The translations under genes and the position numbers were made by a program. The notes under the pieces were generated by a model, which was not told the DNA's origin, did no database searches, and saw nothing but the letters and a program-made list of their open reading frames with translations. Shown here in pieces: positions 1-62,200 of a DNA stretch of 62,200 bases (within the stretch, counting starts at the first letter, position 1; every line of letters starts with the position of its first letter). Source of the stretch: a virus (lineage: Duplodnaviria; Caudoviricetes); the IMG/VR virus record IMGVR_UViG_3300028189_000014, positions 1-62,200 of that record. One strand, 5' to 3'.

Positions 1-130
1 CGCAGACAAGGACGCTGCGAAAAGACTCCGAGCCATATGGGAGTCAAAAAAACAGGAGCTTAAATTAACACAAGTAACAGTAGCTGATGAAATAGGCACA
101 AGTCAGAGTGCAATTAGTCAGTACCTAAAC
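1..130. repeat. Terminal direct repeat, copy 1 (circular assembly overlap)
   Basis: Matches 62071-62200 except T88 vs C62158 (synonymous GAT/GAC); falls inside the repressor gene. Confidence 0.95.
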
Positions 131-604
131 GGCACCATCGCATTGAATACCGATGCAGTGCTAGTCTTCGCCAAACTATTACAATGTGAGCCAAAAGACA
201 TTCGTCCGGTTTTAGGACGTAAATTGAAGATAAAACAAATACCTACAAGGAGAATACCCGTGGTAAAAAGTTCAACAGGAGCAGTATTGGACAAACACAT
301 AGAGGCTAAGTATATTGGCGAAACTAGCGACCAAGTATATGCAGTACTCATAGACGAACAGAGTTATCATCCACGTATCAAACAAGGAGAATATGTAGTA
401 GTAGACCCCGCAGCTGACATTACACCGGGTGATGAGGTATTAATTGAGACTATAGACTCTGAGTATATAATCAAAACTTATATTCGCGAGGTCGCACAAG
501 GGTATGCAGTTGAGAACATTCTGACAGAATACTCTTCAGTAATAGCACATGATGACATTGTAGCAATCCACCCTATCATCGCTGTTCAACGAGCTAAACT
601 ATGA
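1..604 (+). CDS. cI: CI/LexA-like repressor (HTH + S24 peptidase-like domain), 208 aa when joined
   Basis: In frame with 62048; QSAISQYLNGTIALN helix, EQSYHPRIKQGEYVVVDP and IIKTY S24-like motifs. Confidence 0.85.
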   Translation, partial: ADKDAAKRLRAIWESKKQELKLTQVTVADEIGTSQSAISQYLNGTIALNTDAVLVFAKLLQCEPKDIRPVLGRKLKIKQIPTRRIPVVKSSTGAVLDKHIEAKYIGETSDQVYAVLIDEQSYHPRIKQGEYVVVDPAADITPGDEVLIETIDSEYIIKTYIREVAQGYAVENILTEYSSVIAHDDIVAIHPIIAVQRAKL

Positions 605-816
605 ATGACCCAGTAAATCATCCTAGTCATTATACTTTTTCTAAGTATGAGGTTATTGATGTGATTAACGAATGGGATTTAGGCTACGATCTAGGTAATG
701 CAGTGAAATATATTGCCAGAGCAGGTAGAAAAAACCCTGAGAAAGAGATGGAAGACATTAACAAAGCGATCTTTTATTTACAAGATTATATAAGCAGAGG
801 TAATAATGCGCCCTAA
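601..816 (+). CDS. DUF3310-family protein
   Basis: DPVNHPSHY...GNAVKYIARAGRK...EDINKA.FYL signature. Confidence 0.9.
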   Translation: MNDPVNHPSHYTFSKYEVIDVINEWDLGYDLGNAVKYIARAGRKNPEKEMEDINKAIFYLQDYISRGNNAP

Positions 817-1213
817 ATTATTGCGAAATCCAGATCCTACTTCCGCTACCGCTATATATGAATGTCCTGTTTGCAATGAAGAATTTACAGCAATTATGTA
901 TCGTATACAGCACGGTCAAAAATCATGTTCGCAGAAATGCGGGCGCGTCCTATCTAAGGCTAAACAAGTAGGGCGACCGCCTAATGCTGTACTAGGTAAA
1001 GTGTACAGCGAGTTTTCACCTGTAGATTTCAAACGTATTTGTAAGCAATTAAATATAAGCAGAGCTAATCATCACGATAAAGATCTAGTACTTATGTGGA
1101 ACGCTCGTACTGACGAGCTACTTCCTCGACTGGAGGATAAAGGCAAGAAACTAGAGATCTTAGGAGAGAACGAGGTCACGACTATGGATCGTTTAAAGGA
1201 GATATATGGATGA
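806..1213 (+). CDS. Hypothetical protein with zinc-binding motif
   Basis: CPVC...CSQKC. Confidence 0.6.
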   Translation: MRPKLLRNPDPTSATAIYECPVCNEEFTAIMYRIQHGQKSCSQKCGRVLSKAKQVGRPPNAVLGKVYSEFSPVDFKRICKQLNISRANHHDKDLVLMWNARTDELLPRLEDKGKKLEILGENEVTTMDRLKEIYG

Positions 1214-1512
1214 ACACATTAACCCTAACTGAAGCTGCAGCTTATTTGAAGTGCAATGCTGAGACTGTTCGAGTCAAAGCTAAAGCACGGGAAATAAAAG
1301 CAGTAAAAGTTGGGAGACAGTGGGTATTTAAAGAAGAAGACTTGTCATCTTATTTAGATAAGTTGTACGATGGGGATTTTAACACCGTGCAACCACCATG
1401 CAATACTATCAAACGGGGTCTAAATTCATTTGGTACCGATTCACCGCTCCTGACGGACGACGAGTACGAAGATCTACTAAGACCACCGACAAACGTAAGG
1501 CCCAGGAATTAG
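1210..1512 (+). CDS. xis: Excisionase-like HTH protein
   Basis: LTLTEAAAYLK...IKAVKVGRQWVF (HTH_17/Xis pattern); overlaps 5' end of integrase. Confidence 0.8.
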   Translation: MNTLTLTEAAAYLKCNAETVRVKAKAREIKAVKVGRQWVFKEEDLSSYLDKLYDGDFNTVQPPCNTIKRGLNSFGTDSPLLTDDEYEDLLRPPTNVRPRN

Positions 1513-2384
1513 AAGACAAGCATCGTGCCCAACTCTGGGACGAACATAAGCTAGGTACTCAACCTGAAGTTCTATGGAACACAGCATGCGTTCGTTGGGT
1601 TAAAGAAAGTACCAAGACTTCTATCAACGACGATCTCGAAAAACTCCGATGGCTGGATAAATTTCTACGCGATCAGCCGCTTCATACCATTACCACTGAT
1701 TGTATTGAACAGATCATCGAAGCTAAGTTAGCTGAAGGTGTCGCCCCCGCAACTATTAACCGCTACACCACTCTGGTAGGTTCTATCCTACGCAAAGCTC
1801 ACGGTCCCTGGCATTGTCTGAACGAACTTCCACATATACGGAAACTGAAAGAACCCGACAAACGAATACGTTGGATCACGCGAGAACAAGCAAAACTACT
1901 TATTGCCGAGTTACCTCCACACCAAAAAGCTATGGTGGAATTCAGCCTAGCTACGGGTCTAAGAGAATCAAATGTAACAGGTTTGGAGTGGTCCCAGATC
2001 TCCCCTTCTGGGAGTAAGGCATGGCTTCATCCAGACCAGACGAAGAATAGTAAACCGATGTCCGTCCCGTTTAATCCTACAGCGCAACGAGTTGTAGCAG
2101 AACGCCGAGGGATACATTCTGTGTATGTGTTTACTTTTAAAGATAAACGAATACAAAAGGCACACACTGGCGCATTTAAGAAGGCTCTAGTGAGAGCGGG
2201 TATTGAGCACTTCAGGTGGCATGACCTACGCCACACATGGGCGAGTTGGCACGTACAGAATGGTACGCCATTAAACGTTTTACAAGAACTTGGAGGTTGG
2301 AGTAGCTACGAGATGGTACTACGGTACGCTCACTTAGCACCTGACCATTTAGCAGATTATGCGAATAACATTGAGGATAAGTGA
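1398..2384 (+). CDS. int: Tyrosine integrase
   Basis: TGLR, QTKN, HDLRHTWAS, LGGW, RYAH catalytic motifs. Confidence 0.95.
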   Translation: MQYYQTGSKFIWYRFTAPDGRRVRRSTKTTDKRKAQELEDKHRAQLWDEHKLGTQPEVLWNTACVRWVKESTKTSINDDLEKLRWLDKFLRDQPLHTITTDCIEQIIEAKLAEGVAPATINRYTTLVGSILRKAHGPWHCLNELPHIRKLKEPDKRIRWITREQAKLLIAELPPHQKAMVEFSLATGLRESNVTGLEWSQISPSGSKAWLHPDQTKNSKPMSVPFNPTAQRVVAERRGIHSVYVFTFKDKRIQKAHTGAFKKALVRAGIEHFRWHDLRHTWASWHVQNGTPLNVLQELGGWSSYEMVLRYAHLAPDHLADYANNIEDK

Positions 2385-2605
2385 CATAATTCTGACATAG
2401 CACCGAGGAGCGGTTTTGCTAACTCGTTGATTTAATGGGGTGAACGAAGGGGCTCGAACCCTCGACAACCGGAATCACAATCCGGGGCTCTACTGGCACA
2501 CCCTATATAAATCAATATGTTACTACCTAACCCTATGTCAAAACCCAGTACAATACTGGCATAATCCACCCAAAACAACCTACCTCTGTCATAATTCTGG
2601 CATAG
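2382..2605. other. attP
   Basis: tRNA core flanked by arm-type repeats TGACATAATTCTGACATAG (2382-2400), CTATGTCA (2533-2540), TGTCATAATTCTGGCATAG (2587-2605) and IHF-consensus sites (about 2420-2432 and 2510-2522). Confidence 0.85.
2436..2493 (-). tRNA. Partial tRNA-His(GUG), 3' portion with CCA (att core, not a full tRNA)
   Basis: Reverse complement GTAGAGCCCCGGATTGTGATTCCGGTTGTCGAGGGTTCGAGCCCCTTCGTTCACCCCA has anticodon arm, T-arm and CCA; 5' acceptor strand is absent. Confidence 0.9.
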
Positions 2606-4885
2606 CTAAGTGTATTTAGTTACATCCGTTATAATATACATATTAGACTTACGATTTATAGTTTTTGGGTCATAAGGAATGCTGCCATAGGATACTGAGC
2701 CCGCATCGTCATCATCGTCCCAAGGCCAAAAACCTACAGCTCCTGCATCCCAATCAGCCGAATACTCGAACCCTCCATCGTAAGTGGCCCATCCAGATTT
2801 AAATGAACTGCCTGTTATTTTAAAAGCGTTAAGATACATAACCCACCACGTCGCAACTGACTGTTGACGCTGTATACCCTCTAAAATACTATGGTAAGTG
2901 GGGATCCATCCATTCCATGTAATATACCAACCCCATAATTCATATTCACTATAACCTCTAATAGACCGCATCTGCACAGCTTGGGTAAGTGATGGAGCAG
3001 CAAACATTAAATTACCTTGCGTTAGTCCGGCAGTGATATTGGAACTAGTACTGAAACCAGCAGACCTAAAATCCCAGTCGTTCTGTGTGCTGCCCGGCGC
3101 TTGACTCCCCCCGAAAGAGTTACCGCTCCAATACCAGCGTTTAACACCTTGATCATAATAAATACCTGTAAATGTTCCGCTATCTGTAGGAGACCCCGTA
3201 CTAACAGGCGTAGCAGGTGATGTAATTGATCCGCCTGAGACAACTACTAATGGTTTTAATCGACTATCAAAAGTGGGTAGAGTAGCTGAACCTGTAGCTA
3301 TAGTAGAGAACACGTTCCAATCATAAGTGTATTCTACTGATCTATACAGCTCTTCTAAAGTAGCTGGAGTTATAGTAAGAGTTTGGTCTGTTGTGACGGC
3401 TTGAGCTGCTACCATAGTTGCGTAATAAGCGTCTCTAGCATTTTCCCAAGCAGTAGTAACTGGATTAGGCTTAGCTACTGAGTATATTACATTATTTCCT
3501 CCTGTTAGTAGCTGTTTAGCAGGCGCTCCCACTACTTCCGAGATAACCAACCAAGCTGTAGGGCTACTAACTATAGGAGTGTTATCACTATACACCCCAT
3601 AGTCAGGAGTCCCATACACATAGGTATTGAGATTAGTGTTAGCCCCTGAGTAATGTGAGTTGTACCCGTCCAATAACTTATTATACATATAAACTTCTTC
3701 GTCATACGTAGCAATCAGCGTGAGATTCTGATTAGTTATACTCGCTATATGCTGTGCATAAGCAGTTTGGTAAGCGCTATACCTCGGTTGTAAGTACGAT
3801 TTCCAACCCGAAGAATAATTGTATGTATAATAAGTGCTCCAGCCATATGCATAATTGTAGATTCCGTCAGGCGCTGCATTATAAACTGACGTAATATAGG
3901 ATATTGAAAGAGAATACCCATCTGAAGACTGAGGTGCACCTAATGGACCCCAGTATGTCGCAACCACAGGAGATACAACATTTAACAATGTCTGACGACT
4001 ACTACTTTGCCAAAAACTATATAAACTATTAGCTACGCACCAGTTGTAATCATTTAGATAGTTTAAATATTTCATCACATCTTGCCCAAAGACCTGAGTG
4101 CCATGACCGTTATGCATAACCACGTTTTGTGATGCCATATACGTATCTAGCCCACTCCAAGTACGTTCTTCCATAGTACTTACAACTAACGTAGGGTATG
4201 TTGGAGCTATAGGTTTAGGGTAGTAACCATTAGAATGCGAGCCAATATCAATCCAAATATCTCCTAGTGCGGGATTAGCTGGGGCGCTAGCACTTCCCGT
4301 CAACGTTGCGGTACTTCCAGCAATCTGTAAAGGCGTAGGACAAGTACTCAAAGCTGCATTAGCTGTATTAACACTACTCTCGGTTGTTAACGTAGCCTCA
4401 ACTGTTCTACTCTGAGCTATAGTCATTACTTTTTCTACTGTAGGGCCACGTAATGGGATATCACCGAATAACTGCATCCCGTAACTTTCCGTAGACGGGG
4501 TTATATAAGTATTAGGTAGAAATAGATGGAGTTCTGGAGTTAAAGTACTATCACTACCTGATTGAATAACTTCGAATTCCCAAGTGGTCGTCTGTGATAT
4601 GTAACCTTGCCTAATAACTGCATGCCACTTCGTATAATCACTAGGTCTGATAAATACAGTAGGGACTCCTTCTGTAACATATGAATATGAATATAACACA
4701 TGCCCATCAATTGAATCATTCGTCCCTGAGTATCCCGGAAAATCCGTCGGCCCCACTAAAGAAGCTATAAATGTAGCCTGTCCTGCATAGTGTAATGATT
4801 GTAATCCACTATCTATAAGAACTTGGCTATCTAAAGTAGATCCTGTTCTATAATGATCTGAGAATACTTTAACCCCCAGACTCAT
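2606..4885 (-). CDS. Putative tail/receptor-binding protein
   Basis: 759 aa, S/T/Y/G-rich, last gene of structural arm; YGMQLF and TFDSRLKPL tail-protein-like motifs. Confidence 0.55.
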   Translation of the reverse strand: MSLGVKVFSDHYRTGSTLDSQVLIDSGLQSLHYAGQATFIASLVGPTDFPGYSGTNDSIDGHVLYSYSYVTEGVPTVFIRPSDYTKWHAVIRQGYISQTTTWEFEVIQSGSDSTLTPELHLFLPNTYITPSTESYGMQLFGDIPLRGPTVEKVMTIAQSRTVEATLTTESSVNTANAALSTCPTPLQIAGSTATLTGSASAPANPALGDIWIDIGSHSNGYYPKPIAPTYPTLVVSTMEERTWSGLDTYMASQNVVMHNGHGTQVFGQDVMKYLNYLNDYNWCVANSLYSFWQSSSRQTLLNVVSPVVATYWGPLGAPQSSDGYSLSISYITSVYNAAPDGIYNYAYGWSTYYTYNYSSGWKSYLQPRYSAYQTAYAQHIASITNQNLTLIATYDEEVYMYNKLLDGYNSHYSGANTNLNTYVYGTPDYGVYSDNTPIVSSPTAWLVISEVVGAPAKQLLTGGNNVIYSVAKPNPVTTAWENARDAYYATMVAAQAVTTDQTLTITPATLEELYRSVEYTYDWNVFSTIATGSATLPTFDSRLKPLVVVSGGSITSPATPVSTGSPTDSGTFTGIYYDQGVKRWYWSGNSFGGSQAPGSTQNDWDFRSAGFSTSSNITAGLTQGNLMFAAPSLTQAVQMRSIRGYSEYELWGWYITWNGWIPTYHSILEGIQRQQSVATWWVMYLNAFKITGSSFKSGWATYDGGFEYSADWDAGAVGFWPWDDDDDAGSVSYGSIPYDPKTINRKSNMYIITDVTKYT

Positions 4886-5163
4886 CGTGCGAACACCATT
4901 ATGAGCGAGTTGACAGTTCCTGTGTTATCGACAGAAACTGTACTACCCGCAACAGTAACATTCGACACATAGGCCTCTTGGTTATTGGGGATAAAATCTA
5001 GTTGGAGCTGTAGAGTGGACAATTCCATCCCTGCTGCTGCTTGATTTATAAAGCTAGTAGCTATACCGGGACGAGCAGCAAAAAAGCCTACAAGGCTCCA
5101 TGCGGTATCTTTTGTCCCGATACCCATAGCTCCAGAGGCATCAAACGTTTCAACTCCGAACAT
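4882..5163 (-). CDS. Small tail protein
   Basis: MFGVETFDASG start, typical of genes following J-like tail proteins. Confidence 0.5.
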   Translation of the reverse strand: MFGVETFDASGAMGIGTKDTAWSLVGFFAARPGIATSFINQAAAGMELSTLQLQLDFIPNNQEAYVSNVTVAGSTVSVDNTGTVNSLIMVFAR

Positions 5164-6445
5164 TACTGTCTTGTATACTTATAGTGTCAGAAATAGCAAC
5201 TTCATAAGCTACCGTCCGAACATCGCTATCTCCTAACTCTATAGTGTCAGAAATAGCAACTTCATACGCTGTCGCTTCCCATATAAAATTCACATTTGTC
5301 ATAGCTAATAAGGTGTCATCAGTAGGAAGCGTGGTGACATATACTTTCTGAGCCGCTTGTAATATAGATACAGTGCCTGCTTCTAACGTAGCCGCCGTAT
5401 CACGGATGGAGTAGGTTGTGTTAACTCCAGATTTAACTCCGTAAATAATAGCACCTTGGCTATAGTCAGCTGTGTCAGTAATCTCTATGTTAACTGCTGC
5501 ATCTACTACCTTTACAGTAGTACTACCAGACATATATGTATCAACATTGGCTACAAAATTAGCAGCATTGTCCCAGATGCTAAACGTAGTACCTACAGTA
5601 TAGTTAGCAGCAGTAGCTACAGTATCAACTGTTAGATTTCCAATCTTAACCCGTAGATTTCCATTGTCATCAAACACACCTAGCGTACCAACACCTAGGT
5701 TAATAATGAAACGGTTATTAACATCATGGATAACGTTCGCTTGGATGTCACCCATAGTGGCTCTGAATGCCTGAAAGGAATCAGAGACAACTATACGATC
5801 AGCAGCTATCGACTCGGCAATAATTGATTCTATCCGAGCATCTTTTATAAGAGCATCAGATATATAAGTCTTATTACCCACTGCACCGAAAGGTTCTTCA
5901 CCTATTGCATCCTTTATAACATCGGTTACAGATTTTAATGTATTCCCTCTAACTCCCTCTACTTTGTTAAAATTACCTCTAACTCCCGTTGTAGAAACAA
6001 AGCGTATCCAATAGTAGTAATCACTGTCATACCCTACAGAATCAGAAAACATAGTCCCTGTGATCGAACCTATTTTCAGAGCATACTGTCTATCATTAGC
6101 AGTATGCCTATAAATCTCTGTGTACCCATGTCCGGTATAGTCAGTACCGCCCCATGTGAGCAGGATGTTAGTAAAAGTATTAGAAGTTGCTTCTAAATCA
6201 GTAGGGTCATTAGGTTTCCCACTCAAAGCTGTTGGGACTGATATACCCACTCGAGTTGAGTTACTGGTAGCATCAGTAGATAAGGTAACTATTCCGCTAT
6301 CAATAAGATCTCTGAAACTAACAAAAGCATCCTTAGGATCACCCCTATCACCTTCACGTATTTCCATGAGCTCTTTTACTGCATTTAAGACACGGTTAAG
6401 CTCTAGGTCTTTAGTTTTAACTGCGGTGATAGAAGGCTTTTTCAT
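5150..6445 (-). CDS. Tail tip / J-like protein with Fn3-like domain
   Basis: TEIYR...YYYWIRFV Fn3-like motif; VFDDNGNLRVKIGNL J-like motif. Confidence 0.65.
   Translation of the reverse strand: MKKPSITAVKTKDLELNRVLNAVKELMEIREGDRGDPKDAFVSFRDLIDSGIVTLSTDATSNSTRVGISVPTALSGKPNDPTDLEATSNTFTNILLTWGGTDYTGHGYTEIYRHTANDRQYALKIGSITGTMFSDSVGYDSDYYYWIRFVSTTGVRGNFNKVEGVRGNTLKSVTDVIKDAIGEEPFGAVGNKTYISDALIKDARIESIIAESIAADRIVVSDSFQAFRATMGDIQANVIHDVNNRFIINLGVGTLGVFDDNGNLRVKIGNLTVDTVATAANYTVGTTFSIWDNAANFVANVDTYMSGSTTVKVVDAAVNIEITDTADYSQGAIIYGVKSGVNTTYSIRDTAATLEAGTVSILQAAQKVYVTTLPTDDTLLAMTNVNFIWEATAYEVAISDTIELGDSDVRTVAYEVAISDTISIQDSNVRS
5180..5266. repeat. 27-bp intragenic direct repeat (5180-5206, 5240-5266)
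   Basis: TATAGTGTCAGAAATAGCAACTTCATA twice, encoding YEVAISDTI. Confidence 0.9.
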
Positions 6446-8181
6446 TGTATTCCTGATAGTCCTGAGACACTATCTGCAAAATACACAGCCTCAATTGCAG
6501 AAGTTCCAGAGAGCGTTATCTCCCAATGCGTTCCTCGGCTACCGCTGGGTAATCGAAACGTAGCTACTCCAGTTGCATCCGCTGTAACTGCTATAGGACT
6601 TAACGCAGTCCCATCTATAGTTAGAGTTAGGCTAGTAGTTCCGCCTCCTGCAGTAAAGACAACTTGCCCTGTAGATAATATAGTAGGTCGCTCAGTGATG
6701 AAAACTTTAGAAGTCCATGTAAAAGTATCATCGGTAGTATCTGAAGTCCAAGGGGCTATATTCCAGAAAGGGTAATTGGCATTATATTCTGATACATCTG
6801 TTAACTTACTGAGATTTTGATAGACATATAAAGTATCAGTAATAATGTCATTAAAGGCAGCATCCGTATCAAGATCTATAGTGACAAAGTGTTTGTCTAC
6901 TGGGTTAAATATAAACCCTCCAGTCCCATTAAAAGCATAATACAGATTATCATGTTGGTAAGCGTGTATAGAACTTGGGTTGTATGTACTCCACTGTGCC
7001 CGGGTTATTAAGTCCTTAGTTAATAGCTCAGCACCTCCACTAGAAACATATACCAACCCATCAGGTGAGGCATATATCACACCATCCAATATAGATACGA
7101 TAGATCGCTTCGATACACAAGCCTGCTCTACGGATAAACCTATGAGGTCCATAGATGCTGAGGTGGCACCGCTTGCTAGATACGGAGTACCTTTAGTACA
7201 TATAACAAGTTGATCTCCGGCTCTGCCTAGCCCGACTATCTCATAAGGCACACCTAGCTGATATTCTATAGGCCATGCGTATGGGATATAAGGTTCTGAG
7301 AACATTAAGGTGTTCTCATAGAAACCTGCTAACACGCCATTAGCCATAGCTGTTAATCCTTTAAGATTAGTATCAGGTGGCACCCAGGTTTTTGTAGGGA
7401 GCACTTCTGCACGGTTTCCGGTATCAATTATCGTAACTCCTCCAGTTACTGTGGTAGTTTCTGCACAAAACTGAAAGTCCGTAGCATTACTCCCTGTAGC
7501 TGTTACATATAATCTAACTTTGGCGATACTTTCATAAACTCCATTAGTTGATGGTATGGTTACACCTATTACAGGCTCTTCAGTCAATAGAGCAGCTACT
7601 CGCGGGGAAGGTGCGGAAGGTGCGCTTTCTTCACCAGTAGCATTTACATAAGTATAGACATAGAATCTCTGCTCTAAATCTAATGAGGCGGTCGAGCCTG
7701 TTATCCACGCGGTAGTAGGTGCTTCTGTTGGTTTAGGCATTCCTACTGCCTGACTTGTGTAGGGTTTTCGGTATATAGGAGTAGTAAGATCTGTCTTATA
7801 ATCTACTGTTGCAGGTGTGGCATTAGTGTCAGTGACTAATTCGTTGTTAGTCATCTTCATAATCCCATCACCGGTGAAATACAGACGGTCCGTTGAGTCA
7901 TTCACAATAGGGCTTTGCACTACATCAACATCAAACATCCAATGCAGCCAATGAGTGCCGTACTTATATATAGTAGTTGGTGAGCCATCTTCCCTAAGGT
8001 TACTACTAGATTCTCTACCTATAGGCTCCAACGACGAATCTATAGTTATAGCCCCGTAACCTTTCAGATCCCCGTTTTCTAGCCGAGCATTTAGTGCTGT
8101 CTGAGCAAACTCAGGTGCTAGTAACCTAGGCGCTAACTTAGGGACTGCTCCTTTAAAGCTCGTTATTTTGAATCCCGGCAT
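6442..8181 (-). CDS. Podovirus-type tail/stabilization protein
   Basis: 579 aa; YVYTYVNATGEESAPS, FSEPYIPYAWP, QACVSKRSIV motifs recognised from podovirus tail proteins. Confidence 0.7.
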   Translation of the reverse strand: MPGFKITSFKGAVPKLAPRLLAPEFAQTALNARLENGDLKGYGAITIDSSLEPIGRESSSNLREDGSPTTIYKYGTHWLHWMFDVDVVQSPIVNDSTDRLYFTGDGIMKMTNNELVTDTNATPATVDYKTDLTTPIYRKPYTSQAVGMPKPTEAPTTAWITGSTASLDLEQRFYVYTYVNATGEESAPSAPSPRVAALLTEEPVIGVTIPSTNGVYESIAKVRLYVTATGSNATDFQFCAETTTVTGGVTIIDTGNRAEVLPTKTWVPPDTNLKGLTAMANGVLAGFYENTLMFSEPYIPYAWPIEYQLGVPYEIVGLGRAGDQLVICTKGTPYLASGATSASMDLIGLSVEQACVSKRSIVSILDGVIYASPDGLVYVSSGGAELLTKDLITRAQWSTYNPSSIHAYQHDNLYYAFNGTGGFIFNPVDKHFVTIDLDTDAAFNDIITDTLYVYQNLSKLTDVSEYNANYPFWNIAPWTSDTTDDTFTWTSKVFITERPTILSTGQVVFTAGGGTTSLTLTIDGTALSPIAVTADATGVATFRLPSGSRGTHWEITLSGTSAIEAVYFADSVSGLSGIQ

Positions 8182-8305
8182 CTTCTTGTTCCTCTAACCA
8201 ATAATTACGGCATTCCACTGAGCACCATCTAGGTATATGTCCTCCATTAACTTCAACAGGCTTATCACAGTATGCACATTTCGTTCCTATCCCTTTATCT
8301 CCCAT
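8153..8305 (-). CDS. Small zinc-finger protein (50 aa, not in ORF track)
   Basis: MGDKGIGTKCAYCDKPVEVNGGHIPRWCSVECRNYWLEEQEDAGIQNNEL; CxxC...CxxxC. Confidence 0.55.
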   Translation of the reverse strand: MGDKGIGTKCAYCDKPVEVNGGHIPRWCSVECRNYWLEEQEDAGIQNNEL

Positions 8306-8661
8306 CTCGCTTTCAGCCTCCTGCTGTCGATGTGTGTGAATGTTTCGTATTTTCCAAACCCATAAGAGTCAGGATACCGTTCTATTAAGTATCCATACAC
8401 CTTGTCTGGTGTCACTCCTTTTAGGAGCACGTCGCTTGCTTTTCCCTCGAGATGTTTTGAAAAAACGCTGCCCCCTACAGAGGCATTGTGCGATTTACAT
8501 CTCATAGCTGAGGTGACGGTTATAGGCGTGTTAAAGTGTCGTCGTAGTTCCTCTAGTATGTTAATCAATGTCACATCAACAGTAGGATCCTGTGATTGTG
8601 GGCAGGTGCCGCATTGGCATGCGAATTCGCTTCTGGCGAAATGCTGACTAATCTTCTGCAC
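8287..8661 (-). CDS. Peptidase M15 family endolysin
   Basis: HFARSEFACQC, SAMRCKSHN, SKHLEGKASD, FTHID. Confidence 0.9.
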   Translation of the reverse strand: MQKISQHFARSEFACQCGTCPQSQDPTVDVTLINILEELRRHFNTPITVTSAMRCKSHNASVGGSVFSKHLEGKASDVLLKGVTPDKVYGYLIERYPDSYGFGKYETFTHIDSRRLKARWEIKG

Positions 8662-8860
8662 AATTTATCTCAATTCTATTTGGACGCACAGCGCTATCCA
8701 CGACCTTTCGTACTGCTGTTCTCCCAGCACTGGGAATTTTGCAATATTTACTTACTGCGACATTAGCTGTCTCAGCGATAATCCTTGGCATACAACCCGT
8801 TAACAGCAATGGTAATATAATCACTGCTAATAAAATTAGATGAGTTCTTTTGGAGAACAT
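8648..8860 (-). CDS. Small lipoprotein (possible spanin component)
   Basis: Signal peptide with lipobox LLTGC, next to endolysin. Confidence 0.65.
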   Translation of the reverse strand: MFSKRTHLILLAVIILPLLLTGCMPRIIAETANVAVSKYCKIPSAGRTAVRKVVDSAVRPNRIEINCAED

Positions 8861-9600
8861 GATGGTAATCCTCGTGTTAGTTGTACATAGTTAGCAACGG
8901 AGTGGTCACGAAATGAATCTACTTTTCGTATCGCTGCCCCTTTACACATCCCTATTATAAACTGCTTGGCTCTCGTCCAAAAGCCAGGATCCTCTACACA
9001 GTTACCTGCGCCTGTAAAATAGTAACATACTCCCACATGGCGATAATCCCAGATTGCCATTGGATGTCGAGTTACTATATCGTTCTGATTTCTAAATCTA
9101 TAAACATTCATAAAACGATAAGAAAACGTAGCTTTGAATATATCGTCTCCAACTCGTGGAGAGCCGTAGGTATACAACTCGGCATTACGCAGATCTAATC
9201 TAGACATAGCTATCGTAGCGAGTGCTGCTCCTAAACTATGTCCGGTAAAAGTTACGTGACGTTCCTCACAAAACTCATTGTAGTCTGCAACAACTTCATC
9301 CCAAACAGTATCTAAAGCATTCCAGAAACCTGTATGTACAGAGCCTTCAGTACCAAGAGGGAATAATTGAAATTTAAGATCTGCTTTAAGATCTGCAAAT
9401 TCAGCAACCTCAGTCCCTCTAAAAACAAATACTAATTCTTTAGCAGTCCATACGGTGTAAAACTGAGTGCCTTCTACTGAATGGAAACGAAAGTTACCAT
9501 CCGTATGAACCTTAGCGAATTCTTCAGGAGGGAAGTAGGCTTGCTCTGAGAGAAGAGCCATTTCATATGCTTTGTTATTATCCATAATAATAAACCTCAA
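8836..9600 (-). CDS. Class-3 lipase (alpha/beta hydrolase)
   Basis: FRGT, VHTGF, TGHSLGAALA, YTYGSPRVG, DIVT and DH catalytic-type motifs. Confidence 0.9.
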   Translation of the reverse strand: MRFIIMDNNKAYEMALLSEQAYFPPEEFAKVHTDGNFRFHSVEGTQFYTVWTAKELVFVFRGTEVAEFADLKADLKFQLFPLGTEGSVHTGFWNALDTVWDEVVADYNEFCEERHVTFTGHSLGAALATIAMSRLDLRNAELYTYGSPRVGDDIFKATFSYRFMNVYRFRNQNDIVTRHPMAIWDYRHVGVCYYFTGAGNCVEDPGFWTRAKQFIIGMCKGAAIRKVDSFRDHSVANYVQLTRGLPSCSPKELI

Positions 9601-9788
9601 AAAAATTATGAAGAATCCATGTGGCAGCGGAGGCTCCTAAAACAGCAAGCCCTATATAAGTTATTAGTTCACAGATGGCTTTGAATAACATACAGCATCT
9701 CGTATATGCATATTGCTATCAGCACTATTACTGCAGCTACGGCTAGCAATACAATTAAAATCGGAAACCTGAAGAAATAGTAACTCAC

Positions 9789-9974
9789 TCACAGTTTGAT
9801 CGCTTCAAGTATACCTAGTTGTGTGGCAACGGCATAAAGACATATCCCATAAACCCCGCCTTTAATGTGAGCTAACTGTTTATTTATCTCGTCCAGCGTA
9901 GTCTCCAACTCATCAATTCTCTGTCTGTGGACTTTTATTATTGTCTCCATTTCACTGCATCTGTGCTCGTCCAT
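9789..9974 (-). CDS. Small coiled-coil + TM protein (holin/XhlA-like candidate)
   Basis: Coiled coil followed by hydrophobic C-terminus, lysis region. Confidence 0.4.
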   Translation of the reverse strand: MDEHRCSEMETIIKVHRQRIDELETTLDEINKQLAHIKGGVYGICLYAVATQLGILEAIKL

Positions 9975-10418
9975 TTACTTCATCCCTATAATTAATTTAA
10001 GTCCACCAACCAGTGATCCAGCAAGAATAAAGAAGGCTATTATCCAAGCCGCACAAGTCATAATGAAATCAGTTCTCTCTTCTCGCTGTCGCTCTTCATC
10101 ACGCTGTGCTTTGAGTCGTGCTTTCTGCTGTTCACCCTCGAAGCGAAGGAAATCATCCCACATCATATGCCGCGTCCTGACCATGAGTTCTTTTAACTGA
10201 TCTCTTTTATTCCGCATGGCTTCTTGAGCCATGAATATCTCAAGGTCAGACTCTTGCTCTGATCCTTTCTTAGCCATCCTAGCTTTGTGGTCAATCTCCC
10301 GACCAGCGTCTGAGAACTTAGCTAGGTGATCACCTAGTTCAAATATCTCCTTGCCATTAGACACCGCAGTCTTGATGACCTCGAATGCGGCGTTGGCTAT
10401 GGCTAGTTCAGCTAACAT
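9975..10418 (-). CDS. Membrane-anchored hypothetical protein
   Basis: C-terminal TM segment. Confidence 0.5.
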   Translation of the reverse strand: MLAELAIANAAFEVIKTAVSNGKEIFELGDHLAKFSDAGREIDHKARMAKKGSEQESDLEIFMAQEAMRNKRDQLKELMVRTRHMMWDDFLRFEGEQQKARLKAQRDEERQREERTDFIMTCAAWIIAFFILAGSLVGGLKLIIGMK

Positions 10419-10728
10419 CTACATCCCATTCTTGGGTTGCTTCGTTCCATGTATACATCTGCCCATCGTCCGGCATTGGGGTTGGTGCATCCCAGAGACA
10501 AGTATCTTCGTTCAGTATCCACGATGAATAGGGTTTCGGTGGAATGAAAGCATCTCTGCCTTTGTCGTATGTGTATCCGATTCCTGCGTAGTTTTTGCGG
10601 AAGTTGCCGTTGTAAGATGTTTGTACCCAGAGAAATGAATCGCCGACATGACCTGAATTAATAAAGTTTTGTTCAGCCACTATTACTTGAGTGACTACGT
10701 TGTTTTCTAACTTTGCGAAATGACTCAT
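10408..10728 (-). CDS. Small tail-fibre-associated protein
   Basis: HFAK...WVQTSYN..FRKNYAGIGYTYD..RDAFIPPKP pattern familiar from aquatic phages. Confidence 0.65.
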   Translation of the reverse strand: MSHFAKLENNVVTQVIVAEQNFINSGHVGDSFLWVQTSYNGNFRKNYAGIGYTYDKGRDAFIPPKPYSSWILNEDTCLWDAPTPMPDDGQMYTWNEATQEWDVDVS

Positions 10729-11987
10729 GTTAAATACCTCACGATTACCATACCAGAACCACCTGCACCACCTGCACCTCCGCCGCCGCCGGTGTTAGTA
10801 AGTCCGTTTTGTTCAGTCTCTGTGCCGTTATTCCAACCACGACCACCTCCGCCAGTACCCCCATCATATTTTTCATTACCGGCAGGTAATCCACCAGAAC
10901 CCCCTCCTCCGGCAAACCAACCAAACTCACCAACCGAAGAACCAAAATAACTCGTCATATCTTTACCGACACCACCTACCCCACCTGATCCGGAATTATA
11001 ATTAGCACCTGCACCACCTGCACCACCTCCTCCTCCTCCATAAGGAGAGGTACCCCCAGAAAGCCCTCCATTACTACCGAATCCAGTAGAGCTATAAGTT
11101 GAAATCCCATCTGATGTATCATCTAATTGTAATGCGTTTGCTCCTGTGTACCCTGGGTACCAATTACCGCCCCCAGACCCTCCATCTTCAGCATTGTCAG
11201 TGTTATTATCATATCCACCATGACCCCCTCCGAATGATGTTAGAGTCCTTGCATTACCAACAAAAGTAGAATTAGAGCCAGAGTATCCCTCTGCACCTCC
11301 TGCGCCGACAGCTATTGTGTAGGAGGTCGGAATAATTGGGAGGTTTTGAATAAATATCAACCCACCTGCCCCACCACCGGCAGCACGTTGATTGTAGTTA
11401 TCTCCGCCGCCGCCACCACCACCGACAATCATTACATCAATTAAACTATTACCACTGACCGTTACATCGAACACCCCTCCGGTAGTAAACGTGTGAATTG
11501 TGTAATCACCAAAAACAGTGACTGTACCACCGGTAGCTATTGTACTTAGTGGTAAATTCCCACTCCCAGAACCAATATTAGTCCACACATTTGCGTTGGT
11601 AGTCGCATCTGTACAAACGTATGCTTCACCAGATGTTGAGTTGATCCAGAAGTGACCTACTGCAAGGTTTTCTGTAATAAGTGGGTCAATTGTTGCTGTG
11701 GTTGAGTCGGGGGTAATGATAGTAGCGTTAGTCCCTACAGCATCAAGCGTTCCATCGGATAACCCAGCGATTAATGTGCCGCCACCTATGTCATCAAATG
11801 TTGCTGCTGCGAGCTCAATAGTTTCTTGAGCTTGAATGGCGAGTACTGTATCAGTGCCATTCTGAGTCTGCTTAATAAACACTCGCCCATCATTACTATT
11901 AATGGCAAACTCACCAGACTCAATTTCTGTAGTAGTCGGTGTGCTACCTGCTGTACTTGAGCGTTTAACCAGTATCTTATTTGCCAT
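10725..11987 (-). CDS. Glycine-rich tail fibre/structural protein
   Basis: GGGGGG, GGGAGG and GGSGMVIVRY motifs; KRSSTAGSTP N-terminus. Confidence 0.75.
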   Translation of the reverse strand: MANKILVKRSSTAGSTPTTTEIESGEFAINSNDGRVFIKQTQNGTDTVLAIQAQETIELAAATFDDIGGGTLIAGLSDGTLDAVGTNATIITPDSTTATIDPLITENLAVGHFWINSTSGEAYVCTDATTNANVWTNIGSGSGNLPLSTIATGGTVTVFGDYTIHTFTTGGVFDVTVSGNSLIDVMIVGGGGGGGDNYNQRAAGGGAGGLIFIQNLPIIPTSYTIAVGAGGAEGYSGSNSTFVGNARTLTSFGGGHGGYDNNTDNAEDGGSGGGNWYPGYTGANALQLDDTSDGISTYSSTGFGSNGGLSGGTSPYGGGGGGAGGAGANYNSGSGGVGGVGKDMTSYFGSSVGEFGWFAGGGGSGGLPAGNEKYDGGTGGGGRGWNNGTETEQNGLTNTGGGGGAGGAGGSGMVIVRYLT

Positions 11988-11995
11988 AGTCTTCT

Positions 11996-12901
11996 CTAGA
12001 AAGAACCGCCATCAATTGTAGATGTAGCTGATAATTTAGAATCTAATTCTGTTATCAGATTTAAACCTTCAGCGTGACTTTCAAATGCAGATACTATCTC
12101 GTTTACTGTATTGATGATACTGTCGCCATCAGCAGTAGTCATAGTTGAGTACCATGAATAAACTGAATTATGATTCGTCTTATCAGTGCTGCTCATCAAC
12201 CCAGCAGTTGTAGTTGTAGCGTCTGAATAGGTTGTGTCAGATGCGCTTAAAACGCCACTAGCGATAGATAAGTTTGTGCCTACTTTAATGCCGCCCAGAA
12301 CTGATGCTTCAGCGGTGGGTAAGGTATATCCTGCGGCATTCGCACTCAACACCCCACTAGTCATAGTTAGATTATTACCTATTTTCACACCGCCAGAAAC
12401 TGTACCCGTCGCTACAGGTAAGGAATAGTTATTGGCGCTCGCTGCTATCCCATCAAGTTTTGTAGCTAAGGTTGAAGTGAAATTCTTTTGTGTAAGACCA
12501 TCATCCCCCACCGAATAGGTTGTGTCCGTGAACACTGCATTTGACGGGACTGCTTTACCTACTGAGAAACTGCTCACAGTAGCTGCGTCAATGTTCAGCG
12601 CATTAATGTCCGTTTGAGTCTGATCAGCAGTAGCATTATCTTCGATATTAGATAACTTGGTATTAAGCGCAGTTGAGAAGTTTACATCAGTTGATACATA
12701 ACTAGCATCGCTGACGATGTTTGCATCGTATCCTTGAACAACTGTACCAATTTCACCACCAATCGTGGCAATACTGCTGCCGCTCTCGCCAATATAAAGT
12801 TTTGCGCCATTTTCAGCATAGGCTAACTCGCCAACTGCCAACGATGTTGGAATTGTATTGCCCGACGAACCAGCGCGTTTTATCTGAATTGTATTTGCCA
12901 T
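11996..12901 (-). CDS. Fibre protein with LP.A...LGG.KVG repeats
   Basis: IQIKR...GELAY N-terminus; YSLPVATGTVSGGVKIG and YTLPTAEASVLGGIKVG repeats. Confidence 0.7.
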   Translation of the reverse strand: MANTIQIKRAGSSGNTIPTSLAVGELAYAENGAKLYIGESGSSIATIGGEIGTVVQGYDANIVSDASYVSTDVNFSTALNTKLSNIEDNATADQTQTDINALNIDAATVSSFSVGKAVPSNAVFTDTTYSVGDDGLTQKNFTSTLATKLDGIAASANNYSLPVATGTVSGGVKIGNNLTMTSGVLSANAAGYTLPTAEASVLGGIKVGTNLSIASGVLSASDTTYSDATTTTAGLMSSTDKTNHNSVYSWYSTMTTADGDSIINTVNEIVSAFESHAEGLNLITELDSKLSATSTIDGGSF

Positions 12902-12913
12902 TGTATTTCCTCG

Positions 12914-13117
12914 TTAAAAATATCCGCCATTAAGCGGTAAGTCAGTTGTTGTTGAATCTACGGTAGAATTCGGGCATATCTTAGCCATGATTTTTTGAGC
13001 ATGTAACACGTTGTTATGCGTTATTTTCTGCGAAGCAGTTGCCTCGGTTACTAAAAACAATGTGCCATCTTCAACGGTGGTTAATTCATCGAGATCACTA
13101 AGTTTTTTATCAGCCAT
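12914..13117 (-). CDS. Small structural protein
   Basis: MADKKLSDL, a fibre N-terminal-like motif. Confidence 0.45.
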   Translation of the reverse strand: MADKKLSDLDELTTVEDGTLFLVTEATASQKITHNNVLHAQKIMAKICPNSTVDSTTTDLPLNGGYF

Positions 13118-13427
13118 CGAACTTCCTCACTTTAGCCATAAAATCAATTGTCCATTTTGCATCTACCCCCGACGAATCCACAGTCAACTCACCAAAATAT
13201 TGGGTGTCTGCACTTAACGTCGCGAAACTACTTTGTAGTACAGCGAGATAGTCGCCTGTTGTACTATTTGTAACTAAGGGTAGCGTAAGTTCAGTGCCTA
13301 CGTTTGCTCCATCAATATCTTTGAGCTGGAATTTCACAGTAGCTGCGCCCAAAAACACATTTTCTGAAGAGTCCTTCAAATTCGATATTGCGATGGTGGT
13401 GTCATTATCTATATATAACGTCTGCAT
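13110..13427 (-). CDS. Hypothetical structural protein (BppU-like candidate)
   Basis: Beta-rich, LGAATVKF motif, tail cluster. Confidence 0.4.
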   Translation of the reverse strand: MQTLYIDNDTTIAISNLKDSSENVFLGAATVKFQLKDIDGANVGTELTLPLVTNSTTGDYLAVLQSSFATLSADTQYFGELTVDSSGVDAKWTIDFMAKVRKFDG

Positions 13428-13431
13428 TGCC

Positions 13432-13716
13432 CTATGCCTCTATTATTAAATTAGACCCGTCAGAGAACAAGAATTTATCTCCACTCGATAGTAGTAATAC
13501 AGGTGTAGAGAAATACTGCTCTTGTCTAGCCTGACGAGCTGCTGCAGTTGTTACCGCAAAAACATAACTATTAATATGTAGCAGTGCATCTACTGTCTTT
13601 AACTCTAGATCTCCAACTACTCTTGACGTAAGTAAGCTAGTAAGAGTCGTACCTACAGTAGCCGTGCCTGTAGCAGTTACACTAGGCGTAACTGTGATTT
13701 TAGATTTAGTTATCAT
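13432..13716 (-). CDS. Hypothetical structural protein
   Basis: ORF in tail operon. Confidence 0.45.
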   Translation of the reverse strand: MITKSKITVTPSVTATGTATVGTTLTSLLTSRVVGDLELKTVDALLHINSYVFAVTTAAARQARQEQYFSTPVLLLSSGDKFLFSDGSNLIIEA

Positions 13717-14341
13717 TGATACTTACAAGCGATGGGTCAGCATCAGCCAATGGGTCAATCGCCCATTCATAACTATTAACCTTGCTCACCGTTGACTCCC
13801 TAGTAATCAATGGGTCGCCATAAGTTTCAACACCCTCTTCAGATGTGTGCTTGGTTTTATTCACCATTGTTACTGGATGATTATCATAGGCTTTAACCGC
13901 ATCTAAATCAGCCAGAGCATTAATCTCAGTTTCTTTACGATTTGAGTCTGTACGAATTGCGGCACGATACGCTTTAACATCAGCGTTCATTGCTGTGCCA
14001 CCATCGGCTTCACGAATAACCATCCAATCGGTTTCTGCTATCTTGCTTGATGCGATTTGGCGAACCTGACTAATCATATTATTCTTTAAGTCAGCAACAT
14101 CTCTATCAATACCAGCGTAAGTGCCAACAACCTCGCCATTAACTACCGCTCTGGTTAACTGCCCTTGCCATTGATATTTCGAGTTAATCCCAATTTCACT
14201 GTATGGCAGAATGTCTAACTCAGCGAGTTGCTCCCTACTCCATTGCGTGAAGATATTTCTGGGATATTGAACCCCATTAATCGTTAAACCTCTGGTGGAT
14301 TTAACAACAAATCCTGAATCTATACTTCCAACAAACCACAT
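13706..14341 (-). CDS. Tail fibre assembly/chaperone-like protein
   Basis: TDWMVIRE...KAYRAAIR motif. Confidence 0.6.
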   Translation of the reverse strand: MWFVGSIDSGFVVKSTRGLTINGVQYPRNIFTQWSREQLAELDILPYSEIGINSKYQWQGQLTRAVVNGEVVGTYAGIDRDVADLKNNMISQVRQIASSKIAETDWMVIREADGGTAMNADVKAYRAAIRTDSNRKETEINALADLDAVKAYDNHPVTMVNKTKHTSEEGVETYGDPLITRESTVSKVNSYEWAIDPLADADPSLVSINDN

Positions 14342-14371
14342 ACTGTTTCTCCTGTAAATTGTAGTTTCATG

Positions 14372-16831
14372 TTATCTTGCGTTAGCATATTTGAATGGTG
14401 TTTCTGCGAAAGCTATGTAGATGTATGTTTGACCAGTTGTATTCTGAGTAGAATCTGAGTGTCTAAGCTTGAAGCCGTTAGAAAGAACATCCAAATATCT
14501 ATTACCATCATATTCTCCTAAAGAGTCATTAGGGAATAGTTCTTTATCAGAAGAATTAGATGGAGCTCTTGAAGTGTCGTGTGTAATCCAGTACCCAGTA
14601 GATGTACTCTTAGTCATCACATAAGCTGGTCTAAACCCTGTATAAACAAACGGTCCATCCGCAACCCCATTACCAGTATACGAACCAACTTTTGAATAGC
14701 CGTCAACGGAGTGGAAACAGTAGGCTATAAAAGTTTCTGTGTCGGCGTTCGTATCTCCTGCGTAACCAATAGCGTAAGTTGATGCGCCCACTGAACTAGG
14801 GTGTGTATCACCCCAAGAGGCTTGACTATTGTCACTTATGGAAGCAGCGGTAGTGTTGAGAAATATCTCGTGTCCTGAAGTTAAATCCTTGTGGTAGGTA
14901 TTCCAACCATCGCCCTGACTGCGTTTCTTAATAATAATCATTTCAGGCGCGGAATTTAGTCCGTGTCCAATAGTTGAATTATCGACACCATTACCTGTAT
15001 ATTTAACAATGCTGAATCCAGCATCACGGTTAGCTGACACTCCCCATCCAGTTGTTAGTGTGCCGGCAGTAACACCAGCGGTTGTATTACTGCTTGATGA
15101 TGTTATTGAACCGCCAGATAACACATTAAAAGTGTTTGCGTTTGTAGCCGCTTTCCAGTTCCAAGCTACGTACGTTCCGCCATTATGATTGAAGTAAGAG
15201 TAAGAGCTATTAGACCCTTTGGTGGCAGTAAAACCATTTTCATCGAAAGATGTTACTTGACCATAAGTAGTTGCGGTGTAGTCTGAGCCTGATGCATCCG
15301 AGCCTTGTATATAACCCGCACCACGAACAGAATCAATTAATGTATGACTTTGAGAGATATTCCTTTGTTTTGCCCATATAAAATCTGGCTGAAAACCAAC
15401 CTCTGTAGATGATACGCTAGACCCTCCATCACCAGCCCATACATCAGTATTAAAATGCTCACTTGGTATAACATCGGGTACAGGAAGATTAGCCGTACAT
15501 AATGCTAGGAATCCTGATGGTGGTTCGTAGAAGAATTCGCCATATGTCCCATCGTTGAAAGGTGAACCAGTTGGACGAGTTGGTAATGATGCAGTTGGTG
15601 TACCAGCGAATGAGGAGTCTTGTCCGAAGTTGGCTACAAAAGTGGAAGAACCAGAACTAGAGCCGTGTACAGAGTAGGGAATCACTGGTTTCTTTGTTGC
15701 TGTTAAATTCTCTGTTCCTTGCGATGAAGTACCTTTGTACCAAGTTATCTGGTTATCGTCTGCGTTGTACGCAATCCTGATAATATCACCGTCTGTATAG
15801 CTTGCAGGAGCTGTGGATACTACCGTTCCCTCAATGTAATAACCATTAGATGCACCTCCCGACCTATAATAACCCGTCTTGTTTGCGTACATAGTGCTGG
15901 TCGCTACACCCGCATCTATAATTCCTGTCATCATTTCACCCACTGAAGATACATAAACTTCCCAGTACCACTTCCCAGACTCAGGTATTAAGAAAGAACC
16001 AAGTATAGGATTAGTATAAGCACCTGTGACAACCCTAGAATTTCCCTCTGATAACGTAACACTAGATGCTATAGCTAAAGGATTAATCGTACAAAAGTTA
16101 TTCGTAGGCGTATCAATCATCTGGTCGGTTGATGCTATGCCAGAAGATGCCCAATGATTTGGGTTTGTAATACGACTTCTATCAGCACCGACTGTAGTTG
16201 TACTAGCAGTGCCAGTACCAGAATCTGCGAAATCTAAGTAAAAACCATTCGTGCCGTAAGTGCCTGTGTATTCAATAGGTTTCCACTCTCCGTAGTCGCC
16301 AGTCTCACCAAAGTCTGATGGCGTTAATGCCTGTCCGTCTATGAAGTTGACTTCTGCGAGGTAGCCGTCAAAATATGTCACACTAAATCTGCCAAGGTGG
16401 TGGGATGTTGTGTTAGCATTTAATTTGGTGATTGTTCCTGTGTAACTTCCGACTTCAACTGAGTTCCAATAGGCTTTTATATTTGTGCCGTTACTACGAA
16501 CAACCACATGCGCCCATGCAGACGGGTCACGATACACACCCGTAGTTGCTATTGCCACAGACCCATCATTTTTCATTACTCTAAGAATATCGTATTCATT
16601 AAAATAAATACCAGCATATCCAGTGGATTCTGCAAAAATTCCAGCCGAACCTGTAGAAACTCTTTTCAACCAGCAAGAAAATGTCCATATAGTATTACTA
16701 GTTGGTGTACCGAAAGTCTTACTCAAATATGAATTGTCACCATCCTCAAACCGCAGTGAGTTATCTATCGTGTAACCACCAGCACCAGCACCAGCCGCAC
16801 CTTGCCTTGTTTTATCCGAAGTAAATGCCAT
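14372..16831 (-). CDS. LamG/ConA- and SPRY-like lectin-domain tail fibre
   Basis: TFSCWLKR, YFDGYLAEVNFIDGQAL, GKWYWEV, FQPDFIW.K.R, YTGFRPAYV, NGFKLR, YIYIAFAE. Confidence 0.8.
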   Translation of the reverse strand: MAFTSDKTRQGAAGAGAGGYTIDNSLRFEDGDNSYLSKTFGTPTSNTIWTFSCWLKRVSTGSAGIFAESTGYAGIYFNEYDILRVMKNDGSVAIATTGVYRDPSAWAHVVVRSNGTNIKAYWNSVEVGSYTGTITKLNANTTSHHLGRFSVTYFDGYLAEVNFIDGQALTPSDFGETGDYGEWKPIEYTGTYGTNGFYLDFADSGTGTASTTTVGADRSRITNPNHWASSGIASTDQMIDTPTNNFCTINPLAIASSVTLSEGNSRVVTGAYTNPILGSFLIPESGKWYWEVYVSSVGEMMTGIIDAGVATSTMYANKTGYYRSGGASNGYYIEGTVVSTAPASYTDGDIIRIAYNADDNQITWYKGTSSQGTENLTATKKPVIPYSVHGSSSGSSTFVANFGQDSSFAGTPTASLPTRPTGSPFNDGTYGEFFYEPPSGFLALCTANLPVPDVIPSEHFNTDVWAGDGGSSVSSTEVGFQPDFIWAKQRNISQSHTLIDSVRGAGYIQGSDASGSDYTATTYGQVTSFDENGFTATKGSNSSYSYFNHNGGTYVAWNWKAATNANTFNVLSGGSITSSSSNTTAGVTAGTLTTGWGVSANRDAGFSIVKYTGNGVDNSTIGHGLNSAPEMIIIKKRSQGDGWNTYHKDLTSGHEIFLNTTAASISDNSQASWGDTHPSSVGASTYAIGYAGDTNADTETFIAYCFHSVDGYSKVGSYTGNGVADGPFVYTGFRPAYVMTKSTSTGYWITHDTSRAPSNSSDKELFPNDSLGEYDGNRYLDVLSNGFKLRHSDSTQNTTGQTYIYIAFAETPFKYANAR

Positions 16832-17397
16832 TATGCAAACCCACTACCAGCTTCCATTCCGTACCAACTTGTTCCGTCACTCAGGAATGAATAAATTGAA
16901 ATTGTAGTCGCTGATGGTACTGTACCACCCGACCAGAGAATTGTTGCGCCCGCCCAAGCCGGAGCAGTTTTAGTGATAATCGTGAACGACTTACCTGCTG
17001 CAGCTGTCGGCATTGTTACCGTAACTTGCGCGGCATTAGTTAAGTCGAAAATAGTGCCGTTACTCAGATCTACAGTGTATGCAGTTGTTGAGTCAGTCGC
17101 CTCAGTTTCCGTAATACCTTTAAGTGTCTGCGTTGCTGTAAAAGTCTGAGCAGCATCTGTCCGTGCTAAGCCTAGACTCGTACTAGCTAGTGTCCCTATT
17201 TCTACCCACGCACTATTAGCAGTATTGCGAAGTTTTAACTTCCCATTAGCCGTATCAGCCCACCACTGAAAAGCAAAGGTGGTAGGCGGCTCAGTAGCGG
17301 AGCTGTTGTTAGTAGCGATAGCATTTAACGCACTATTAATATCGCTCCTAACTGTTGCCCCACTTGAGTTAGCGATGGTGTAATCATGTGTTGCCAT
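16831..17397 (-). CDS. Tail fibre-like protein
   Basis: Likely start 17397 (MATHDYTIANSSGATVRSDINSAL); WWADT..GKLK.RN motif. Confidence 0.7.
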   Translation of the reverse strand: MATHDYTIANSSGATVRSDINSALNAIATNNSSATEPPTTFAFQWWADTANGKLKLRNTANSAWVEIGTLASTSLGLARTDAAQTFTATQTLKGITETEATDSTTAYTVDLSNGTIFDLTNAAQVTVTMPTAAAGKSFTIITKTAPAWAGATILWSGGTVPSATTISIYSFLSDGTSWYGMEAGSGFA

Positions 17398-18059
17398 TAT
17401 GTACTCCCAAAACCATTGCCAACTTCCATCCCGTACCACTTAACGCCGTCACATAGAAATGAGTATATGGTTCGAGCTGTTCGAGAAGGTACCGCTGAGT
17501 CACCCGACCATGTAATAGGTATAGTAGTTGACCAACTGACTGTTACACCGTTTTTTTCGATAACAGTGAAAGATTTACCCTCATACTCGGCTATGGTAGT
17601 AGTGCCATTAACAGTCGTCGAGGGCATTTCTATTGTTACGTCTTGATCTATCCTGAATATAGTACCTGTACTAAGATCTGGTATATAGTTAACAGACGCA
17701 CCTGAGGTGTTGTAAGTATTTACAGTCTCTACGATAGCTACAGTAGCTAGCGTCGAAGGTGCTAAGTCATCCACTGTATCTTCAAGTAATTCCTTTGTTA
17801 GTCGTAACTCGCAGAGGTCTCCAGAGGCAACTGTCCAACTAACTGCGCTAGCCGCAGTTAATGCAGTACCATTTATAGTAACGATCTTAACAATCGTATT
17901 AGCACTGCCATCTGCCGTAGATAAGGTAACGTAGGTGGAATCCCCTGAGGCTAAAGTGAAATCAGGGAATACATTTGCAGCACCTACCACTATATCTAAA
18001 CCATTGGTACTGATGCTCGTTAGCGTCGTAGAGGCATTATTTGCATATTTAATAGCCAT
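17397..18059 (-). CDS. Tail protein
   Basis: YANNASTTL...ELRLT N-domain; C-terminal domain similar to the next gene. Confidence 0.65.
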   Translation of the reverse strand: MAIKYANNASTTLTSISTNGLDIVVGAANVFPDFTLASGDSTYVTLSTADGSANTIVKIVTINGTALTAASAVSWTVASGDLCELRLTKELLEDTVDDLAPSTLATVAIVETVNTYNTSGASVNYIPDLSTGTIFRIDQDVTIEMPSTTVNGTTTIAEYEGKSFTVIEKNGVTVSWSTTIPITWSGDSAVPSRTARTIYSFLCDGVKWYGMEVGNGFGST

Positions 18060-18062
18060 GAT

Positions 18063-18527
18063 TTAGCTCGCTGCAATGCTGATCGTCCAAGTAATTGTAA
18101 GAGTATCATTAGCTCCTTTAACAACTCCTGTGAAAACAGTACGTGCTAGCATAACGAATGGTGTAGTAGAATCGAAGATGCCCGCTTCTGTAATCGTTAC
18201 ATCTGCTCCAGACCCTACCCCAGCCCAAGTACCTACGAAAACGACATTAGCATCAGTTGAAGTTGTAGCAGCATTGGCAGTTACGCTCGTGGCAGTTTGC
18301 AGAGAGCTAGTCGATAATGGAGTCTCTAATGCTGTATTTCCGACAACAACTGCAGTAGTTCCTGTACCAGTCTCCATTTGCGTCATATCATCTACTGTAT
18401 CACCTGCTATACGGCTCGCTATCCAACTAAAACCTGTATTTACTACTGCGTTGTTTACTTCGCGAACGACTTTACCATTCTTAGCTATGGTTACATTACC
18501 TGTTATTTTTAAGTTATCGTGTGCCAT
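18063..18527 (-). CDS. Tail/structural protein
   Basis: GTGTTA...TALET, ITEAGIF, MLARTVF, DTLTITWTI. Confidence 0.65.
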   Translation of the reverse strand: MAHDNLKITGNVTIAKNGKVVREVNNAVVNTGFSWIASRIAGDTVDDMTQMETGTGTTAVVVGNTALETPLSTSSLQTATSVTANAATTSTDANVVFVGTWAGVGSGADVTITEAGIFDSTTPFVMLARTVFTGVVKGANDTLTITWTISIAAS

Positions 18528-18536
18528 TGTTTTTTC

Positions 18537-19052
18537 CTATGCATTAAGCGTTGTCTTGTTAAAAGGGGTCGTATTAAATCTACTATTGGAGGCTTGGTAT
18601 GTGACTACAACAGTTTCAGAGAATGCTAATCCATCTGCTTTAGTAGTACCGACCCCTAAGCCATGGGTGTCAGTTAGCGCAACATCGTCTGTTAAGTGTC
18701 TACTCCGATCAAAAGCGAATGCGAGTGACTCAGTAAACGTAATCGAATCAGTTAAGGCTTTGTTAATATCAAAGGTCAGTGACTCAGCAAAAGATACGCC
18801 GTCAGTTGCGGTTTCTTCGACTGAGTTTCTCGCTATCGACTGGCTATCAGTTAGTTGGATTTGATCACTGATGATGCGGTGGAAGGCTGTGTTTACTACA
18901 ACGCTATCTGAGAGACCGAAGCTGTCACTGGCTGTAACATATTTCAGGGCTTTTTTAGAGCTAGGATCGGTAAAAATCGAAGTGGCGCGTATATTCTGTA
19001 CATCAGCGCCTGCTGTTATAGAACTTCCCGAAGATGTGATTTTTAAAGCCAT
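18537..19052 (-). CDS. Structural protein with D-S-x-x-F-x-D/E repeats
   Basis: DSFGLSDS, DGVSFAES, DSITFTES, DGLAFSET. Confidence 0.55.
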   Translation of the reverse strand: MALKITSSGSSITAGADVQNIRATSIFTDPSSKKALKYVTASDSFGLSDSVVVNTAFHRIISDQIQLTDSQSIARNSVEETATDGVSFAESLTFDINKALTDSITFTESLAFAFDRSRHLTDDVALTDTHGLGVGTTKADGLAFSETVVVTYQASNSRFNTTPFNKTTLNA

Positions 19053-19426
19053 TAGAAATCTGCTCGGACTTTAAATTTTAATTTGTCGAAAACAGTTTGT
19101 TTTCCACCAGCATCTGAGATTTCTATCTCGGCTTCGTAAGTACCCGCCTCGACATCTAATGTCTTCGGTCCCCATGTCATGAAACATTTACCTGCCGTTC
19201 TCGGGTCTGATATCCCGCATTGTAGAGTAGCTGGAGTAGTATCTGCGCCTAAAGCACGGAAATATACATTGACTGTTGCGCCTGTTAGATCTATTGGAGC
19301 CCACGTTGTAGCGTCGTCGGGGTCTAGCGTCGCGCCAGTAGCCGCAACGTTGGAATCGCGTAAGGTGAAATTAAGTTCTGGCTTATCGTCGCCCGAAACT
19401 AGGTTGATCGTGTCGTAATAAGCCAT
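19052..19426 (-). CDS. BppU-N-like structural protein
   Basis: PIDLTGATV, AGTYEAEIEI, QTV...KFKVRADF. Confidence 0.6.
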   Translation of the reverse strand: MAYYDTINLVSGDDKPELNFTLRDSNVAATGATLDPDDATTWAPIDLTGATVNVYFRALGADTTPATLQCGISDPRTAGKCFMTWGPKTLDVEAGTYEAEIEISDAGGKQTVFDKLKFKVRADF

Positions 19427-19500
19427 TCTTTAACTCCAGTTAGAGGTTATTCTCAGCATCGGCTATGCGGTTATAAGCATAGCTTATTTTATTGGGGAAA

Positions 19501-22500
19501 TCAATCATTCAGATGCCTCATCGCAGGGATCTGGCTCCAGATAGGGATAGATCTATTAACACCGTTACCACTAAAGATAGAATCTACATGCCCGGCTGTT
19601 GGACCTAATAATCGAGTTGAAGTTTTCCCATTCCATCCTTGTGCATCCATAGCTGAGAACCCTATTTCTAGAGCGCCAAAACCTCCCGATCTACGGAATA
19701 TATTATAGGTGTAATCTCCCATGCCTTGTTTGGCTGTCGGATCGCGTTTACCCCAGTATTGGAGGAGTTCTCGAAGTTCTAGAGCTAAGCCTGCTAGTGG
19801 CAGCATGAAAAATGCGGCTAGAGCTATAGGCACAGACTTCGCAGGTAGGCCGTCTTGTTGTTTAACATTATTCCAGATACCTTCGAGCACCGTATGTTGG
19901 TATGCGTAGAAGAATGTTTTGAGGTGGGTTAGTAAACCAAATCTAGGATCGGACATGAACACCGGGCGCATTGCGTTATTCGGATTTACTACTGATTGAT
20001 CCACAAAAATCCCAATAGCATCTTGAACTCGCTGAGCCAATAACGCCGTATTCGGATCTTGTTCTAAATCCATGCTCATATCCTCTGCACGATTCCATAC
20101 CGGACGACCTAACTTATCCCATTGTTTTACTAAATCTGGGGTTAGTTTGAGCTCTTCTAAGAACTGGGTACTGTTCTCGTTCTGCTCAGTTATGCCATGT
20201 CTGATAATGAAATCCTCAGCAATAGACGCTGACATCACGCGGGACATATCAGTAAACCACTTCTGCCCGTTATATAAGAACAAATTCTTATTGGCTGTTT
20301 GTGCCCATGATGGCGCGGTATCTAACCCATATACTTCCAGCATTGCATGGTTCGCTAAGGTATCTTCTAAGAAGCCCATAGCCCGGTATCGCTGATAAGC
20401 CTCTTTGCGGTTCTTTACGGTACGTGCATACTGATGAAGAGCAGCTGATGCACCCTGAACATCTTTAGCGCGTAAGATAGGCCCTGCTAACTCAGGTATA
20501 GAGGCTACTGCGGTAAAGAGCAACACCATCCAGTTTTCCGCCGCCATAATATTATTCTGGTATTTACGCAACTGCGGATCCATATCTATACCCCGCTGTC
20601 CTAAGATTCCCTGCATCACGGTCTTAACACGGTTACGTGCTGTTGCATCAGGGATTGTGGCAATCTGATCGTTGAGTTTCTTAGCGGCATCGAAATAAGG
20701 CTCATCTCGCCCGTTGTCGACAATCTCGCCAAACAACCTACCGAACTCTGCGTGTCTGATCGACTTACGAACTGAGTTCATAAGTACAAACTCAGGGTCA
20801 GGATGTAGCCATCCGCCTTCGAGAAGATCCGCATTAGGGATCTGCATTAACTTGCCTCGTTTACGAACGGTGTTACCCGAAGGTGCATGTACTACATTTG
20901 GATCTAATGAAGTCTGATCTCGTAATATAGCATTTCGAAAATAGTCAGCATGAGTCTCATTCTCTACGAAATCATACTGCATCAAGAATTCATTAAACGC
21001 TTGTCCTTCCTGCTCTATCTTAGGGTTATTATACATTCGAGGGAAATGGTTAGTTACGCTCTCGAAGAACGGTACGGTGGACCCTAGATATTCAGTGAAT
21101 TTACGATGGACTTTGCGTAGTTCGACAGTCTTAGGATGCACTTCTGCGTCGGTTAACTGCTCATTTTGAACTTCACTCAGTATCTGGTCTTTCAGCCCCG
21201 GCGGTATAGATTTGAGCACTGTCTCATACGCTCCACCCCACTGCCGATCAAGCTGAGCAACTGCGACTAACCAGGGGCGTTGAATAGCACTAGTTGTTTG
21301 TGGACGTAGCCATAGCTTATCAGCAATAGCGTCAGCTCCCCATAACCGAAGCTGTTGATCCGCCGATAACAATGGGTACAGAACTTTCCTAGAACCTGAG
21401 AGAATCGCATTGATTCGAACCCGTGCTTGGTCGCGTAATTGCGGAGTTACTGCATTCAATAACGTTTCACGTAGTCGTTCAGTAAACGAGTCCAGCTCTT
21501 CTTCTGTAGGATTCGTTGTAGATGTGTCCTCTTCAGTTATAGATACAGAGTCTCGTTCATAGGCTGAGGGCTGTTCAAAGCCATAGCCGGGCGAATAACG
21601 TTTAGAGGTAACACCCTGCATATATTCAGAGAATGTTTGGTTCTGCTCAAACCGTCTCGACTTATTCTTATGCATCCGCTCATAAGCCGCTTTTAATCCT
21701 GCTTTGATCTCAGTGAATAATTGCTTCACTTTTTTAGCTAAGGATTGCTTCGTATCTGTAGATTCTGCAAGGAGACTATGTAATCCTTGCATACTGTCAA
21801 GATTACCTGAAGCTGCCCAAGCACTCATCTGGTCAGCGAACCATTCTCGGTAAGCATAAGGCTTATCCCAAGAACCCATCTCTGTTTCATAGGCTTTATA
21901 TAGAGCATCTTGTACTTCTTTCGGGGCTTTATGGAGAGCGTTACGCATAAATGCATGCCCAAACTCATGCCCTAAAGTAATCATCTGTACGGGGGCATCC
22001 CACTTGTTGTTTATATAGATAACGGCATGGTCTTTAAAATACCAAGTAGTCCCCATCTTATTTTTTTGTGCTAACCGACTAGTCATATCAGCTAGAACAT
22101 CTTCATCGACCAACGGGTTACGCAGCTTCGCATTCTGTTTAAGGATGCGTCCTACCGCCTGCATCTCTTTGTATTCTGAGAGAGCTCTTAGTTGGCGCAG
22201 AAGCTCGACTTTTTTAGCTCTCGCATTAGTCCTGACTTTCTTATTTTTTGCGTTTTCACCCTGTATCTTATTAAGTTCTTTCTGAATATTAAGCCATGCC
22301 TCGCCTCTATCTGAACGAACCAACTCTAGTTGTTTGGGGTTTAATACAGTTGACAGATCGTCAGGGAGTGCCAGTTCACTCTGGTCGACTATGTCCTGTA
22401 AGCCGTCGTTGTCAATTAGCATGACGTTGAACTTCGAGTTCGTCGCTTTAAGTAGTTGTACTACCGTGGGGCCTAACAGTTTCGCTGTTTTACCTACCGC

Positions 22501-25500
22501 TTTAACGTGAGGACCTAACATTTTTCCGCCAGCACTCGAGAGCACCGATTGCCAAGAACTACCCTGACTTACTGTACTATTAGGATCTGCTTTGTGGCCT
22601 CGGTTCCTAAATCCTGAGAGAATAAGGTCGCGCCATTGACGTTCGAACTTATGGTCAGACTGCGACACTTCAGTATCGTTATCTACAGTATCTAATATAG
22701 ACTTGTCGCCCGTGACGTAATCTTCGACTCCTTTACCGAACGCCGCGTTTTCACGTTGGACATTGAGCCAGTTGGCTAACTTAGTGGCGTGTTGGTCGAG
22801 TTTTAGAGACTCATTTTCTAGACGAGTAGCTTCTTCGTTTAAAGCGATTTGTTCCTCTGCATCTTGTAGGTTCTCATCATTCGCCTCCTCCCGGAGAGCA
22901 GTCGATTCTTTACGTAATGCCATAGTATACTTATGCACCTCAGCTATATCGTTGGATGTTTTAACTTCTAATTCTGCGCGGTAGCCTCGTTCTAGTTTAT
23001 CGAGTAGATCTATTTGTTTTATGAGGTTATTACTTTCTTCTGGAGTCCTCATATGATTCGGCTTGGCTGATATCTCACCGATCTGCTCTTGAAGAGCTCG
23101 TATCTGCCGTACCTTCACATCGTTATTAGCAATGTTCAGTTCTTGCTGAGTTACCTTATCTAAGGTGAGCATCTGTGTCGCCATTGTTGCGAGATGCATA
23201 TGGGTTTCTTGTAATACAGGATTCCCATCGCTTACCCGTTCATTTTTACCTGTTTCGGGATGGAATACGTACTGCGGCGCGAATGACTGTGCCGCATCTA
23301 ACATATCATTGATATGTTTCTTCAACGCGTAAGACGGATGAGATTCATCAGGTAATTTCTGACGACCTACAACTGCGCGTGACGATATGACTACATCTTC
23401 GTCTGCTGTGCCGTACTGGGATTCAGCTTTTTGGTCAACCTCTCCGGGTCTATGAGGCCCTAAGTCTGCTAGTCGCTTCGCTGCTTCGCGCGTATACTCC
23501 GCACGGGTTACAAGATCCTGCCCATAACCTAAGTTATCCCAGCTACTCAAAGCCGCATCTTTGCGGGCTTGGTCTGTAGTATTTAAATCAACCTGTTCGG
23601 TTATTTCAGGATCAGTGTTTACGTCTTGAACTTCTGACAACTTCTCAAGCTGCTCCTCCAAGAACATCATTGTTATCTTATCGTCAGGATCGAGTGATTG
23701 GCCTTCTTCTATATCCCGATACATTTTAAAGTACAGCTTCTCCCGCTCAGCTGTATATCGCTGACTCAACTCTATAGCTGCATCACCACGCTCATCTTTG
23801 TTAACCTCTTTATCTCTGAGTTTAGCGTGTAGCGCTGTCTCTGTTTCGTTCCTGAGTTCACTAGCTTGGAGATAAACGGTCTTCTTGAAAAAAGCCTCAC
23901 GCGCAGACGCTACCGTTGTTGATCGACGTTTTGACTCTGTTGATACTCCGGTCTCCTCATTTACATGGCTGACCATCGAATCGACAGTTCGATCCCCTGC
24001 TTTAGTCTTATAATTCCATATCCGACGATTATCCCAATTACTAAGATCTCGCCCTAGTAGATCTTCGTGTTCAATGCCTTTATCGCCATACTTTTCTGGA
24101 TTGCGACGAATTATTATTTCTAAAGATCGGATCAACGCTTCATATACATCAGCGGCTGACGGTTGGAGAATGGGCATTTTCTGCCCCCGCTCTTGCGCTA
24201 ACTTGAGCATCCCTAATCTAACTAACTCGATAGTGTCGTAGTTCTTGCCGTCTACAGTGACTATCTCAGCATCGCGGTCCTCTAAGCTATTCGCTTTTTT
24301 GTTGCCGCTGACTTGAGCTTTACGTAATAATGCTACTTCGCCAAACCGAACACCTTGGAAATTATTAGAATCCGTAGGGTACACAGAGAGGTAATGACTC
24401 TTCGGTATCGGATCGCCTTTGTAATCTTTTTCATCAGAGTATTCAGCGACTTCGATCCCTATAGTATGGTCAGGAAATTCTGCCTGTAGAGCCATCAGTT
24501 TCCGCTCTAGAGATTCAGACGGTTGTCCGATTTTCTCTCCTTTACTATGAGCTGCATAGGGCTTGCCTCTATCTTCATGGATCTCGTTCTGCCCTATGAT
24601 GAGTACTTCGGGAATACTCATCTCAAAACCACCACTCTCGAACACGTCAAATGCTCGCCACGTAGTACCCATTACTTTAGAAGTAGAATTGTTTAAGGCT
24701 TTATTAACCGCAACTGCGATTAAATCTCCTGCGATAGCATCGAATTTATCTTTGAGGGCTATATTATTTCCCTCCTCATCGAAACCAAAAGAAGGCATGT
24801 CCTCTGCCTTACTTTGTTTTTTCACGAAGGCTTCTTTCTCTTCCTTCGTTTTCAGAGAACTGTATTCAACAGCAGCTTCGCGTAATTTTTGTACTTTCGA
24901 GTACGCCTCAGTAGCCTTAGCTGACATTTCATCTAATGCAGCTTTGCGCCCCTCGGGAGTTGATGCTTTACCTAAAGCCTCAGCACCTTTCTCAAGAGAA
25001 TCTTTTAGCGCGTCATTAAATTCATTAAACGATTTAGGACTATCTGAATAGGCTTCTTTTACTTTGTCGACAAAGCTCTTAATCGTGTCGCCGTAAGCTG
25101 TGTGATCTGTGTTCGCATCATCCCTATGGGTGTTAAGCTGTTCGGTAAAGTTACCTATCTCGTTTGATGCATCTACAACTTTTTGATGAGATTCACCTAT
25201 TTTCTTAGCTGCCCAGTCAACACCTTGTCCTACTTTATGAGCACCGTATTGCGTAGCGGCAACGGGCGCAGATCCACCAAACGCCATGCCACCGCCAGCA
25301 GCGAAACCTTTGGAGAAGTCTTCTATAAGGCGTTGCCCGTTCTCGGGTGAGAATATGTCGTATTCGGGTTTATTAGCTTTAATCGCTAAGAAACTAATTA
25401 TAGATTGGATGTCTTCAGTGAATCCTTCTACCCCTGCAGTTATACCTACGCCTTTCGCCACCGTAGCGATAGTTTCCATGACGGTTTTAGGGTTCTTGCG

Positions 25501-26496
25501 CGCAACTTTAAAAACTTGTTTTAGTGCAGCTGCGACACCAACTACATCTACGGCAGCACCGGGGACTCCTGCAAGTAATGCCGCCGCCCCTGCTTTGTCA
25601 GGAGCAACGCCTTCTCTGATCTGATCTTTATAATACTCACCGACCATTAACGGATAGCTAGCTGTAGCCGCACCTACTAACGCTCCTTTCTTCTTCGCTT
25701 CGATTCGTAGTCCTCTAGCGAGCGCTTTCTTTGCTCCCGAACTTAACTTATCTACTAATTTCTTAGGATCTGTTTTGGGGTCAAAATTCTTAGCTGCTTG
25801 TTTTCGTGCAGCTTTTGCGTTGATGCCTAGACCCGTTTTAGATGGGTGGACATCCCAATCGAATATCCTCCGTATTTCATCGTGATATTTCTTAGGTACT
25901 TTATCTATTACTTTACTAACGGTTTTATAGGACGCTTCTAGATACTTAGGTCCTCTAAGCGTAGCACCTATAATACCTCCTGCGACCATAGGAACCATTT
26001 GAGCGAAATTCTCAGTTATCGCTTCAAGTATGTATGTGCCCGCCTTTGCAGGATCCCAGTCAACATCATATATAGATTCAATTTCAGCCGGATAATAACT
26101 AGCTTTATCTGCGTATTCTTCGCTGGTCTCCCGCCCAAAATCTGCTGCGGATTCAAATCCTGTAACCTCTGCAGCAGCTTCAATAGCTGAGCCTACATTA
26201 GAAACCGCGTTGTTAACCCCTCTGAGTATACCTCTCTGTGCGGCAGACTGATGCTGAAGATTCCCTTGACGTATTCGATTGTTATGCTGCTCGTCCCTTA
26301 TCGCTTTATCGTAGCGTAGGATATCCTCATCATTTAAAGCGTCTATGTCGAACTTCGGCGTATCTGCTGCGGTCTTTGCTACTGCTTGAGCATCTTTTTT
26401 TTCCTGTTCAGATACAGGAATATTCGATGCTTGTATCTTCGCCGATAAAGCTAAAATCTCGTCGTCAGATAGCGCATTTATGTCGAATCTGCTCAT
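19501..26496 (-). CDS. Giant internal virion / DNA-ejection protein with zincin-like motif
   Basis: 2331 aa, follows smaller ejection-type genes; hydrophobic Ala/Gly segments near N-terminus; LGHEFGHAF (HExxH) and REWFAD. Confidence 0.7.
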   Translation of the reverse strand: MSRFDINALSDDEILALSAKIQASNIPVSEQEKKDAQAVAKTAADTPKFDIDALNDEDILRYDKAIRDEQHNNRIRQGNLQHQSAAQRGILRGVNNAVSNVGSAIEAAAEVTGFESAADFGRETSEEYADKASYYPAEIESIYDVDWDPAKAGTYILEAITENFAQMVPMVAGGIIGATLRGPKYLEASYKTVSKVIDKVPKKYHDEIRRIFDWDVHPSKTGLGINAKAARKQAAKNFDPKTDPKKLVDKLSSGAKKALARGLRIEAKKKGALVGAATASYPLMVGEYYKDQIREGVAPDKAGAAALLAGVPGAAVDVVGVAAALKQVFKVARKNPKTVMETIATVAKGVGITAGVEGFTEDIQSIISFLAIKANKPEYDIFSPENGQRLIEDFSKGFAAGGGMAFGGSAPVAATQYGAHKVGQGVDWAAKKIGESHQKVVDASNEIGNFTEQLNTHRDDANTDHTAYGDTIKSFVDKVKEAYSDSPKSFNEFNDALKDSLEKGAEALGKASTPEGRKAALDEMSAKATEAYSKVQKLREAAVEYSSLKTKEEKEAFVKKQSKAEDMPSFGFDEEGNNIALKDKFDAIAGDLIAVAVNKALNNSTSKVMGTTWRAFDVFESGGFEMSIPEVLIIGQNEIHEDRGKPYAAHSKGEKIGQPSESLERKLMALQAEFPDHTIGIEVAEYSDEKDYKGDPIPKSHYLSVYPTDSNNFQGVRFGEVALLRKAQVSGNKKANSLEDRDAEIVTVDGKNYDTIELVRLGMLKLAQERGQKMPILQPSAADVYEALIRSLEIIIRRNPEKYGDKGIEHEDLLGRDLSNWDNRRIWNYKTKAGDRTVDSMVSHVNEETGVSTESKRRSTTVASAREAFFKKTVYLQASELRNETETALHAKLRDKEVNKDERGDAAIELSQRYTAEREKLYFKMYRDIEEGQSLDPDDKITMMFLEEQLEKLSEVQDVNTDPEITEQVDLNTTDQARKDAALSSWDNLGYGQDLVTRAEYTREAAKRLADLGPHRPGEVDQKAESQYGTADEDVVISSRAVVGRQKLPDESHPSYALKKHINDMLDAAQSFAPQYVFHPETGKNERVSDGNPVLQETHMHLATMATQMLTLDKVTQQELNIANNDVKVRQIRALQEQIGEISAKPNHMRTPEESNNLIKQIDLLDKLERGYRAELEVKTSNDIAEVHKYTMALRKESTALREEANDENLQDAEEQIALNEEATRLENESLKLDQHATKLANWLNVQRENAAFGKGVEDYVTGDKSILDTVDNDTEVSQSDHKFERQWRDLILSGFRNRGHKADPNSTVSQGSSWQSVLSSAGGKMLGPHVKAVGKTAKLLGPTVVQLLKATNSKFNVMLIDNDGLQDIVDQSELALPDDLSTVLNPKQLELVRSDRGEAWLNIQKELNKIQGENAKNKKVRTNARAKKVELLRQLRALSEYKEMQAVGRILKQNAKLRNPLVDEDVLADMTSRLAQKNKMGTTWYFKDHAVIYINNKWDAPVQMITLGHEFGHAFMRNALHKAPKEVQDALYKAYETEMGSWDKPYAYREWFADQMSAWAASGNLDSMQGLHSLLAESTDTKQSLAKKVKQLFTEIKAGLKAAYERMHKNKSRRFEQNQTFSEYMQGVTSKRYSPGYGFEQPSAYERDSVSITEEDTSTTNPTEEELDSFTERLRETLLNAVTPQLRDQARVRINAILSGSRKVLYPLLSADQQLRLWGADAIADKLWLRPQTTSAIQRPWLVAVAQLDRQWGGAYETVLKSIPPGLKDQILSEVQNEQLTDAEVHPKTVELRKVHRKFTEYLGSTVPFFESVTNHFPRMYNNPKIEQEGQAFNEFLMQYDFVENETHADYFRNAILRDQTSLDPNVVHAPSGNTVRKRGKLMQIPNADLLEGGWLHPDPEFVLMNSVRKSIRHAEFGRLFGEIVDNGRDEPYFDAAKKLNDQIATIPDATARNRVKTVMQGILGQRGIDMDPQLRKYQNNIMAAENWMVLLFTAVASIPELAGPILRAKDVQGASAALHQYARTVKNRKEAYQRYRAMGFLEDTLANHAMLEVYGLDTAPSWAQTANKNLFLYNGQKWFTDMSRVMSASIAEDFIIRHGITEQNENSTQFLEELKLTPDLVKQWDKLGRPVWNRAEDMSMDLEQDPNTALLAQRVQDAIGIFVDQSVVNPNNAMRPVFMSDPRFGLLTHLKTFFYAYQHTVLEGIWNNVKQQDGLPAKSVPIALAAFFMLPLAGLALELRELLQYWGKRDPTAKQGMGDYTYNIFRRSGGFGALEIGFSAMDAQGWNGKTSTRLLGPTAGHVDSIFSGNGVNRSIPIWSQIPAMRHLND

Positions 26497-28049
26497 TGAT
26501 TTAAGACTCCACGCTTCTTCCTTATGTTTTCAGCCGCTTTGGCTATCGCTTGCTTTTGTTCCGGCGTGTAGTTGCTGATATTAGCGTTAGTGCTTTCATC
26601 TACAGGGGGCTCTGCTTTGCCACCAAGTAGTTTTTGTAGCCATGGCTGAAATGCTTTGGGGAACTCAGATAAGCGTACAGGATCTCCATATTCGAGTGTT
26701 TTGTTCGCTCCAGTTTTACTAGGTTTTAGTATCCGAACGTATTCCACGCCATCTTCGATAGTTAATCGCATAGACTCAGCGAGAGCCGATTCGTCGGGCT
26801 CTTCTAGCCTACCGTCCCACCATTCTTTATCCCACAATTCCCACCAGCTCGTCTTAAATTTGTCAGTACCTCGTACATGCTGCATGAAGCCTTTTATCTG
26901 TTGCTGTTGAATAGCCGGGTAATGTAGATCGAACATTTGTTGTTGTTGATCTGTCGCGTTAGGGTTATTGGCTACATTAAATAACTGGTTTGCTAATATA
27001 TTAGCCTGCGTAAATAAATATTGACCTTTAAGCCTCCCATCCTCCGCTTTGGTGATTACTTTCTCCATCTGCGCAATCATCCTATCAGTCGGAGCAGTGC
27101 CTTTGCCTGTAACACCTTTCAGTGCGGCTGTTATAGTTTTTTTGTCCGTTGCGTACTCATTGCGTTTATTCGCTGCATTTTCTTGCATCAAGGCTTTCTT
27201 ATAGGCATAACTAGCCTCAGCAAACTTCTCACGAGGCTTCCTAAAACTAGCATCGTCGAATTCTTTGGATGTTATATTATCTGTATTCATCTCAGTTGCC
27301 CTAGATGCGGTGAGCCTAGGGTCTGGGGCATATAGGTTAAGTTCGCCGCCTATGTTGCGGACTTGTTTTGCATGTAGATTAGCTATGTATGGCGAAGTGT
27401 TACCGTAGAGACGTTGTTGACGCTGTATCTCTTCATTCACATCCTCAGCCGGAATCAACTCCATTGCGTCGTTCGGATCAGACGATGCGTTTCGAGTCCA
27501 CGGGACGATCTCTTCCATCGACTCAGGGAGCAAGGAGGCGAGTCCTCCCATGACATCCTCTGTCATCGTATTGGCTCGTTTACGTAAGTTAACCTGATAT
27601 GCGCCACTAGGGTATTGAGCTGCTAATTCATCGGCATTGCCGAACCCTGAAAAATCGGTGATGAGCTTCACGCCTGCTATAGGATTAGCGGCGAATTCTG
27701 ACATATCACGGTTTGGGTTACTGCTTAGTTTTTTAAATACTCCGGGATGGTTTTGCATAAACCCATTTATTAATTTACCGTAACCTGAGGTTGGATCGGC
27801 CATGATTTGTTTCTGTGTCGTGCCATAATCCCACTGCTGTTCTTTTGGAATACCTTTGTTATGATCTTCCTGCGCCAACATAGTTAATTCATGCAGTCCT
27901 TTGGTTATCCCACCCAACTTAGCTTTGGTTAGAGCTCGTTGTTTTGCAGCAGCCTCTGTAGCTGACTTATCGGCCTCTATAGCATAGTACAATCCTTTCT
28001 GCCTAGAGGCATCATTACCTGCTGCACGTATCCCGTCAAATATACCCAT
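26493..28049 (-). CDS. Putative internal virion protein
   Basis: 518 aa, helical, position in ejection-gene cluster. Confidence 0.5.
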   Translation of the reverse strand: MGIFDGIRAAGNDASRQKGLYYAIEADKSATEAAAKQRALTKAKLGGITKGLHELTMLAQEDHNKGIPKEQQWDYGTTQKQIMADPTSGYGKLINGFMQNHPGVFKKLSSNPNRDMSEFAANPIAGVKLITDFSGFGNADELAAQYPSGAYQVNLRKRANTMTEDVMGGLASLLPESMEEIVPWTRNASSDPNDAMELIPAEDVNEEIQRQQRLYGNTSPYIANLHAKQVRNIGGELNLYAPDPRLTASRATEMNTDNITSKEFDDASFRKPREKFAEASYAYKKALMQENAANKRNEYATDKKTITAALKGVTGKGTAPTDRMIAQMEKVITKAEDGRLKGQYLFTQANILANQLFNVANNPNATDQQQQMFDLHYPAIQQQQIKGFMQHVRGTDKFKTSWWELWDKEWWDGRLEEPDESALAESMRLTIEDGVEYVRILKPSKTGANKTLEYGDPVRLSEFPKAFQPWLQKLLGGKAEPPVDESTNANISNYTPEQKQAIAKAAENIRKKRGVLNQ

Positions 28050-28061
28050 TTTTATACCTTT

Positions 28062-28565
28062 TTATGAAAGAAGAAACCGAGCCCCTAGCCCTACTAATTG
28101 TGCTGCGTTATTCCAACCCGATGATTTAGATTGAGCAGCGGCCTGTGCTTGCTGCATGCTTTGAGCGTCAAGTAGACTCTGACCTGTGGCTTCATTACCT
28201 CGGCTCAAACCTAATAACCCACGACCTAAACCGACTTTTTGTTTGAGTATCTCTTGGTTACGATCTTTTAAACTCTGTGCCGTAGTATTGTAGTTATGTG
28301 CTTGCCCTACAGCTGCCCCTAGTGCATTACTACTATTCATCGCTTGTTGTTGCGAGGCTGATAGATTCACGCCATAACGCCCTCGGTTACGCGCGTTTGC
28401 GGCAGCAACTTGGTTAATATCATTGAGCGTATTGCTGTTGGAGTTATCAAGGGCGCTGGTATCTGCCATCTTGTTATCCATTGCCGTAACCATAGGAGCC
28501 ATGTCCTGTGATATACGATCCCATTCACCTCTATACATTGCTGCACTCATAATTTTCTCCACCAA
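28062..28565 (-). CDS. Putative ejection protein
   Basis: Q/N/A/G-rich with GLG-type C-terminus. Confidence 0.5.
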   Translation of the reverse strand: MVEKIMSAAMYRGEWDRISQDMAPMVTAMDNKMADTSALDNSNSNTLNDINQVAAANARNRGRYGVNLSASQQQAMNSSNALGAAVGQAHNYNTTAQSLKDRNQEILKQKVGLGRGLLGLSRGNEATGQSLLDAQSMQQAQAAAQSKSSGWNNAAQLVGLGARFLLS

Positions 28566-29197
28566 TCGGATACATCATTTCCCCACCGCCCTAGCCGAGA
28601 GGTGTATCCCGGGACATCGCTTTGTTGTCCTGTGAAGAAAGCTCCTTGCTGTCGTCGTTTAGCAGCTTCTCTCTGGATCCAATCTCTTTCATTAAGTCTT
28701 TCCCATCCCCCGTATGCGGTTCCTAATCCTGTTAGCATAGAATCCTGCACCGATGCATTTGTACGATTAGCAAGATTCGCTTTTTCTATAAGCATCTGGT
28801 TATTCGCTAAAGCTGACTGTGAAAAAGCCTTCTGAGAATCCGTTAAAATACCCAGCGATAAATTAGCGGCATCAGATATTCCACCCAGTTGTTTCTGGTC
28901 TGCGCCTAACCGAGCATTCGTAGTTACATTCGATAAAGCCGCGCCTTGGTTATTAGGTCTAAAGCCTCGCCCTGCTGCTAAATTCAAAGCATTGGGGTCA
29001 TTCATAGATTGAAAATAATCAGATCGTGCGCGTTGCTCCATCTGAGCCCGATCATCGCGTTGTAGCGACTGGACATACTCCGCTTCTGCTGGACGGAACG
29101 ACGTGTCATATAAACCCCGTTGTTGTCCTGCTATGTTATTTAGGGTGGCGGCGCGTCCTCCTGTATCTCCCACGGTTTCATTACCAAACCAAGACAT
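28547..29197 (-). CDS. Putative ejection protein
   Basis: Q/A/G-rich; position. Confidence 0.5.
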   Translation of the reverse strand: MSWFGNETVGDTGGRAATLNNIAGQQRGLYDTSFRPAEAEYVQSLQRDDRAQMEQRARSDYFQSMNDPNALNLAAGRGFRPNNQGAALSNVTTNARLGADQKQLGGISDAANLSLGILTDSQKAFSQSALANNQMLIEKANLANRTNASVQDSMLTGLGTAYGGWERLNERDWIQREAAKRRQQGAFFTGQQSDVPGYTSRLGRWGNDVSDWWRKL

Positions 29198-29835
29198 TAT
29201 ATACCTCCATACTTAACTTTACGGACAGTGCGAACCCTGCCATTCTGTGCTGTGTCTTTAGCTGCTTGGATTTCTTGGCTATACATTTGTGCGTATACCG
29301 ACCCCATATTAGGATCGCTCCAAGTCTTCCCTACCATAAGTAGTAACTTTGCTAATGTCCCTGAAACAAGAGCGTTGTAACTATCATTGAACATCTGCGA
29401 ATCCATACGATTAGCCACAATAGTCGGGTATACCGCTACCCGTATGCTCATAGCCTTAGCTGTAGTAGCTATAGGTATCGGCGCTATCGTAACCGTATCA
29501 GGAGCTAGCTGAGTAAAGTACTTAGGAGCCCCACTTTTCGTACGCCATTCGGGTTCGAGCTGTTGAAGTTGCGATTCAGTCTTAGGAGTCAGTGTATTCG
29601 TTAGATGTAGAATCGAAAGTACCTCAGCGACTGCTGTCTTACTCGGTACTTCTAACTCATAAGTAGCGGTATCCTTACTGACCGCTGCAGGATCTAAATC
29701 AACTCGCCATGATTTTGATGCTTTGAAAAACTCCATCGCCACTTCTTGGATGCGACTCTCTATAAAGAAGTCGGGGCAGTCTGGTATCTCCCCCTGTATC
29801 CTAGGAGTTAATGTACTGTATGCTGTATCTGCCAC
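29197..29835 (-). CDS. Head-tail adaptor / tail tubular-type protein
   Basis: IPDCPD..I...EFF..S..WR, WSDP motifs; GTG start; position after capsid. Confidence 0.6.
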   Translation of the reverse strand: MADTAYSTLTPRIQGEIPDCPDFFIESRIQEVAMEFFKASKSWRVDLDPAAVSKDTATYELEVPSKTAVAEVLSILHLTNTLTPKTESQLQQLEPEWRTKSGAPKYFTQLAPDTVTIAPIPIATTAKAMSIRVAVYPTIVANRMDSQMFNDSYNALVSGTLAKLLLMVGKTWSDPNMGSVYAQMYSQEIQAAKDTAQNGRVRTVRKVKYGGI

Positions 29836-29845
29836 GTATTATCTC

Positions 29846-30463
29846 CTATGCCGCTGCTACTGCAGCGCTTCCTTTGAGCCCTAAGGCTTGAGCGAATGTA
29901 CCGTAGGCTGCCATGGCTCGCTGACCATTGCCTGCGAAATCTGCGTCTTTACTAAAAGCACGATAAAGTACGTAGTCCACTAGGACATTCGCGTATATAT
30001 CATCTAAGGCTATGGTATTACTTATACCCACCATATCTGTAGGTGTAACTGCGTAAACAAGTTCTACAGAAGCATCCGTTGTTGCTTTGGGGTATACATG
30101 AAATTCTTTAGGGTTTCTCGGATCAAACATAAAATATTTGATCGTCGCACTCGCTGGTGCATTACGCCAGTTAGGTAACTGCGCGTCTAAGTGTTCTCGA
30201 GCAATCTGTTTTACCACTTGCCCAGTCGTGTTGCTCAGAATATCAATAAACAAAATACCACCCGCAGGTAGTGTTTGTTTGATGCTTGCGACTAGAGACT
30301 CAGGACCACTAGAGGTGTTAGCATCTGGTTTTAATAGGACGATTTCACGTTGCCCGTCATTCAGCCACCCAAGTAACTCAGTTATAGGCCACCGAGTTTC
30401 GGCAGCATCTTGGAGTATAGTCTGCGCTTTATTGAGCAGAGTGCTACTTTTAATCGTACCCAT
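29846..30463 (-). CDS. Head completion/adaptor protein
   Basis: LQD...RW...ELLGWLNDGQREI, VYP, LVDYVLYRAFSKD. Confidence 0.7.
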   Translation of the reverse strand: MGTIKSSTLLNKAQTILQDAAETRWPITELLGWLNDGQREIVLLKPDANTSSGPESLVASIKQTLPAGGILFIDILSNTTGQVVKQIAREHLDAQLPNWRNAPASATIKYFMFDPRNPKEFHVYPKATTDASVELVYAVTPTDMVGISNTIALDDIYANVLVDYVLYRAFSKDADFAGNGQRAMAAYGTFAQALGLKGSAAVAAA

Positions 30464-30476
30464 CTATCTTCCTTAT

Positions 30477-30510
30477 AAAAAGTGCCCCTCCCGGAGAAGG
30501 GGCGGGTTTT
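30477..30510 (-). terminator. Intrinsic terminator after capsid gene
   Basis: Minus strand GCCCCTTCTCCGGGAGGGGC stem-loop followed by ACTTTTAT. Confidence 0.6.
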
Positions 30511-30555
30511 CTACAAGCAGTCTCCCCACCAAGAGACTGCTAAGATAGAACAGTT

Positions 30556-31740
30556 TTACGAGCCTGCTACTTCAGTTAAATCCACAGTCATCAAACCGTG
30601 ATCTAAGAGTAGATCAGCTGGTGTCCCGTTGCTAGCGGTAGGGCCTTGTTTGAAGACTGATTTCTTCATACCAAAGATCTTCGATACCGAAATACCAGAT
30701 TGGTTTTGGTAATCGTAGTTATCTTCAACCCAGTTAGGAGCACCGATGTCAGCGAATGCCATAGCTTGAGCACCACAGAACAGAGCCCGTGCTTGCTTAG
30801 TCGGATTAGTATCGCCTGACGCTACTATAGAAGTGTGGTAAGTATGACGGAACTCGTGGATCATAACGCCATCAACTAAGTAACTCGCAGAACCTGCGAA
30901 TAATGGGTTAGAACCCCCACGTACGCCAGCATTACGAACGTTAGCTAAGAAGTCAGCATCTAACTTCAATTTCTTCATCACTTGTGGTGTTACAAACATG
31001 TGATATAGTTCGTTACCTTGCTCACCTTTCACACCGCGAATAGCTAAGTCTCTAGCTTTTGCACGAAGCTCTACAATCATCGCATATGAAGCAAAGCCAT
31101 CGCCCGCAACATCTAGAGTATGAGAGTTTGAAGTAGTGAAAGTAGAATCTGCTAAGCCAGTAGAGTCACCTGTCCAAGCAAAAGCTCTGGTTGGAGCCGT
31201 AACATCGGCTGCGAAATCTAGATCCGACAGACCGTTAGCAGCTCGTGCTGTACCATCGTTTTTCTTGGTATAAAGCACACCGGACATGGTTAAGAAAGCT
31301 AATTGATCCATACGATCTGCTAGCCAATAAGCTAATACATCGCGTGAATTTTCACGGAAATTGATGATTGATTTCTGATCAGCCATACGACCTGCGATGC
31401 GGTTCGCGTTACGAAGTTGGTCGATCTGAATGACCATCTCGTAGCTTTTCATCGCTTCTTCATTACCTTCCAACTGGCTATCACCTGCGATACCATCTGT
31501 ATCCAGTTCTGCCAATAGTGAGATAACAGCGCGAGTGCCTTTCTCACTCTTAGTAAGATACGGTACTTTCTGGATCATGGAATTAATTCCAGAGCCTGTG
31601 AAAGCATCCATAAATGAATTTTCTTTAGTTTGTCGCCATAAGTCACGACCCCATGTGGTTTTCTGCTCGTCGGTTAGGTTCCCAAAATTGGTTGAACCGG
31701 CCGAGACTAAATCAGGATATGCCATTGTGTAATTCTCCAA
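30556..31740 (-). CDS. Major capsid protein (N4-gp56/DUF4043-like)
   Basis: LEGNEEAM, IDQLRNA, FCGAQAMAFA, DYQNQSGISV..IFG.KK; likely start at MAYPD (31725). Confidence 0.88.
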   Translation of the reverse strand: MENYTMAYPDLVSAGSTNFGNLTDEQKTTWGRDLWRQTKENSFMDAFTGSGINSMIQKVPYLTKSEKGTRAVISLLAELDTDGIAGDSQLEGNEEAMKSYEMVIQIDQLRNANRIAGRMADQKSIINFRENSRDVLAYWLADRMDQLAFLTMSGVLYTKKNDGTARAANGLSDLDFAADVTAPTRAFAWTGDSTGLADSTFTTSNSHTLDVAGDGFASYAMIVELRAKARDLAIRGVKGEQGNELYHMFVTPQVMKKLKLDADFLANVRNAGVRGGSNPLFAGSASYLVDGVMIHEFRHTYHTSIVASGDTNPTKQARALFCGAQAMAFADIGAPNWVEDNYDYQNQSGISVSKIFGMKKSVFKQGPTASNGTPADLLLDHGLMTVDLTEVAGS

Positions 31741-31741
31741 A

Positions 31742-31927
31742 ATAAAAACGTAAGTTAAGGTTCGGTTTCGAGCCGATGTTCGTTAACCCTGTTTTTATCG
31801 AGGCTGATCCTCGCCACCTTTTACGCTGGTGTAAGCTAAGTCATTACGTTGACGTGCAATGAGCCCGCTCAGTTATCGTACTGAGAAACGGAGTGCAGGG
31901 GTTCAGGGGAAGGACCATCCCCCCTGC
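31742..31927 (-). other. Multi-hairpin leader upstream of capsid gene
   Basis: Five consecutive inverted repeats, the first with nested stems (see findings). Confidence 0.5.
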
Positions 31928-31952
31928 GGGGTGAACTTTGACATTCAGGTGA

Positions 31953-31982
31953 ATATTACCACTGCTTATATAATGAAGTCAA
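31953..31982 (-). promoter_or_regulatory. Putative sigma70 promoter for capsid gene with embedded 17-bp operator
   Basis: TTGACT-N18-TAATAT on minus strand; operator 31954-31970. Confidence 0.5.
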
Positions 31983-31986
31983 GTAG

Positions 31987-32829
31987 TTACAAGATATCTC
32001 CACGTAATCGCTGTAATGTGGCGGCAGGTAATGCGTCGAACTCCTCTTGCGATAGTGTGTTTACATCCAGCACACTCTCCCCCCGAGAGACCCCACTATC
32101 TCCACCTAACGCCGGGGGCTGTCTATTAGCCGCCGCTAACTTCTCCTGAATATTCGCATTGCTAACAGCGGGAGTAGCCTGCTTTGGAGCGAACAGCTCA
32201 GGATACTGAGCTTTAGTAATGCTATATGCCTCAACTAACGCCGACGACGGATCGTCCCCCGCCGCCATGAACTTATCCCGTAGCCCTAAGGTGTAGTCTG
32301 TAACTGTTTTGTTATAGTTCTCATGCTCTGGGTTATACAACGGGTTCTCAGTAGTAATCTGAGCAACAGTCTGGTTAAATCGTACATTAGCCTCAGCCTG
32401 TGTAGTCGAAGTCGATGCTAACTGTTCGGCGGTAAACCGGTGTTGCTCCGCTTCTGCGGCCCTCATCTCTTGACGTAATGACAGGGCTTTATCCTCTTCT
32501 CCCGCCCACATAGCTTGTAGGTATTCCTTCTCCTTACCGTCAAAGTCATATTCAGGAGCTTTAACCTCTTCCTGCTTAGTCCGCTGTTGCATGCGTTGAA
32601 GTGTCTCTTCCAACTGTTTACGACGAGCAATCTCTGCATCAAGGCGTTGCTTAGGAATCTGAATATCATCCGGCTTTTCCTCCTTTACAGGTTCGGGTTC
32701 GGGCTCTGCTTCGGCTACGACTTCAGGTTCTGGCTCGGGGGTAGGTTCTTCTGCTACCTCAGCTACGGTATCACCGCGATCTTCTACGGCTTCTTCTTCT
32801 ACTACTACGTCTTCTCCGGGTTGTGCCAT
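31987..32829 (-). CDS. Scaffolding protein
   Basis: Acidic E/P N-terminus, IPKQRLD, C-terminal LSQEEFDALP..LQRLRGD; between portal and capsid. Confidence 0.8.
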   Translation of the reverse strand: MAQPGEDVVVEEEAVEDRGDTVAEVAEEPTPEPEPEVVAEAEPEPEPVKEEKPDDIQIPKQRLDAEIARRKQLEETLQRMQQRTKQEEVKAPEYDFDGKEKEYLQAMWAGEEDKALSLRQEMRAAEAEQHRFTAEQLASTSTTQAEANVRFNQTVAQITTENPLYNPEHENYNKTVTDYTLGLRDKFMAAGDDPSSALVEAYSITKAQYPELFAPKQATPAVSNANIQEKLAAANRQPPALGGDSGVSRGESVLDVNTLSQEEFDALPAATLQRLRGDIL

Positions 32830-32846
32830 GGTCTTTCCTCTGGTGG

Positions 32847-34886
32847 TTAGTGGGTCTTCGTATTATGAGATGCTGCTGATATCTTAGCGATCTCTAATTT
32901 AGTCATGAGCTCTTCACGTTTTGACGTAAGCTCTGCTTGTAGTTTCTGAACATTGAACTGATCATCAATAATAATATCCTGCGTCTTAGCTTGGCTTAAC
33001 TGGGCTTCTGCCTGTTTCTGCATAATGTCAGCTTCCAGATTACCTACCGTAGCTTGGAGCTGTTTGATCTCTAGCTGCTGTACCATCTGCTGCATTTGCA
33101 TCTCTTCTTCAGTCGGCTCACCTTGCCCCATCATCTCACGGACTCGTTTAGCCAGCTCATCTTTCTGAGCTAAGTGGCTATACTCAATAATAGCGTCATC
33201 AGGTACCTGAACGCCTGCAGTCCGTAGACTAATAGCCTCAGCAAACTGAGAGTCATTATAAGTATCTCTGGACGGCGCTGAAGTAATAGCTACGTCATAC
33301 TCGCCCACTGTGATGTTATTGACCACCTCCCCTGTCGCTGTCTCCTCGTTAATAGTCATCGGGGTTCTCGGCTGATCGGGGTTCTGAAAATCAGTCAATT
33401 GGATTACCCGTTGCTCTTTATAAAATGCCTGTAATAGATCTAGGATTTTAAGGGCTAGGATATGGCGTGTACGTGCCAGATTATCTAGCGGTACTTGAAT
33501 CTGTACCTGCCCGCGAGCTTGCTTGGCTTGTATTGCTACGCCAGAGACCTCAGCAGAGTCGAACCCCATCAGAGAGTCAGATACGCCTGATATCTCTTTG
33601 ATGTTATTCGCTGCTTTCTGAGCAATACGATCTAACCCCGTAGGGATCTGATTCGGCTGGATCTTAACTGGCGGTGTGGAGCCACGATTATACGTTATAA
33701 TCAAACCGGTCTCAGCACCCCGTTCTTCAAGTTCTTCTTCGGTCATGTTTGACAGTGACCCGCCCTCAACTACCCAGCCACTATTCGCCGTGGTATTTAC
33801 AATATGAAGCTCTTGTGAACTGATCTTATTGAGTTGTTCCTGTGGACTGATCAAGTTGCGGACGATACCAAAAGGTCGCCCGCGTCGGAAGTATGGGAAG
33901 AATGGCACAATAGTAAAATCGTTATACAAACTCCAGTCATCGCGAAGTACCACCTTGTCAGCCGTTACCGTCCAACGAACTCGGGGTATTACTTTCTTAC
34001 GTACTAGCATTCCTGCTTTCTCGGCATAATCCTCCATACGCTGATCAGACCAGTTATGAGGTACCGGTTTTACATCCCCTCCCTTTTCGTCTACGAACTC
34101 TCTGTACAAAACATTCTTTCTGTACTGACGCTCGATCACGCGTATCGACTTAACCGATGCCTGATCGTCAAGACTGTTCAACTGGTCATACCCCACTCCT
34201 TCTAGGGTCTTACCAAAACGATTGTCGATTACCTCAATACTGTCCTTACTGTACCGCTGTCCGTTCATGCCTATAGATTTGAGCCGATCCGCTTTATCCT
34301 GCCCGTAATTCATCGCTATCTCATCTATCGACAACCACCGAGTCTCGAAAAACTCATTCCAGGTTTTAGGGTCATAGTTCTTAGCATCAGGATCTATGAG
34401 TATGTCTAGAGGATCTTTACTCTCAATCCTAACCTCACCCTCAACGTGGTCGTCGAAATCTATACGAACATCGAAGTAGCCACGTTCTTGGATGATACCG
34501 TCAGCAAAGACCTGTGACTCCAACCAATCCAACTGATTGTTGTCGCCAATCTGAATGAATAGTTTATTCAGAATCTCTGCGACATCCTGTGTAGCATCAC
34601 GTTTTGGTAGGAATCGTACGTCCCCGCGTTTATTCGCCTGCTCACCCAGCACGGTATTAACCGTAGATAACACGGTGTTAATCGTAAGCGTAGGTCTGCC
34701 CTCAGCGTTGAGCTTAGCGACATCTCTATCGTCCCATTGCTCACCGCGATAGAAGGCATCGCACTTCTTAGCGATATCGACATACTCAAGATGACCCGCA
34801 TCGCGGGCGCGCACATAACGCCGCCACTGCTCATCAGCAACTAACCGTTCTTTCTCGCTCTCAGCGACCCGCTTAGTCTTAGCCAT
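32847..34886 (-). CDS. Portal protein (P22/933W-like)
   Basis: FYRGEQW, RPTLTIN, VPFFPY, GIVRNLISPQEQLNK, SGVAIQAKQ, VGEYDVAI. Confidence 0.9.
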   Translation of the reverse strand: MAKTKRVAESEKERLVADEQWRRYVRARDAGHLEYVDIAKKCDAFYRGEQWDDRDVAKLNAEGRPTLTINTVLSTVNTVLGEQANKRGDVRFLPKRDATQDVAEILNKLFIQIGDNNQLDWLESQVFADGIIQERGYFDVRIDFDDHVEGEVRIESKDPLDILIDPDAKNYDPKTWNEFFETRWLSIDEIAMNYGQDKADRLKSIGMNGQRYSKDSIEVIDNRFGKTLEGVGYDQLNSLDDQASVKSIRVIERQYRKNVLYREFVDEKGGDVKPVPHNWSDQRMEDYAEKAGMLVRKKVIPRVRWTVTADKVVLRDDWSLYNDFTIVPFFPYFRRGRPFGIVRNLISPQEQLNKISSQELHIVNTTANSGWVVEGGSLSNMTEEELEERGAETGLIITYNRGSTPPVKIQPNQIPTGLDRIAQKAANNIKEISGVSDSLMGFDSAEVSGVAIQAKQARGQVQIQVPLDNLARTRHILALKILDLLQAFYKEQRVIQLTDFQNPDQPRTPMTINEETATGEVVNNITVGEYDVAITSAPSRDTYNDSQFAEAISLRTAGVQVPDDAIIEYSHLAQKDELAKRVREMMGQGEPTEEEMQMQQMVQQLEIKQLQATVGNLEADIMQKQAEAQLSQAKTQDIIIDDQFNVQKLQAELTSKREELMTKLEIAKISAASHNTKTH

Positions 34887-34887
34887 T

Positions 34888-35079
34888 TCAGAATCCTTTA
34901 GGCGCGCCTAGTCCTAAACTAGGAGGTTGTGAACCAAACTGTTGCTCAATAGATTCATAGGTTTTACATTCACACGTCTCCCCGTTCTCGCTAAAACTCA
35001 GCTCAATCGCTGGAGATGTGCACATCTGTTCTCGGTTGTGTTTGCAATCCGCGCAAGCACAGTTATTTTCTGTAGCCAT
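34888..35079 (-). CDS. Small Cys-rich protein (DUF1540-like)
   Basis: CACADCKHN...C.S..I...C.CKTY. Confidence 0.55.
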   Translation of the reverse strand: MATENNCACADCKHNREQMCTSPAIELSFSENGETCECKTYESIEQQFGSQPPSLGLGAPKGF

Positions 35080-35101
35080 TATCGTTGTCCTTTATTTAAT
35101 A

Positions 35102-35953
35102 TTAGCGTTGCTTATATCCATAACCTAACCCTTCTCGTACGAGCTCATCCGGTGTTCTTACATGAGGATCTTTACCTTGTAACCCACCTCGTATCCCATC
35201 CACATTCCCACCAATATCGAAGAGGTAGTCATCAAATGCAGCACCTAACCCCATGGGGGCTATATCCTTTCCGAAGTCGTATAGCTGATACACATGGGCC
35301 ATAGCGTTACTTATACCTGAGGCTAACCCAGTCCGAGTACCTCGAGGTAGCCATTCAGGCATGCTGTTACGCACACGACTCGACCAGTCTGCAGCACCTG
35401 CGTAATTCTTTGCGGCATCGGCTGGGGTCATATTCTGTATGGGTTCTCCAGTAGCATCTCCGATCCCTCGTTTTATAGCGGCGTTCGCTAGCTTATGGTT
35501 TTCGTTCTCATTAAACCCGTAAGCCTGCATATCAGGCTCGATCCATTCAGAATGGATACGTTGTGCTTGCTCATTGGCGAGCTGCCCCTCATTTGGTGCG
35601 AAGGAGCTGAAATCTTTTATCCGGCCCTTCTTATCCCAATAGTCGTATAAGTTCGCTTCTTCTATAAATTCCCCAGTCTCGTAGTCGTATCCGGGCACAT
35701 TGTATATACGTCCATCAGGACCCGAAACCCCGTTTATGTATACTGTTGAAATGGAGCCGTCCCCGTTCATACGAGGATTGTTTTGGATGGCATTACGGTG
35801 CTGCTCGATTAGCGACCTATCCTCGGGTCGTGCTTCAGCTGAATCCCGCCACGAAGGTGCTAGCGCCTCATCTATATTCCGCAGACTACTGTTATACCAA
35901 CCATTCTTGATATACCTGTCATGGATCGTCTCTGCCATCCTATTCTCCACCAT
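35102..35953 (-). CDS. Hypothetical protein
   Basis: ORF between terminase and portal. Confidence 0.55.
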   Translation of the reverse strand: MVENRMAETIHDRYIKNGWYNSSLRNIDEALAPSWRDSAEARPEDRSLIEQHRNAIQNNPRMNGDGSISTVYINGVSGPDGRIYNVPGYDYETGEFIEEANLYDYWDKKGRIKDFSSFAPNEGQLANEQAQRIHSEWIEPDMQAYGFNENENHKLANAAIKRGIGDATGEPIQNMTPADAAKNYAGAADWSSRVRNSMPEWLPRGTRTGLASGISNAMAHVYQLYDFGKDIAPMGLGAAFDDYLFDIGGNVDGIRGGLQGKDPHVRTPDELVREGLGYGYKQR

Positions 35954-36584
35954 ATCCGAGCATACGCCGCTCTCCCGGAGTCAACGACTGCAGCTCCGCT
36001 GCTCTGTTGACCCACTCAGGATTTCTCGCGGGGTCCATAAACTGCTGTGCTCTACCCAGTCCTTTACGGTACAACGAGAGCTCATCGGTATTAGGGTCAG
36101 GAGAGTGGATGCCCATCATTAGCATGTCATCCGCCATACCGCGCAGCACCCCTACATCTCTAGGCACATCAGGGGCTAACTGGGTATTACCCTGATAGAG
36201 CCTACCGTCATCGCCCATGATCCAGTCGTTCTCTTGTTGGCGTTGCTTACGGCGACGGTACTGTGCGCGCATCTCGCTCGGGGACATAGCATTTGGATTT
36301 ATAGGCTCGTCCATGCTTGGCGGTGTCCAGCCCTGCATCTTTGCTCCGAGCCCCGCTCGCAATCCACGCTCACCTATTTCTTTAGCTGCATGCTCGCCCG
36401 TCGAACCGCCTAACTTCCCTACGCCGCCCGAACGAAATGCCAACCCTAAAATGTCACGCATCGTCACGTCTTGAGGATCTTTACCTAACACGGGTAACGC
36501 ATCCTGTAGCCGCATACCTAACACGCCCATAGGGTCGTCGACTAATTCACCGAAGTCCACTGGGTCAAACTTTGTTTCTGCCAT
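35940..36584 (-). CDS. Hypothetical protein
   Basis: ORF between terminase and portal. Confidence 0.55.
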   Translation of the reverse strand: MAETKFDPVDFGELVDDPMGVLGMRLQDALPVLGKDPQDVTMRDILGLAFRSGGVGKLGGSTGEHAAKEIGERGLRAGLGAKMQGWTPPSMDEPINPNAMSPSEMRAQYRRRKQRQQENDWIMGDDGRLYQGNTQLAPDVPRDVGVLRGMADDMLMMGIHSPDPNTDELSLYRKGLGRAQQFMDPARNPEWVNRAAELQSLTPGERRMLGYGGE

Positions 36585-36592
36585 CTCTACTC

Positions 36593-38332
36593 CTACGCTG
36601 TCATCGCGTTCTTCTTACCTTTTCCGAACGCTGCTAATTTGTCACGCCAGCTTGGTGGTGGTTTTTCCACTGGAGCTCTGTAAATACTAAACTCTGCCAT
36701 CATCAGACCGATCCATGCCATGGCATCAACCTGATCGTCGTGCACCCCGTTAGGAAAACGGAGCATCTCGTTAATTAGTGGTACCGTAAACTCAGCGTTC
36801 TTAGGAAATAGCACCATACCCTGCTGCATCCGACCCTGAATCGCACGGGCACGTACCATCTTGTCGCGCTTACCCGGGCGTAGGTCTTTGAAGTACGCCG
36901 AAAATAAGTTACGTTCGCGCATACGCTTCTCGAGGAACGGCCCTATCGCCATCTCAATGTGTCCTTTCTCCACCCCGATGATGTCGGGCTGCCAGGCTTC
37001 GTACATATCGAGCATCTTCTCAACGATGTCGTGCCCGTTCCACCGCCCTCGCTCAACATGCAATAAGTACAGCTTGTCCTCAGGGCTCACCCCCATCACG
37101 ACACCTACCGAGTAATCGTTCGCCTCACGCTGACCAATCGCCAAGTCCCACGCCGCGTAAATTTTCATCTCTTCGCGCGGAGGCTCTTCGTCGTAGTACC
37201 GTATCATCGAACGTGTGAAGTACTCGCCCTCGTCTGCGACGGGATTCTGCTGGTACAACGCCGACCAATCGCGCGGGCCTACCGCTGCGCGGATGCGCCT
37301 GAGGGACTCCAGGTCATACCGAGCCTCATGCAGCGGTGTGCCTTTCTTACGATGCGGCTCATCTATCTCCGCTATCGCCGGATATTTGATCACCTCCCAC
37401 TGGTCGCCAGATTTCTGCTGCTCGAGCAGCCATCCGGCTAAATCGTCATCGTGCCACCGCGTTAGTATCACCAGCACCCCTCCGCCGGGGGCTAACCGTG
37501 TGTACGCCGTGGATGTGTACCAGTCCTTAACCGACTGCCGACCCGTCTCCGACTCAGCATCCTCTCTGTTCTTAACCGGATCGTCGATCACCAATACGTG
37601 GGCACCCTTACCCGTGATCGCACCGCCGACACCCGCCGCGACGTACCCGCCGCCCTTATCAGTGAGCCATGCCTCAGCTGACTGACTGTCCTTATCTAAC
37701 CGCGTCTCTTTGAAAACCGTTTGGTACGGCTTTTCCCGCAGCACCTGCCTGACTTTCCTACTGAAGCTCATCGCTAGCGACCCTGAGTACGAGCATGCGA
37801 TGAACTCGTGCGTTGGGTTACGCCCGATGTGCCACGCTGGAAAATATGTCGATGCCAGTAGGCTCTTACCATGGCGTGGCGGCATGAACAGCATCAAGCG
37901 TGGGGATTCTTTGTTCGCCACCGCATCTGAGAACTTTTCAAGCCGCTCGCATATATCCTTATGCACCCAGCCCGCCTGATATTCTGGGAAAAATCGTGTG
38001 ACGAAAGGTAGCAATCGTCGTTTGCTCAGCTCGCGCCGTGCTAGCTCCTGTTTCGCCAATTCCTTAGCATCAGGACGTTTTTCTTCTAATCTTTTAACTT
38101 CTTTTTTTACCGCCGCAGTTTTCGCTTTGCCACGCAGGGCATCGCGCGCTTGCTGATGCTGCTGACGACGCTCTTTCTGGACTGCTGCGACTGCTTTAGG
38201 ATTCTTAGCCCGGCTTACGCGATGCGTCTCTTTAATGTCAGCATTCTGGACGCAATTCATGCATAAGTCGCCTTTGAACAGCGTCTCTTTATGCTCTTCT
38301 TTGCACTTTTTACATTTTTTAAGAGGAATCAT
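36593..38332 (-). CDS. terL: Terminase large subunit
   Basis: MPPRHGKS Walker A, VIDDPVK Walker B, TRWHDDDL, ALYQQNP, AWDLA, FPNGVHDDQVDA. Confidence 0.95.
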   Translation of the reverse strand: MIPLKKCKKCKEEHKETLFKGDLCMNCVQNADIKETHRVSRAKNPKAVAAVQKERRQQHQQARDALRGKAKTAAVKKEVKRLEEKRPDAKELAKQELARRELSKRRLLPFVTRFFPEYQAGWVHKDICERLEKFSDAVANKESPRLMLFMPPRHGKSLLASTYFPAWHIGRNPTHEFIACSYSGSLAMSFSRKVRQVLREKPYQTVFKETRLDKDSQSAEAWLTDKGGGYVAAGVGGAITGKGAHVLVIDDPVKNREDAESETGRQSVKDWYTSTAYTRLAPGGGVLVILTRWHDDDLAGWLLEQQKSGDQWEVIKYPAIAEIDEPHRKKGTPLHEARYDLESLRRIRAAVGPRDWSALYQQNPVADEGEYFTRSMIRYYDEEPPREEMKIYAAWDLAIGQREANDYSVGVVMGVSPEDKLYLLHVERGRWNGHDIVEKMLDMYEAWQPDIIGVEKGHIEMAIGPFLEKRMRERNLFSAYFKDLRPGKRDKMVRARAIQGRMQQGMVLFPKNAEFTVPLINEMLRFPNGVHDDQVDAMAWIGLMMAEFSIYRAPVEKPPPSWRDKLAAFGKGKKNAMTA

Positions 38333-38814
38333 GGCTCTGTTGGAGGTGGCAACACAAAGTCATCGGCCCCTGCTAGCTTAACTAGCTCGGCATCATCCAA
38401 ACGCTCCAATTGCTCCACTTTATGCAAGTGTAAACTCTGTGTTTGCACCTTCTCTGGCTCGTACAAACCGTGCATCTTACCCAATTCCCGTACCGCTGCG
38501 ATTTCCTCAGTACTGGTCGCTGATTTTCTATGGGCTTCAAACAACATTATGGTCAGCTTATCCCTTGTCACCTTTATATTATCTAACTCTTCGCTTCGTA
38601 GATGACCTAATAATGCTTGAATCTTCTCCTGCGCCATTAATGAGCGCCCGGAATGGGCATGGCTTTTATACCCCGCAGCTTTTGCAGCTTGGGATGGGGT
38701 TAACCCTCTCAATGCGTACAGCACAAACTGCTCTTGCTGTGCAGTTAGTGGTGTTATGTCTGCGTGGGGGTAGCACGACTGTAAGTACGCTATATCACCC
38801 GCTGTTATAGACAT
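38329..38814 (-). CDS. terS: Terminase small subunit
   Basis: LTAQQEQFV..., AAKAAGY, ELGKMHGLY. Confidence 0.85.
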   Translation of the reverse strand: MSITAGDIAYLQSCYPHADITPLTAQQEQFVLYALRGLTPSQAAKAAGYKSHAHSGRSLMAQEKIQALLGHLRSEELDNIKVTRDKLTIMLFEAHRKSATSTEEIAAVRELGKMHGLYEPEKVQTQSLHLHKVEQLERLDDAELVKLAGADDFVLPPPTEP

Positions 38815-38833
38815 ATTTCTCCTATGATTTGGG

Positions 38834-38866
38834 CATAAGCATAGCTTATATTGAAAAATTTAGCAA
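38834..38866 (-). promoter_or_regulatory. Putative sigma70 promoter of the structural arm overlapped by a 17-bp operator
   Basis: TTGCTA (38866-38861)-N17-TATGCT (38843-38838); operator CATAAGCATAGCTTATA 38834-38850. Confidence 0.6.
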
Positions 38867-39027
38867 AAAAATTCAGTAATAACCGTGTGTCTTCATATAT
38901 ATGGATGTTCAGTATTTCCGTACCGCCGTCCCCGATTTGCTTTTTGGCATCCCCGATTCCAAAACTCGTACCTCGTTTTGGGCGAAGTGAGAACGAGGGT
39001 CAATTAAGGCATAAAGGAGATACAGAT

Positions 39028-39264
39028 ATGAACAAAGTAAGATTAGCATTCCATCTATTACTAAGTCGTGAAGGGTCTACAGTAGTTGGGCTCTCCATCC
39101 TAGTGGCTATGATCGTATGGCAAATCATATTCTTCCTAGTAACTAAGAGCGTCTGGCTCTTACTCATCCCGATAGTGACCATCGGTTGCTATGTATTCCA
39201 AGATGATATCAAGAACGCTTGGTATCGCGGTCGTCAGCACGTTGCTGGCGTTAAACGTATTTAA
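39028..39264 (+). CDS. Small membrane protein, first rightward gene
   Basis: AAGGAG RBS before ATG 39028; two hydrophobic segments. Confidence 0.65.
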   Translation: MNKVRLAFHLLLSREGSTVVGLSILVAMIVWQIIFFLVTKSVWLLLIPIVTIGCYVFQDDIKNAWYRGRQHVAGVKRI

Positions 39265-39278
39265 ATAAGGAGAAACGT

Positions 39279-39473
39279 ATCCGACACACTACAGCTTATA
39301 ACTACTTCAAGGCAACTGTCCGAGTCTACAACGACGACAGTTATCTCTCTCAACGCGTACAACGTCAACGTACTACATACGTTGCTGACCTATTCGAACT
39401 CTTCGATATCCCTATCGCAGAGGGATCAGTACTCTTCTATGAGTTCTGGGATAAAGACGAGATTGCCGGTTAA
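39279..39473 (+). CDS. Small protein with ATC at the expected start position
   Basis: AAGGAG-N6-ATC, then a 64-codon open frame filling the gap. Confidence 0.45.
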   Translation: MRHTTAYNYFKATVRVYNDDSYLSQRVQRQRTTYVADLFELFDIPIAEGSVLFYEFWDKDEIAG

Positions 39474-39486
39474 CCACCAAGTAACT

Positions 39487-39515
39487 CCCAGTCCACTACG
39501 TGGGCTGGGTTGAAC
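39487..39515 (+). promoter_or_regulatory. Hairpin element H1
   Basis: CCCAGTCCAC-TAC-GTGGGCTGGG-TTGAAC. Confidence 0.55.
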
Positions 39516-39546
39516 TTTGAATCAATGATAACTAAGGAGATATACC

Positions 39547-39702
39547 ATGTACATAGACTTACCAGACGAAGATCTCGCGGAGATCGAAGCAACTAACCTC
39601 ATGATCATCGAATGCTTCGCAGAAGCTGAGCTTGACGCAGCTATCGAAGCTGCAAAGGAACGCTTAGTGCAAGACACCGCGCTAGAACTTAGCGTATTTT
39701 AG
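39547..39702 (+). CDS. Small acidic protein (51 aa)
   Basis: AAGGAGATATACCATG; MYIDLPDEDLAEIEATNL... Confidence 0.65.
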   Translation: MYIDLPDEDLAEIEATNLMIIECFAEAELDAAIEAAKERLVQDTALELSVF

Positions 39703-39729
39703 CAACTCTGGTCTTAAGAACAGGGTTGA

Positions 39730-40220
39730 AGGACAACATGTGGACTACATGTTGAAATTCAACCTGTTACGCTCCTAAGCCCATGATTCATAAGGCAAAA
39801 AAACCCAAAAAAGGCCATATTATGGCAAAAGACAACATGTGGGGTTCGCCTTAGTAGCATATACGTATATTAGTGTGTTTTTTCTTAGTATTTCTTTGTT
39901 TTTTTATTAGTTTTAATAGGTACTAGTCTTTAATAATATGTAGTCCTATAAAAAACAAGGAAATTCATTAGTAATATCAATAACTTAGAGCGTAACAGGT
40001 TGTCCAAAAACCTGTAGTCCACATGTTACCACATGTTACGCTCTGTAACTCGTTGATTCTTAACGAGTTTTTCACCTACTGATGACCCCTAAAAACACCT
40101 GTTTTGGTACATCTGTAGTCCTTGTACATTTTTTGTACAATACTTAAAGTATTACATTAACTTCGTGGAACATAAATTGTTTCACAACCTGTAGTCCTTT
40201 TTGTTCAACCTGTAGTCCTT
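39730..40220. repeat. Putative replication origin (iteron-like repeats, AT-rich core, IHF-like sites)
   Basis: Six TGTAGTCC/GGACTACA copies, 15-bp inverted repeat, AT-rich 39870-39960, no ORF. Confidence 0.6.
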
Positions 40221-40250
40221 TTTTAAATCCATTTAACTAGGAGAAATACC

Positions 40251-40412
40251 ATGCAAACACCCATATGGGACGACGGATCCCCGGTAGAAGAAGAGCACCT
40301 CGAAGAGTACTTCACCCAACGCTACGCAGAGTTAGAGCATGAAATGCTCGACTTTGAGTGGGAGGAGTTCATCCAATCAAAGGTTGATGCTCAGCTCGCT
40401 ACGCGAGACTGA
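40251..40412 (+). CDS. Small acidic protein (53 aa)
   Basis: AGGAGAAATACCATG; ends AQLATRD inside hairpin H2. Confidence 0.65.
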   Translation: MQTPIWDDGSPVEEEHLEEYFTQRYAELEHEMLDFEWEEFIQSKVDAQLATRD

Positions 40413-40419
40413 GTTGAAC
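40389..40419 (+). promoter_or_regulatory. Hairpin element H2 (31-bp exact repeat, copy 1)
   Basis: GCTCAGCTCGC-TAC-GCGAGACTGAG-TTGAAC. Confidence 0.6.
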
Positions 40420-40437
40420 CCATAAAAGGAGTATGTC

Positions 40438-40575
40438 ATGTTCACCATCAAATCAATACAGCTAGGTTATATATTTGCCTACAGAATCTGGGATGTAAAG
40501 GCTAACCGCCCTGTATCCCCATTGTTCGCTGAGCTTGCACAAGCTGAGCGTGAATTGGCTATCTTAGAATTATAA
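40438..40575 (+). CDS. Small hypothetical protein (45 aa)
   Basis: AAGGAG RBS; MFTIKSIQLGYIFAYRIWD... Confidence 0.55.
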   Translation: MFTIKSIQLGYIFAYRIWDVKANRPVSPLFAELAQAERELAILEL

Positions 40576-40592
40576 GCATAGCTAATAACCAT

Positions 40593-40622
40593 GCCTGCAC
40601 ACTCCGGTGTGTGGGCTTTTTT
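40593..40622 (+). terminator. Intrinsic terminator
   Basis: GCCTGCACAC-TCCG-GTGTGTGGGC followed by T6. Confidence 0.7.
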
Positions 40623-40646
40623 GTATCAACAAAAGGAGTACTAACC

Positions 40647-40835
40647 ATGTCAAATACTAAGCGTTTCTTAGAACACATCGAAGACCAAGCCCGCCACATG
40701 AGCAAAGCAGAGCTCATGGCAGAGTATCCATACACGGGCGTAGCCCAGTTATGGGACGAGGTCAATGGACCTCAGCAAGCTGAGTTACCGAACAGCTACG
40801 CACCATTCGACGATGCAAACCACCCCGAATCGTAA
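40647..40835 (+). CDS. Small hypothetical protein
   Basis: AAGGAG RBS; MSNTKRFLEH... Confidence 0.6.
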   Translation: MSNTKRFLEHIEDQARHMSKAELMAEYPYTGVAQLWDEVNGPQQAELPNSYAPFDDANHPES

Positions 40836-40837
40836 TA

Positions 40838-41014
40838 ATGGACTACGCCATAACTTTGTTCCTAGGGCTCACAGCTCTGGGGACAGGCTTCGCCGGGTAC
40901 GCAGTCTTATCAACCACAAAACTTACCTTGGCTACTGGCTCTGTTGCAGCCCTTAGCCTCTTATCCAGCGTCCTGAGTTGGACGTTGTTCTTTATATCGT
41001 ACGTGACACTTTAA
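40838..41014 (+). CDS. Small membrane protein (58 aa)
   Basis: MDYAITLFLGLTALGTGFAG..., two hydrophobic segments. Confidence 0.5.
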   Translation: MDYAITLFLGLTALGTGFAGYAVLSTTKLTLATGSVAALSLLSSVLSWTLFFISYVTL

Positions 41015-41093
41015 ACCCATTTAGGGGAGGGGACTTTTTTGGGTTATTTAGCCTATTTTCTCCCCCTCTCAAACCTACACAGGAGTATAGAAC

Positions 41094-41294
41094 ATGCAAA
41101 TAATCAACTTATTGATAACTATCTGGAAATCGCTTCCATGGTATACCAAAGCCCTAACTATGTTCTTCTGGGCAACCCTCATCATAGCCATCTATACAGG
41201 GCATATCACCCTCTGGCTAACCTACTATTTCTACTACCTAATCATCACATTCTGCATTGGTCTGTATATAGGCTATAAGGAGGCACACTCATGA
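41094..41294 (+). CDS. Small membrane protein
   Basis: AGGAG RBS; two TM-like segments. Confidence 0.6.
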   Translation: MQIINLLITIWKSLPWYTKALTMFFWATLIIAIYTGHITLWLTYYFYYLIITFCIGLYIGYKEAHS

Positions 41295-41749
41295 GCACTA
41301 AAAAGAACGCATCAATGGTCGGGATCATATCAGCCCACAAAATACTACTATGCAGCACTAAGAAAAATCCAGAGTTCTGGCAGCCCGTAGGTGGTGGGCA
41401 GCAAGGTCATGAAGACCCACGTAATACTGCTATGCGAGAACTATGGGAAGAAACGGGCGTTGTCCTAGGCGACACACAGCTACTAAAAGAACGTTGTGTG
41501 CACCCCTCTAAAACAGGGGGGAAAGTTACTTTCTACACAGTAGAATACTCCGTCGCTTCTAGGTACTCAGAATATGAACACTTAGAAGATTTTCTCGAAG
41601 AACAGGACGAAATAGCAGATTTTAAATGGGTTACACCCGCTGACGCACTAGCAAGGCTACCCATGATGTCTGCCACTAAGCTGTTTCTCTGGCAACTACG
41701 TTACGAAATTTTATGTGACCAAATAGCTCAGCTCGCTACGCGAGACTGA
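41291..41749 (+). CDS. Nudix hydrolase
   Basis: Nudix box GGQQGHEDPRNTAMRELWEETGV. Confidence 0.9.
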   Translation: MSTKKNASMVGIISAHKILLCSTKKNPEFWQPVGGGQQGHEDPRNTAMRELWEETGVVLGDTQLLKERCVHPSKTGGKVTFYTVEYSVASRYSEYEHLEDFLEEQDEIADFKWVTPADALARLPMMSATKLFLWQLRYEILCDQIAQLATRD

Positions 41750-41756
41750 GTTGAAC
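41726..41756 (+). promoter_or_regulatory. Hairpin element H3 (31-bp exact repeat, copy 2), directly before RNAP
   Basis: Identical to 40389-40419. Confidence 0.6.
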
Positions 41757-41798
41757 TACAAACTATGTGATTAATCAATTAAATTGGAGTACATCATC

Positions 41799-43469
41799 AT
41801 GGAAGCTCAGATATTAGAGTATCTAAATAAGCAATACAGCTATGAGAGCAAAGCGCTCCGTATAGCTAAGTTGAAAGAGCGTCAGCTAACACCGCTAGCC
41901 ATCTCGGCTAAGCTATGGACGGCACTCTGCCGCACCCAGCAGGACAAAACTGCAATACAGAACGTAGCCACACGCCTAGGTACTAGCCTCGGCTATACGG
42001 ATCAGCTCGACGCAGTTAAAACTGGCGCTGAGCTGTTGGCAATCTGTCAACATCAAGGATGGTACACGCTTGATATGACCCGTTATGGCACCTATGTGCT
42101 ACCTAACTTACCTAAAGAAGCGTTGATAAAATCCAACTTCCCCACCTTCAAGCCCAACAAATGGAGTAGTAACCATAATGGTGAAGACTCTATTATATTA
42201 GGTGGCGGGATGAAACATCACAATCAAGCACAGTCGTATGACGTGCTTAATATCCTACAGAATATAGAATGGTGTATAGATACCGAGGTTCTACGTTATG
42301 AGAAGAACCCGAAAGCTAAGCACCACTCCCAGAGAACCCGTGCTGACTTCAATGCTATATATAACGACTTAATAGGTCGTGGCTTCTACTTCAAATGGCG
42401 TTACGACATGCGCGGGCGTGGATTCATCCACAGTTATTTCTTAAACTTCCAAAGTCATGAATATGACAAGGCTCTGTTATCACCTCGTAAAAAGGTAATT
42501 ACCGAGAACCTCGGTAACCTTAAGATAGCCGTAGCTAACGAAGCAGGGCACGATAAGCTCCTGTTCGAAGAGCGTATAGCCTGGTTCGATGCACAGCTTG
42601 AGAAAGGCTTCAATACCGAAGAATTCAAATACCCCATACTAGGACGCAAAGCATTACGAGCCTACGCCCTAGCAGAACAGGGACTGCCTAGTAATTACAT
42701 GATGGGGCTAGATGCTACTGCCTCGGGCTTACAGATCATGGCGGCATTAATTGGCTGTAAGATCACAGCGAAAGCCTGCAACTTGATCTATTCAGGCACA
42801 CGAGAGGATCTGTACACACTCGTAGCTGATACGATGAATGCTGAGCTATCACCAGCTGACTATGTAGACCGTAACATGGTGAAAGATCCTGTAATGACTC
42901 ACTATTACAATAGTATCAAAGAACCACGTAAAGCGTTCAACGATGCACAGCTACAGGCGTTCTACAACGCATTGGATGGGCTCTGCCCCGGTGCCGTAGA
43001 CGTTATGGATACGATCAACGCCTTCTGGAATAAGCGGACACTTGAGCACAGTTGGACTCTCCCTGACGGGCACCGCTCAGTTGTCCCTGTCATCGAAACA
43101 GTAGACAAACGTGTTGAGGTAGATGAGCTGAATCACCGTCGCTTCGCTTATATCTACAAAAAGAATATGCCATCACGTAAGTCAACGTCCTTAGTGCCTA
43201 ACATTATTCACTCGGTCGATGCCTACGTTGCCCGTGAGATGGTAAGGCGCTGTCCGTTCGACATTGTGCATATTTTCGATTGCTTCTACTTCTACCCAGA
43301 TAATATGGACGAAGCCTCACGTATATACCGTGAGATCCTAGCAGATATCGCACAGAGCAATCTGTTAGCTGACATCTTATCGGAAATTAGCGGTAAGAAT
43401 ATAAGCATTGCTAAAGATAGTGACGATTTACACATCGACATCCTTACTAGCAAATATGCGATTTCTTAG
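41799..43469 (+). CDS. Single-subunit DNA-dependent RNA polymerase (T7/N4-RNAPII superfamily), ~556 aa
   Basis: DMRGR, motif A GLDATASGLQ, motif B RNMVKDPVMTHYY, PNIIHSVDA, motif C HIFDCF; GGAG RBS before ATG 41799. Confidence 0.9.
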   Translation: MEAQILEYLNKQYSYESKALRIAKLKERQLTPLAISAKLWTALCRTQQDKTAIQNVATRLGTSLGYTDQLDAVKTGAELLAICQHQGWYTLDMTRYGTYVLPNLPKEALIKSNFPTFKPNKWSSNHNGEDSIILGGGMKHHNQAQSYDVLNILQNIEWCIDTEVLRYEKNPKAKHHSQRTRADFNAIYNDLIGRGFYFKWRYDMRGRGFIHSYFLNFQSHEYDKALLSPRKKVITENLGNLKIAVANEAGHDKLLFEERIAWFDAQLEKGFNTEEFKYPILGRKALRAYALAEQGLPSNYMMGLDATASGLQIMAALIGCKITAKACNLIYSGTREDLYTLVADTMNAELSPADYVDRNMVKDPVMTHYYNSIKEPRKAFNDAQLQAFYNALDGLCPGAVDVMDTINAFWNKRTLEHSWTLPDGHRSVVPVIETVDKRVEVDELNHRRFAYIYKKNMPSRKSTSLVPNIIHSVDAYVAREMVRRCPFDIVHIFDCFYFYPDNMDEASRIYREILADIAQSNLLADILSEISGKNISIAKDSDDLHIDILTSKYAIS

Positions 43470-43484
43470 TGGACTCCGTCCACT
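43468..43484 (+). promoter_or_regulatory. Hairpin element H4
   Basis: AGTGGAC-TCC-GTCCACT perfect stem; template loop C-GGA-G. Confidence 0.45.
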
Positions 43485-43534
43485 TAAATGATTTTTAACC
43501 GAGCTAAATAGCTCACAAATACTGGAGAAATACC

Positions 43535-43954
43535 ATGGCTAACAAAGCAACTACTACCTATGACGACGAAACCTATTTTTTCTTACAACTAGGCAACCAA
43601 CGTGTACGTTTTGTACCTGTTGAAGCCTTTGCGGGGACTATCACCGAAGCTGGTGTGTATAACTTCCTTAGCACTAAAGCCATCGTTGGTGTAACAGCCC
43701 CACGTACCAGCGGTAAGAATGCAGGTAAACTTGGCTTTACTGTTAACGGCACCCAAGGCAAACGCACTAGCGTTATTGGGTTCATTAACTTCTATGAAAG
43801 CACAGCTTGTGCTACCTCTACAGATACCGAGCTTGGCGCTGAGAAAGGCAAGCTAGAAATGCTGTTGAAGAAAATGAAACGTACTGACGTAACTACACCT
43901 TACACTGATGAGCAAAATGAGTCATTCGCAGATGACTTAGGCTTAGCAGCGTAA
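43535..43954 (+). CDS. Hypothetical protein, candidate RNAP accessory / ssDNA-binding factor
   Basis: Directly after RNAP, GGAGAAATACCATG RBS, aromatic/basic core with acidic tail. Confidence 0.5.
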   Translation: MANKATTTYDDETYFFLQLGNQRVRFVPVEAFAGTITEAGVYNFLSTKAIVGVTAPRTSGKNAGKLGFTVNGTQGKRTSVIGFINFYESTACATSTDTELGAEKGKLEMLLKKMKRTDVTTPYTDEQNESFADDLGLAA

Positions 43955-43967
43955 CTTTTACCTCTTG

Positions 43968-43990
43968 GGGAGCTTCGGCTCCCTTTTTTT
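43968..43990 (+). terminator. Intrinsic terminator
   Basis: GGGAGC-TTCG-GCTCCC followed by T7. Confidence 0.85.
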
Positions 43991-44009
43991 ATGCCAGGAG
44001 ATTAATCGA

Positions 44010-44297
44010 ATGAGCCAATACAACTACCCAACGACAGCATTGCTATCCAAAGCTCAACACGTACGCCTTAAAAATTACGCTGCAAGTGAAGGTATTAGCG
44101 TCAGCAAGATACTTAGAAGTTATGTAGATGCCATATGTCCCCGCCCTTCTCCAGGACGAAAGAGTGGGATTAAGAATTATCTATATGGACAAGAACAGCC
44201 TGTAAAGAGCCCTACCAAAGCTATTAAAGATATTATGGACGCAATCGACCCCAATCAATACGAAATCGTGTTGATAAGAAAAATTCACCAGCCATAG
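44010..44297 (+). CDS. Ribbon-helix-helix-like DNA-binding protein
   Basis: TTALLSKAQHVRLKNYAASEGISVSKILRSYVD; AGGAG RBS. Confidence 0.65.
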   Translation: MSQYNYPTTALLSKAQHVRLKNYAASEGISVSKILRSYVDAICPRPSPGRKSGIKNYLYGQEQPVKSPTKAIKDIMDAIDPNQYEIVLIRKIHQP

Positions 44298-44302
44298 GAG
44301 GC

Positions 44303-44431
44303 TTGTTTATACAAGTAAAACTCGAGCACGACGGCGTTGTACTTGATGTGTTCGATAAAGATAATGACGTAATTAAAAGCCACTATAAATATTATAGTGA
44401 CATGGGACTAACAGCACCAAAGGAGGTGTGA
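44303..44431 (+). CDS. Small hypothetical protein (TTG start)
   Basis: AGGAGG then TTG; 42 aa filling the gap. Confidence 0.4.
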   Translation: MFIQVKLEHDGVVLDVFDKDNDVIKSHYKYYSDMGLTAPKEV

Positions 44432-44432
44432 G

Positions 44433-44672
44433 ATGAGCCAACGTGATTGGGACGAATTAGAAAAAGAAAAACAGAATATCATAGACGGTAAGAGCATTAC
44501 ACATCTTTGGACCGTGCAGGATATTTTTCAGCAGAGCGAAAATCATTCCGAAGACGGAAAAGTCTGCATTGAAGAAGTTGATGCTTTGCGAATACTAGAA
44601 GCTATCAGATGGCCTGATCCTGATTACAATGACTATGACATAATCAGTGACATGATATCGGACTGCACTTAA
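44433..44672 (+). CDS. Small acidic protein (MSxxDW paralog family)
   Basis: Similar to 45033-45248 and 60580-60864. Confidence 0.6.
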   Translation: MSQRDWDELEKEKQNIIDGKSITHLWTVQDIFQQSENHSEDGKVCIEEVDALRILEAIRWPDPDYNDYDIISDMISDCT

Positions 44673-44684
44673 TGGAGGTGAAAG

Positions 44685-44987
44685 ATGGATATGAACTATG
44701 ATATTTACCCCCCAGAAGATTATGAATACTCATCATTAGATGAACTAATAGACTTATGGGCTTCAACCCCGTGGAATTTCTACATTCATTGGTATAGCTA
44801 CACAGACTGCGGCGTTACCATTACTATGAAATTCGGTTCTGATGAAGAACTCTGTAACGATGAGTTACCTCATAGAGATTGGGATACCTCAATTACTAAA
44901 CTTAAAGTCAGTTCTATTATTGAAGGGTCTTCAGCAGAAGTACCCGGCTATTGGATAGATAACCCTAATGATTTTTTAAACTTCTAA
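44685..44987 (+). CDS. Hypothetical acidic protein (possible -1 extension to 45046)
   Basis: GGAGG RBS; T TTA AAC heptamer just before stop. Confidence 0.6.
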   Translation: MDMNYDIYPPEDYEYSSLDELIDLWASTPWNFYIHWYSYTDCGVTITMKFGSDEELCNDELPHRDWDTSITKLKVSSIIEGSSAEVPGYWIDNPNDFLNF

Positions 44988-45032
44988 ACGTCGTAGAAGA
45001 AGAAGCTAACAACCTATGGGAGGAAACAAATA

Positions 45033-45248
45033 ATGAGCCTAGCTGATTGGCAAGACGTGCAAAGCGATAGAGAGAACATCATAACAGGTATAGCTGTAGC
45101 AGAAGTCTGGAGTACTACAGATATACACAACGCTACTGATTATAAACTAACAAATGAGCAGGCAATGTATATATTAGCGTTGCTTATTAAAGACCATGAT
45201 GCGAATATAGAGAAAGATATACAACGTCTAACCAAAATTCATTTTTAG
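45033..45248 (+). CDS. Small protein (MSxxDW paralog family)
   Basis: MSLADWQDV...I.G.AVAEVWST.DI. Confidence 0.6.
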   Translation: MSLADWQDVQSDRENIITGIAVAEVWSTTDIHNATDYKLTNEQAMYILALLIKDHDANIEKDIQRLTKIHF

Positions 45249-45256
45249 GAGGAACG

Positions 45257-45493
45257 ATGAGTACCCAAATGAACATCCTGTTATCCAAAAACCAACATAT
45301 AGCCTTAAAGACCTACGCGAAAAAACAAGGACTCGCTATGTCTAAAGTTGTGCGGAACTATATAGATAGTTTAGAACAACAAGTAACCCCTAATTTCCTA
45401 AAAAGAACCGGATGGTGTAGACCCTGTGACTCCATCCAATTTACAACTGAAGGCCGCTGTGATACCTGCGGCGAATGGACGGTGAAACAATGA
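45257..45493 (+). CDS. RHH-like protein with C-terminal zinc ribbon
   Basis: Similar to 44010-44297; CRPC...CDTC. Confidence 0.65.
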   Translation: MSTQMNILLSKNQHIALKTYAKKQGLAMSKVVRNYIDSLEQQVTPNFLKRTGWCRPCDSIQFTTEGRCDTCGEWTVKQ

Positions 45494-45633
45494 AGAAAGC
45501 TAAAAAACAAAAACGTGAAGAAGCTGAACTACGCGAAGCTGCTAAACGCAACCCCGCAGACCAATTGAAATGGCTTGATGAGAACGAACTTCGAGCTTTA
45601 AAAGAACGCAAGAAACTAACCAACCAACTATAG
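45490..45633 (+). CDS. Small basic protein (47 aa)
   Basis: ATGA overlap; MKKAKKQKREEAELREAAKRNP... Confidence 0.5.
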   Translation: MKKAKKQKREEAELREAAKRNPADQLKWLDENELRALKERKKLTNQL

Positions 45634-45641
45634 GAGGTCGT

Positions 45642-45839
45642 ATGAACGAGGAACTAAGTACTTTCGAAGAAGACATACTCTATCTAAAAACCAAATTACA
45701 TCGAGACTCTATAAGCCAAGAAGTCTTAGATGTTTACGCCTTGAAGATCGCAGATCGCGTTCTACGAGGACGAGAAACTGTGTCCCAAGCTCGCGTTAAA
45801 GAGCTTAAAAATATAAGGAATGCTTATGGGTTATCGTAG
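45642..45839 (+). CDS. Hypothetical protein
   Basis: AGGAGG RBS. Confidence 0.55.
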   Translation: MNEELSTFEEDILYLKTKLHRDSISQEVLDVYALKIADRVLRGRETVSQARVKELKNIRNAYGLS

Positions 45840-46179
45840 CGATATAGTCATATGCATGACCCCTGAAAAAGAATATGAATTTAAATTCCTAGGAATATCG
45901 AACGCCGAAGAATGGCCTTATAGCCGTGAAGTTCAACCTGATTCGACAATACGGTACACATACCATGGCGTTAAATGGTATCAAAGCTATCCAGAAGTTC
46001 CAGAAGCTGAGAAGTGGTTCTCTACTATCCCAGAAAACACCTACTGTTTCATACGCGTAGGTGAAGGCGATGGTTATAACACTGATATCGAAGCGCACGG
46101 CGATCAAGAACGCTTCGGTGTAAACGTATCAGTTATCCCCGAAATAGTAGATGCCAATTGGAATCCTCTGTTCGTATAG
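45820..46179 (+). CDS. Hypothetical phage protein
   Basis: MGYRSDI, VKWYQSYPEV, FIRVGE. Confidence 0.65.
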   Translation: MLMGYRSDIVICMTPEKEYEFKFLGISNAEEWPYSREVQPDSTIRYTYHGVKWYQSYPEVPEAEKWFSTIPENTYCFIRVGEGDGYNTDIEAHGDQERFGVNVSVIPEIVDANWNPLFV

Positions 46180-46436
46180 CCACAACTAACTAACCAGATA
46201 AGTAAGTTTACCCTGTGGATAACTTTTCTTATACCTTAAAACTAATCTAGTCCTATACCTAGGTATAGGTGGTCCAAGCCGTGAGTGGGCTGATGGAAAA
46301 AACCTCGGCAGCGGGAGCAGATCTCACATATCAAGATGTACTCCGATCTGTGATCCCGCACTTTAACATTCAGGAGGTTATATGGTTTTATTTATAGGGA
46401 TAGGGTTATTTCTAATAGTCCTATCTGTTTCGATAG

Positions 46437-46895
46437 ATGGATAGCCAACAGGAGTACCTACGCAACAGGGTCTACGAAGAGCTACTCCGTATAAATGCTG
46501 GTAGACACCTAGTGTCATACCAATTATTCCCTAAAGCAGGAATCATTGAGCTAGATTGCAGAGGAGATCATGTTTTTAGAGTAAATGACTTAGGGTACAT
46601 GACCTACACCTTAGGGCTGCCTATCAACCAGAAAGCAGAACGTATCTTGAGGATAAAAAACAGCATGCTTGCAAATTACCAACGCAATCAGGAAGGGAAA
46701 TGGTTGTGGAGCTATGAAGACACACACCATGATATTTTAAACGTACTAAAGGAAGGAGTAACCACCAATGAAACCCAGCGAACTGACCGAGCTCTTAAAA
46801 GCCTCGCTTATAAACGTGACCTTGAAACCCGGCGAATCCCGTCTATCAGCAATGGTATGGGGCGCGCCTGGCATCGGGAAATCACAGATCATTAA
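46437..46895 (+). CDS. Hypothetical protein (3' end overlaps ATPase gene)
   Basis: ORF track only. Confidence 0.45.
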   Translation: MDSQQEYLRNRVYEELLRINAGRHLVSYQLFPKAGIIELDCRGDHVFRVNDLGYMTYTLGLPINQKAERILRIKNSMLANYQRNQEGKWLWSYEDTHHDILNVLKEGVTTNETQRTDRALKSLAYKRDLETRRIPSISNGMGRAWHREITDH

Positions 46896-47799
46896 ACAGC
46901 TAGCAGAAGAACACGACTATCGCTTTTTAGATATACGCCTATCTCAGATGGGTCCCGAAGACATGCAGGGGGTACCTTTTGTAGTCGTCGAAGATTCTGA
47001 AAAACGAACTGCTTGGGGTACACCACTTATGTACCCTAAAGAAGGTGACAAAAAAACCCTGATGTTCTTCGATGAAATCACCCATGCTCCACCTGCAGTA
47101 CGCAAATCTGCCTTTCAGATCATCCTAGACCGACAAATAGGACAACATAAATTCCCTGAAGACACAGTTATTGTCGCAGCAGGAAACCGCGTTGAAGATC
47201 GCTCCGGTGCACAAGAAATGGAGTTGGCTCTAAAGAACCGCTTTATGCACTGCGACTTAGAGGTAGATCGTGATGATCTAGCAAGTTGGTGGGTGAGGAA
47301 CGATAAAGACTCTAGAATCTTATCATTTCTACGTGCCGCACCGCATCATATACATGATATGCCTGAAGGTGTCACAAGTGAGAACGCTTTCCCGTCGCCA
47401 CGTACATGGGATTTCGCTTCGCAAATTCTCAGGACTGTCCCTAAACACCTACGCCTACAAGCTTTGAAAGGAACTGTCGGAACAGGTCCTGCTAAAGAAC
47501 TCGAAGTACACTTACGTACAGAACTCCCCGATATGGAGAAACTATTGGCAGAACCGTGGAGTTTCAAACCGCCGGAAGACCGTTCAGTTATGTACGCTAT
47601 AGCCAACGCGCTTACAACTTACGTAACTCGAGCTACGATACAAGGTTTCTGTGATATTGCAGAGCAATTAGCTTCGATCAACCACCAACAGGATTTTGCT
47701 GTTACTATGACGCGTGACTTGTTCATTAACAAACCTGAACTAACTCAAACCTCAAGCTATATTGCTTGGGCAGCTAAACATAAACATTTGGTGATTTAA
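46768..47799 (+). CDS. MoxR-like AAA+ ATPase
   Basis: WGAPGIGKS, FFDEI, AAGNR, ALKNRF, FPSPRTW. Confidence 0.9.
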   Translation: MKPSELTELLKASLINVTLKPGESRLSAMVWGAPGIGKSQIIKQLAEEHDYRFLDIRLSQMGPEDMQGVPFVVVEDSEKRTAWGTPLMYPKEGDKKTLMFFDEITHAPPAVRKSAFQIILDRQIGQHKFPEDTVIVAAGNRVEDRSGAQEMELALKNRFMHCDLEVDRDDLASWWVRNDKDSRILSFLRAAPHHIHDMPEGVTSENAFPSPRTWDFASQILRTVPKHLRLQALKGTVGTGPAKELEVHLRTELPDMEKLLAEPWSFKPPEDRSVMYAIANALTTYVTRATIQGFCDIAEQLASINHQQDFAVTMTRDLFINKPELTQTSSYIAWAAKHKHLVI

Positions 47800-47981
47800 T
47801 GTACGAAGACGATTCTGGTGAAGACCGCACGAACACTTTAGCAGTTCCTATAGAACCATCTTTACAGGAAGCGGTTAATAGCGCTGCTAACGTAAGAGGC
47901 GTGTCGCCAGAAGCATTTACTCGTTGGGCTTTAATCCGAATGATAGCCGATGTATCAGGACATCGTTGGAAACCCAAATAA
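47799..47981 (+). CDS. Small RHH-like protein
   Basis: LAVPIEPSLQEAVNSAANVRGVSPEAFTRWAL. Confidence 0.5.
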   Translation: MYEDDSGEDRTNTLAVPIEPSLQEAVNSAANVRGVSPEAFTRWALIRMIADVSGHRWKPK

Positions 47982-48103
47982 AAAAAAAGCTCTGCCTATA
48001 TCACTAAATATAAGCAGAGCTGATATTCCATAGCCAAGGGAGGGGTTATGGAATAGAGAGTAAGCGGTATTAATATTAGCAATACTTATGGGAGAAAGCA
48101 ATA

Positions 48104-48952
48104 ATGAATAAAGATAATTTAATAATGATACGTCTGTACCAAGCAAAATGGGCAGGACGACGTTTCGATGGCAAAGCTAGTGCCAAAATAGCAAAAGATG
48201 CAGGTGCAGCACCGGACACGGTTCGCGCTAATAAACTGATTGTCCCTGAAGCCGTAATAAAACCCACCGATTTACATTGGGGCATGATGAAGAAATGGTT
48301 TTACGAACAAACGTCGCCCTTCTATGACACCGGATGGCGAGTACGTCCAATGCACGACTTTCTAACGTTCAGAAAAGAATACACGCAATATAAAGACGAA
48401 GCTGAAAAATTAGTTAACACTTTAATAACTACAACGTACCCAGAAGCTGTCGCTAATGCAGAAGCTCGCATGGGAGACTTATACAACTCTGCAAACTACC
48501 CAAATCCCGAAGACCTTCGTGATTGCTTTGAGATCGAAATAGACCTTCAACAAATACCCGCAATTACTCATAACTGGCTTACTAAGTTAGACGAAGAATC
48601 TAAAATAATAGTCGATAACACCACTAAGAAAGCAGAAACCAACGTCGCTCAAGAACCTTGGCTACGTTTATACACCCCCCTAAATAGATTACAAAGTGCT
48701 CTAAGTACTCGCGTAGGCGAGAAAGGCTCTGTCTTTAAAAACAGTACTGTAGAAACACTACCCACAATATGCGATACCGCTGTATCTATTGCTGTGGATC
48801 CTAATGACACAGACCTACAGGATGCCGTATACAAAATACGCAATGACATAGCTGTAGCAGATACTAAGAAGCTACGAACCGAAGCAGCGTATAGAGCCTT
48901 CGTACTACGTCAAATCACTAACGTTCTGAAAATAGTGAAAAACAACATATAG
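48104..48952 (+). CDS. Hypothetical helical protein of the AAA/vWA module (DUF3150-like)
   Basis: W.GRRFD, ANKLI, TSPF...GWR, GDLYN..NYP. Confidence 0.6.
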   Translation: MNKDNLIMIRLYQAKWAGRRFDGKASAKIAKDAGAAPDTVRANKLIVPEAVIKPTDLHWGMMKKWFYEQTSPFYDTGWRVRPMHDFLTFRKEYTQYKDEAEKLVNTLITTTYPEAVANAEARMGDLYNSANYPNPEDLRDCFEIEIDLQQIPAITHNWLTKLDEESKIIVDNTTKKAETNVAQEPWLRLYTPLNRLQSALSTRVGEKGSVFKNSTVETLPTICDTAVSIAVDPNDTDLQDAVYKIRNDIAVADTKKLRTEAAYRAFVLRQITNVLKIVKNNI

Positions 48953-48961
48953 GAGGACTAA

Positions 48962-50128
48962 ATGGCTGCCCCACGTAGAATTAAAAAAGCAAAAAACGTT
49001 AAGCAATACGACCGTATGGCTAAAGCCCGAACACGTCTTATCCTCGACGAACCTTTTTTTGCCACCTTACTCCTTAAACTCCATTTAATAGAAGACACAT
49101 CCATCCCTACTGCCGCAACTGATGGCAGAGTAATTCTATATAGTCCTGAATATACAGAGACGATAACCGACGCAGAATGCGTAGGGCTATTAGCTCACGA
49201 ACTCATGCATTGTGTGTTCTACCATATGACGCGTCGAGGTCATAGGACTCCCTATAGATATAATTTAGCCGGAGACTACGTAATAAATCCCGGAATTACA
49301 GCATCAGGTATGACTTTGCCCCCCGGGGCCTTGGACGACCCTCAGTATTACAACATGACCACAGAACAAGTATACGACTTACTCCCCGAGGACGAGGAAG
49401 GCAATAACCCGATTGGCCCTGATGGATTTCCTCAAGATTTCCCACCAACTGACTGGGTGTTCGATGACAGCAAAGCCGCTATGTCCCCAGCTGAGAAAAG
49501 CCGCGTTGAAGAAGAATGGGAGCTTAATGTACAAGAGGCCGTACGAAATGCAGAAGCTGCAGGAAAAATGCCTGCAGGACTCGAATCTATTATTGAAAGT
49601 TTTGGTAAGCCCCAAGTTAATTGGCGCGCTGCACTACGACGATTCTTCACCGTGTATTCAAAACGCGACTATTCATGGAGCAAAGTAAAACGCCGTTTAA
49701 TCTCACAAAATATTTACCTTCCAAGTCTACACTCAGAAGATTTAGACAATCTCGTTATCGGCGTTGATACCTCTGGTTCTGTCTCCGATGAAGAACTTGC
49801 CTTATTCAGCGATGAAATCAACAGCATACTCGTGAATTTTACAGCTACTGTCACTGTAATCTATTGTGATTCCGTAATACAAGAAGTTGAAACTTTTGAA
49901 ACTGATGAATTACCCAGAGCTTTAAGTGATGAATTCCCCGGACGAGGAGGTACTAGACTTACACCTATTCTTGAATATATAGAGACCATGAATTTAGATC
50001 CTAGTTGCATGGTGTATCTAACCGATGGAGGGATATGGGACAACCCACCTGCCCCATCATACCCTGTGTTGATCGTAACTACAGACGAAGAAATTTCAAT
50101 TGGCGAAAACATAAAAATGGAGCGGTGA
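48962..50128 (+). CDS. Metallopeptidase + vWA protein (DUF2201-like)
   Basis: TAATDGR, LAHELMH, MIDAS DTSGS, GRGGT, YLTDG. Confidence 0.9.
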   Translation: MAAPRRIKKAKNVKQYDRMAKARTRLILDEPFFATLLLKLHLIEDTSIPTAATDGRVILYSPEYTETITDAECVGLLAHELMHCVFYHMTRRGHRTPYRYNLAGDYVINPGITASGMTLPPGALDDPQYYNMTTEQVYDLLPEDEEGNNPIGPDGFPQDFPPTDWVFDDSKAAMSPAEKSRVEEEWELNVQEAVRNAEAAGKMPAGLESIIESFGKPQVNWRAALRRFFTVYSKRDYSWSKVKRRLISQNIYLPSLHSEDLDNLVIGVDTSGSVSDEELALFSDEINSILVNFTATVTVIYCDSVIQEVETFETDELPRALSDEFPGRGGTRLTPILEYIETMNLDPSCMVYLTDGGIWDNPPAPSYPVLIVTTDEEISIGENIKMER

Positions 50129-50130
50129 AC

Positions 50131-51054
50131 ATGAGCAATACACTTTTAACTAAAATAGCCACCCAAAAACAAGAACTACACGCTTTGACGCTTGATGGCA
50201 AAATATATAACCTAAATAAAGTCTACAAAGCATTTTTCACAGACCCGCACGGCTCAGAAACTCGTCGCTCGTTAGCTATAATTCGTCCGTTTCACCATAA
50301 CTCTCTTAATTCGACATGGCGTAATAATGTAATCGAAAATATACGAGTTACACAAAGTTTACGAGCAACACTACGTGATGAACGCGCTAAAATGTCTGCA
50401 GCTCAAAAACTTGTATTCGACCACATACCCAGTAAAAGAGTGCGTCGATTACTATACCCAGTATGGGAAACCCCTAAACCTATGCGCTCAGCAGCCTCTA
50501 AAAATATCGACAAAGTAGGCATATACTATACCTATATAAACCACACAGAAAAAACACCATCCCACATCATCATCCCTAAGACAGATCTTGTGTACATGGC
50601 AGACTACATACAAACTCGACAAACTTGTAAGACAGCCATTATTGCTGCCGAAGAGCTAACCGCTAATGACCTAGAGGATTATGAAGTATATAAAGTAGCG
50701 GTATTGAAAAAACAAAAAGACTCAACCGAATTACATATCGAACATCTATATGCAGCGATACTAAAAGGGCTACCCGAACAAAAAGAACGTGCCGTGGCAG
50801 ATATAGTTGTCTACGCAAAAAAACGTGAAAACTTAGACCAACGACTTAGCACTAAAGCTAATAGCATGCTTAACAAGCACTACAGCTACACAGACAATTA
50901 TTGGCAATATTTAAGATTCGTAGAAGAGTTAGGTCGTCAAATCCATTACAACGAATTCAAAATAGCAATACAAACAATAATAAATGTCCTAGACCCCTTG
51001 TCTTACGAATATAACATAGCTATAAATGCGCTCAAAAGCAGCGTATCCGAATGA
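50131..51054 (+). CDS. Hypothetical protein
   Basis: Likely start ATG 50131 after GGAG. Confidence 0.55.
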   Translation: MSNTLLTKIATQKQELHALTLDGKIYNLNKVYKAFFTDPHGSETRRSLAIIRPFHHNSLNSTWRNNVIENIRVTQSLRATLRDERAKMSAAQKLVFDHIPSKRVRRLLYPVWETPKPMRSAASKNIDKVGIYYTYINHTEKTPSHIIIPKTDLVYMADYIQTRQTCKTAIIAAEELTANDLEDYEVYKVAVLKKQKDSTELHIEHLYAAILKGLPEQKERAVADIVVYAKKRENLDQRLSTKANSMLNKHYSYTDNYWQYLRFVEELGRQIHYNEFKIAIQTIINVLDPLSYEYNIAINALKSSVSE

Positions 51055-51261
51055 TACCTTTAAAGAAGTTATGGCTTCGCCTCAAAAGGCATAGATGCTC
51101 CAGATTCATTAAATATTACGCTACAGGAGAGAAAGTATGTACTTCCTGCGGAGAAATTACTCCAATAAAAACGAAGTGACCTTAGTTGGAGCTTTGTTAC
51201 TACTCCCCCTATTCCTTTGCATTGGAGGTTTTTTAATCCTTAAATATCTAATAACAAAAAA

Positions 51262-53130
51262 ATGAAACTCATCCTAGATTTTGAAACCTTCTATAGCGTC
51301 CCTTATTCGCTGACTAAAATGACAACTATGGAGTATGTACGAGATGACCTATTCAAGATACACGGTGTAGGCATACAACTAGAAGATTGGTTAGCCCCAG
51401 AGTATATCTACGAGGAAGATGTCGAAGAAACCCTACGCGATATTTGGGAATCTCATGAAACAATAGAACTCGTCTGCCATAACACGCGTTTTGATGCTTA
51501 TATCTTAGCCAGACGTTTTGGGTTATATGCCGATTTCTACTACGACACCATGAGCATGTCAGCAGGACTATTCCCGGGGCAGAAAAGTAACTTAGCTAGT
51601 CTATGTGGACGCTTATGGCCCTCTGATCCAACTATGCAAAAGGGTGAAGAATTAAAACAAACTAAAGGAATTGAAGATTTATCGCCTGAGCTCAGTAAAA
51701 CCCTTGGAGACTATTGCATTCAGGACGTACGTATCACACAAACGGCATTTGATCTGATGGTTGAAAACTATCCCCAAAGAGAACTAACCTTAATCGACCT
51801 GCATATACGAATGTTCGTAAACCCTAAGTTTATACTAGACCGTAAAACAGTCGAAGAATTTTTAGCCGAAGAACAACGCATCCAAACAGATTTAGTAGCA
51901 GCCTCAGGATATACAGCTAAACAGTTAGGATCTAATCCACAGTTCGCCGAAATCCTAGAGTCTCTAGAAATCCCAATCCCTAAAAAAATATCACCTACAA
52001 CAAACAAAGAAACTTTCGCCTTTGCTAAAAACGATATTAATTTCCAAGAACTTCAAACCTCAAACCCACAATTTAAACATATATGGGACGCTCGTTTAGC
52101 AGTTAAGAGCACAATAAATCGTACTCGAGCAAAACGGATGCTAAACGCTGCAGACCCCTATACTAATGAGTTAGCAGTAGCGCTTAAATACTATGGTGCA
52201 CACACCGGACGAGCTTCTGGAGCTGAAAAACTTAACTTCCAGAACTTACGTAGAGGCTCTATCCTAAGACGCGCACTACACGCACCAGAAGGCCACAGTG
52301 TAGTAGTTGTTGACTCCGCACAAATCGAAGCGCGAGTCTTAGCGTGGGTATCAAACCAACTAGAATTATTGCAATTATTCGCTGACGATATAGACGTATA
52401 TTGCGCTTTCGCCAACCACATCTACCCCGACAAGGTACCCGTGACTAAAGAACAAAACCCTCTGGAACGCTTTGTAGGTAAAGTTGCTATTTTAGGCTTA
52501 GGATACGGTATGGGATGGCGTAAATTCCAAAAAACATTAGAAGCCGGTGCCTTAGGTGCTGACCCACTACTAATCACTGATAGCGAAGCTGAAAAAATCG
52601 TACAGACATACCGAAGAGCAAATTACATGATCCAAGGCTATTGGGGTACTGCAAGTAAGATGCTGTTTGCTATGATGCAGAAAGGCAAACCCCCTATACC
52701 GTGGGGGCCTTTAATGGTCACACACGAACAAATACTACTCCCTAATGGTATGGCTTTGAAATACCCAGGGCTTAGAATTGTAGATGGAGAGAACGGACGC
52801 GAGCTCGTTTACAACCTCACGCTACCTTCATCTGCTACAGATAAAGAGATGATCGAAAGTAAATCTACTGTACGTACATATGGAGCAAAAATGGTCGAAA
52901 ATATAGTACAGGCGCTAGCCAGAATTATCGTTATGGATCAAATGCTCGAAATAAATGAAAAATATCCCGTTGCATTAACTGTACATGATGAGGTGGTCTG
53001 TATTGTACCTAATGAGACAGCTTCGGACGCATTTGAGTTCATGCTCAAAGTTATGAAGACCCCACCCGACTGGGCTCCTAACCTACCGCTGGATGCGGAG
53101 GGCGGGGTCGACTATTGTTATTCGAAATAA
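51262..53130 (+). CDS. Family A DNA polymerase with 3'-5' exonuclease
   Basis: DFET, HNTRFD, YCIQDV; DSAQIEAR, RFVGKVAILGLGYG, TVHDE. Confidence 0.95.
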   Translation: MKLILDFETFYSVPYSLTKMTTMEYVRDDLFKIHGVGIQLEDWLAPEYIYEEDVEETLRDIWESHETIELVCHNTRFDAYILARRFGLYADFYYDTMSMSAGLFPGQKSNLASLCGRLWPSDPTMQKGEELKQTKGIEDLSPELSKTLGDYCIQDVRITQTAFDLMVENYPQRELTLIDLHIRMFVNPKFILDRKTVEEFLAEEQRIQTDLVAASGYTAKQLGSNPQFAEILESLEIPIPKKISPTTNKETFAFAKNDINFQELQTSNPQFKHIWDARLAVKSTINRTRAKRMLNAADPYTNELAVALKYYGAHTGRASGAEKLNFQNLRRGSILRRALHAPEGHSVVVVDSAQIEARVLAWVSNQLELLQLFADDIDVYCAFANHIYPDKVPVTKEQNPLERFVGKVAILGLGYGMGWRKFQKTLEAGALGADPLLITDSEAEKIVQTYRRANYMIQGYWGTASKMLFAMMQKGKPPIPWGPLMVTHEQILLPNGMALKYPGLRIVDGENGRELVYNLTLPSSATDKEMIESKSTVRTYGAKMVENIVQALARIIVMDQMLEINEKYPVALTVHDEVVCIVPNETASDAFEFMLKVMKTPPDWAPNLPLDAEGGVDYCYSK

Positions 53131-53190
53131 AAAGGACTATTATGAGATACTGCCAAAATATAAGCAGTACTTATACGCCAAGGGGACATT

Positions 53191-55668
53191 ATGCCGAAAA
53201 TCACATTCTTAGAGGCAGCTAACAGAACGCGCCTATCGAAAGAATTCTCAAAACAAGGTAAGCAATCTTACCCCATGTATGTAAATAAATTTACTTCACA
53301 CATACATGACATCCCCGCTACCAATGTAGGGTGGGATACCCAATACCAACTAATGAAAAAACATGCTCCTTTAGGACACTGCTTGCTTAAAGGTCAACTC
53401 GACAGACCTTTGGTTAACGAACCCCGCAAAGGACACACAGATCGTTACCAAAAAACTGAAACCTTAGTCCTAGATATCGACGGACTCGAACTCGAAGGAT
53501 ATACGATACCTGAAAGTATAAGCAGTACTGATATTAAAGATATTGCCGAACGAATCGTAAAACTATTACCCCCTATATTCTCTAACTCCTCATACATAGC
53601 CACAGCATCAGCTTCGTTAGGTCTTAAACAAAACCTAATCTGCATGCATTTAGATTTCTACTTATCCGCAGAAGTAAATCCAATGCGATTAAAAGACTGG
53701 ATCACTTGGTTAAATCTAAACATCAAAGATTTTAGTACTCAGGTGTCCCTTAATACTTCAGGGCTCAGTTTATCCTACCCCATTGATAGAACATTAGCTC
53801 AAAACGATAAACTAATATATTGTGCACCCCCTACATTCATACCTCCTTTGATTGACCCTGTAGAAGAACGTATCGTCTTAGTTAAAAAAGATAATCCTAC
53901 AGTAGATATCTCAATATTATTGAAGCAGGTAAATGTCGAAGCTAACACCCAAGCGATTAAAGATACAGTCATCGCCTTACGTAAATCAGCAGGACTAAAA
54001 CGACGCACCCCCAAAACTAGATATGTTACCTTAGAGGACGGACATAAAACCGAAGTCTTAGAGAACCCAGATCAAGCACGAATTACTTACGCCTACCACA
54101 CTATAGAATACTGCTACTTCAATATTAATAATGGTGACAGTAACGCGTATTGGTGCCCCATAGGCAACCCACGTATCGTCTACACTTTCAAAGACGAGCC
54201 CCCATTTGAAATGCAGCGAGTAGATGCTGATTTCCACGAATGGTATACCGAAGAATTTAAAGATGAAATACGCGGTGCTGCGAACCTACGCCCTTTCATC
54301 TTTAGAGATTTCTGGACTGACGTGCACTATAACGCAGTGTTCGATGAGAATAATAACAACATTCCTCGTATCGCTTCAGCAAATAAATCCAATCTAGGCG
54401 ACTTCATGTTAGAGCATGGTTTGGCTATGCCCGAACCTATCCCGACATGGGATTATGTATTCGATCCATCAACTGATAAGCAGATAGATTTCCAACGACA
54501 GTGGCTTAATAAATACCAACCAACAGACTATCTACTTAATGCTAAGCCTCTTGAGAATATAGAACTAACTTATGGAGACGCTACATTACTGCAGAATTAT
54601 TGCCCTACTATATATAAAATAATATGGCATCTGGTCGGTGACAGCTCCTTAGAATATGAACATTTCATAAACTGGCTAGCCTATGGTGTAAAACGTCGAT
54701 GTAAAACTACAACCGCATGGGTCTTCAGTGGAGTAGAAGGCACAGGTAAAGGAGTCTTCTACCATAAAGTATTAGTACCCCTAATCGGGAACCGCTACTC
54801 GGTCATGCGAAAACTATCTGATTTTGACGATCAGTTTAATGCGTGGCAAGAGACCAACTTAATCACTGTGGTGGATGAAGCGCGTATAAATGACGTAGCC
54901 TCATCATCTCGCACGATGAACTTCCTGAAGAATTTTATCACCGAGCCTTATGGCAAGGTACGTGTGATGCGTGTCGATAGTCTAGTGGATAAACCGCTAT
55001 ATAACAACGTTATGTTCTACACGAATAATCAAGATGCTTTGAAGCTATCAGCTACAGATCGACGCTTTAATATAGGCATACATCAAGAGCTCTCATTAAT
55101 CCGTGCATATCCTAAAATTAGACAGGAAATAGATGACTTATTACCTAAAGAATTGCAGATATTCACTAATTTCCTGACCACCTATAGTGAAGACGAGGAT
55201 CAAGCACGCACTCCTTTAGAGAACGAAGCCAAATTGCAAATGCGCGAAGCGAGCATGACGTGGATAGAAGAGTATAGCTTCGCTATTAGAACAGGGAACT
55301 TAGACTTCTTCGTAAAATTCGTTGATATGGAACCTACAGCCATAAATGAGATCACCACTTTCGAAGCAGCTCAACGATTTATAAAAAGCTGGATAGCCGA
55401 TGTAGATCAACGGAAATCGTTCGTCACTGTAGCCCAACTACGAACGGTATATACCTGCTTAAACGACGCAACTATATCAGCTGTGAAATTCGGAAAATTA
55501 TTAGCCCGTAACGGAATAATTACCATTAATAGGCGGGGGAAAGGCCGAGGACTTGTTGTTGACTGGAAACTTGATACCTACGAACGCACCCCTTTAATCA
55601 ACGAACACTTCTCAGATCGAGATAAGGAAGCATACAAATGTCAGAACGAACCACAACAGACGCACTAG
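53191..55668 (+). CDS. Primase-helicase-like protein
   Basis: VLDID and MHLDF prim-pol-like motifs; GVEGTGKG Walker A, VVDE, DRRF. Confidence 0.8.
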   Translation: MPKITFLEAANRTRLSKEFSKQGKQSYPMYVNKFTSHIHDIPATNVGWDTQYQLMKKHAPLGHCLLKGQLDRPLVNEPRKGHTDRYQKTETLVLDIDGLELEGYTIPESISSTDIKDIAERIVKLLPPIFSNSSYIATASASLGLKQNLICMHLDFYLSAEVNPMRLKDWITWLNLNIKDFSTQVSLNTSGLSLSYPIDRTLAQNDKLIYCAPPTFIPPLIDPVEERIVLVKKDNPTVDISILLKQVNVEANTQAIKDTVIALRKSAGLKRRTPKTRYVTLEDGHKTEVLENPDQARITYAYHTIEYCYFNINNGDSNAYWCPIGNPRIVYTFKDEPPFEMQRVDADFHEWYTEEFKDEIRGAANLRPFIFRDFWTDVHYNAVFDENNNNIPRIASANKSNLGDFMLEHGLAMPEPIPTWDYVFDPSTDKQIDFQRQWLNKYQPTDYLLNAKPLENIELTYGDATLLQNYCPTIYKIIWHLVGDSSLEYEHFINWLAYGVKRRCKTTTAWVFSGVEGTGKGVFYHKVLVPLIGNRYSVMRKLSDFDDQFNAWQETNLITVVDEARINDVASSSRTMNFLKNFITEPYGKVRVMRVDSLVDKPLYNNVMFYTNNQDALKLSATDRRFNIGIHQELSLIRAYPKIRQEIDDLLPKELQIFTNFLTTYSEDEDQARTPLENEAKLQMREASMTWIEEYSFAIRTGNLDFFVKFVDMEPTAINEITTFEAAQRFIKSWIADVDQRKSFVTVAQLRTVYTCLNDATISAVKFGKLLARNGIITINRRGKGRGLVVDWKLDTYERTPLINEHFSDRDKEAYKCQNEPQQTH

Positions 55669-55874
55669 AAACAAATTTCGAAGAGCTCTCAGAACGAGAT
55701 CAATTCGTCGCTATCAGCGCGATCCAGTTCATGGCTGATAATATTGGCGAAATACTAGATAGTGCCGAAGAACGCGGTGCTACTGGTGACGAACTCTTTG
55801 ATGATATTGATGACTTTATAAAAACAACACTTACGCAAATATACGGAACCCCAGACACAACCATCACCCACTAG
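55638..55874 (+). CDS. Small acidic protein
   Basis: AAGGA RBS; D/E-rich. Confidence 0.55.
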   Translation: MSERTTTDALETNFEELSERDQFVAISAIQFMADNIGEILDSAEERGATGDELFDDIDDFIKTTLTQIYGTPDTTITH

Positions 55875-55882
55875 GAGGCCCT

Positions 55883-56572
55883 ATGGCTGAAGAAGAACGT
55901 ATACCTACTTGGTCATACTCAGCGTTATCTACTTTCGAGAAATGTCCTTTTCGGAGTTATCTACAGAAAATAAAGAAAATCCAAGAACCGCAACACCCTG
56001 CAGCTAAACGAGGAACTGATATCCACGATCAAGCCGAACGCTATGTACGTGGCGAGATCGAGTTCCCTAAATCCTTGAAGAAGTTTACAGATAGTTTTGA
56101 AACTCTACGTAAATTATTTGAAATAGGACAAGTCGAACTAGAGGGGGACTGGGGCTTTACTCAGGATTGGGAGATCTGTGAGTGGCGAGCTGAAGATGTC
56201 TGGGCACGTATTAAACTAGATGCTATGGTTCGGATGGACGATACATCAGCTAGAGTTATTGATTATAAAACAGGGCGTAAATTCGGAAACGAAATAGCAC
56301 ATGGACAACAAGCTCTTCTATATGCCATAGCTTCTTTCATACGCTATCCTGAACTAGAGTTTATACGTACTGAACTCTGGTACCTAGACCATGCCGCTGT
56401 ATCTGAACAAACCTACACACGCGCACAGGCTATGCTGTTCTATCCCCGCTGGGTAGAACGCGCCACCATCATGACTACGGCTACTGATTTCCCACCCAAA
56501 CCGTCCAAACAAGCCTGCAGGTGGTGTTCATACCGCACATCAGGCGATTGTGACTACGGTGTAGATTTATAA
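55883..56572 (+). CDS. PD-(D/E)xK Cas4/RecB-like exonuclease
   Basis: WSYS..STFEKCP, GTDIH, LD, IDYKTG, CRWC...C. Confidence 0.88.
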   Translation: MAEEERIPTWSYSALSTFEKCPFRSYLQKIKKIQEPQHPAAKRGTDIHDQAERYVRGEIEFPKSLKKFTDSFETLRKLFEIGQVELEGDWGFTQDWEICEWRAEDVWARIKLDAMVRMDDTSARVIDYKTGRKFGNEIAHGQQALLYAIASFIRYPELEFIRTELWYLDHAAVSEQTYTRAQAMLFYPRWVERATIMTTATDFPPKPSKQACRWCSYRTSGDCDYGVDL

Positions 56573-56586
56573 CTAAGGAGGATCTA

Positions 56587-56832
56587 ATGAACTTTGACAA
56601 ATATAGAAGAGCTTTTAAAGCACTTCAAGAAGATAAATTCGTAAAATATTCGACCCATGTAAGCTGTGCCTTAATGATCTTAGAAGCATTAAAACTATTT
56701 CTAAATTTCACTCTGGACTTTGTTTTATACATCGTCTTCTTCGGCATCCTACTTAAACTTATATGGACGATTATTACTTATGAAAGCGCATCTAATATAC
56801 AAGACGATCTCGGTACTATCCACAGTAATTAA
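56587..56832 (+). CDS. Small membrane protein
   Basis: AAGGAGG RBS; hydrophobic core. Confidence 0.5.
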   Translation: MNFDKYRRAFKALQEDKFVKYSTHVSCALMILEALKLFLNFTLDFVLYIVFFGILLKLIWTIITYESASNIQDDLGTIHSN

Positions 56833-56904
56833 AGCCCTACAATTAGCTAGTATGGTTGCTGAAGCGCGTCAGCATTTTAAATATAAAAAACATCGGAGAC
56901 GCTA

Positions 56905-58290
56905 ATGCTACCTTTATACGAGCACCAGCAACAAACTGTCGATTTTCTGGCGAAAGCTCCTCGAGCATTGATTACGTCAGATCCTGGCACTGGGAAAACT
57001 CGAGCGGTATTAGAGCGATACTACCAAGCTCGTATAAATAAAGAATCTTACGGACGTATGCTAGTATTAGCCCCGTTATCTATATTAAAACCTTCATGGG
57101 GGGATGATATAGATACTTTCACCCCGGGGCTAACCTATTCGATAGCTTATGCAAAGAATCGAATGCAAGCATTCCAAATGAACACTGATATAGTGATAAC
57201 AAATCACGACGCAGTTAAATGGATCGCTAATAATGCAGAAGATATATTGCAGCGATTCGAATGGCTAGTAATTGATGAATTCACTGCATACAAACGCAGA
57301 ACGAGCCAACGAAGTAAAGCAGCCGCTTATATCCGAGAAGCCTTTAAATACAGAATAGCTCTTTCAGGAACCCCTAACTCGAACACTATTCTAGATATAT
57401 GGCACCCTACTCTTATAGTAGATGACGGTGAACGCCTAGGACAACAATTCTTCAGCTTTAGAGCACAAGTTTGTGAGCCTAAACAAGTAGGCGCGGGAAC
57501 TCATATGGTGCAATGGCTAGACAAAGAAGATGCAGAAGCCCGAGTTGCTGCATCCCTTAAAGATATCACTATCCGCCATCGGTTCGAAGACTGTCTAACC
57601 ATACCCCCTAACACCAAGAAACTAATATACACCGACCTCTCTAAGAAACAGGCGAAAGCCTACAACGAACTAAAACGAGATGCTTTGCTAGAACTCGATA
57701 ATGGCGATTATCTCGAAGCCATCCACGCAGGAGTTCTAGTAAAAAAACTACTGCAAGTAGCGAGCGGTGCGGTATACGATAACGAAGGAAACTCTCATGT
57801 TATAGATACCGCCCGTTATGAACTAATTATATCGCTTATAAAAGAACGAACCCATTCTATAGTAGCTTTTAACTGGACACACGAACGCGACGCTTTATGT
57901 AAATTAGCAGATAAAGAAGGACTAACATTTGCTGTAATAGATGGGTCAGTGAGTATATCTGAACGTACTGAGATTGTGAAACACTACCAAAAAGGAGCCT
58001 ACCAAGTGCTCTTTGCCCACCCACAATCAGCAGCACACGGGCTTACTCTAACGAAAGGTGTCACGACTATATGGGCGAGTCCGACATATAACGCTGAGCA
58101 CTTCCAGCAATTCAATAGGAGGATATATCGCGCAGGACAAACAAAAAAAACAGAAACCATATTGATCGCTGCACGAGGGACATGGGAAGTAGCCGTCTAT
58201 GACAAACTAGACGGTAAGTTAAATCGTATGGATTCTTTATTAAATTTATTTAAACAACTAACGGAGTTGGAAGATGGAAACAATAGGTGA
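56905..58290 (+). CDS. SNF2-like SF2 helicase
   Basis: DPGTGKT, IDEF, LSGTP, HGLTL, QFNRRIYRAGQ. Confidence 0.9.
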   Translation: MLPLYEHQQQTVDFLAKAPRALITSDPGTGKTRAVLERYYQARINKESYGRMLVLAPLSILKPSWGDDIDTFTPGLTYSIAYAKNRMQAFQMNTDIVITNHDAVKWIANNAEDILQRFEWLVIDEFTAYKRRTSQRSKAAAYIREAFKYRIALSGTPNSNTILDIWHPTLIVDDGERLGQQFFSFRAQVCEPKQVGAGTHMVQWLDKEDAEARVAASLKDITIRHRFEDCLTIPPNTKKLIYTDLSKKQAKAYNELKRDALLELDNGDYLEAIHAGVLVKKLLQVASGAVYDNEGNSHVIDTARYELIISLIKERTHSIVAFNWTHERDALCKLADKEGLTFAVIDGSVSISERTEIVKHYQKGAYQVLFAHPQSAAHGLTLTKGVTTIWASPTYNAEHFQQFNRRIYRAGQTKKTETILIAARGTWEVAVYDKLDGKLNRMDSLLNLFKQLTELEDGNNR

Positions 58291-58642
58291 ACTTATTGAA
58301 CAACTTAGAAAAAAACGTGAAGAACTAACTAAACTAGAAACTACTAAAAAAGGACTCTCGAAGGATAAAATAGTTCTAGAAGGTAAATTACTAGAGGCGA
58401 TGGATAGTCAAAACATAACTTCGATGCGGGGTGATAAAGCGACTGTATCTATTTCAGAAGCGGTGGTACCAACTGTTGATAGTTGGGATGATTTCTACAA
58501 TTACATACTAGAAACTAAGCAACCATATTTACTAGAACGCAGACCTGCTGTCACAGCTTTTAGAGAAATACTAGAGACAGGAAATGAAGTCCCCGGACTT
58601 AAACCTTTTACACGAAGAACAGTTAACTTTCGTTCTAGATGA
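58274..58642 (+). CDS. Conserved-looking phage protein (coiled coil)
   Basis: VDSWDDFY.YI, LLERR, VPGL. Confidence 0.65.
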   Translation: METIGELIEQLRKKREELTKLETTKKGLSKDKIVLEGKLLEAMDSQNITSMRGDKATVSISEAVVPTVDSWDDFYNYILETKQPYLLERRPAVTAFREILETGNEVPGLKPFTRRTVNFRSR

Positions 58643-58682
58643 TGATAATATAAGCAGTGCTAATAAACACTAAGGAATACTA

Positions 58683-59411
58683 ATGACTACTGAGCTTACT
58701 ATAGATACCAAGTTAAAAAAACAAATGGCGGCCATACCCGACGAACTAAAGAACGAAATGGATCAACGGGTTATAATCGAGAAACCCAAATGGCGTTCCA
58801 TCAGCAGAATGAACGATATGTTCAACTTATCTGATGCAGGGCCTAATGACCAACCGCTACCCTTGCTAAACATGATCATCTTAGCCTATGCATATAAAAA
58901 TGAATATTATGAAAAAGAATGGAGTATGTCCGGACAGAACGAACCGCCAACATGTTGGGCAGTAAATCCAGATAAGAGAAACTTAACTGTTACTACATCC
59001 GAAAAAGCAGCTAGCCCTAAGATAGAACCCGAAGAAAAATGCGATACCTGTGACCACGACGTATGGGGGTCAGGCAGAGGGGGTAAAGGGAAACGTTGCA
59101 CAAACGCCATTCAACTAGCTGTAATGCCTGTAAACTTCGAAGAAGGCGACGTGCCTTATAGTTTTAAAATAGTTAGAGCGTCTATCGCTCCATTTGAGAA
59201 CCACATGAAAAGGCTAAAAGAGAATGGATTACATTACTTACAAACCCAAACGCAATTTAGCTTTCAAGGCAAAGTAGTACACGCTAACTTACATCCCGTC
59301 ACTCCTGCTGTAAGTCCCGAACTTCTTGCGGCGTTGATGCCCTTACGTGAAAAAGCCAAAGAAATAGTAATGAAAGAGCCCCACATACCCTCTGACGAAG
59401 TTCCGTTCTAA
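58683..59411 (+). CDS. Putative ssDNA-binding protein
   Basis: YYEKEW, PPTCWA, CDTC...WGS...GKRC; acidic DEVPF C-terminus typical of SSBs. Confidence 0.6.
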   Translation: MTTELTIDTKLKKQMAAIPDELKNEMDQRVIIEKPKWRSISRMNDMFNLSDAGPNDQPLPLLNMIILAYAYKNEYYEKEWSMSGQNEPPTCWAVNPDKRNLTVTTSEKAASPKIEPEEKCDTCDHDVWGSGRGGKGKRCTNAIQLAVMPVNFEEGDVPYSFKIVRASIAPFENHMKRLKENGLHYLQTQTQFSFQGKVVHANLHPVTPAVSPELLAALMPLREKAKEIVMKEPHIPSDEVPF

Positions 59412-59425
59412 CCACCCACCTCTTA

Positions 59426-59450
59426 GCCCGCCTCGTGCGGGCATTTTTTT
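59426..59450 (+). terminator. Intrinsic terminator
   Basis: GCCCGC-CTCGT-GCGGGC-A followed by T7. Confidence 0.8.
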
Positions 59451-59463
59451 GGAAGGAGAAAAA

Positions 59464-59736
59464 ATGAAAACATATACGGTAGAAGAATTAACGGATTTGC
59501 TAGATAAGCACGGCATTGAGTACTGTGATGTTCATGATAGCGATCCAAACTATTTCCGAGTCGAATTTGATAAGGACAAACAGATAGTAAGACCAGTCTT
59601 TTTTGATAAACAAGATCTTATCGCTATTGGTCAGGCCGAAAAATTACTGAACGAGACCGGGAGATTCGGCATTCTCGAACACATTAGACTCTTAACTGAT
59701 TCTGTATTTGATCATGAAAAACAGGAATGGAGGTGA
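59464..59736 (+). CDS. Hypothetical protein preceding the repeat-linked array
   Basis: AAGGAG RBS before ATG 59464. Confidence 0.55.
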   Translation: MKTYTVEELTDLLDKHGIEYCDVHDSDPNYFRVEFDKDKQIVRPVFFDKQDLIAIGQAEKLLNETGRFGILEHIRLLTDSVFDHEKQEWR

Positions 59737-59739
59737 GCG

Positions 59740-59991
59740 ATGACAACTTATAGTGACCTATGCGACTCAGTAGCTGAGAGAGTTGTAGAAGACATGGATA
59801 TGAAAACTCTGTGTTGCTACGCCTACGAAACCCTGTTCAATATCTACCAAGAATCCCCAAAACTAATGCTGGATTTAGTTAACGACCTTGAGATGTGGGA
59901 GGGGGAAGATGGGTGTCCTGAATATCTACAGATCATCAAGGACAAAATAGCTGAGGGAGAAGCATGGAAGGAGGAGGTGAGCGATGAGTGA
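59740..59991 (+). CDS. Array gene 1, small acidic protein
   Basis: Starts in junction; ends EEVSDE. Confidence 0.7.
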   Translation: MTTYSDLCDSVAERVVEDMDMKTLCCYAYETLFNIYQESPKLMLDLVNDLEMWEGEDGCPEYLQIIKDKIAEGEAWKEEVSDE

Positions 59992-60175
59992 GTTCATGCT
60001 ACTAACCCCTAAGTTTATTGTTACTAAAGATGGATATTGGGGACGAGACTTATTGAATTCGCTTACCGAATTCTGTGAAGATCATTACAAACAATTTAAT
60101 TGTTACCCAATGGAATATGAGTATGAGGGGGTCGTGTACCCTTACGATGATTTTAAAGATCTTATAGGGAGGTGA
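59984..60175 (+). CDS. Array gene 2
   Basis: Starts in junction. Confidence 0.7.
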   Translation: MSEFMLLTPKFIVTKDGYWGRDLLNSLTEFCEDHYKQFNCYPMEYEYEGVVYPYDDFKDLIGR

Positions 60176-60178
60176 GCG

Positions 60179-60415
60179 ATGAGCGATCATGATGTAGACC
60201 CTTATGATGCTAGGGATAGACTGATCCAATATCATGTTGATCATGTGATGAGTCTGGGTGAGTTGAGAATGTATGTAGTGGAGGATTTATTTTCCACCAT
60301 CAAGAACTGTCCCGATACGATGGAGCATTTACTTGATCGCACAGGTATATCGCCTGAAGATCAAGCGTGTATTCGGAAATATTATGAGTTAGAGGAGGTG
60401 AGCGATGAAGTATAA
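60179..60415 (+). CDS. Array gene 3 (weakly similar to gene 1)
   Basis: Starts in junction; ends EEVSDEV. Confidence 0.7.
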   Translation: MSDHDVDPYDARDRLIQYHVDHVMSLGELRMYVVEDLFSTIKNCPDTMEHLLDRTGISPEDQACIRKYYELEEVSDEV

Positions 60416-60593
60416 AGTGCATTGGACGAAAAGATACTTTGCCGCAGGGAGTGTAATAGTGGAAGCAGACAGCGAGGACCACGCTCATCGTATTGTACAC
60501 CCCAAACTTTTTACTCTCGAAGGGAATATGTACCACGATCCTAACGGAGATGAAATTGGGGCAGTAGAGGAGGTGAGCGATGAGCCAATCTGA
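60405..60593 (+). CDS. Array gene 4
   Basis: KYKV...IVEADSEDHA. Confidence 0.7.
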   Translation: MKYKVHWTKRYFAAGSVIVEADSEDHAHRIVHPKLFTLEGNMYHDPNGDEIGAVEEVSDEPI

Positions 60594-60864
60594 TTGGGAC
60601 CACATAGAGTCCTACAAACAAGCCTTTATTGATGGGCAAGCTATTGCTGACATTTGGTCAGCTGTTGATGTACGGGAGATGTTCAATAATTTAATGGACA
60701 TGGATAAGCCACCCAAGTATTTGCTAGGGAAGGAACTTACTGACGAAGATATTCAGGAAATCCTATATATGGTGCAAGCTAGATTTGATGCTGAGCAAGG
60801 CATCAACTGGTTTCAAATTGAACACTATCTTAGTGAACATTTTGAGGAGGTGAGCGATGAGTAA
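60580..60864 (+). CDS. Array gene 5 (MSxxDW family)
   Basis: MSQSDWDHI...IADIWSAVDV. Confidence 0.7.
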   Translation: MSQSDWDHIESYKQAFIDGQAIADIWSAVDVREMFNNLMDMDKPPKYLLGKELTDEDIQEILYMVQARFDAEQGINWFQIEHYLSEHFEEVSDE

Positions 60865-61054
60865 ATATTACAGAGTCACCCGCCAATATATGACTTATGA
60901 CTGGGAAATTGTAAGTGCAGATACCGAAGAGGAAGCCCTAGATAAATATGAAACTGGTGATTACCTAGAAGATGGATGGAATGCGGATCAAGGTACTTTC
61001 AACGTAGAAAAAGTCCCATGTGAACCCGAATGGAAGGAGGTGAGTGATGAGTGA
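60857..61054 (+). CDS. Array gene 6
   Basis: KYYRV...IVSADTEEEA. Confidence 0.7.
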   Translation: MSKYYRVTRQYMTYDWEIVSADTEEEALDKYETGDYLEDGWNADQGTFNVEKVPCEPEWKEVSDE

Positions 61055-61298
61055 CAAAGTAACACATGAAAGCGGAACGGTTCTAGTTGAGTTTGAGAAG
61101 CCTTGTTCTTTCTCAGTAGAGTGGGATGACTGGCGTATGCCACCTAATGGCGACTTCATTATTGAAGACGCTATTAAAGCCTCTGGTAAAAAGGAGAGCG
61201 ACTTTGAATATGCCGTGCTACTCGTAACTAAGGTGGAGTTAGTGCCGAGAAATTATATTGAAGGATTAGATGGTCAACTGGAGGTGAGCGATGAATAA
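61047..61298 (+). CDS. Array gene 7
   Basis: ATG 61047 in junction; ends EVSDE. Confidence 0.7.
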   Translation: MSDKVTHESGTVLVEFEKPCSFSVEWDDWRMPPNGDFIIEDAIKASGKKESDFEYAVLLVTKVELVPRNYIEGLDGQLEVSDE

Positions 61299-61464
61299 AT
61301 ACGAAGTATTGCAGGGCTACTCAATGGTAGAAGTGCATATAGTTCCTGCAGAGAATGAAGAACAAGCTAAAGAACTTGCTATGACGGGGGAATATTTCCA
61401 CAAAACCTACGATGGCGACTATGACGACGAGTTAACTGTTACCCAAATAGAAGAGGAAAAGTAA
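61291..61464 (+). CDS. Array gene 8 (57 aa, not in ORF track)
   Basis: MNKYEVLQGYSMVEVHIVPAENEEQAKELA... Confidence 0.65.
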   Translation: MNKYEVLQGYSMVEVHIVPAENEEQAKELAMTGEYFHKTYDGDYDDELTVTQIEEEK

Positions 61465-61640
61465 TGCTCAACTGGCTGAACAAATGGATCCGCCCTACCG
61501 AAGAACCCCGCCGTGCAGATAACGTCTGCCACTGTGGGAATCCTATGCTACGGTTATATTCTAAGAATATCTACCGGTGCTATCAATGTGACCGAGACTA
61601 TAAGATCTCGGATGGACTAGAAATCAGACATCAAAGGTAA
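61464..61640 (+). CDS. Small zinc-ribbon protein (58 aa)
   Basis: TAATG overlap; CHC...CYQC. Confidence 0.5.
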   Translation: MLNWLNKWIRPTEEPRRADNVCHCGNPMLRLYSKNIYRCYQCDRDYKISDGLEIRHQR

Positions 61641-61643
61641 CTC

Positions 61644-62051
61644 ATGGACGAGCACGGATTTATCCGTTCAGTACACAGGCATCTACCCAGAAAAGGGCTG
61701 ACTGTCTGGAAGATAAACGATAACTATCGTGGTGGAGTGCCCGATGCTTATTATTCAGGTCCGAAAGCTGACATATGGATTGAATATAAGTATCTAAAAC
61801 AAATTCCTAAACGAGCAGGAACGATCATTAAACCTTCTTTACGCCCACAACAATTAAAGTGGCTAGCCAAAGAACATAGCTTTGGTCGCCAAGTTTATTG
61901 TATAGTGGGGAGCAAAGAAGGCGGATGTATTTTTAAATACCCAGAGTGGATTGAAGGTATATCTACCGAAGCGTTTAATACTAACATCATTAAACAGAAT
62001 GAACTAGCTGTATGGATATGCAGTTTAACAACTAAAGGTCAACCACCATGA
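61644..62051 (+). CDS. VRR-NUC / resolvase-like PD-(D/E)xK nuclease
   Basis: E..F, GVPDAY, WIEYK, LRPQQLKWL. Confidence 0.85.
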   Translation: MDEHGFIRSVHRHLPRKGLTVWKINDNYRGGVPDAYYSGPKADIWIEYKYLKQIPKRAGTIIKPSLRPQQLKWLAKEHSFGRQVYCIVGSKEGGCIFKYPEWIEGISTEAFNTNIIKQNELAVWICSLTTKGQPP

Positions 62052-62200
62052 CACAACGTATTATCACTGACGCAGACAAGGACGCTGCGAAAAGACTCCG
62101 AGCCATATGGGAGTCAAAAAAACAGGAGCTTAAATTAACACAAGTAACAGTAGCTGACGAAATAGGCACAAGTCAGAGTGCAATTAGTCAGTACCTAAAC
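62048..62200 (+). CDS. cI: CI-like repressor, N-terminal HTH part (continues across the junction into 1-604)
   Basis: ATG 62048 (ATGA overlap with upstream gene): MTQRIITDADKDAAKRLRAIWESKKQELKLTQVTVADEIGTSQSAISQYLN, resembling the lambda CI N-domain. Confidence 0.85.
   Translation, partial: MTQRIITDADKDAAKRLRAIWESKKQELKLTQVTVADEIGTSQSAISQYLN
62071..62200. repeat. Terminal direct repeat, copy 2
   Basis: Matches 1-130 with one mismatch; unit genome is 62070 bp. Confidence 0.95.

Follow-up and report, generated by a model that had tools for sequence, protein, structure and literature searches.

Four short hairpins (H1–H4) surround the gene for a small RNA polymerase (RNAP) in the 62.2-kb stretch of phage DNA analysed here (the window), which raises the question of whether they act as promoters, as RNA signals or as boundary elements. 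The window holds a near-complete marine phage (∼62 kb) whose gene set combines KPP25-like virion genes with an N4-like early module and includes an integrase and an S24 repressor; its gene content, with a repressor present, marks it as a temperate phage. For the major capsid protein, the nearest match is that of Pseudomonas phage KPP25 (49% identity), in whose genome no RNAP was found. We argue that H1–H4 are probably single-stranded hairpin promoters of the N4/LUZ7 kind, with the small RNAP as their likely reader.

All four hairpins of the original prediction are present on the + strand. H1 (39487..39515; CCCAGTCCAC-TAC-GTGGGCTGGG-TTGAAC) combines a 10-bp stem, including one T·G pair, with a TAC loop on the coding strand (GTA on the template strand) centred at 39498 and a TTGAAC tail. 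H2 (40389..40419) has the same loop and tail on a 10-bp stem (CTCAGCTCGC / GCGAG-A-CTGAG) in which one A is bulged, and H3 (41726..41756), ∼62 nt 5′ of the RNAP start codon, is an exact 31-nt copy of H2, as had been noticed. H2 encodes the final seven codons and the stop of an ORF at 40251-40412, and a NUDIX gene (41291-41749) ends inside H3; translation bore out that the two ORFs share the C-terminus AQLATRD. H4 (43468..43484; AGTGGAC-TCC-GTCCACT) has a 7-bp stem and a TCC loop (template GGA), overlaps the RNAP stop codon, and extends to 43491 if the following T43489-G43490-A43491 is included. MAFFT put the gap in the H1–H3 alignment one column away from its proper place, and we therefore read this alignment by eye. 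Between H1 and H2/H3, three stem positions are changed on both sides and still paired, and a fourth is changed on one side only, which upheld the view of varying but paired stems with a constant loop and TTGAAC tail. A covariance model built from H1–H3 found exactly three sites in the window.

In all four hairpins the coding strand forms a C-TNC-G triloop, which on the template strand is a GNA loop closed by C:G; the predicted template readings, C-GTA-G for H1–H3 and C-GGA-G for H4, were correct. Counted from the loop centre, H1 and H4 carry T at +13, G at +14 and A at +15, and H2 and H3 have the same motif shifted by one by their bulge. Transcription is predicted to start at G39512 (H1) and G43490 (H4), 14 nt from the loop centre, and at G40416 (H2) and G41753 (H3), both at +15. 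The ribosome-binding sites noted earlier were found again, with an SD sequence and ATG 39–63 nt from the loop centre after 4/4 hairpins (51 nt for H1). Likewise, none of the four is followed by a U-tract, as had been stated: our terminator scan flagged 0/4 as intrinsic terminators, and placed the nearby U-tract terminators at 40593-40616 and 43967-43984. No σ70 promoter matched at the hairpins, no Rfam family overlapped H1–H4 at E-values up to 10, and no exact match to the 29-nt core occurred among 185,579 species genomes, by which search it is not a CRISPR repeat mimic.

The TAC (H1–H3) and TCC (H4) loop classes should be kept apart, because their positions differ in relatives and in LUZ7. 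The covariance search in RNAP-carrying relatives that was proposed with the original prediction had a divided outcome. The TCC hairpin proved widespread: at ≥ 44% RNAP identity, 19 of 20 distinct loci carry one ≤ 170 nt from the end of the RNAP match, on nine different stems, whereas none of the 25 distinct loci at ≤ 42% identity does (counts made after removal of eight duplicates, three short loci and two whose match was cut). The stem of H4 also shows a compensatory change, GTGGAC/GTCCAC to GTGGTC/GACCAC (A-T to T-A), which is seen in close relatives and again inside a single contig of DNA run X4. The H1–H3 type, on the other hand, is restricted to the window and closely related sequences (three IMG/VR contigs, plus near-identical metagenome contigs), and its covariation therefore comprises only two stem versions and one point change. 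In relative L009, a T>C change makes the H1 stem perfect.

The spacing of the downstream motif is tied to the loop. T-R-A stands exactly at +13 to +15 in 17/35 distinct TCC hairpins vs 44/1133 hairpins with other loops, and its distance from the loop is constant across 5-, 6- and 7-bp stems. Since the hairpin sets of the relatives came from a scan requiring perfect stems, the percentage of paired positions is not independent evidence. Among 205 distinct C:G-closed triloop hairpins (stem ≥ 5 bp), TCC (31) and TAC (21) are the commonest loops, the next accounting for 11, and TNC loops lie on the gene strand 61 times vs 19 on the opposite strand. In the window and two close relatives, SD and ATG follow 17/17 hairpins at 39–80 nt from the loop centre. 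Relatives also have two or three tandem hairpins, 30–35 nt apart, immediately 5′ of the RNAP gene. Some genomes use a single loop: L044 has TCC in 5/5 copies and L050 has TAC in 6/6, and their three homologous sites (stem ≥ 4) differ mainly at the central loop base, with one tail base also changed at two of them.

The main alternative, named as such in the original prediction and still the main rival, is that the hairpins act in RNA, either as processing sites for an RNase III-like or phage nuclease or as 5′/3′ stabilizing stem-loops, cutting the early transcript into gene-sized messages. Indeed, folded as RNA, the hairpins rank with the most stable local structures of the + strand (H1 −18.5, H2 −15.7, H3 −17.1 and H4 −9.0 kcal/mol; z −2.9 to −4.9 vs shuffles). 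The T·G pair of H1 counts as a proper pair (G·U) in RNA or on the coding strand but not on the template strand, where it becomes an A·C mismatch and weakens the DNA fold from −9.1 to −7.4 kcal/mol (template-strand folds: H1 −7.4, H2 −9.3, H4 −5.9 kcal/mol). The hairpins sit exactly at gene boundaries and overlap stop codons, and the position of the TCC hairpin behind the RNAP gene is constant while the gene that comes next changes. In T7, RNase III sites are reportedly arranged around gene 1, the polymerase gene, and cut the early transcript. Nevertheless, stems of 5–10 bp are short for RNase III substrates, and we know of no RNA rationale for an invariant C-UNC-G triloop. Read on the template strand, these letters are the GNA loop described as required by N4 promoters (PMC4496689), and the T-R-A spacing is fixed from the loop rather than from the stem end. 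Given, in addition, that no Rfam family matched and that the corresponding elements of N4 and LUZ7 are described as mapped promoters (PMC4496689, PMC9163698), we regard action at the RNA level as unlikely. The only RNA run with the phage gave three short contigs, with no transcript ends in them.

The gene 3′ of the TCC hairpin in relatives is unrelated to the 139-aa gene found at this place in the window; the TCC hairpin is thus linked to the RNAP gene's 3′ end, as would also suit a 3′-end signal. One could also picture the hairpins as termination or pause signals at which a phage polymerase ends early units, or as mobile palindromic boundary elements with no role in transcription. Hairpin number and the genes between hairpins do vary among relatives at 88–96% RNAP identity (the window has three TAC and one TCC, G010 three and three, L009 five and two, and L086, a 4.3-kb contig, two and two). 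A T-rich run follows the TCC hairpin in some relatives at 48% identity, and the LUZ7 hairpin at 8244 is followed by a canonical terminator within ∼25 nt. But all four window hairpins lack a U-tract, and the tandem pairs and triples directly 5′ of the essential RNAP gene would, as terminators, block its expression. Moreover, neither terminators nor recombination palindromes need invariant, strand-specific loop letters, and mobility is compatible with promoters because promoter cassettes can be mobile too. Both versions of this explanation appear very improbable to us.

If the hairpins are promoters, which enzyme reads them? N4-type hairpin promoters require a cognate T7-family polymerase, and the window encodes an RNAPII-type enzyme between H3 and H4. 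This candidate reader is a single-chain RNAP of 556 aa (41799..43469, + strand; Pfam RNA_pol, E 6.5e-21) homologous to both N4 RNAPII subunits: residues 241–489 match PDB 6dt7_B (RNAP2; E 3.6e-40) and residues 99–233 match 6dt7_A (RNAP1; E 0.006). D305, K362, Y370 and D494 are conserved in comparison with 14 relatives, and the nearest named relative is the LUZ7-type RNAPII (34% identity). A virion RNAP was matched in relatives G009, G008, G006 and G003; the same comparison gave no match in the window or in the 97%-complete relative G010. As no virion RNAP is detectable, the small RNAP is the only phage polymerase and the most likely reader.

The place of the virion RNAP in N4-like phages is taken here by the gene for a 2331-aa virion protein (19501..26496, − strand), and a domain of this protein, or the small RNAP itself if packaged, might constitute an unrecognized virion-delivered polymerase that reads the hairpins. 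Its gene follows the capsid genes, as N4 gp50 does, and the early, short-stem TNC hairpins of N4 and LUZ7 are described as served by the injected virion RNAP (PMC4496689, PMC9163698). Furthermore, H1–H3 precede the gene for the small RNAP, which means that another activity has to come first. The 2331-aa protein, however, has no similarity to the N4 mini-vRNAP, the vRNAP homologues of G009 and G006 or any PDB chain; its C-terminus resembles virion proteins of KPP25-type phages, KPP25 itself being without RNAP, and a weak feature-based look hints at large polyvalent-protein domains. A temperate phage with a repressor would also be expected to begin with host RNAP. Delivery of the reader in the virion thus strikes us as quite improbable. 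The proposal that the hairpins are promoters for the small RNAP stands as regards loop, closing pair, strand, position at the RNAP gene and T-G-A, all of which match N4/LUZ7; the reader itself we infer, and the T·G pair of H1 suits RNA better.

In the favoured promoter model, negative supercoiling would extrude the inverted repeat, and the template strand would form a hairpin with a 3-nt loop, 5′-GTA-3′ (H1–H3) or 5′-GGA-3′ (H4), closed by C:G. A T7-family polymerase would recognize the loop together with the junction and the shape of the stem, and initiate at the purine of the conserved T-G-A, 14–15 nt past the centre of the loop (in H1–H3 the G within TTGAAC, in H4 G43490). The first polymerase would be made by host RNAP, after which H1–H3 may raise expression of the polymerase's own gene and of small early genes. 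H4 may open the downstream unit, possibly with replication genes. The 139-aa gene (43535..43954, + strand; family not assigned), between H4 and the U-tract terminator at 43967-43984, resembles a single-gene unit transcribed from H4. Its product matched neither N4 gp2 nor PDB chains, and no Drc or gp2 homologue was recognizable in the window.

Repetition at the borders of small early genes, with variable copy number and flanking genes, recalls the promoter-early stem-loops (PeSLs) of T4-type phages, repeated promoter-plus-stem-loop modules that border small early genes and whose copy number and flanks vary between close relatives. PeSLs are σ70 promoters with a separate stem-loop, whereas here, where no σ70 promoter matched, the hairpin itself would be the promoter.

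The resemblance to N4 is closer. From the N4 record, the same scan recovered P1 (GTTGC-TTC-GCAAC), P2 (AAGAAGC-TCC-GCTTCTT) and P3 (AAGCTGC-TCC-GCAGCTT), with template loops GAA, GGA and GGA. The window hairpins share with them the 3-nt GNA loop on the template strand, closed by C:G (H4 and P2/P3 have the coding C-TCC-G core in common), and a stem whose identity is free provided that pairing is kept; in both phages one promoter lies just before the RNAPII genes (P3 ∼49 nt before gp15, and H3 before the RNAP gene). N4 promoters are described with a 3-nt loop centred at −11 and a sheared G:A pair (PMC4496689), and the N4 virion RNAP is reported to need a purine at the loop centre (−11), which it contacts along with the G at −8 of the template strand. 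In contrast, the template loop centre is T in H1–H3 (G in H4), and −8 is G in H2/H3 but A in the other two hairpins; the loop-centre purine and the −8 G are traits of the N4 enzyme, not of the class. The window also differs in its undetected virion RNAP, its longer stems (7–10 vs 5–7 bp), a likely start 14–15 rather than 11 nt from the loop centre, and a temperate phage with non-N4 virion genes; of the Schitoviridae (N4-like phages) traits, the giant virion-encapsidated RNAP gave no match, and the virion genes are not of the N4 type. N4 RNAPII has been reported on AT-rich linear promoters, not hairpins.

LUZ7 provides the nearest parallel for stems and spacing. Reported stem lengths are 5–7 bp in N4, at least 4 bp in LUZ7 early and at least 6 bp in LUZ7 middle promoters, with starts 11, 13–14 and ∼15 nt from the loop centre respectively (PMC4496689, PMC9163698). 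By ONT-cappable-seq, two tandem early starts 33 nt apart drive Drc, and the middle promoters, GC-rich hairpins with stems of at least 6 bp lying ∼15 bp before a G start, are assigned to RNAPII with Drc (PMC9163698). Our scan found two TAC hairpins 5′ of ORF14 (Drc), at 3668 and, 32 nt on, at 3700, with T at the template loop centre as in H1–H3, and 6–7-bp TCC hairpins at 8244 (15 nt past the RNAP2 stop) and 9528, which probably are the published middle promoters. LUZ7 and the window thus have in common TAC loops in the early region (including, in LUZ7, the tandem pair), GC-rich TCC hairpins of which one directly follows the RNAPII large-subunit gene, and T+13 G+14 past the loop centre. The stems were rightly said to be longer than in N4: H4, with 7 bp, lies within the known range, but the 10 bp of H1–H3, with a bulge or mismatch, exceed every mapped N4/LUZ7 promoter. 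As a mark against promoters this carries less weight, since LUZ7 RNAPII hairpins have stems of at least 6 bp. On the likely LUZ7 assignments, H1–H3 would join an ‘early’ TAC loop to ‘middle’-like long stems and spacing. RNAPII is split in LUZ7 and fused in the window. LUZ7 also carries a virion RNAP and Drc; in the window, no virion RNAP is detectable and no Drc or gp2 homologue is recognizable.

We tentatively propose that the N4-type middle module, a minimal polymerase with extruded-hairpin promoters, is portable and may have been acquired here by a temperate, KPP25-like podophage that infects without injecting any polymerase, the 556-aa enzyme alone reading GNA hairpins of two loop classes. 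If so, the ability to read hairpin promoters would belong to the RNAPII lineage as well as to the giant virion enzyme, and this polymerase and its promoters would be among the smallest structure-specific pairs known. Folded promoters of this kind are known in N4 and LUZ7; here they would operate without the giant injected polymerase that normally accompanies them.

Reading the sequence, we found the four hairpins around the RNAP gene exactly where and as they had been described. H1 (39487-39515) has a 10-bp stem with one T·G pair, H2 (40389-40419) a 10-bp stem broken by one bulged A, and H3 (41726-41756) is an exact 31-nt copy of H2; all three carry a TAC loop and the tail TTGAAC. H4 (43468-43484), a perfect 7-bp stem around a TCC loop, overlaps the stop codon of the RNAP gene (41799-43469, plus strand), which encodes a 556-aa single-chain polymerase of the RNAPII type. 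Both open reading frames running into H2 and H3 do end in the common C-terminus AQLATRD*, and each of the four hairpins is followed by a Shine-Dalgarno sequence and ATG 39-63 nt from the loop centre. Counted from that centre, T+13 G+14 A+15 occurs in H1 and H4, and one place further in H2/H3 because of the bulge. In close relatives the interval from H3 to the RNAP gene contains a hairpin, GTGGTC-TCC-GACCAC (window 41756-41775 compared with locus L007 5940-5975); the window lacks ~17 nt at this place, with the downstream TATGTGATTAA kept.

The original prediction was that these hairpins may be promoters of the small RNAP. On comparison with phage N4 and the N4-like Pseudomonas phage LUZ7, hairpin promoters of their kind are the most likely reading of H1-H4, which we hold with moderate confidence; two features fit it poorly, namely the over-long stems and the T·G pair of H1, a mismatch on the template strand. 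A comparison of wobble pairs with A·C mismatches across the hairpin family had a single informative case, H1 itself. Calculated fold energies were -18.5, -15.7, -17.1 and -9.0 kcal/mol for H1 to H4 as RNA (z -2.9 to -4.9), and -7.4, -9.3 and -5.9 kcal/mol for H1, H2 and H4 as template-strand DNA. The absence of a U-tract, already noted, was borne out by a terminator scan, which flagged none of the four hairpins yet flagged terminators at 40593-40616 and 43967-43984. That the hairpins are terminators or purely mobile palindromes is very improbable in our estimate: tandem hairpins before an essential RNAP gene, as found in relatives, are hard to reconcile with terminators. Other origins were considered for the same elements. 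The 29-nt core of H2 had no exact match in genome contigs, and a CRISPR-repeat or host-repeat origin was rejected; an Rfam search at E up to 10 over 38700-44200 returned three chance-level matches, none on a hairpin; and no promoter-like call was obtained at any hairpin with TTGAAC as a sigma-70 -35 box. GTTGAAC fits the integron attC consensus GTTRRRY, but attC was dropped: the upstream side lacks an inverse core, and pairing between the flanks is absent.

To follow the H4 type, the 170 nt after the end of the RNAP match were examined in 58 IMG/VR loci encoding an RNAP relative; before counting, 13 segments were left out (8 duplicates, 3 of insufficient length and 2 whose match was cut). Of 20 distinct loci at ≥ 44% RNAP identity, 19 had a TCC triloop hairpin whose stem measured at least 5 bp (closing pair C-G in 18, T-A in one), as did none of the 25 distinct loci at ≤ 42%. 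Nine different stem sequences occur among these 19 syntenic hairpins. Alignment of 22 TCC hairpins, two of them from LUZ7 and two from N4, revealed an invariant C-TCC-G core with both-sided changes at five of seven stem pairs and 93% pairing, a figure that is not independent evidence because the set was chosen by a perfect-stem scan; the independent evidence is that stems differ at a single syntenic position. For H4, a compensatory change from A-T to T-A was seen both in close relatives and within one contig of the DNA run X4. At ~40% identity, loci L050 (7614), L052 (5972) and L059 (7550) instead have an 8-10-bp hairpin after the RNAP gene, with an ATT or AAT loop (TGTTCGAG-ATT-CTCGAACA).

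The downstream spacing is likewise conserved. T-R-A fell exactly at +13 to +15 from the loop centre in 17 of 35 distinct TCC hairpins, as against 44 of 1133 hairpins with other loops, and a purine occupied +14 in 30 of the 35. Its distance was constant with 5-, 6- and 7-bp stems; being fixed from the loop despite stem length, it points to a single composite element with the loop as its reference, a pattern that the window's hairpins follow. The relatives' loci hold 205 distinct C:G-closed triloop hairpins; TCC (31) and TAC (21) were the commonest loops, the next reaching 11, and TNC loops numbered 61 on the gene strand versus 19 on the other. A weak point of the promoter reading is that the TCC hairpin remains attached to the 3' end of the RNAP gene even where a different gene follows. 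This behaviour and the H1 mismatch speak for the alternative that the hairpins are processing or stabilising signals at the RNA level, which, set against the loop-measured spacing, we regard as unlikely.

The H1-H3 type is far more restricted. A covariance model built on H1-H3 gave 14 sites at E ≤ 1e-11, three in the window, three in each of two near-identical loci and five in locus L009, and nothing convincing in 55 loci at ≤ 50% RNAP identity (best E 0.65). Degenerate pattern scans of all IMG/VR returned the type in the same three contigs only, and a metagenome scan added two more near-identical contigs and one at 88% RNAP identity. Within the lineage both the genes between the hairpins and the copy number vary, with TAC/TCC counts of 3/1 in the window, 3/3 in its close relative G010 and 5/2 in L009. 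Four relatives (G010, L009, L085 and L086) have a TCC hairpin immediately ahead of the RNAP gene, at 35 nt from H3; in L086 three hairpins (TAC, TAC, TCC) follow one another there; in L088 (48% identity) two TCC hairpins lie 33 nt apart. Taking the window, L007 and L009 together, 17 of 17 hairpins have a Shine-Dalgarno sequence with ATG 39-80 nt behind them. The H2/H3 repeat interrupts the DNA contigs, as is usual for assemblers.

In form, H1-H3 unite a TAC loop of the 'early' kind, a long stem, and the spacing of +14/15 that the TCC class shows, whereas TAC hairpins in relatives with a virion polymerase have 4-7-bp stems and are G-rich at +10 to +12, closer to the N4 spacing of 11. Two loci at ~39% RNAP identity, L044 and L050, carry short 4-5-bp hairpins, (T)AGGC-TNC-GCCT(A)-TTAGG, as five to six repeats upstream of the RNAP gene. 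Their loops are uniform per genome: TCC in 5/5 copies in L044 and TAC in 6/6 in L050. At three homologous sites (stem ≥ 4 bp) the central loop base is the main difference between them, one tail base also differing at two. Loops that are uniform within a genome and switch between genomes would be expected of a promoter-polymerase pair.

Which polymerase might read the hairpins depends on the genome as a whole. The virus record is rated 99% complete, and its ends repeat (24-53 = 62094-62123, within 1-130 and 62071-62200), so it is probably a circular or terminally redundant unit of ~62,070 bp. The minus strand carries the structural genes, from 38814 down to 2606, among them those for the terminase subunits, the portal, the major capsid protein and a virion protein of 2331 aa; the early and replication genes occupy the plus strand from 38851 onwards. 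A tyrosine integrase (1398-2384) and a repressor-like gene of the S24-peptidase type make the phage look temperate. Its capsid protein is closest to that of Pseudomonas phage KPP25 (49% identity), and the C-terminus of the 2331-aa protein is KPP25-like (25%); KPP25 has no RNAP. The early module is N4-like: RNAP matches the N4 RNAPII subunit RNAP2 (6dt7_B) at E 3.6e-40 over residues 241-489 and RNAP1 (6dt7_A) more weakly, at E 0.006 over residues 99-233, and among named phages the closest enzymes are the split RNAP1/RNAP2 pairs of N4-like Pseudomonas phages (~34% identity). An ATPase (46768-47799) and an HNH-endonuclease-like gene (48962-50128) match PHROG families bearing the product names of N4 gp24 and gp25. 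The genome is a mosaic of KPP25-like virion genes, an N4-like polymerase accompanied by these ATPase and HNH genes, and the integrase with the S24 repressor. Metagenomes commonly contain such single-chain polymerases (549 proteins at E ≤ 1e-10 among 8000 candidates scored). The 139-aa protein encoded after H4 had no Pfam or PHROG family, no PDB match and no match to N4 gp2, and three close homologues only; the DNA of 39400-44000 matched none of 50,697 phage records.

Six-frame searches with the N4 mini-vRNAP or the polymerase domain of relative G009 found no virion RNAP in the window, and none was found with the N4 or G009 domain in the 97%-complete G010. The same queries recovered giant polymerase homologues in G009, G008, G006 and G003; the method therefore works, and the window's lineage lacks, by homology, a recognisable virion RNAP. 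In the G006 contig (L066 241-6474 and 8124-11873) the homologue is apparently split up or truncated: different parts of the G009 polymerase domain are matched by a 2077-aa ORF and by adjoining ORFs. A candidate for an unrecognised injected polymerase is the 2331-aa protein; a feature search with its residues 500-1750 turned up unnamed viral clusters and weak leads to LPD domains, and nothing else. It had no PDB match, a sub-threshold Pfam match only, no BLASTP similarity to N4 gp50, the virion RNAP, and none to the virion-polymerase homologues (4003 aa and 2077 aa) found in two relatives; we consider such a reader, for instance through a cryptic polymerase fold, quite improbable. With no detectable virion polymerase and virion genes that are not N4-like, the probable reader of the hairpins is the small single-chain RNAPII-type enzyme.

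In such a scheme host RNAP would supply the first transcripts, and a start site held within the conserved TTGAAC tail could provide its rationale. Three short contigs of the RNA run X20 (share 0.08) cover 41031-41181, 43002-43191 and 43640-43884, show no ends and could reflect DNA carry-over. Two further elements would be candidates for control at the host-RNAP stage. The first is 39703-40250, a 550-bp non-coding stretch among the early genes and a candidate origin or early control region, with a 40-nt inverted repeat (39735-39774/39988-40027) around an AT-rich core and three copies of AACCTGTAGTCC plus variants; the repeat is similar to the close relatives' TCC hairpin in its left flank and 5' arm (AACCTGTGGTC-TCC). 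The second is the quasi-palindrome TATAAGC-N3-GCT(A/T)ATA, with ~14 copies over 789-58665, mostly at module starts (e.g. 791, 1056, 19474, 31968(-), 35114(-), 38836, 40573, 43402, 48011, 53161, 53519 and 58651). Its asymmetric flanks track the gene strand, a -10-like TAATAT often follows it, and in one copy, ahead of the capsid gene, a TTGACT box lies 18 nt upstream. These sites could serve as promoter elements, as a network of repressor operators, or as both; first considered as a candidate linear promoter of the small RNAP, they may instead be a repressor operator beside -10-like boxes. Elsewhere, at 59729-61284, GGAGGTGAGCGATGA occurs seven times as ribosome site and start codon for a row of small genes, which stand after a terminator at 59426.

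Hairpin promoters as such are already known. What appears to be new is a lineage keeping them without a virion polymerase, where the phage is temperate and its virion genes are KPP25-like, together with a fused minimal polymerase in that setting and the long-stem TAC/TTGAAC form; no such lineage was apparent in a narrow, title-level literature survey (N4 RNAPII, hairpin promoters, LUZ7/Drc). If the promoter reading is right, promoter logic would be modular and transferable between unrelated virion types, and the pair would be compact and unrelated to T7 promoters. The concerted switch between TAC and TCC loops from one relative to another would also offer a handle on loop-based promoter specificity. 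If the elements act in RNA, the finding would be an ordinary processing signal. To our knowledge, mapped hairpin promoters are confined to a few N4-like phages.

For the comparison with these phages we scanned for perfect stems around a 3-nt T-N-C loop on the gene strand, closed by C-G. The N4 promoters P1-P3 were placed with the aid of the P2 sequence and of the account in a review (PMC4496689), which puts three promoters in the left 10% of the genome with the hairpin centred at -11. The scan gave six sites in the first 50 kb of N4, of which three are these known positions, P1 (GTTGC-TTC-GCAAC-TTAT-GG), P2 (AAGAAGC-TCC-GCTTCTT-TTGG) and P3 (AAGCTGC-TCC-GCAGCTT-TTGG, ~49 nt before the RNAP1 gene), and three lie far from the early region. 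Two differences weaken the promoter reading: N4's own RNAPII is reported to use AT-rich linear promoters, and the window's stems are longer than those of any mapped hairpin promoter. How RNAPII-type enzymes find promoters is still called unresolved (PMC4496689 section 6; PMC9163698 section 26). For LUZ7, PMC9163698 describes early promoters with stems of at least 4 bp, a conserved 3-nt loop and a G start 13-14 nt from the centre, and four middle promoters, attributed to RNAPII, with GC-rich hairpins (stems of at least 6 bp, 3-4-nt loops) ~15 bp before a G start. In the first 20 kb of LUZ7 the scan found two 6-7-bp TCC hairpins, one at 8244 (15 nt beyond the stop codon of RNAP2) and one at 9528, both with T+13 G+14, which we infer to be middle promoters. 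TAC hairpins were found at 796, 3668 and 3700, the latter two 32 nt apart before ORF14 (Drc), a gene driven by two tandem early starts 33 nt apart (PMC9163698); the ~33-nt spacing of tandem hairpins in the window's relatives matches that of these Drc promoters.

What the first reader, a model, noticed from the sequence alone, without database searches (positions are those of the whole stretch)
41799..43469. Minimal single-chain T7/N4-type RNA polymerase in an integrating phage
Seen: a ~556-aa ORF with DxRGR, motif A (DATASGLQ), motif B (RxxxKxxxMTxxY) and PNxIHSxDA in one chain. It has two deviations from the usual consensus: YN instead of YG after motif B, and IFDC instead of IHDS in motif C. 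Known: T7 RNAP is about 880 aa; N4 RNAPII is a two-subunit enzyme that needs the activator gp2, and N4-like phages also carry a giant virion RNAP. Inference: this looks like a fused, reduced RNAPII-like enzyme lacking most of the T7 N-terminal promoter-binding domain. It sits in a phage with int/attP/cI and no recognisable virion RNAP, so it probably finds promoters in a different way.
Basis: partly seen in the sequence, partly recalled or inferred. Interest (0 to 1): 0.85.

Follow-up and report, generated by a model that had tools for sequence, protein, structure and literature searches.

The report
Single-chain N4-type RNA polymerase, temperate phage
A 62-kb marine phage that carries an integrase and a repressor encodes a very small, one-piece version of the two-piece middle RNA polymerase of coliphage N4, next to a small unknown protein that travels with this polymerase type, and it has no recognisable virion polymerase.

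Summary
ORF 41799-43469 (+), 556 aa, is a T7-family RNA polymerase (PF00940, E 6.5e-21). All catalytic residues align to T7 D421/R423/R425, D537, R627/K631/Y639, H784 and D812.

It corresponds to N4 RNAPII gp15 and gp16 joined in one chain. The predicted model (pLDDT 90.5) matches T7 RNAP at Z 36.8 and N4 gp16 at Z 32.1. dN/dS is 0.04-0.07.

The fusion is not unique. 58 of 76 related metagenomic loci are single-chain. All 14 fused-form viral records tested, outside the window's own clade, carry an N4-type virion RNAP. Two other first-reader notes of this scan saw such forms on other DNA. I found no cultured phage and no paper with it.

The context is the unusual part. This is a KPP25-like podovirus with an integrase and a cI-like repressor, and I detected no virion RNAP. 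Of 13 long capsid relatives, 12 lack the RNAP.

A 139-aa acidic protein (43535-43954) of an unnamed family is gene-linked to fused-clade RNAPs. Promoter recognition remains unknown.

Verdict: new variant of a known kind, moderately interesting.

The parts
41799..43469 (+). Single-chain T7-family RNA polymerase of the N4 RNAPII type, 556 aa (gp15-like part about residues 1-235, gp16-like part 241-556)
   Evidence: PF00940. phrog_2051, phrog_2166 and phrog_414. PDB 6dt7_B at E 3.6e-40 and 6dt7_A at E 0.006. AF2 model pLDDT 90.5. VIA Z 36.8 to T7 RNAP and 32.1 to 6dt7_B. Catalytic residues aligned. dN/dS 0.04-0.07.
43535..43954 (+). 139-aa acidic protein (pI 5.5) of an unnamed family that is gene-linked to fused-clade RNAPs; candidate RNAP cofactor (inferred)
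   Evidence: Iterated HMM finds the family in 42 of 88 RNAP loci, 41 of them on the RNAP's strand. 32 of the 42 lie within 66-860 nt of the RNAP. None is found in 18 loci holding two separate subunit genes and none in L085. No Pfam or PHROG hit. No PDB sequence hit. No likeness to N4 gp2. dN/dS 0.09-0.22. 35 unnamed clusters in 5.8 billion proteins.
41726..41756 (+). 31-nt element with an interrupted 10-bp hairpin and a 3-nt loop, just upstream of the RNAP ribosome-binding site; an identical copy lies at 40389-40419
   Evidence: Perfect repeat D11. Folds as a DNA hairpin, and is conserved upstream of the RNAP in L006 and L008. Its core pattern occurs only in window-clade loci. Function unknown.
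19501..26496 (-). 2331-aa virion structural protein at the gene-order position that the vRNAP holds in N4; no polymerase signature
   Evidence: PHROG virion structural families only. No PDB hit. Pfam gives only a weak Peptidase_M78 match around an HEFGH motif. BLASTP against N4 gp50 not significant. phrog_2206 gives 0 hits at E<=10. hhalign against ten vRNAPs gives probability <=0.3%. Atlas shows unnamed viral clusters, with an LPD1/LPD5 lead at 0.88.
1398..2384 (+). Tyrosine integrase
   Evidence: phrog_1 at E 7e-64. PF00589 at E 1e-28.
1210..1512 (+). HTH_17 (excisionase/AlpA-like) protein
   Evidence: PF12728 at E 1.6e-12.
2..604 (+). cI/LexA-like repressor (HTH_3 plus Peptidase_S24); the gene starts at 62048 and runs across the overlap of the contig ends
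   Evidence: Pfam. 62071-62200 repeats 1-130 with one mismatch. The G025 homologue is 213 aa.
46768..47799 (+). MoxR-type AAA ATPase, homologue of N4 gp24
   Evidence: phrog_1297. Pfam AAA_5. BLASTP to N4 gp24 at 1e-37. Also present in the RNAP-less relatives G027, G029 and G030.
48962..50128 (+). DUF2201_N metallopeptidase-like plus VWA-like protein, homologue of N4 gp25
   Evidence: Pfam. BLASTP to N4 gp25 at 1e-34.

Best explanation
ORF 41799-43469 encodes a working, very small (556 aa) single-chain DNA-dependent RNA polymerase of the T7 family. It is the one-piece counterpart of the coliphage N4 middle polymerase RNAPII (gp15 plus gp16).

It belongs to a large, so far uncultured clade of 530-610-aa single-chain RNAPII-type enzymes. 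Most members sit in N4-like phages that also package a giant virion RNAP. Here the enzyme sits in a different phage: a KPP25-like podovirus with an integrase, an excisionase-like gene and a cI-like repressor, and with no detectable virion RNAP.

The steps below are inferred, not shown:
1. The gene, together with the neighbouring 139-aa acidic protein, came into this lineage from the N4-like world. This happened before the window clade and G025 split.
2. No polymerase is injected, and a prophage has no virion to draw on. The RNAP gene must therefore first be read by the host RNA polymerase, after infection or on induction.
3. The phage enzyme then transcribes part of the phage genome. By analogy with N4 these would be the rightward replication genes.
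4. It probably cannot find promoters on duplex DNA by itself. It likely relies on the 139-aa protein, in the way N4 RNAPII relies on gp2 and LUZ7 RNAPII on Drc.

My odds for each part: identity and catalytic competence 0.95; origin from the N4-like clade 0.7; host-RNAP-dependent expression 0.6; the 139-aa protein as cofactor 0.5.
For: Identity:
- PF00940 at 75.1 bits against a cut-off of 22.
- phrog_2051 (the family of N4 gp16) at E 4.3e-101, and phrog_2166 (the family of N4 gp15) at E 8.9e-38 over residues 3-362.
- PDB hits: 6dt7_B at E 3.6e-40, 6dt7_A at E 0.006, T7 RNAP at 2.5e-8.
- AF2 model with pLDDT 90.5 and pTM 0.85.
- Foldseek to T7 RNAP at E 3e-23.
- VIA-align: Z 36.8 to T7; Z 34.6 to yeast mtRNAP (550 aligned); Z 32.1 to N4 gp16 (rmsd 2.3, 317 aligned); Z 21.5 to N4 mini-vRNAP.
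- Both catalytic Asp, the motif B Arg/Lys/Tyr and DxRGR are aligned and invariant in 26 fused forms.
- Purifying selection: dN/dS 0.040-0.070 over 556 codons.

Clade:
- 2580 relatives at E<=1e-3 in 1.84 billion representatives.
- 58 of 76 loci with a complete C-terminal part are single-chain.
- The window's protein lies inside a 96* clade of 26 rows (25 fused) in IQ-TREE, and inside a 97* clade of 57 rows (54 fused) in FastTree.
- Of the 23 records outside the window's clade, 14 with fused and 9 with split RNAPII, all 23 match the vRNAP profile phrog_2206 (E 9e-18 to 0).

Context:
- BLASTP shares only the RNAP, gp24 and gp25 homologues, plus a weak terminase match (E 2.9e-5), with N4.
- It shares capsid, portal, terminase, DNA polymerase, primase, exonuclease and helicase with KPP25.
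- 0 of 4 cultured capsid relatives carry the RNAP. 1 of 13 long metagenomic capsid relatives carries it.
- That one relative, G025, is syntenic and has an integrase and the small protein next to its RNAP.
- No vRNAP was found.
- Lysogeny genes are present.

Cofactor lead:
- Gene linkage in 42 of 88 loci, with none in 18 loci that hold two separate subunit genes and none in L085.
- The family is acidic, with pI 4.4-6.6. N4 gp2 has pI 5.20 as quoted in PMC7145618 (passages read).
- N4 RNAPII binds only single-stranded DNA and needs gp2 (PMC4496689, passages read).

Weak hint of expression: contigs of one RNA-library run lie on 43002-43191 and 43640-43884. Such a library can also hold DNA.
Against: - No activity, template preference, promoter or transcript start has been measured.
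- F493 replaces the His that 120 of 125 relatives and T7 (H811) keep next to the catalytic Asp. Its effect is unknown.
- The G025 RNAP is only 49% identical while the core genes are 66-79% identical. Replacement rather than common descent is therefore possible.
- The 139-aa protein has no detectable likeness to gp2, to any PDB sequence, or to any solved fold above Z 4.8. Its role rests on gene linkage alone.
- Twelve of 13 relatives with the same replication and structural genes do without the RNAP, so it may be accessory.
- The only strongly over-represented upstream motif is equally common in an RNAP-less relative. No candidate promoter for this enzyme is in hand.
- No integrated copy with host flanks was found, so lysogeny is inferred from gene content only.
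Confidence: 0.6

Rival explanations
1. It is an autonomous, T7-style promoter-specific polymerase. It recognises the repeated duplex motif TATAAGCAnnGCT that sits in front of many genes on both arms, and it transcribes middle and late genes without a cofactor.
For: - The motif (up to 1 mismatch) occurs 22 times against 1.67 expected; 0 of 100 shuffles reach 22.
- Most copies lie 15-35 nt upstream of start codons and are co-oriented with the genes, including the capsid, portal and terminase genes.
- It is also frequent in the window-clade records G001 (25), G038 (20) and G039 (18), and in G025 (9).
- The model keeps a beta-hairpin at 432-456, where T7 has its specificity loop.
Against: - G026 is a 100%-complete syntenic relative with no match to the RNAP profile, to PF00940 at E<=1, or by hhalign of its largest unknown early protein. 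It has 29 copies of the same motif.
- The G025 RNAP is only 49% identical, yet the motif is unchanged.
- The closest characterised enzyme, N4 RNAPII, does not bind duplex DNA (PMC4496689).
Confidence: 0.12
2. It is an accessory enzyme with a narrow job rather than the phage's main transcriptase. Examples would be making primers or R-loops for replication, or keeping a few genes expressed when the host polymerase is shut off or blocked by a defence system.
For: - 12 of 13 long capsid relatives lack it, including 6 that are at least 93% complete and share the same DNA polymerase, primase, exonuclease and helicase.
- It lies in a variable early region where strain variants gain and lose genes.
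- Recalled, not from any call: T7-family polymerases prime replication in mitochondria and in T7.
Against: - Strong purifying selection.
- A conserved two-gene unit with the small protein, as in the N4-like phages. There the homologous enzyme is the middle transcriptase (PMC4496689).
- No direct evidence for priming.
Confidence: 0.2
3. It is a decaying relic that no longer polymerises RNA, because the His next to the catalytic Asp of motif C has become Phe.
For: F493 replaces T7 H811. Only 5 of 125 relatives have F there.
Against: - dN/dS is 0.04-0.07 between three lineages that all keep HIFDCF.
- The ORF is intact in the window, L006, L007 and L008.
- All other catalytic residues are kept.
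- The model is confident.
Confidence: 0.03

Closest known systems
Coliphage N4 RNAPII (gp15 plus gp16; PDB 6DT7)
   Same: - Best sequence and structure match: 6dt7_B at E 3.6e-40, Z 32.1, rmsd 2.3 and 31% identity over 317 residues; 6dt7_A at E 0.006.
- Same PHROG families.
- Same reduced T7 architecture.
- Lies upstream of gp24- and gp25-like genes, as in N4.
   Different: - One chain instead of two. 556 aa against 269 + 404 = 673.
- Lacks the stretch of about 55 aa that gp16 carries between residues 263 and 318, ahead of motif C.
- YN instead of YG after motif B, and F instead of H before the motif C Asp.
- No vRNAP, gp1 or gp2 in the genome.
- The phage carries lysogeny genes.
Pseudomonas phage LUZ7 RNAPII with its cofactor Drc
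   Same: - An RNAPII-type enzyme paired with a small phage protein that is unrelated to N4 gp2 and encoded nearby (PMC7145618, passages read).
- This is the model for how the 139-aa protein might work.
   Different: - LUZ7 RNAPII is a heterodimer, and the phage has a vRNAP.
- Drc is basic (pI 9.16 as quoted there), whereas the 139-aa family is acidic.
- The profile of the 139-aa family matched no PDB sequence at E<=0.1, and its model matched no solved fold above Z 4.8.
T7 RNA polymerase and T7-like single-chain phage RNAPs
   Same: - Single chain, with the same fold over T7 residues 81-883 (Z 36.8).
- All four motifs aligned.
- Some T7-like phages also carry integrases. An integrase is annotated beside the Syn5 RNAP. 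The LUZ100 paper was seen in a search listing only.
   Different: - About 330 residues shorter than T7 (883 aa).
- Only E 2.5e-8 by sequence.
- In the tree it falls with RNAPII-type enzymes, not with T7, phiKMV or Syn5.
- The phage is not built like the T7 group.
N4 mini-vRNAP (PDB 2PO4) and mitochondrial RNAPs
   Same: Same polymerase fold: Z 21.5 to mini-vRNAP; Z 34.6 to yeast mtRNAP and 32 to human. All of these depend on helper proteins (table 1 of PMC4496689).
   Different: Roughly half their size. Not part of a giant virion protein. No PPR or N-terminal extension.
Pseudomonas phage KPP25 (Kochitakasuvirus) and relatives
   Same: - Capsid 49%, portal 39% and terminase 39% identical; DNA polymerase, primase, exonuclease and helicase 31-37% identical.
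- A giant virion protein is present in both.
   Different: KPP25 has no match to the RNAP or to the gp24-like ATPase. No integrase is annotated in the 50 kb of KPP25 that I viewed.

Membership tests
T7-like single-subunit RNA polymerases (Pfam PF00940) | Score above Pfam's gathering threshold | tested here: met
   75.1 bits against 22, E 6.5e-21.
T7-like single-subunit RNA polymerases (Pfam PF00940) | T/DxxGR motif and motifs A, B and C, with the two catalytic Asp and the motif B Lys/Tyr in register with T7 | tested here: met
   D203/R205/R207 align to T7 D421/R423/R425; D305 to D537; K362/Y370 to K631/Y639; D494 to D812. These are invariant in 26 fused forms.
T7-like single-subunit RNA polymerases (Pfam PF00940) | Right-hand polymerase fold like T7 RNAP | tested here: met
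   Predicted model only. pLDDT 90.5. Foldseek E 3e-23, TMq 0.76. VIA Z 36.8, rmsd 3.2, 437 aligned.
T7-like single-subunit RNA polymerases (Pfam PF00940) | DNA-dependent RNA synthesis | not testable with these tools
   Needs an enzyme assay.
N4 RNAPII (gp15/gp16 type) | Closest relatives are gp16 and gp15 rather than T7-like enzymes | tested here: met
   6dt7_B at E 3.6e-40 against T7 at 2.5e-8. phrog_2051 and phrog_2166. The trees group it with RNAPII-type rows.
N4 RNAPII (gp15/gp16 type) | Heterodimer of two separately encoded subunits | tested here: not met
   One uninterrupted ORF spans both parts.
N4 RNAPII (gp15/gp16 type) | Works downstream of a virion-packaged RNAP encoded in the same genome | tested here: not met
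   PF00940 hits only this ORF. phrog_2206 gives 0 hits at E<=10, while 23 of 23 other carriers hit. tblastn with mini-vRNAP gives 0. hhalign probability <=0.3%.
N4 RNAPII (gp15/gp16 type) | Cofactors gp1 and gp2 present | tested here: not met
   No BLASTP match of any window ORF of 60 aa or more to N4 gp1 or gp2 at 1e-4. The profile of the 139-aa family against gp2 gives probability 0.05%.
N4 RNAPII (gp15/gp16 type) | Transcribes only single-stranded or cofactor-opened DNA | not testable with these tools
   Needs in vitro transcription.
Schitoviridae (N4-like phages), for the phage as a whole | Giant virion RNAP plus N4-type capsid, portal and terminase | tested here: not met
   No vRNAP. Capsid and portal have no BLASTP match to N4, and terminase matches only at 2.9e-5. 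The capsid is nearest to KPP25.
Temperate phage | Integrase and cI-type repressor genes | tested here: met
   PF00589 at E 1e-28; HTH_3 plus Peptidase_S24; HTH_17.
Temperate phage | An integrated copy with attachment sites in a host genome | tested here: inconclusive
   Two genome-contig scans found relatives only on MAG contigs. I did not check these for host flanks. The window itself is a closed circle by its end overlap. No tRNA gene is in the window.

The most novel reading that the evidence does not exclude
The N4 middle-transcription unit exists in nature as a portable two-gene cassette: a single-chain polymerase of about 540-560 aa plus a new acidic helper protein. It can work outside the N4 three-polymerase cascade. 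A temperate, vRNAP-less podovirus lineage has captured it and fires it from host-transcribed early genes. If so, this would be among the smallest natural T7-family transcription systems. It would also break the reported link between virion RNAPs and heterodimeric RNAPII.
Probability: 0.4. Interest if true: 0.75.

Novelty: new variant of a known kind. Interest (0 to 1): 0.6.

Why it matters
N4 RNAPII has been treated as a heterodimer whose existence goes with a virion-packaged polymerase. The 2015 review says so: every species with a vRNAP homologue but two also has a heterodimeric RNAP (PMC4496689). [quoted passage not shown]

The data here show three things:
- One-piece RNAPII-type enzymes of 530-610 aa are common in uncultured marine phages that do have a vRNAP.
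- They travel with an unnamed small protein, which is not found beside the enzymes encoded as two separate subunit genes.
- At least one lineage uses the pair in a phage with lysogeny genes and no vRNAP.

This gives a natural test of what an RNAPII-type enzyme needs in order to find promoters. It also offers very compact T7-family polymerases for biochemistry and for in vitro transcription tools. And it provides a case for how a phage that must also start from a prophage, where no virion protein is available, wires a phage polymerase into its programme.

Tried and rejected
1. Complex prediction of the RNAP (A1) with the 139-aa protein (A2). No verdict, score 0.00 against a mark of 0.32, and controls were not run. 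This counts neither for nor against binding.

2. Fold of the 139-aa protein. AF2 pLDDT is 84.2. Foldseek PDB gives no match at E<=0.001. VIA-align against 48,161 chains gives a best Z of 4.8 (2k49), which is not above background. The PDB profile search gives only E 0.49-0.61 to designed trefoils. I name no fold for it.

3. The idea that TATAAGCAnnGCT is this RNAP's promoter. I rejected it as the main reading because RNAP-less G026 has 29 copies.

4. The idea that the 2331-aa protein is a polymerase-less or hidden vRNAP.
- In the close relative G001, phrog_2206 gave one weak hit (27 bits, profile positions 309-570).
- The window itself gave none at E<=10, a threshold at which 3 of 14 control genomes already ring.
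- hhalign of three giant proteins against ten vRNAPs gave probability <=0.3%. That giant-protein alignment has low diversity (Neff 1.3), so a remote relation is not excluded.

5. Sigma-70-like promoter scan of 38000-48500. It found 8 sites against 20.7 expected, so it gives no usable early promoter.

6. IQ-TREE with the mixture model on 128 rows did not finish in two runs. I used FastTree on all 128 rows and IQ-TREE LG+G4 'quick' on 61 hand-picked rows. Before the trees I dropped two sets of rows: those lacking the whole C-terminal part or starting at query residues 150-228, and near-duplicates (5-mer overlap above 0.55).

7. Sequencing runs.
- All runs laid were contigs, so no transcript ends, strand or levels could be read.
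- Parts of the stretch without cover in the RNA-library run X20 mean nothing.
- Small-share runs X18-X20 are no evidence of habitat.

The genomic context of protein-database hits such as P0156, P0006 and P0014 could therefore not be seen.

9. The structural paper on N4 RNAPII (Molodtsov and Murakami 2018) is not held. What I say of it comes from a passage in PMC7145618.

10. Literature. Searches listed no paper on a single-chain RNAPII-type enzyme or on one in a temperate phage. I read passages only of PMC7145618, PMC4496689 and PMC10654107. Subscription journals are mostly not covered.
Full report
**What is there.** The window is a virus record of 62,200 bases, rated 99% complete. Its last 130 bases repeat its first 130 with one mismatch. 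It is therefore a closed circle or a permuted genome of about 62.07 kb, not a prophage with host flanks.

It scores 75.1 bits on PF00940 against a cut-off of 22.

In an alignment with T7, phiKMV, Syn5 and N4 gp16 they fall on T7 D421/R423/R425, D537, R627/K631/Y639, H784/D787 and D812.

The two deviations are real but of different weight:
- Asn instead of T7 G640 is the majority state among RNAPII-type enzymes (N 75, G 40 of 125 rows).
- Phe instead of T7 H811 is rare (5 of 125).

**What it is.** The protein is N4 RNAPII in one piece.
- N4 gp15 belongs to phrog_2166 and gp16 to phrog_2051. The window's protein hits both: residues 3-362 and 240-487 as best stretches.
- Against solved structures, residues 241-556 match N4 RNAP2 (6dt7_B, E 3.6e-40) and residues 99-233 match N4 RNAP1 (6dt7_A, E 0.006). 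T7 RNAP reaches only 2.5e-8.
- gp16 has about 55 extra residues (263-318) before motif C that this protein lacks, so its spacing there is like T7's.
- An AlphaFold model built on 26 fused homologues is confident (pLDDT 90.5, pTM 0.85).
- That model aligns to T7 RNAP at Z 36.8 (rmsd 3.2, 437 residues). It aligns over all 556 residues to T7 81-883 (548 aligned, rmsd 4.2) and to yeast mitochondrial RNAP (Z 34.6). It aligns to N4 gp16 at Z 32.1 (rmsd 2.3, model 236-556) and to N4 mini-vRNAP at Z 21.5.

The enzyme is thus a uniformly trimmed T7 fold. It does not lack its N-terminal domain.

Between the window and its 96% and 91% relatives, dN/dS is 0.040-0.070. The gene is under strong purifying selection, odd Phe included.

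**How common the fused form is.**
- The protein has 2580 relatives at E<=1e-3 among 1.84 billion cluster representatives.
- The closer ones are mostly 540-616 aa, 41-50% identical, and carry no informative name.
- IMG/VR holds at least 196 relatives.
- Among loci with a complete C-terminal part, 58 of 76 have one ORF spanning both halves. The split ones break at query residues about 235/241, the gp15/gp16 boundary.
- Trees of the gp16-like part place the window's enzyme, with its sister from G025, inside a well-supported clade that is almost wholly fused. FastTree gives 57 rows, 54 fused, support 97. IQ-TREE LG+G4 on 61 rows gives 26 rows, 25 fused, SH-aLRT 96.
- Fused and split states change at least 8-9 times on these trees, of which 4 are forced by well-supported branches. 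The rows nearest the T7-like outgroup are fused, but that part of the tree is weakly resolved. I do not claim which state is ancestral.

In the cultured-phage collection, the best matches to this protein and to a fused relative are all two- to four-piece hits in N4-like phages. I also searched with a 101-aa query spanning the junction. Among the 40 listed of 118 records, it gave single-piece hits only in T7-like phages of about 40 kb, apart from one 1.9-kb partial record.

Two other first-reader notes of this scan report fused RNAPII of 581 and 583 aa on other DNA. The fusion as such is therefore frequent in nature. It appears unremarked in the papers I could search.

**The phage around it.**
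- I searched 24 viral records that carry an RNAPII relative with the vRNAP profile phrog_2206. All 23 outside the window's clade hit it (14 fused, 9 split; E from 9e-18 to 0). The window's close relative G001 gave one 27-bit hit. The window itself gave nothing at E<=10.
- PF00940 hits only the RNAP ORF.
- N4 mini-vRNAP finds nothing by tblastn.

The 2331-aa virion protein (19501-26496) stands where the vRNAP stands in the N4 gene order. I found no polymerase signal in it:
- no PDB or Pfam polymerase signal;
- no significant BLASTP to gp50;
- no hhalign signal against ten vRNAPs;
- a central part that looks like unnamed viral proteins, with a weak polyvalent-protein lead.

By BLASTP the phage shares only the RNAP, the gp24-like ATPase, the gp25-like protein and a weak terminase match (E 2.9e-5) with N4. 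It shares capsid, portal, terminase, DNA polymerase, primase, exonuclease and helicase with Pseudomonas phage KPP25.

None of the four cultured capsid relatives has the RNAP. Of 13 long metagenomic capsid relatives, only G025 has it. Six of the twelve without it are at least 93% complete.

G025 is syntenic with the window. Its core genes are 66-79% identical, but its RNAP is only 49% identical. It has its own integrase.

The window carries a tyrosine integrase, an HTH_17 protein and a cI-like HTH_3/S24 repressor. G026, an RNAP-less relative, has an integrase and a repressor too.

The simplest reading is that a temperate KPP25-like lineage took up an RNAPII-type gene from the N4-like world before the window clade and G025 split.

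**The neighbour.** The 139-aa ORF at 43535-43954 has no Pfam, PHROG or PDB match and no likeness to N4 gp2. An HMM iterated three times on the fetched loci finds its family in 42 of 88 RNAP loci.
- 41 of the 42 lie on the RNAP's strand; one (L044, 6.7 kb away) is on the other strand.
- 32 of the 42 lie 66-860 nt from the RNAP. They are upstream in the N4-like contigs and directly downstream in the window clade, G025 and L011.
- It is in none of 18 loci that hold two separate subunit genes, and not in L085. The only 'split' rows with it are L012 and L086, whose RNAP gene is broken at other places than the gp15/gp16 boundary.
- The family is acidic (pI 4.4-6.6) and under purifying selection (dN/dS 0.09-0.22).
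- It has 35 unnamed clusters in 5.8 billion proteins and no match in cultured phages.

N4 RNAPII needs gp2, and LUZ7 RNAPII binds the unrelated Drc. Both are encoded among early genes near the polymerase (PMC4496689 and PMC7145618, passages read). By that analogy this protein is the best candidate for the helper of the fused enzymes. That is inference from linkage only.

**How it most likely works.**
- Shown: a selected, catalytically complete, minimal T7-fold polymerase of the RNAPII type; its linkage to the small protein; no detectable vRNAP; lysogeny genes.
- Inferred:
  1. With no injected polymerase, and with a need to start from a prophage, host RNA polymerase makes the first transcripts, including the RNAP mRNA.
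  2. The phage enzyme then takes over part of the programme, probably the rightward replication genes as in N4.
  3. It is probably recruited to opened DNA by the small protein.

I could not identify its promoter. The motif TATAAGCAnnGCT is strikingly enriched (22 copies against 1.67 expected) and lies in front of many genes on both arms. But it is just as frequent in the RNAP-less G026 (29 copies), and it is unchanged in G025 despite a 49%-identical RNAP. It is probably read by something else.

A 31-nt hairpin element stands directly before the RNAP gene and once more upstream. It is confined to the window clade and marks the edge of strain-specific deletions. It is a lead, not a result.

Contigs from one RNA library lie on the RNAP gene and on the small gene. 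This is only a weak hint of transcription.

**Verdict.** It is wrong in treating the fusion as special to this phage and in saying that most of the N-terminal domain is missing.

It is a new variant of a known kind. It is of moderate interest for phage transcription and as a source of very compact T7-family polymerases.

Noticed in passing
window, 22 sites, for example 38834-38850, 40571-40583, 43400-43412, 48009-48021, 53159-53171, 58649-58661, 31958-31970(-), 35104-35116(-): The semi-palindromic motif TATAAGCAnnGCT (wider consensus about aaTATAAGCAnnGCTaATA) occurs 22 times against 1.67 expected. Most copies lie 15-35 nt before start codons and are co-oriented with the genes on both arms. 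It is also abundant in G001, G038, G039 and G025, and in the RNAP-less relative G026 (29 copies). It is near absent in other capsid relatives. What reads it is unknown.
   Followed up: partly
window 40389-40419 and 41726-41756: A perfect 31-nt repeat holds an interrupted 10-bp hairpin with a 3-nt loop. Each copy overlaps the last codons of a different ORF, and both ORFs end in the same residues. The second copy lies just before the RNAP gene. L006 and L008 have an extra 6-bp, 3-nt-loop hairpin behind it. The core pattern is found only in the window clade.
   Followed up: partly
window 41283-41725 (NUDIX gene 41291-41749): Contigs of a DNA run (X8) and of an RNA-library run (X20) join 41282 to 41726. 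Some strains therefore lack the NUDIX gene, and the deletion ends at the hairpin element. X8 also skips 40223-41724 and 44301-45027.
   Followed up: no
window 1-130 and 62071-62200: The contig ends overlap by 130 bases with one mismatch. The record is labelled linear, but it is a closed circle or a permuted genome.
   Followed up: yes
window 19501-26496 (-): The 2331-aa virion protein has Gly/Ala-rich hydrophobic stretches near the N-terminus, long charged helical regions and an HEFGH zinc-peptidase-like motif at about residue 1500 (weak Peptidase_M78 match). There is also an Atlas lead to LPD1/LPD5 polyvalent-protein domains.
   Followed up: partly
window 46768-47799 and 48962-50128: A MoxR-type ATPase and a DUF2201 metallopeptidase-like/VWA protein are homologous to N4 gp24 and gp25. 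The ATPase is also present in the RNAP-less relatives G027, G029 and G030, so this pair is not part of the RNAP cassette.
   Followed up: partly
L012 9656-13416 (contig of a Hyphomicrobiales MAG): Here the RNAP homologue is in three ORFs, matching query residues 35-310, 311-468 and 468-556. They are separated by gaps of about 1 kb, which suggests inserted elements (introns or homing endonuclease genes) inside the polymerase gene.
   Followed up: no
L181 5976-9858 (G025): The syntenic relative G025 has two large ORFs (319 and 581 aa) between its tail fibre gene and its integrase. By eye these look like ribonucleotide reductase subunits. This reading comes from the translations and was not tested with a family search.
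   Followed up: no
window 8836-9600 (-): A class 3 lipase domain protein (PF01764, E 2.9e-25) sits among the tail and virion genes.
   Followed up: no
window 59729-61464: A run of small genes is each preceded by GGAGGTGAGCGATGA (repeat families D1 and D2). One further copy lies at 44415-44442. Another first-reader note also reports this.
   Followed up: no
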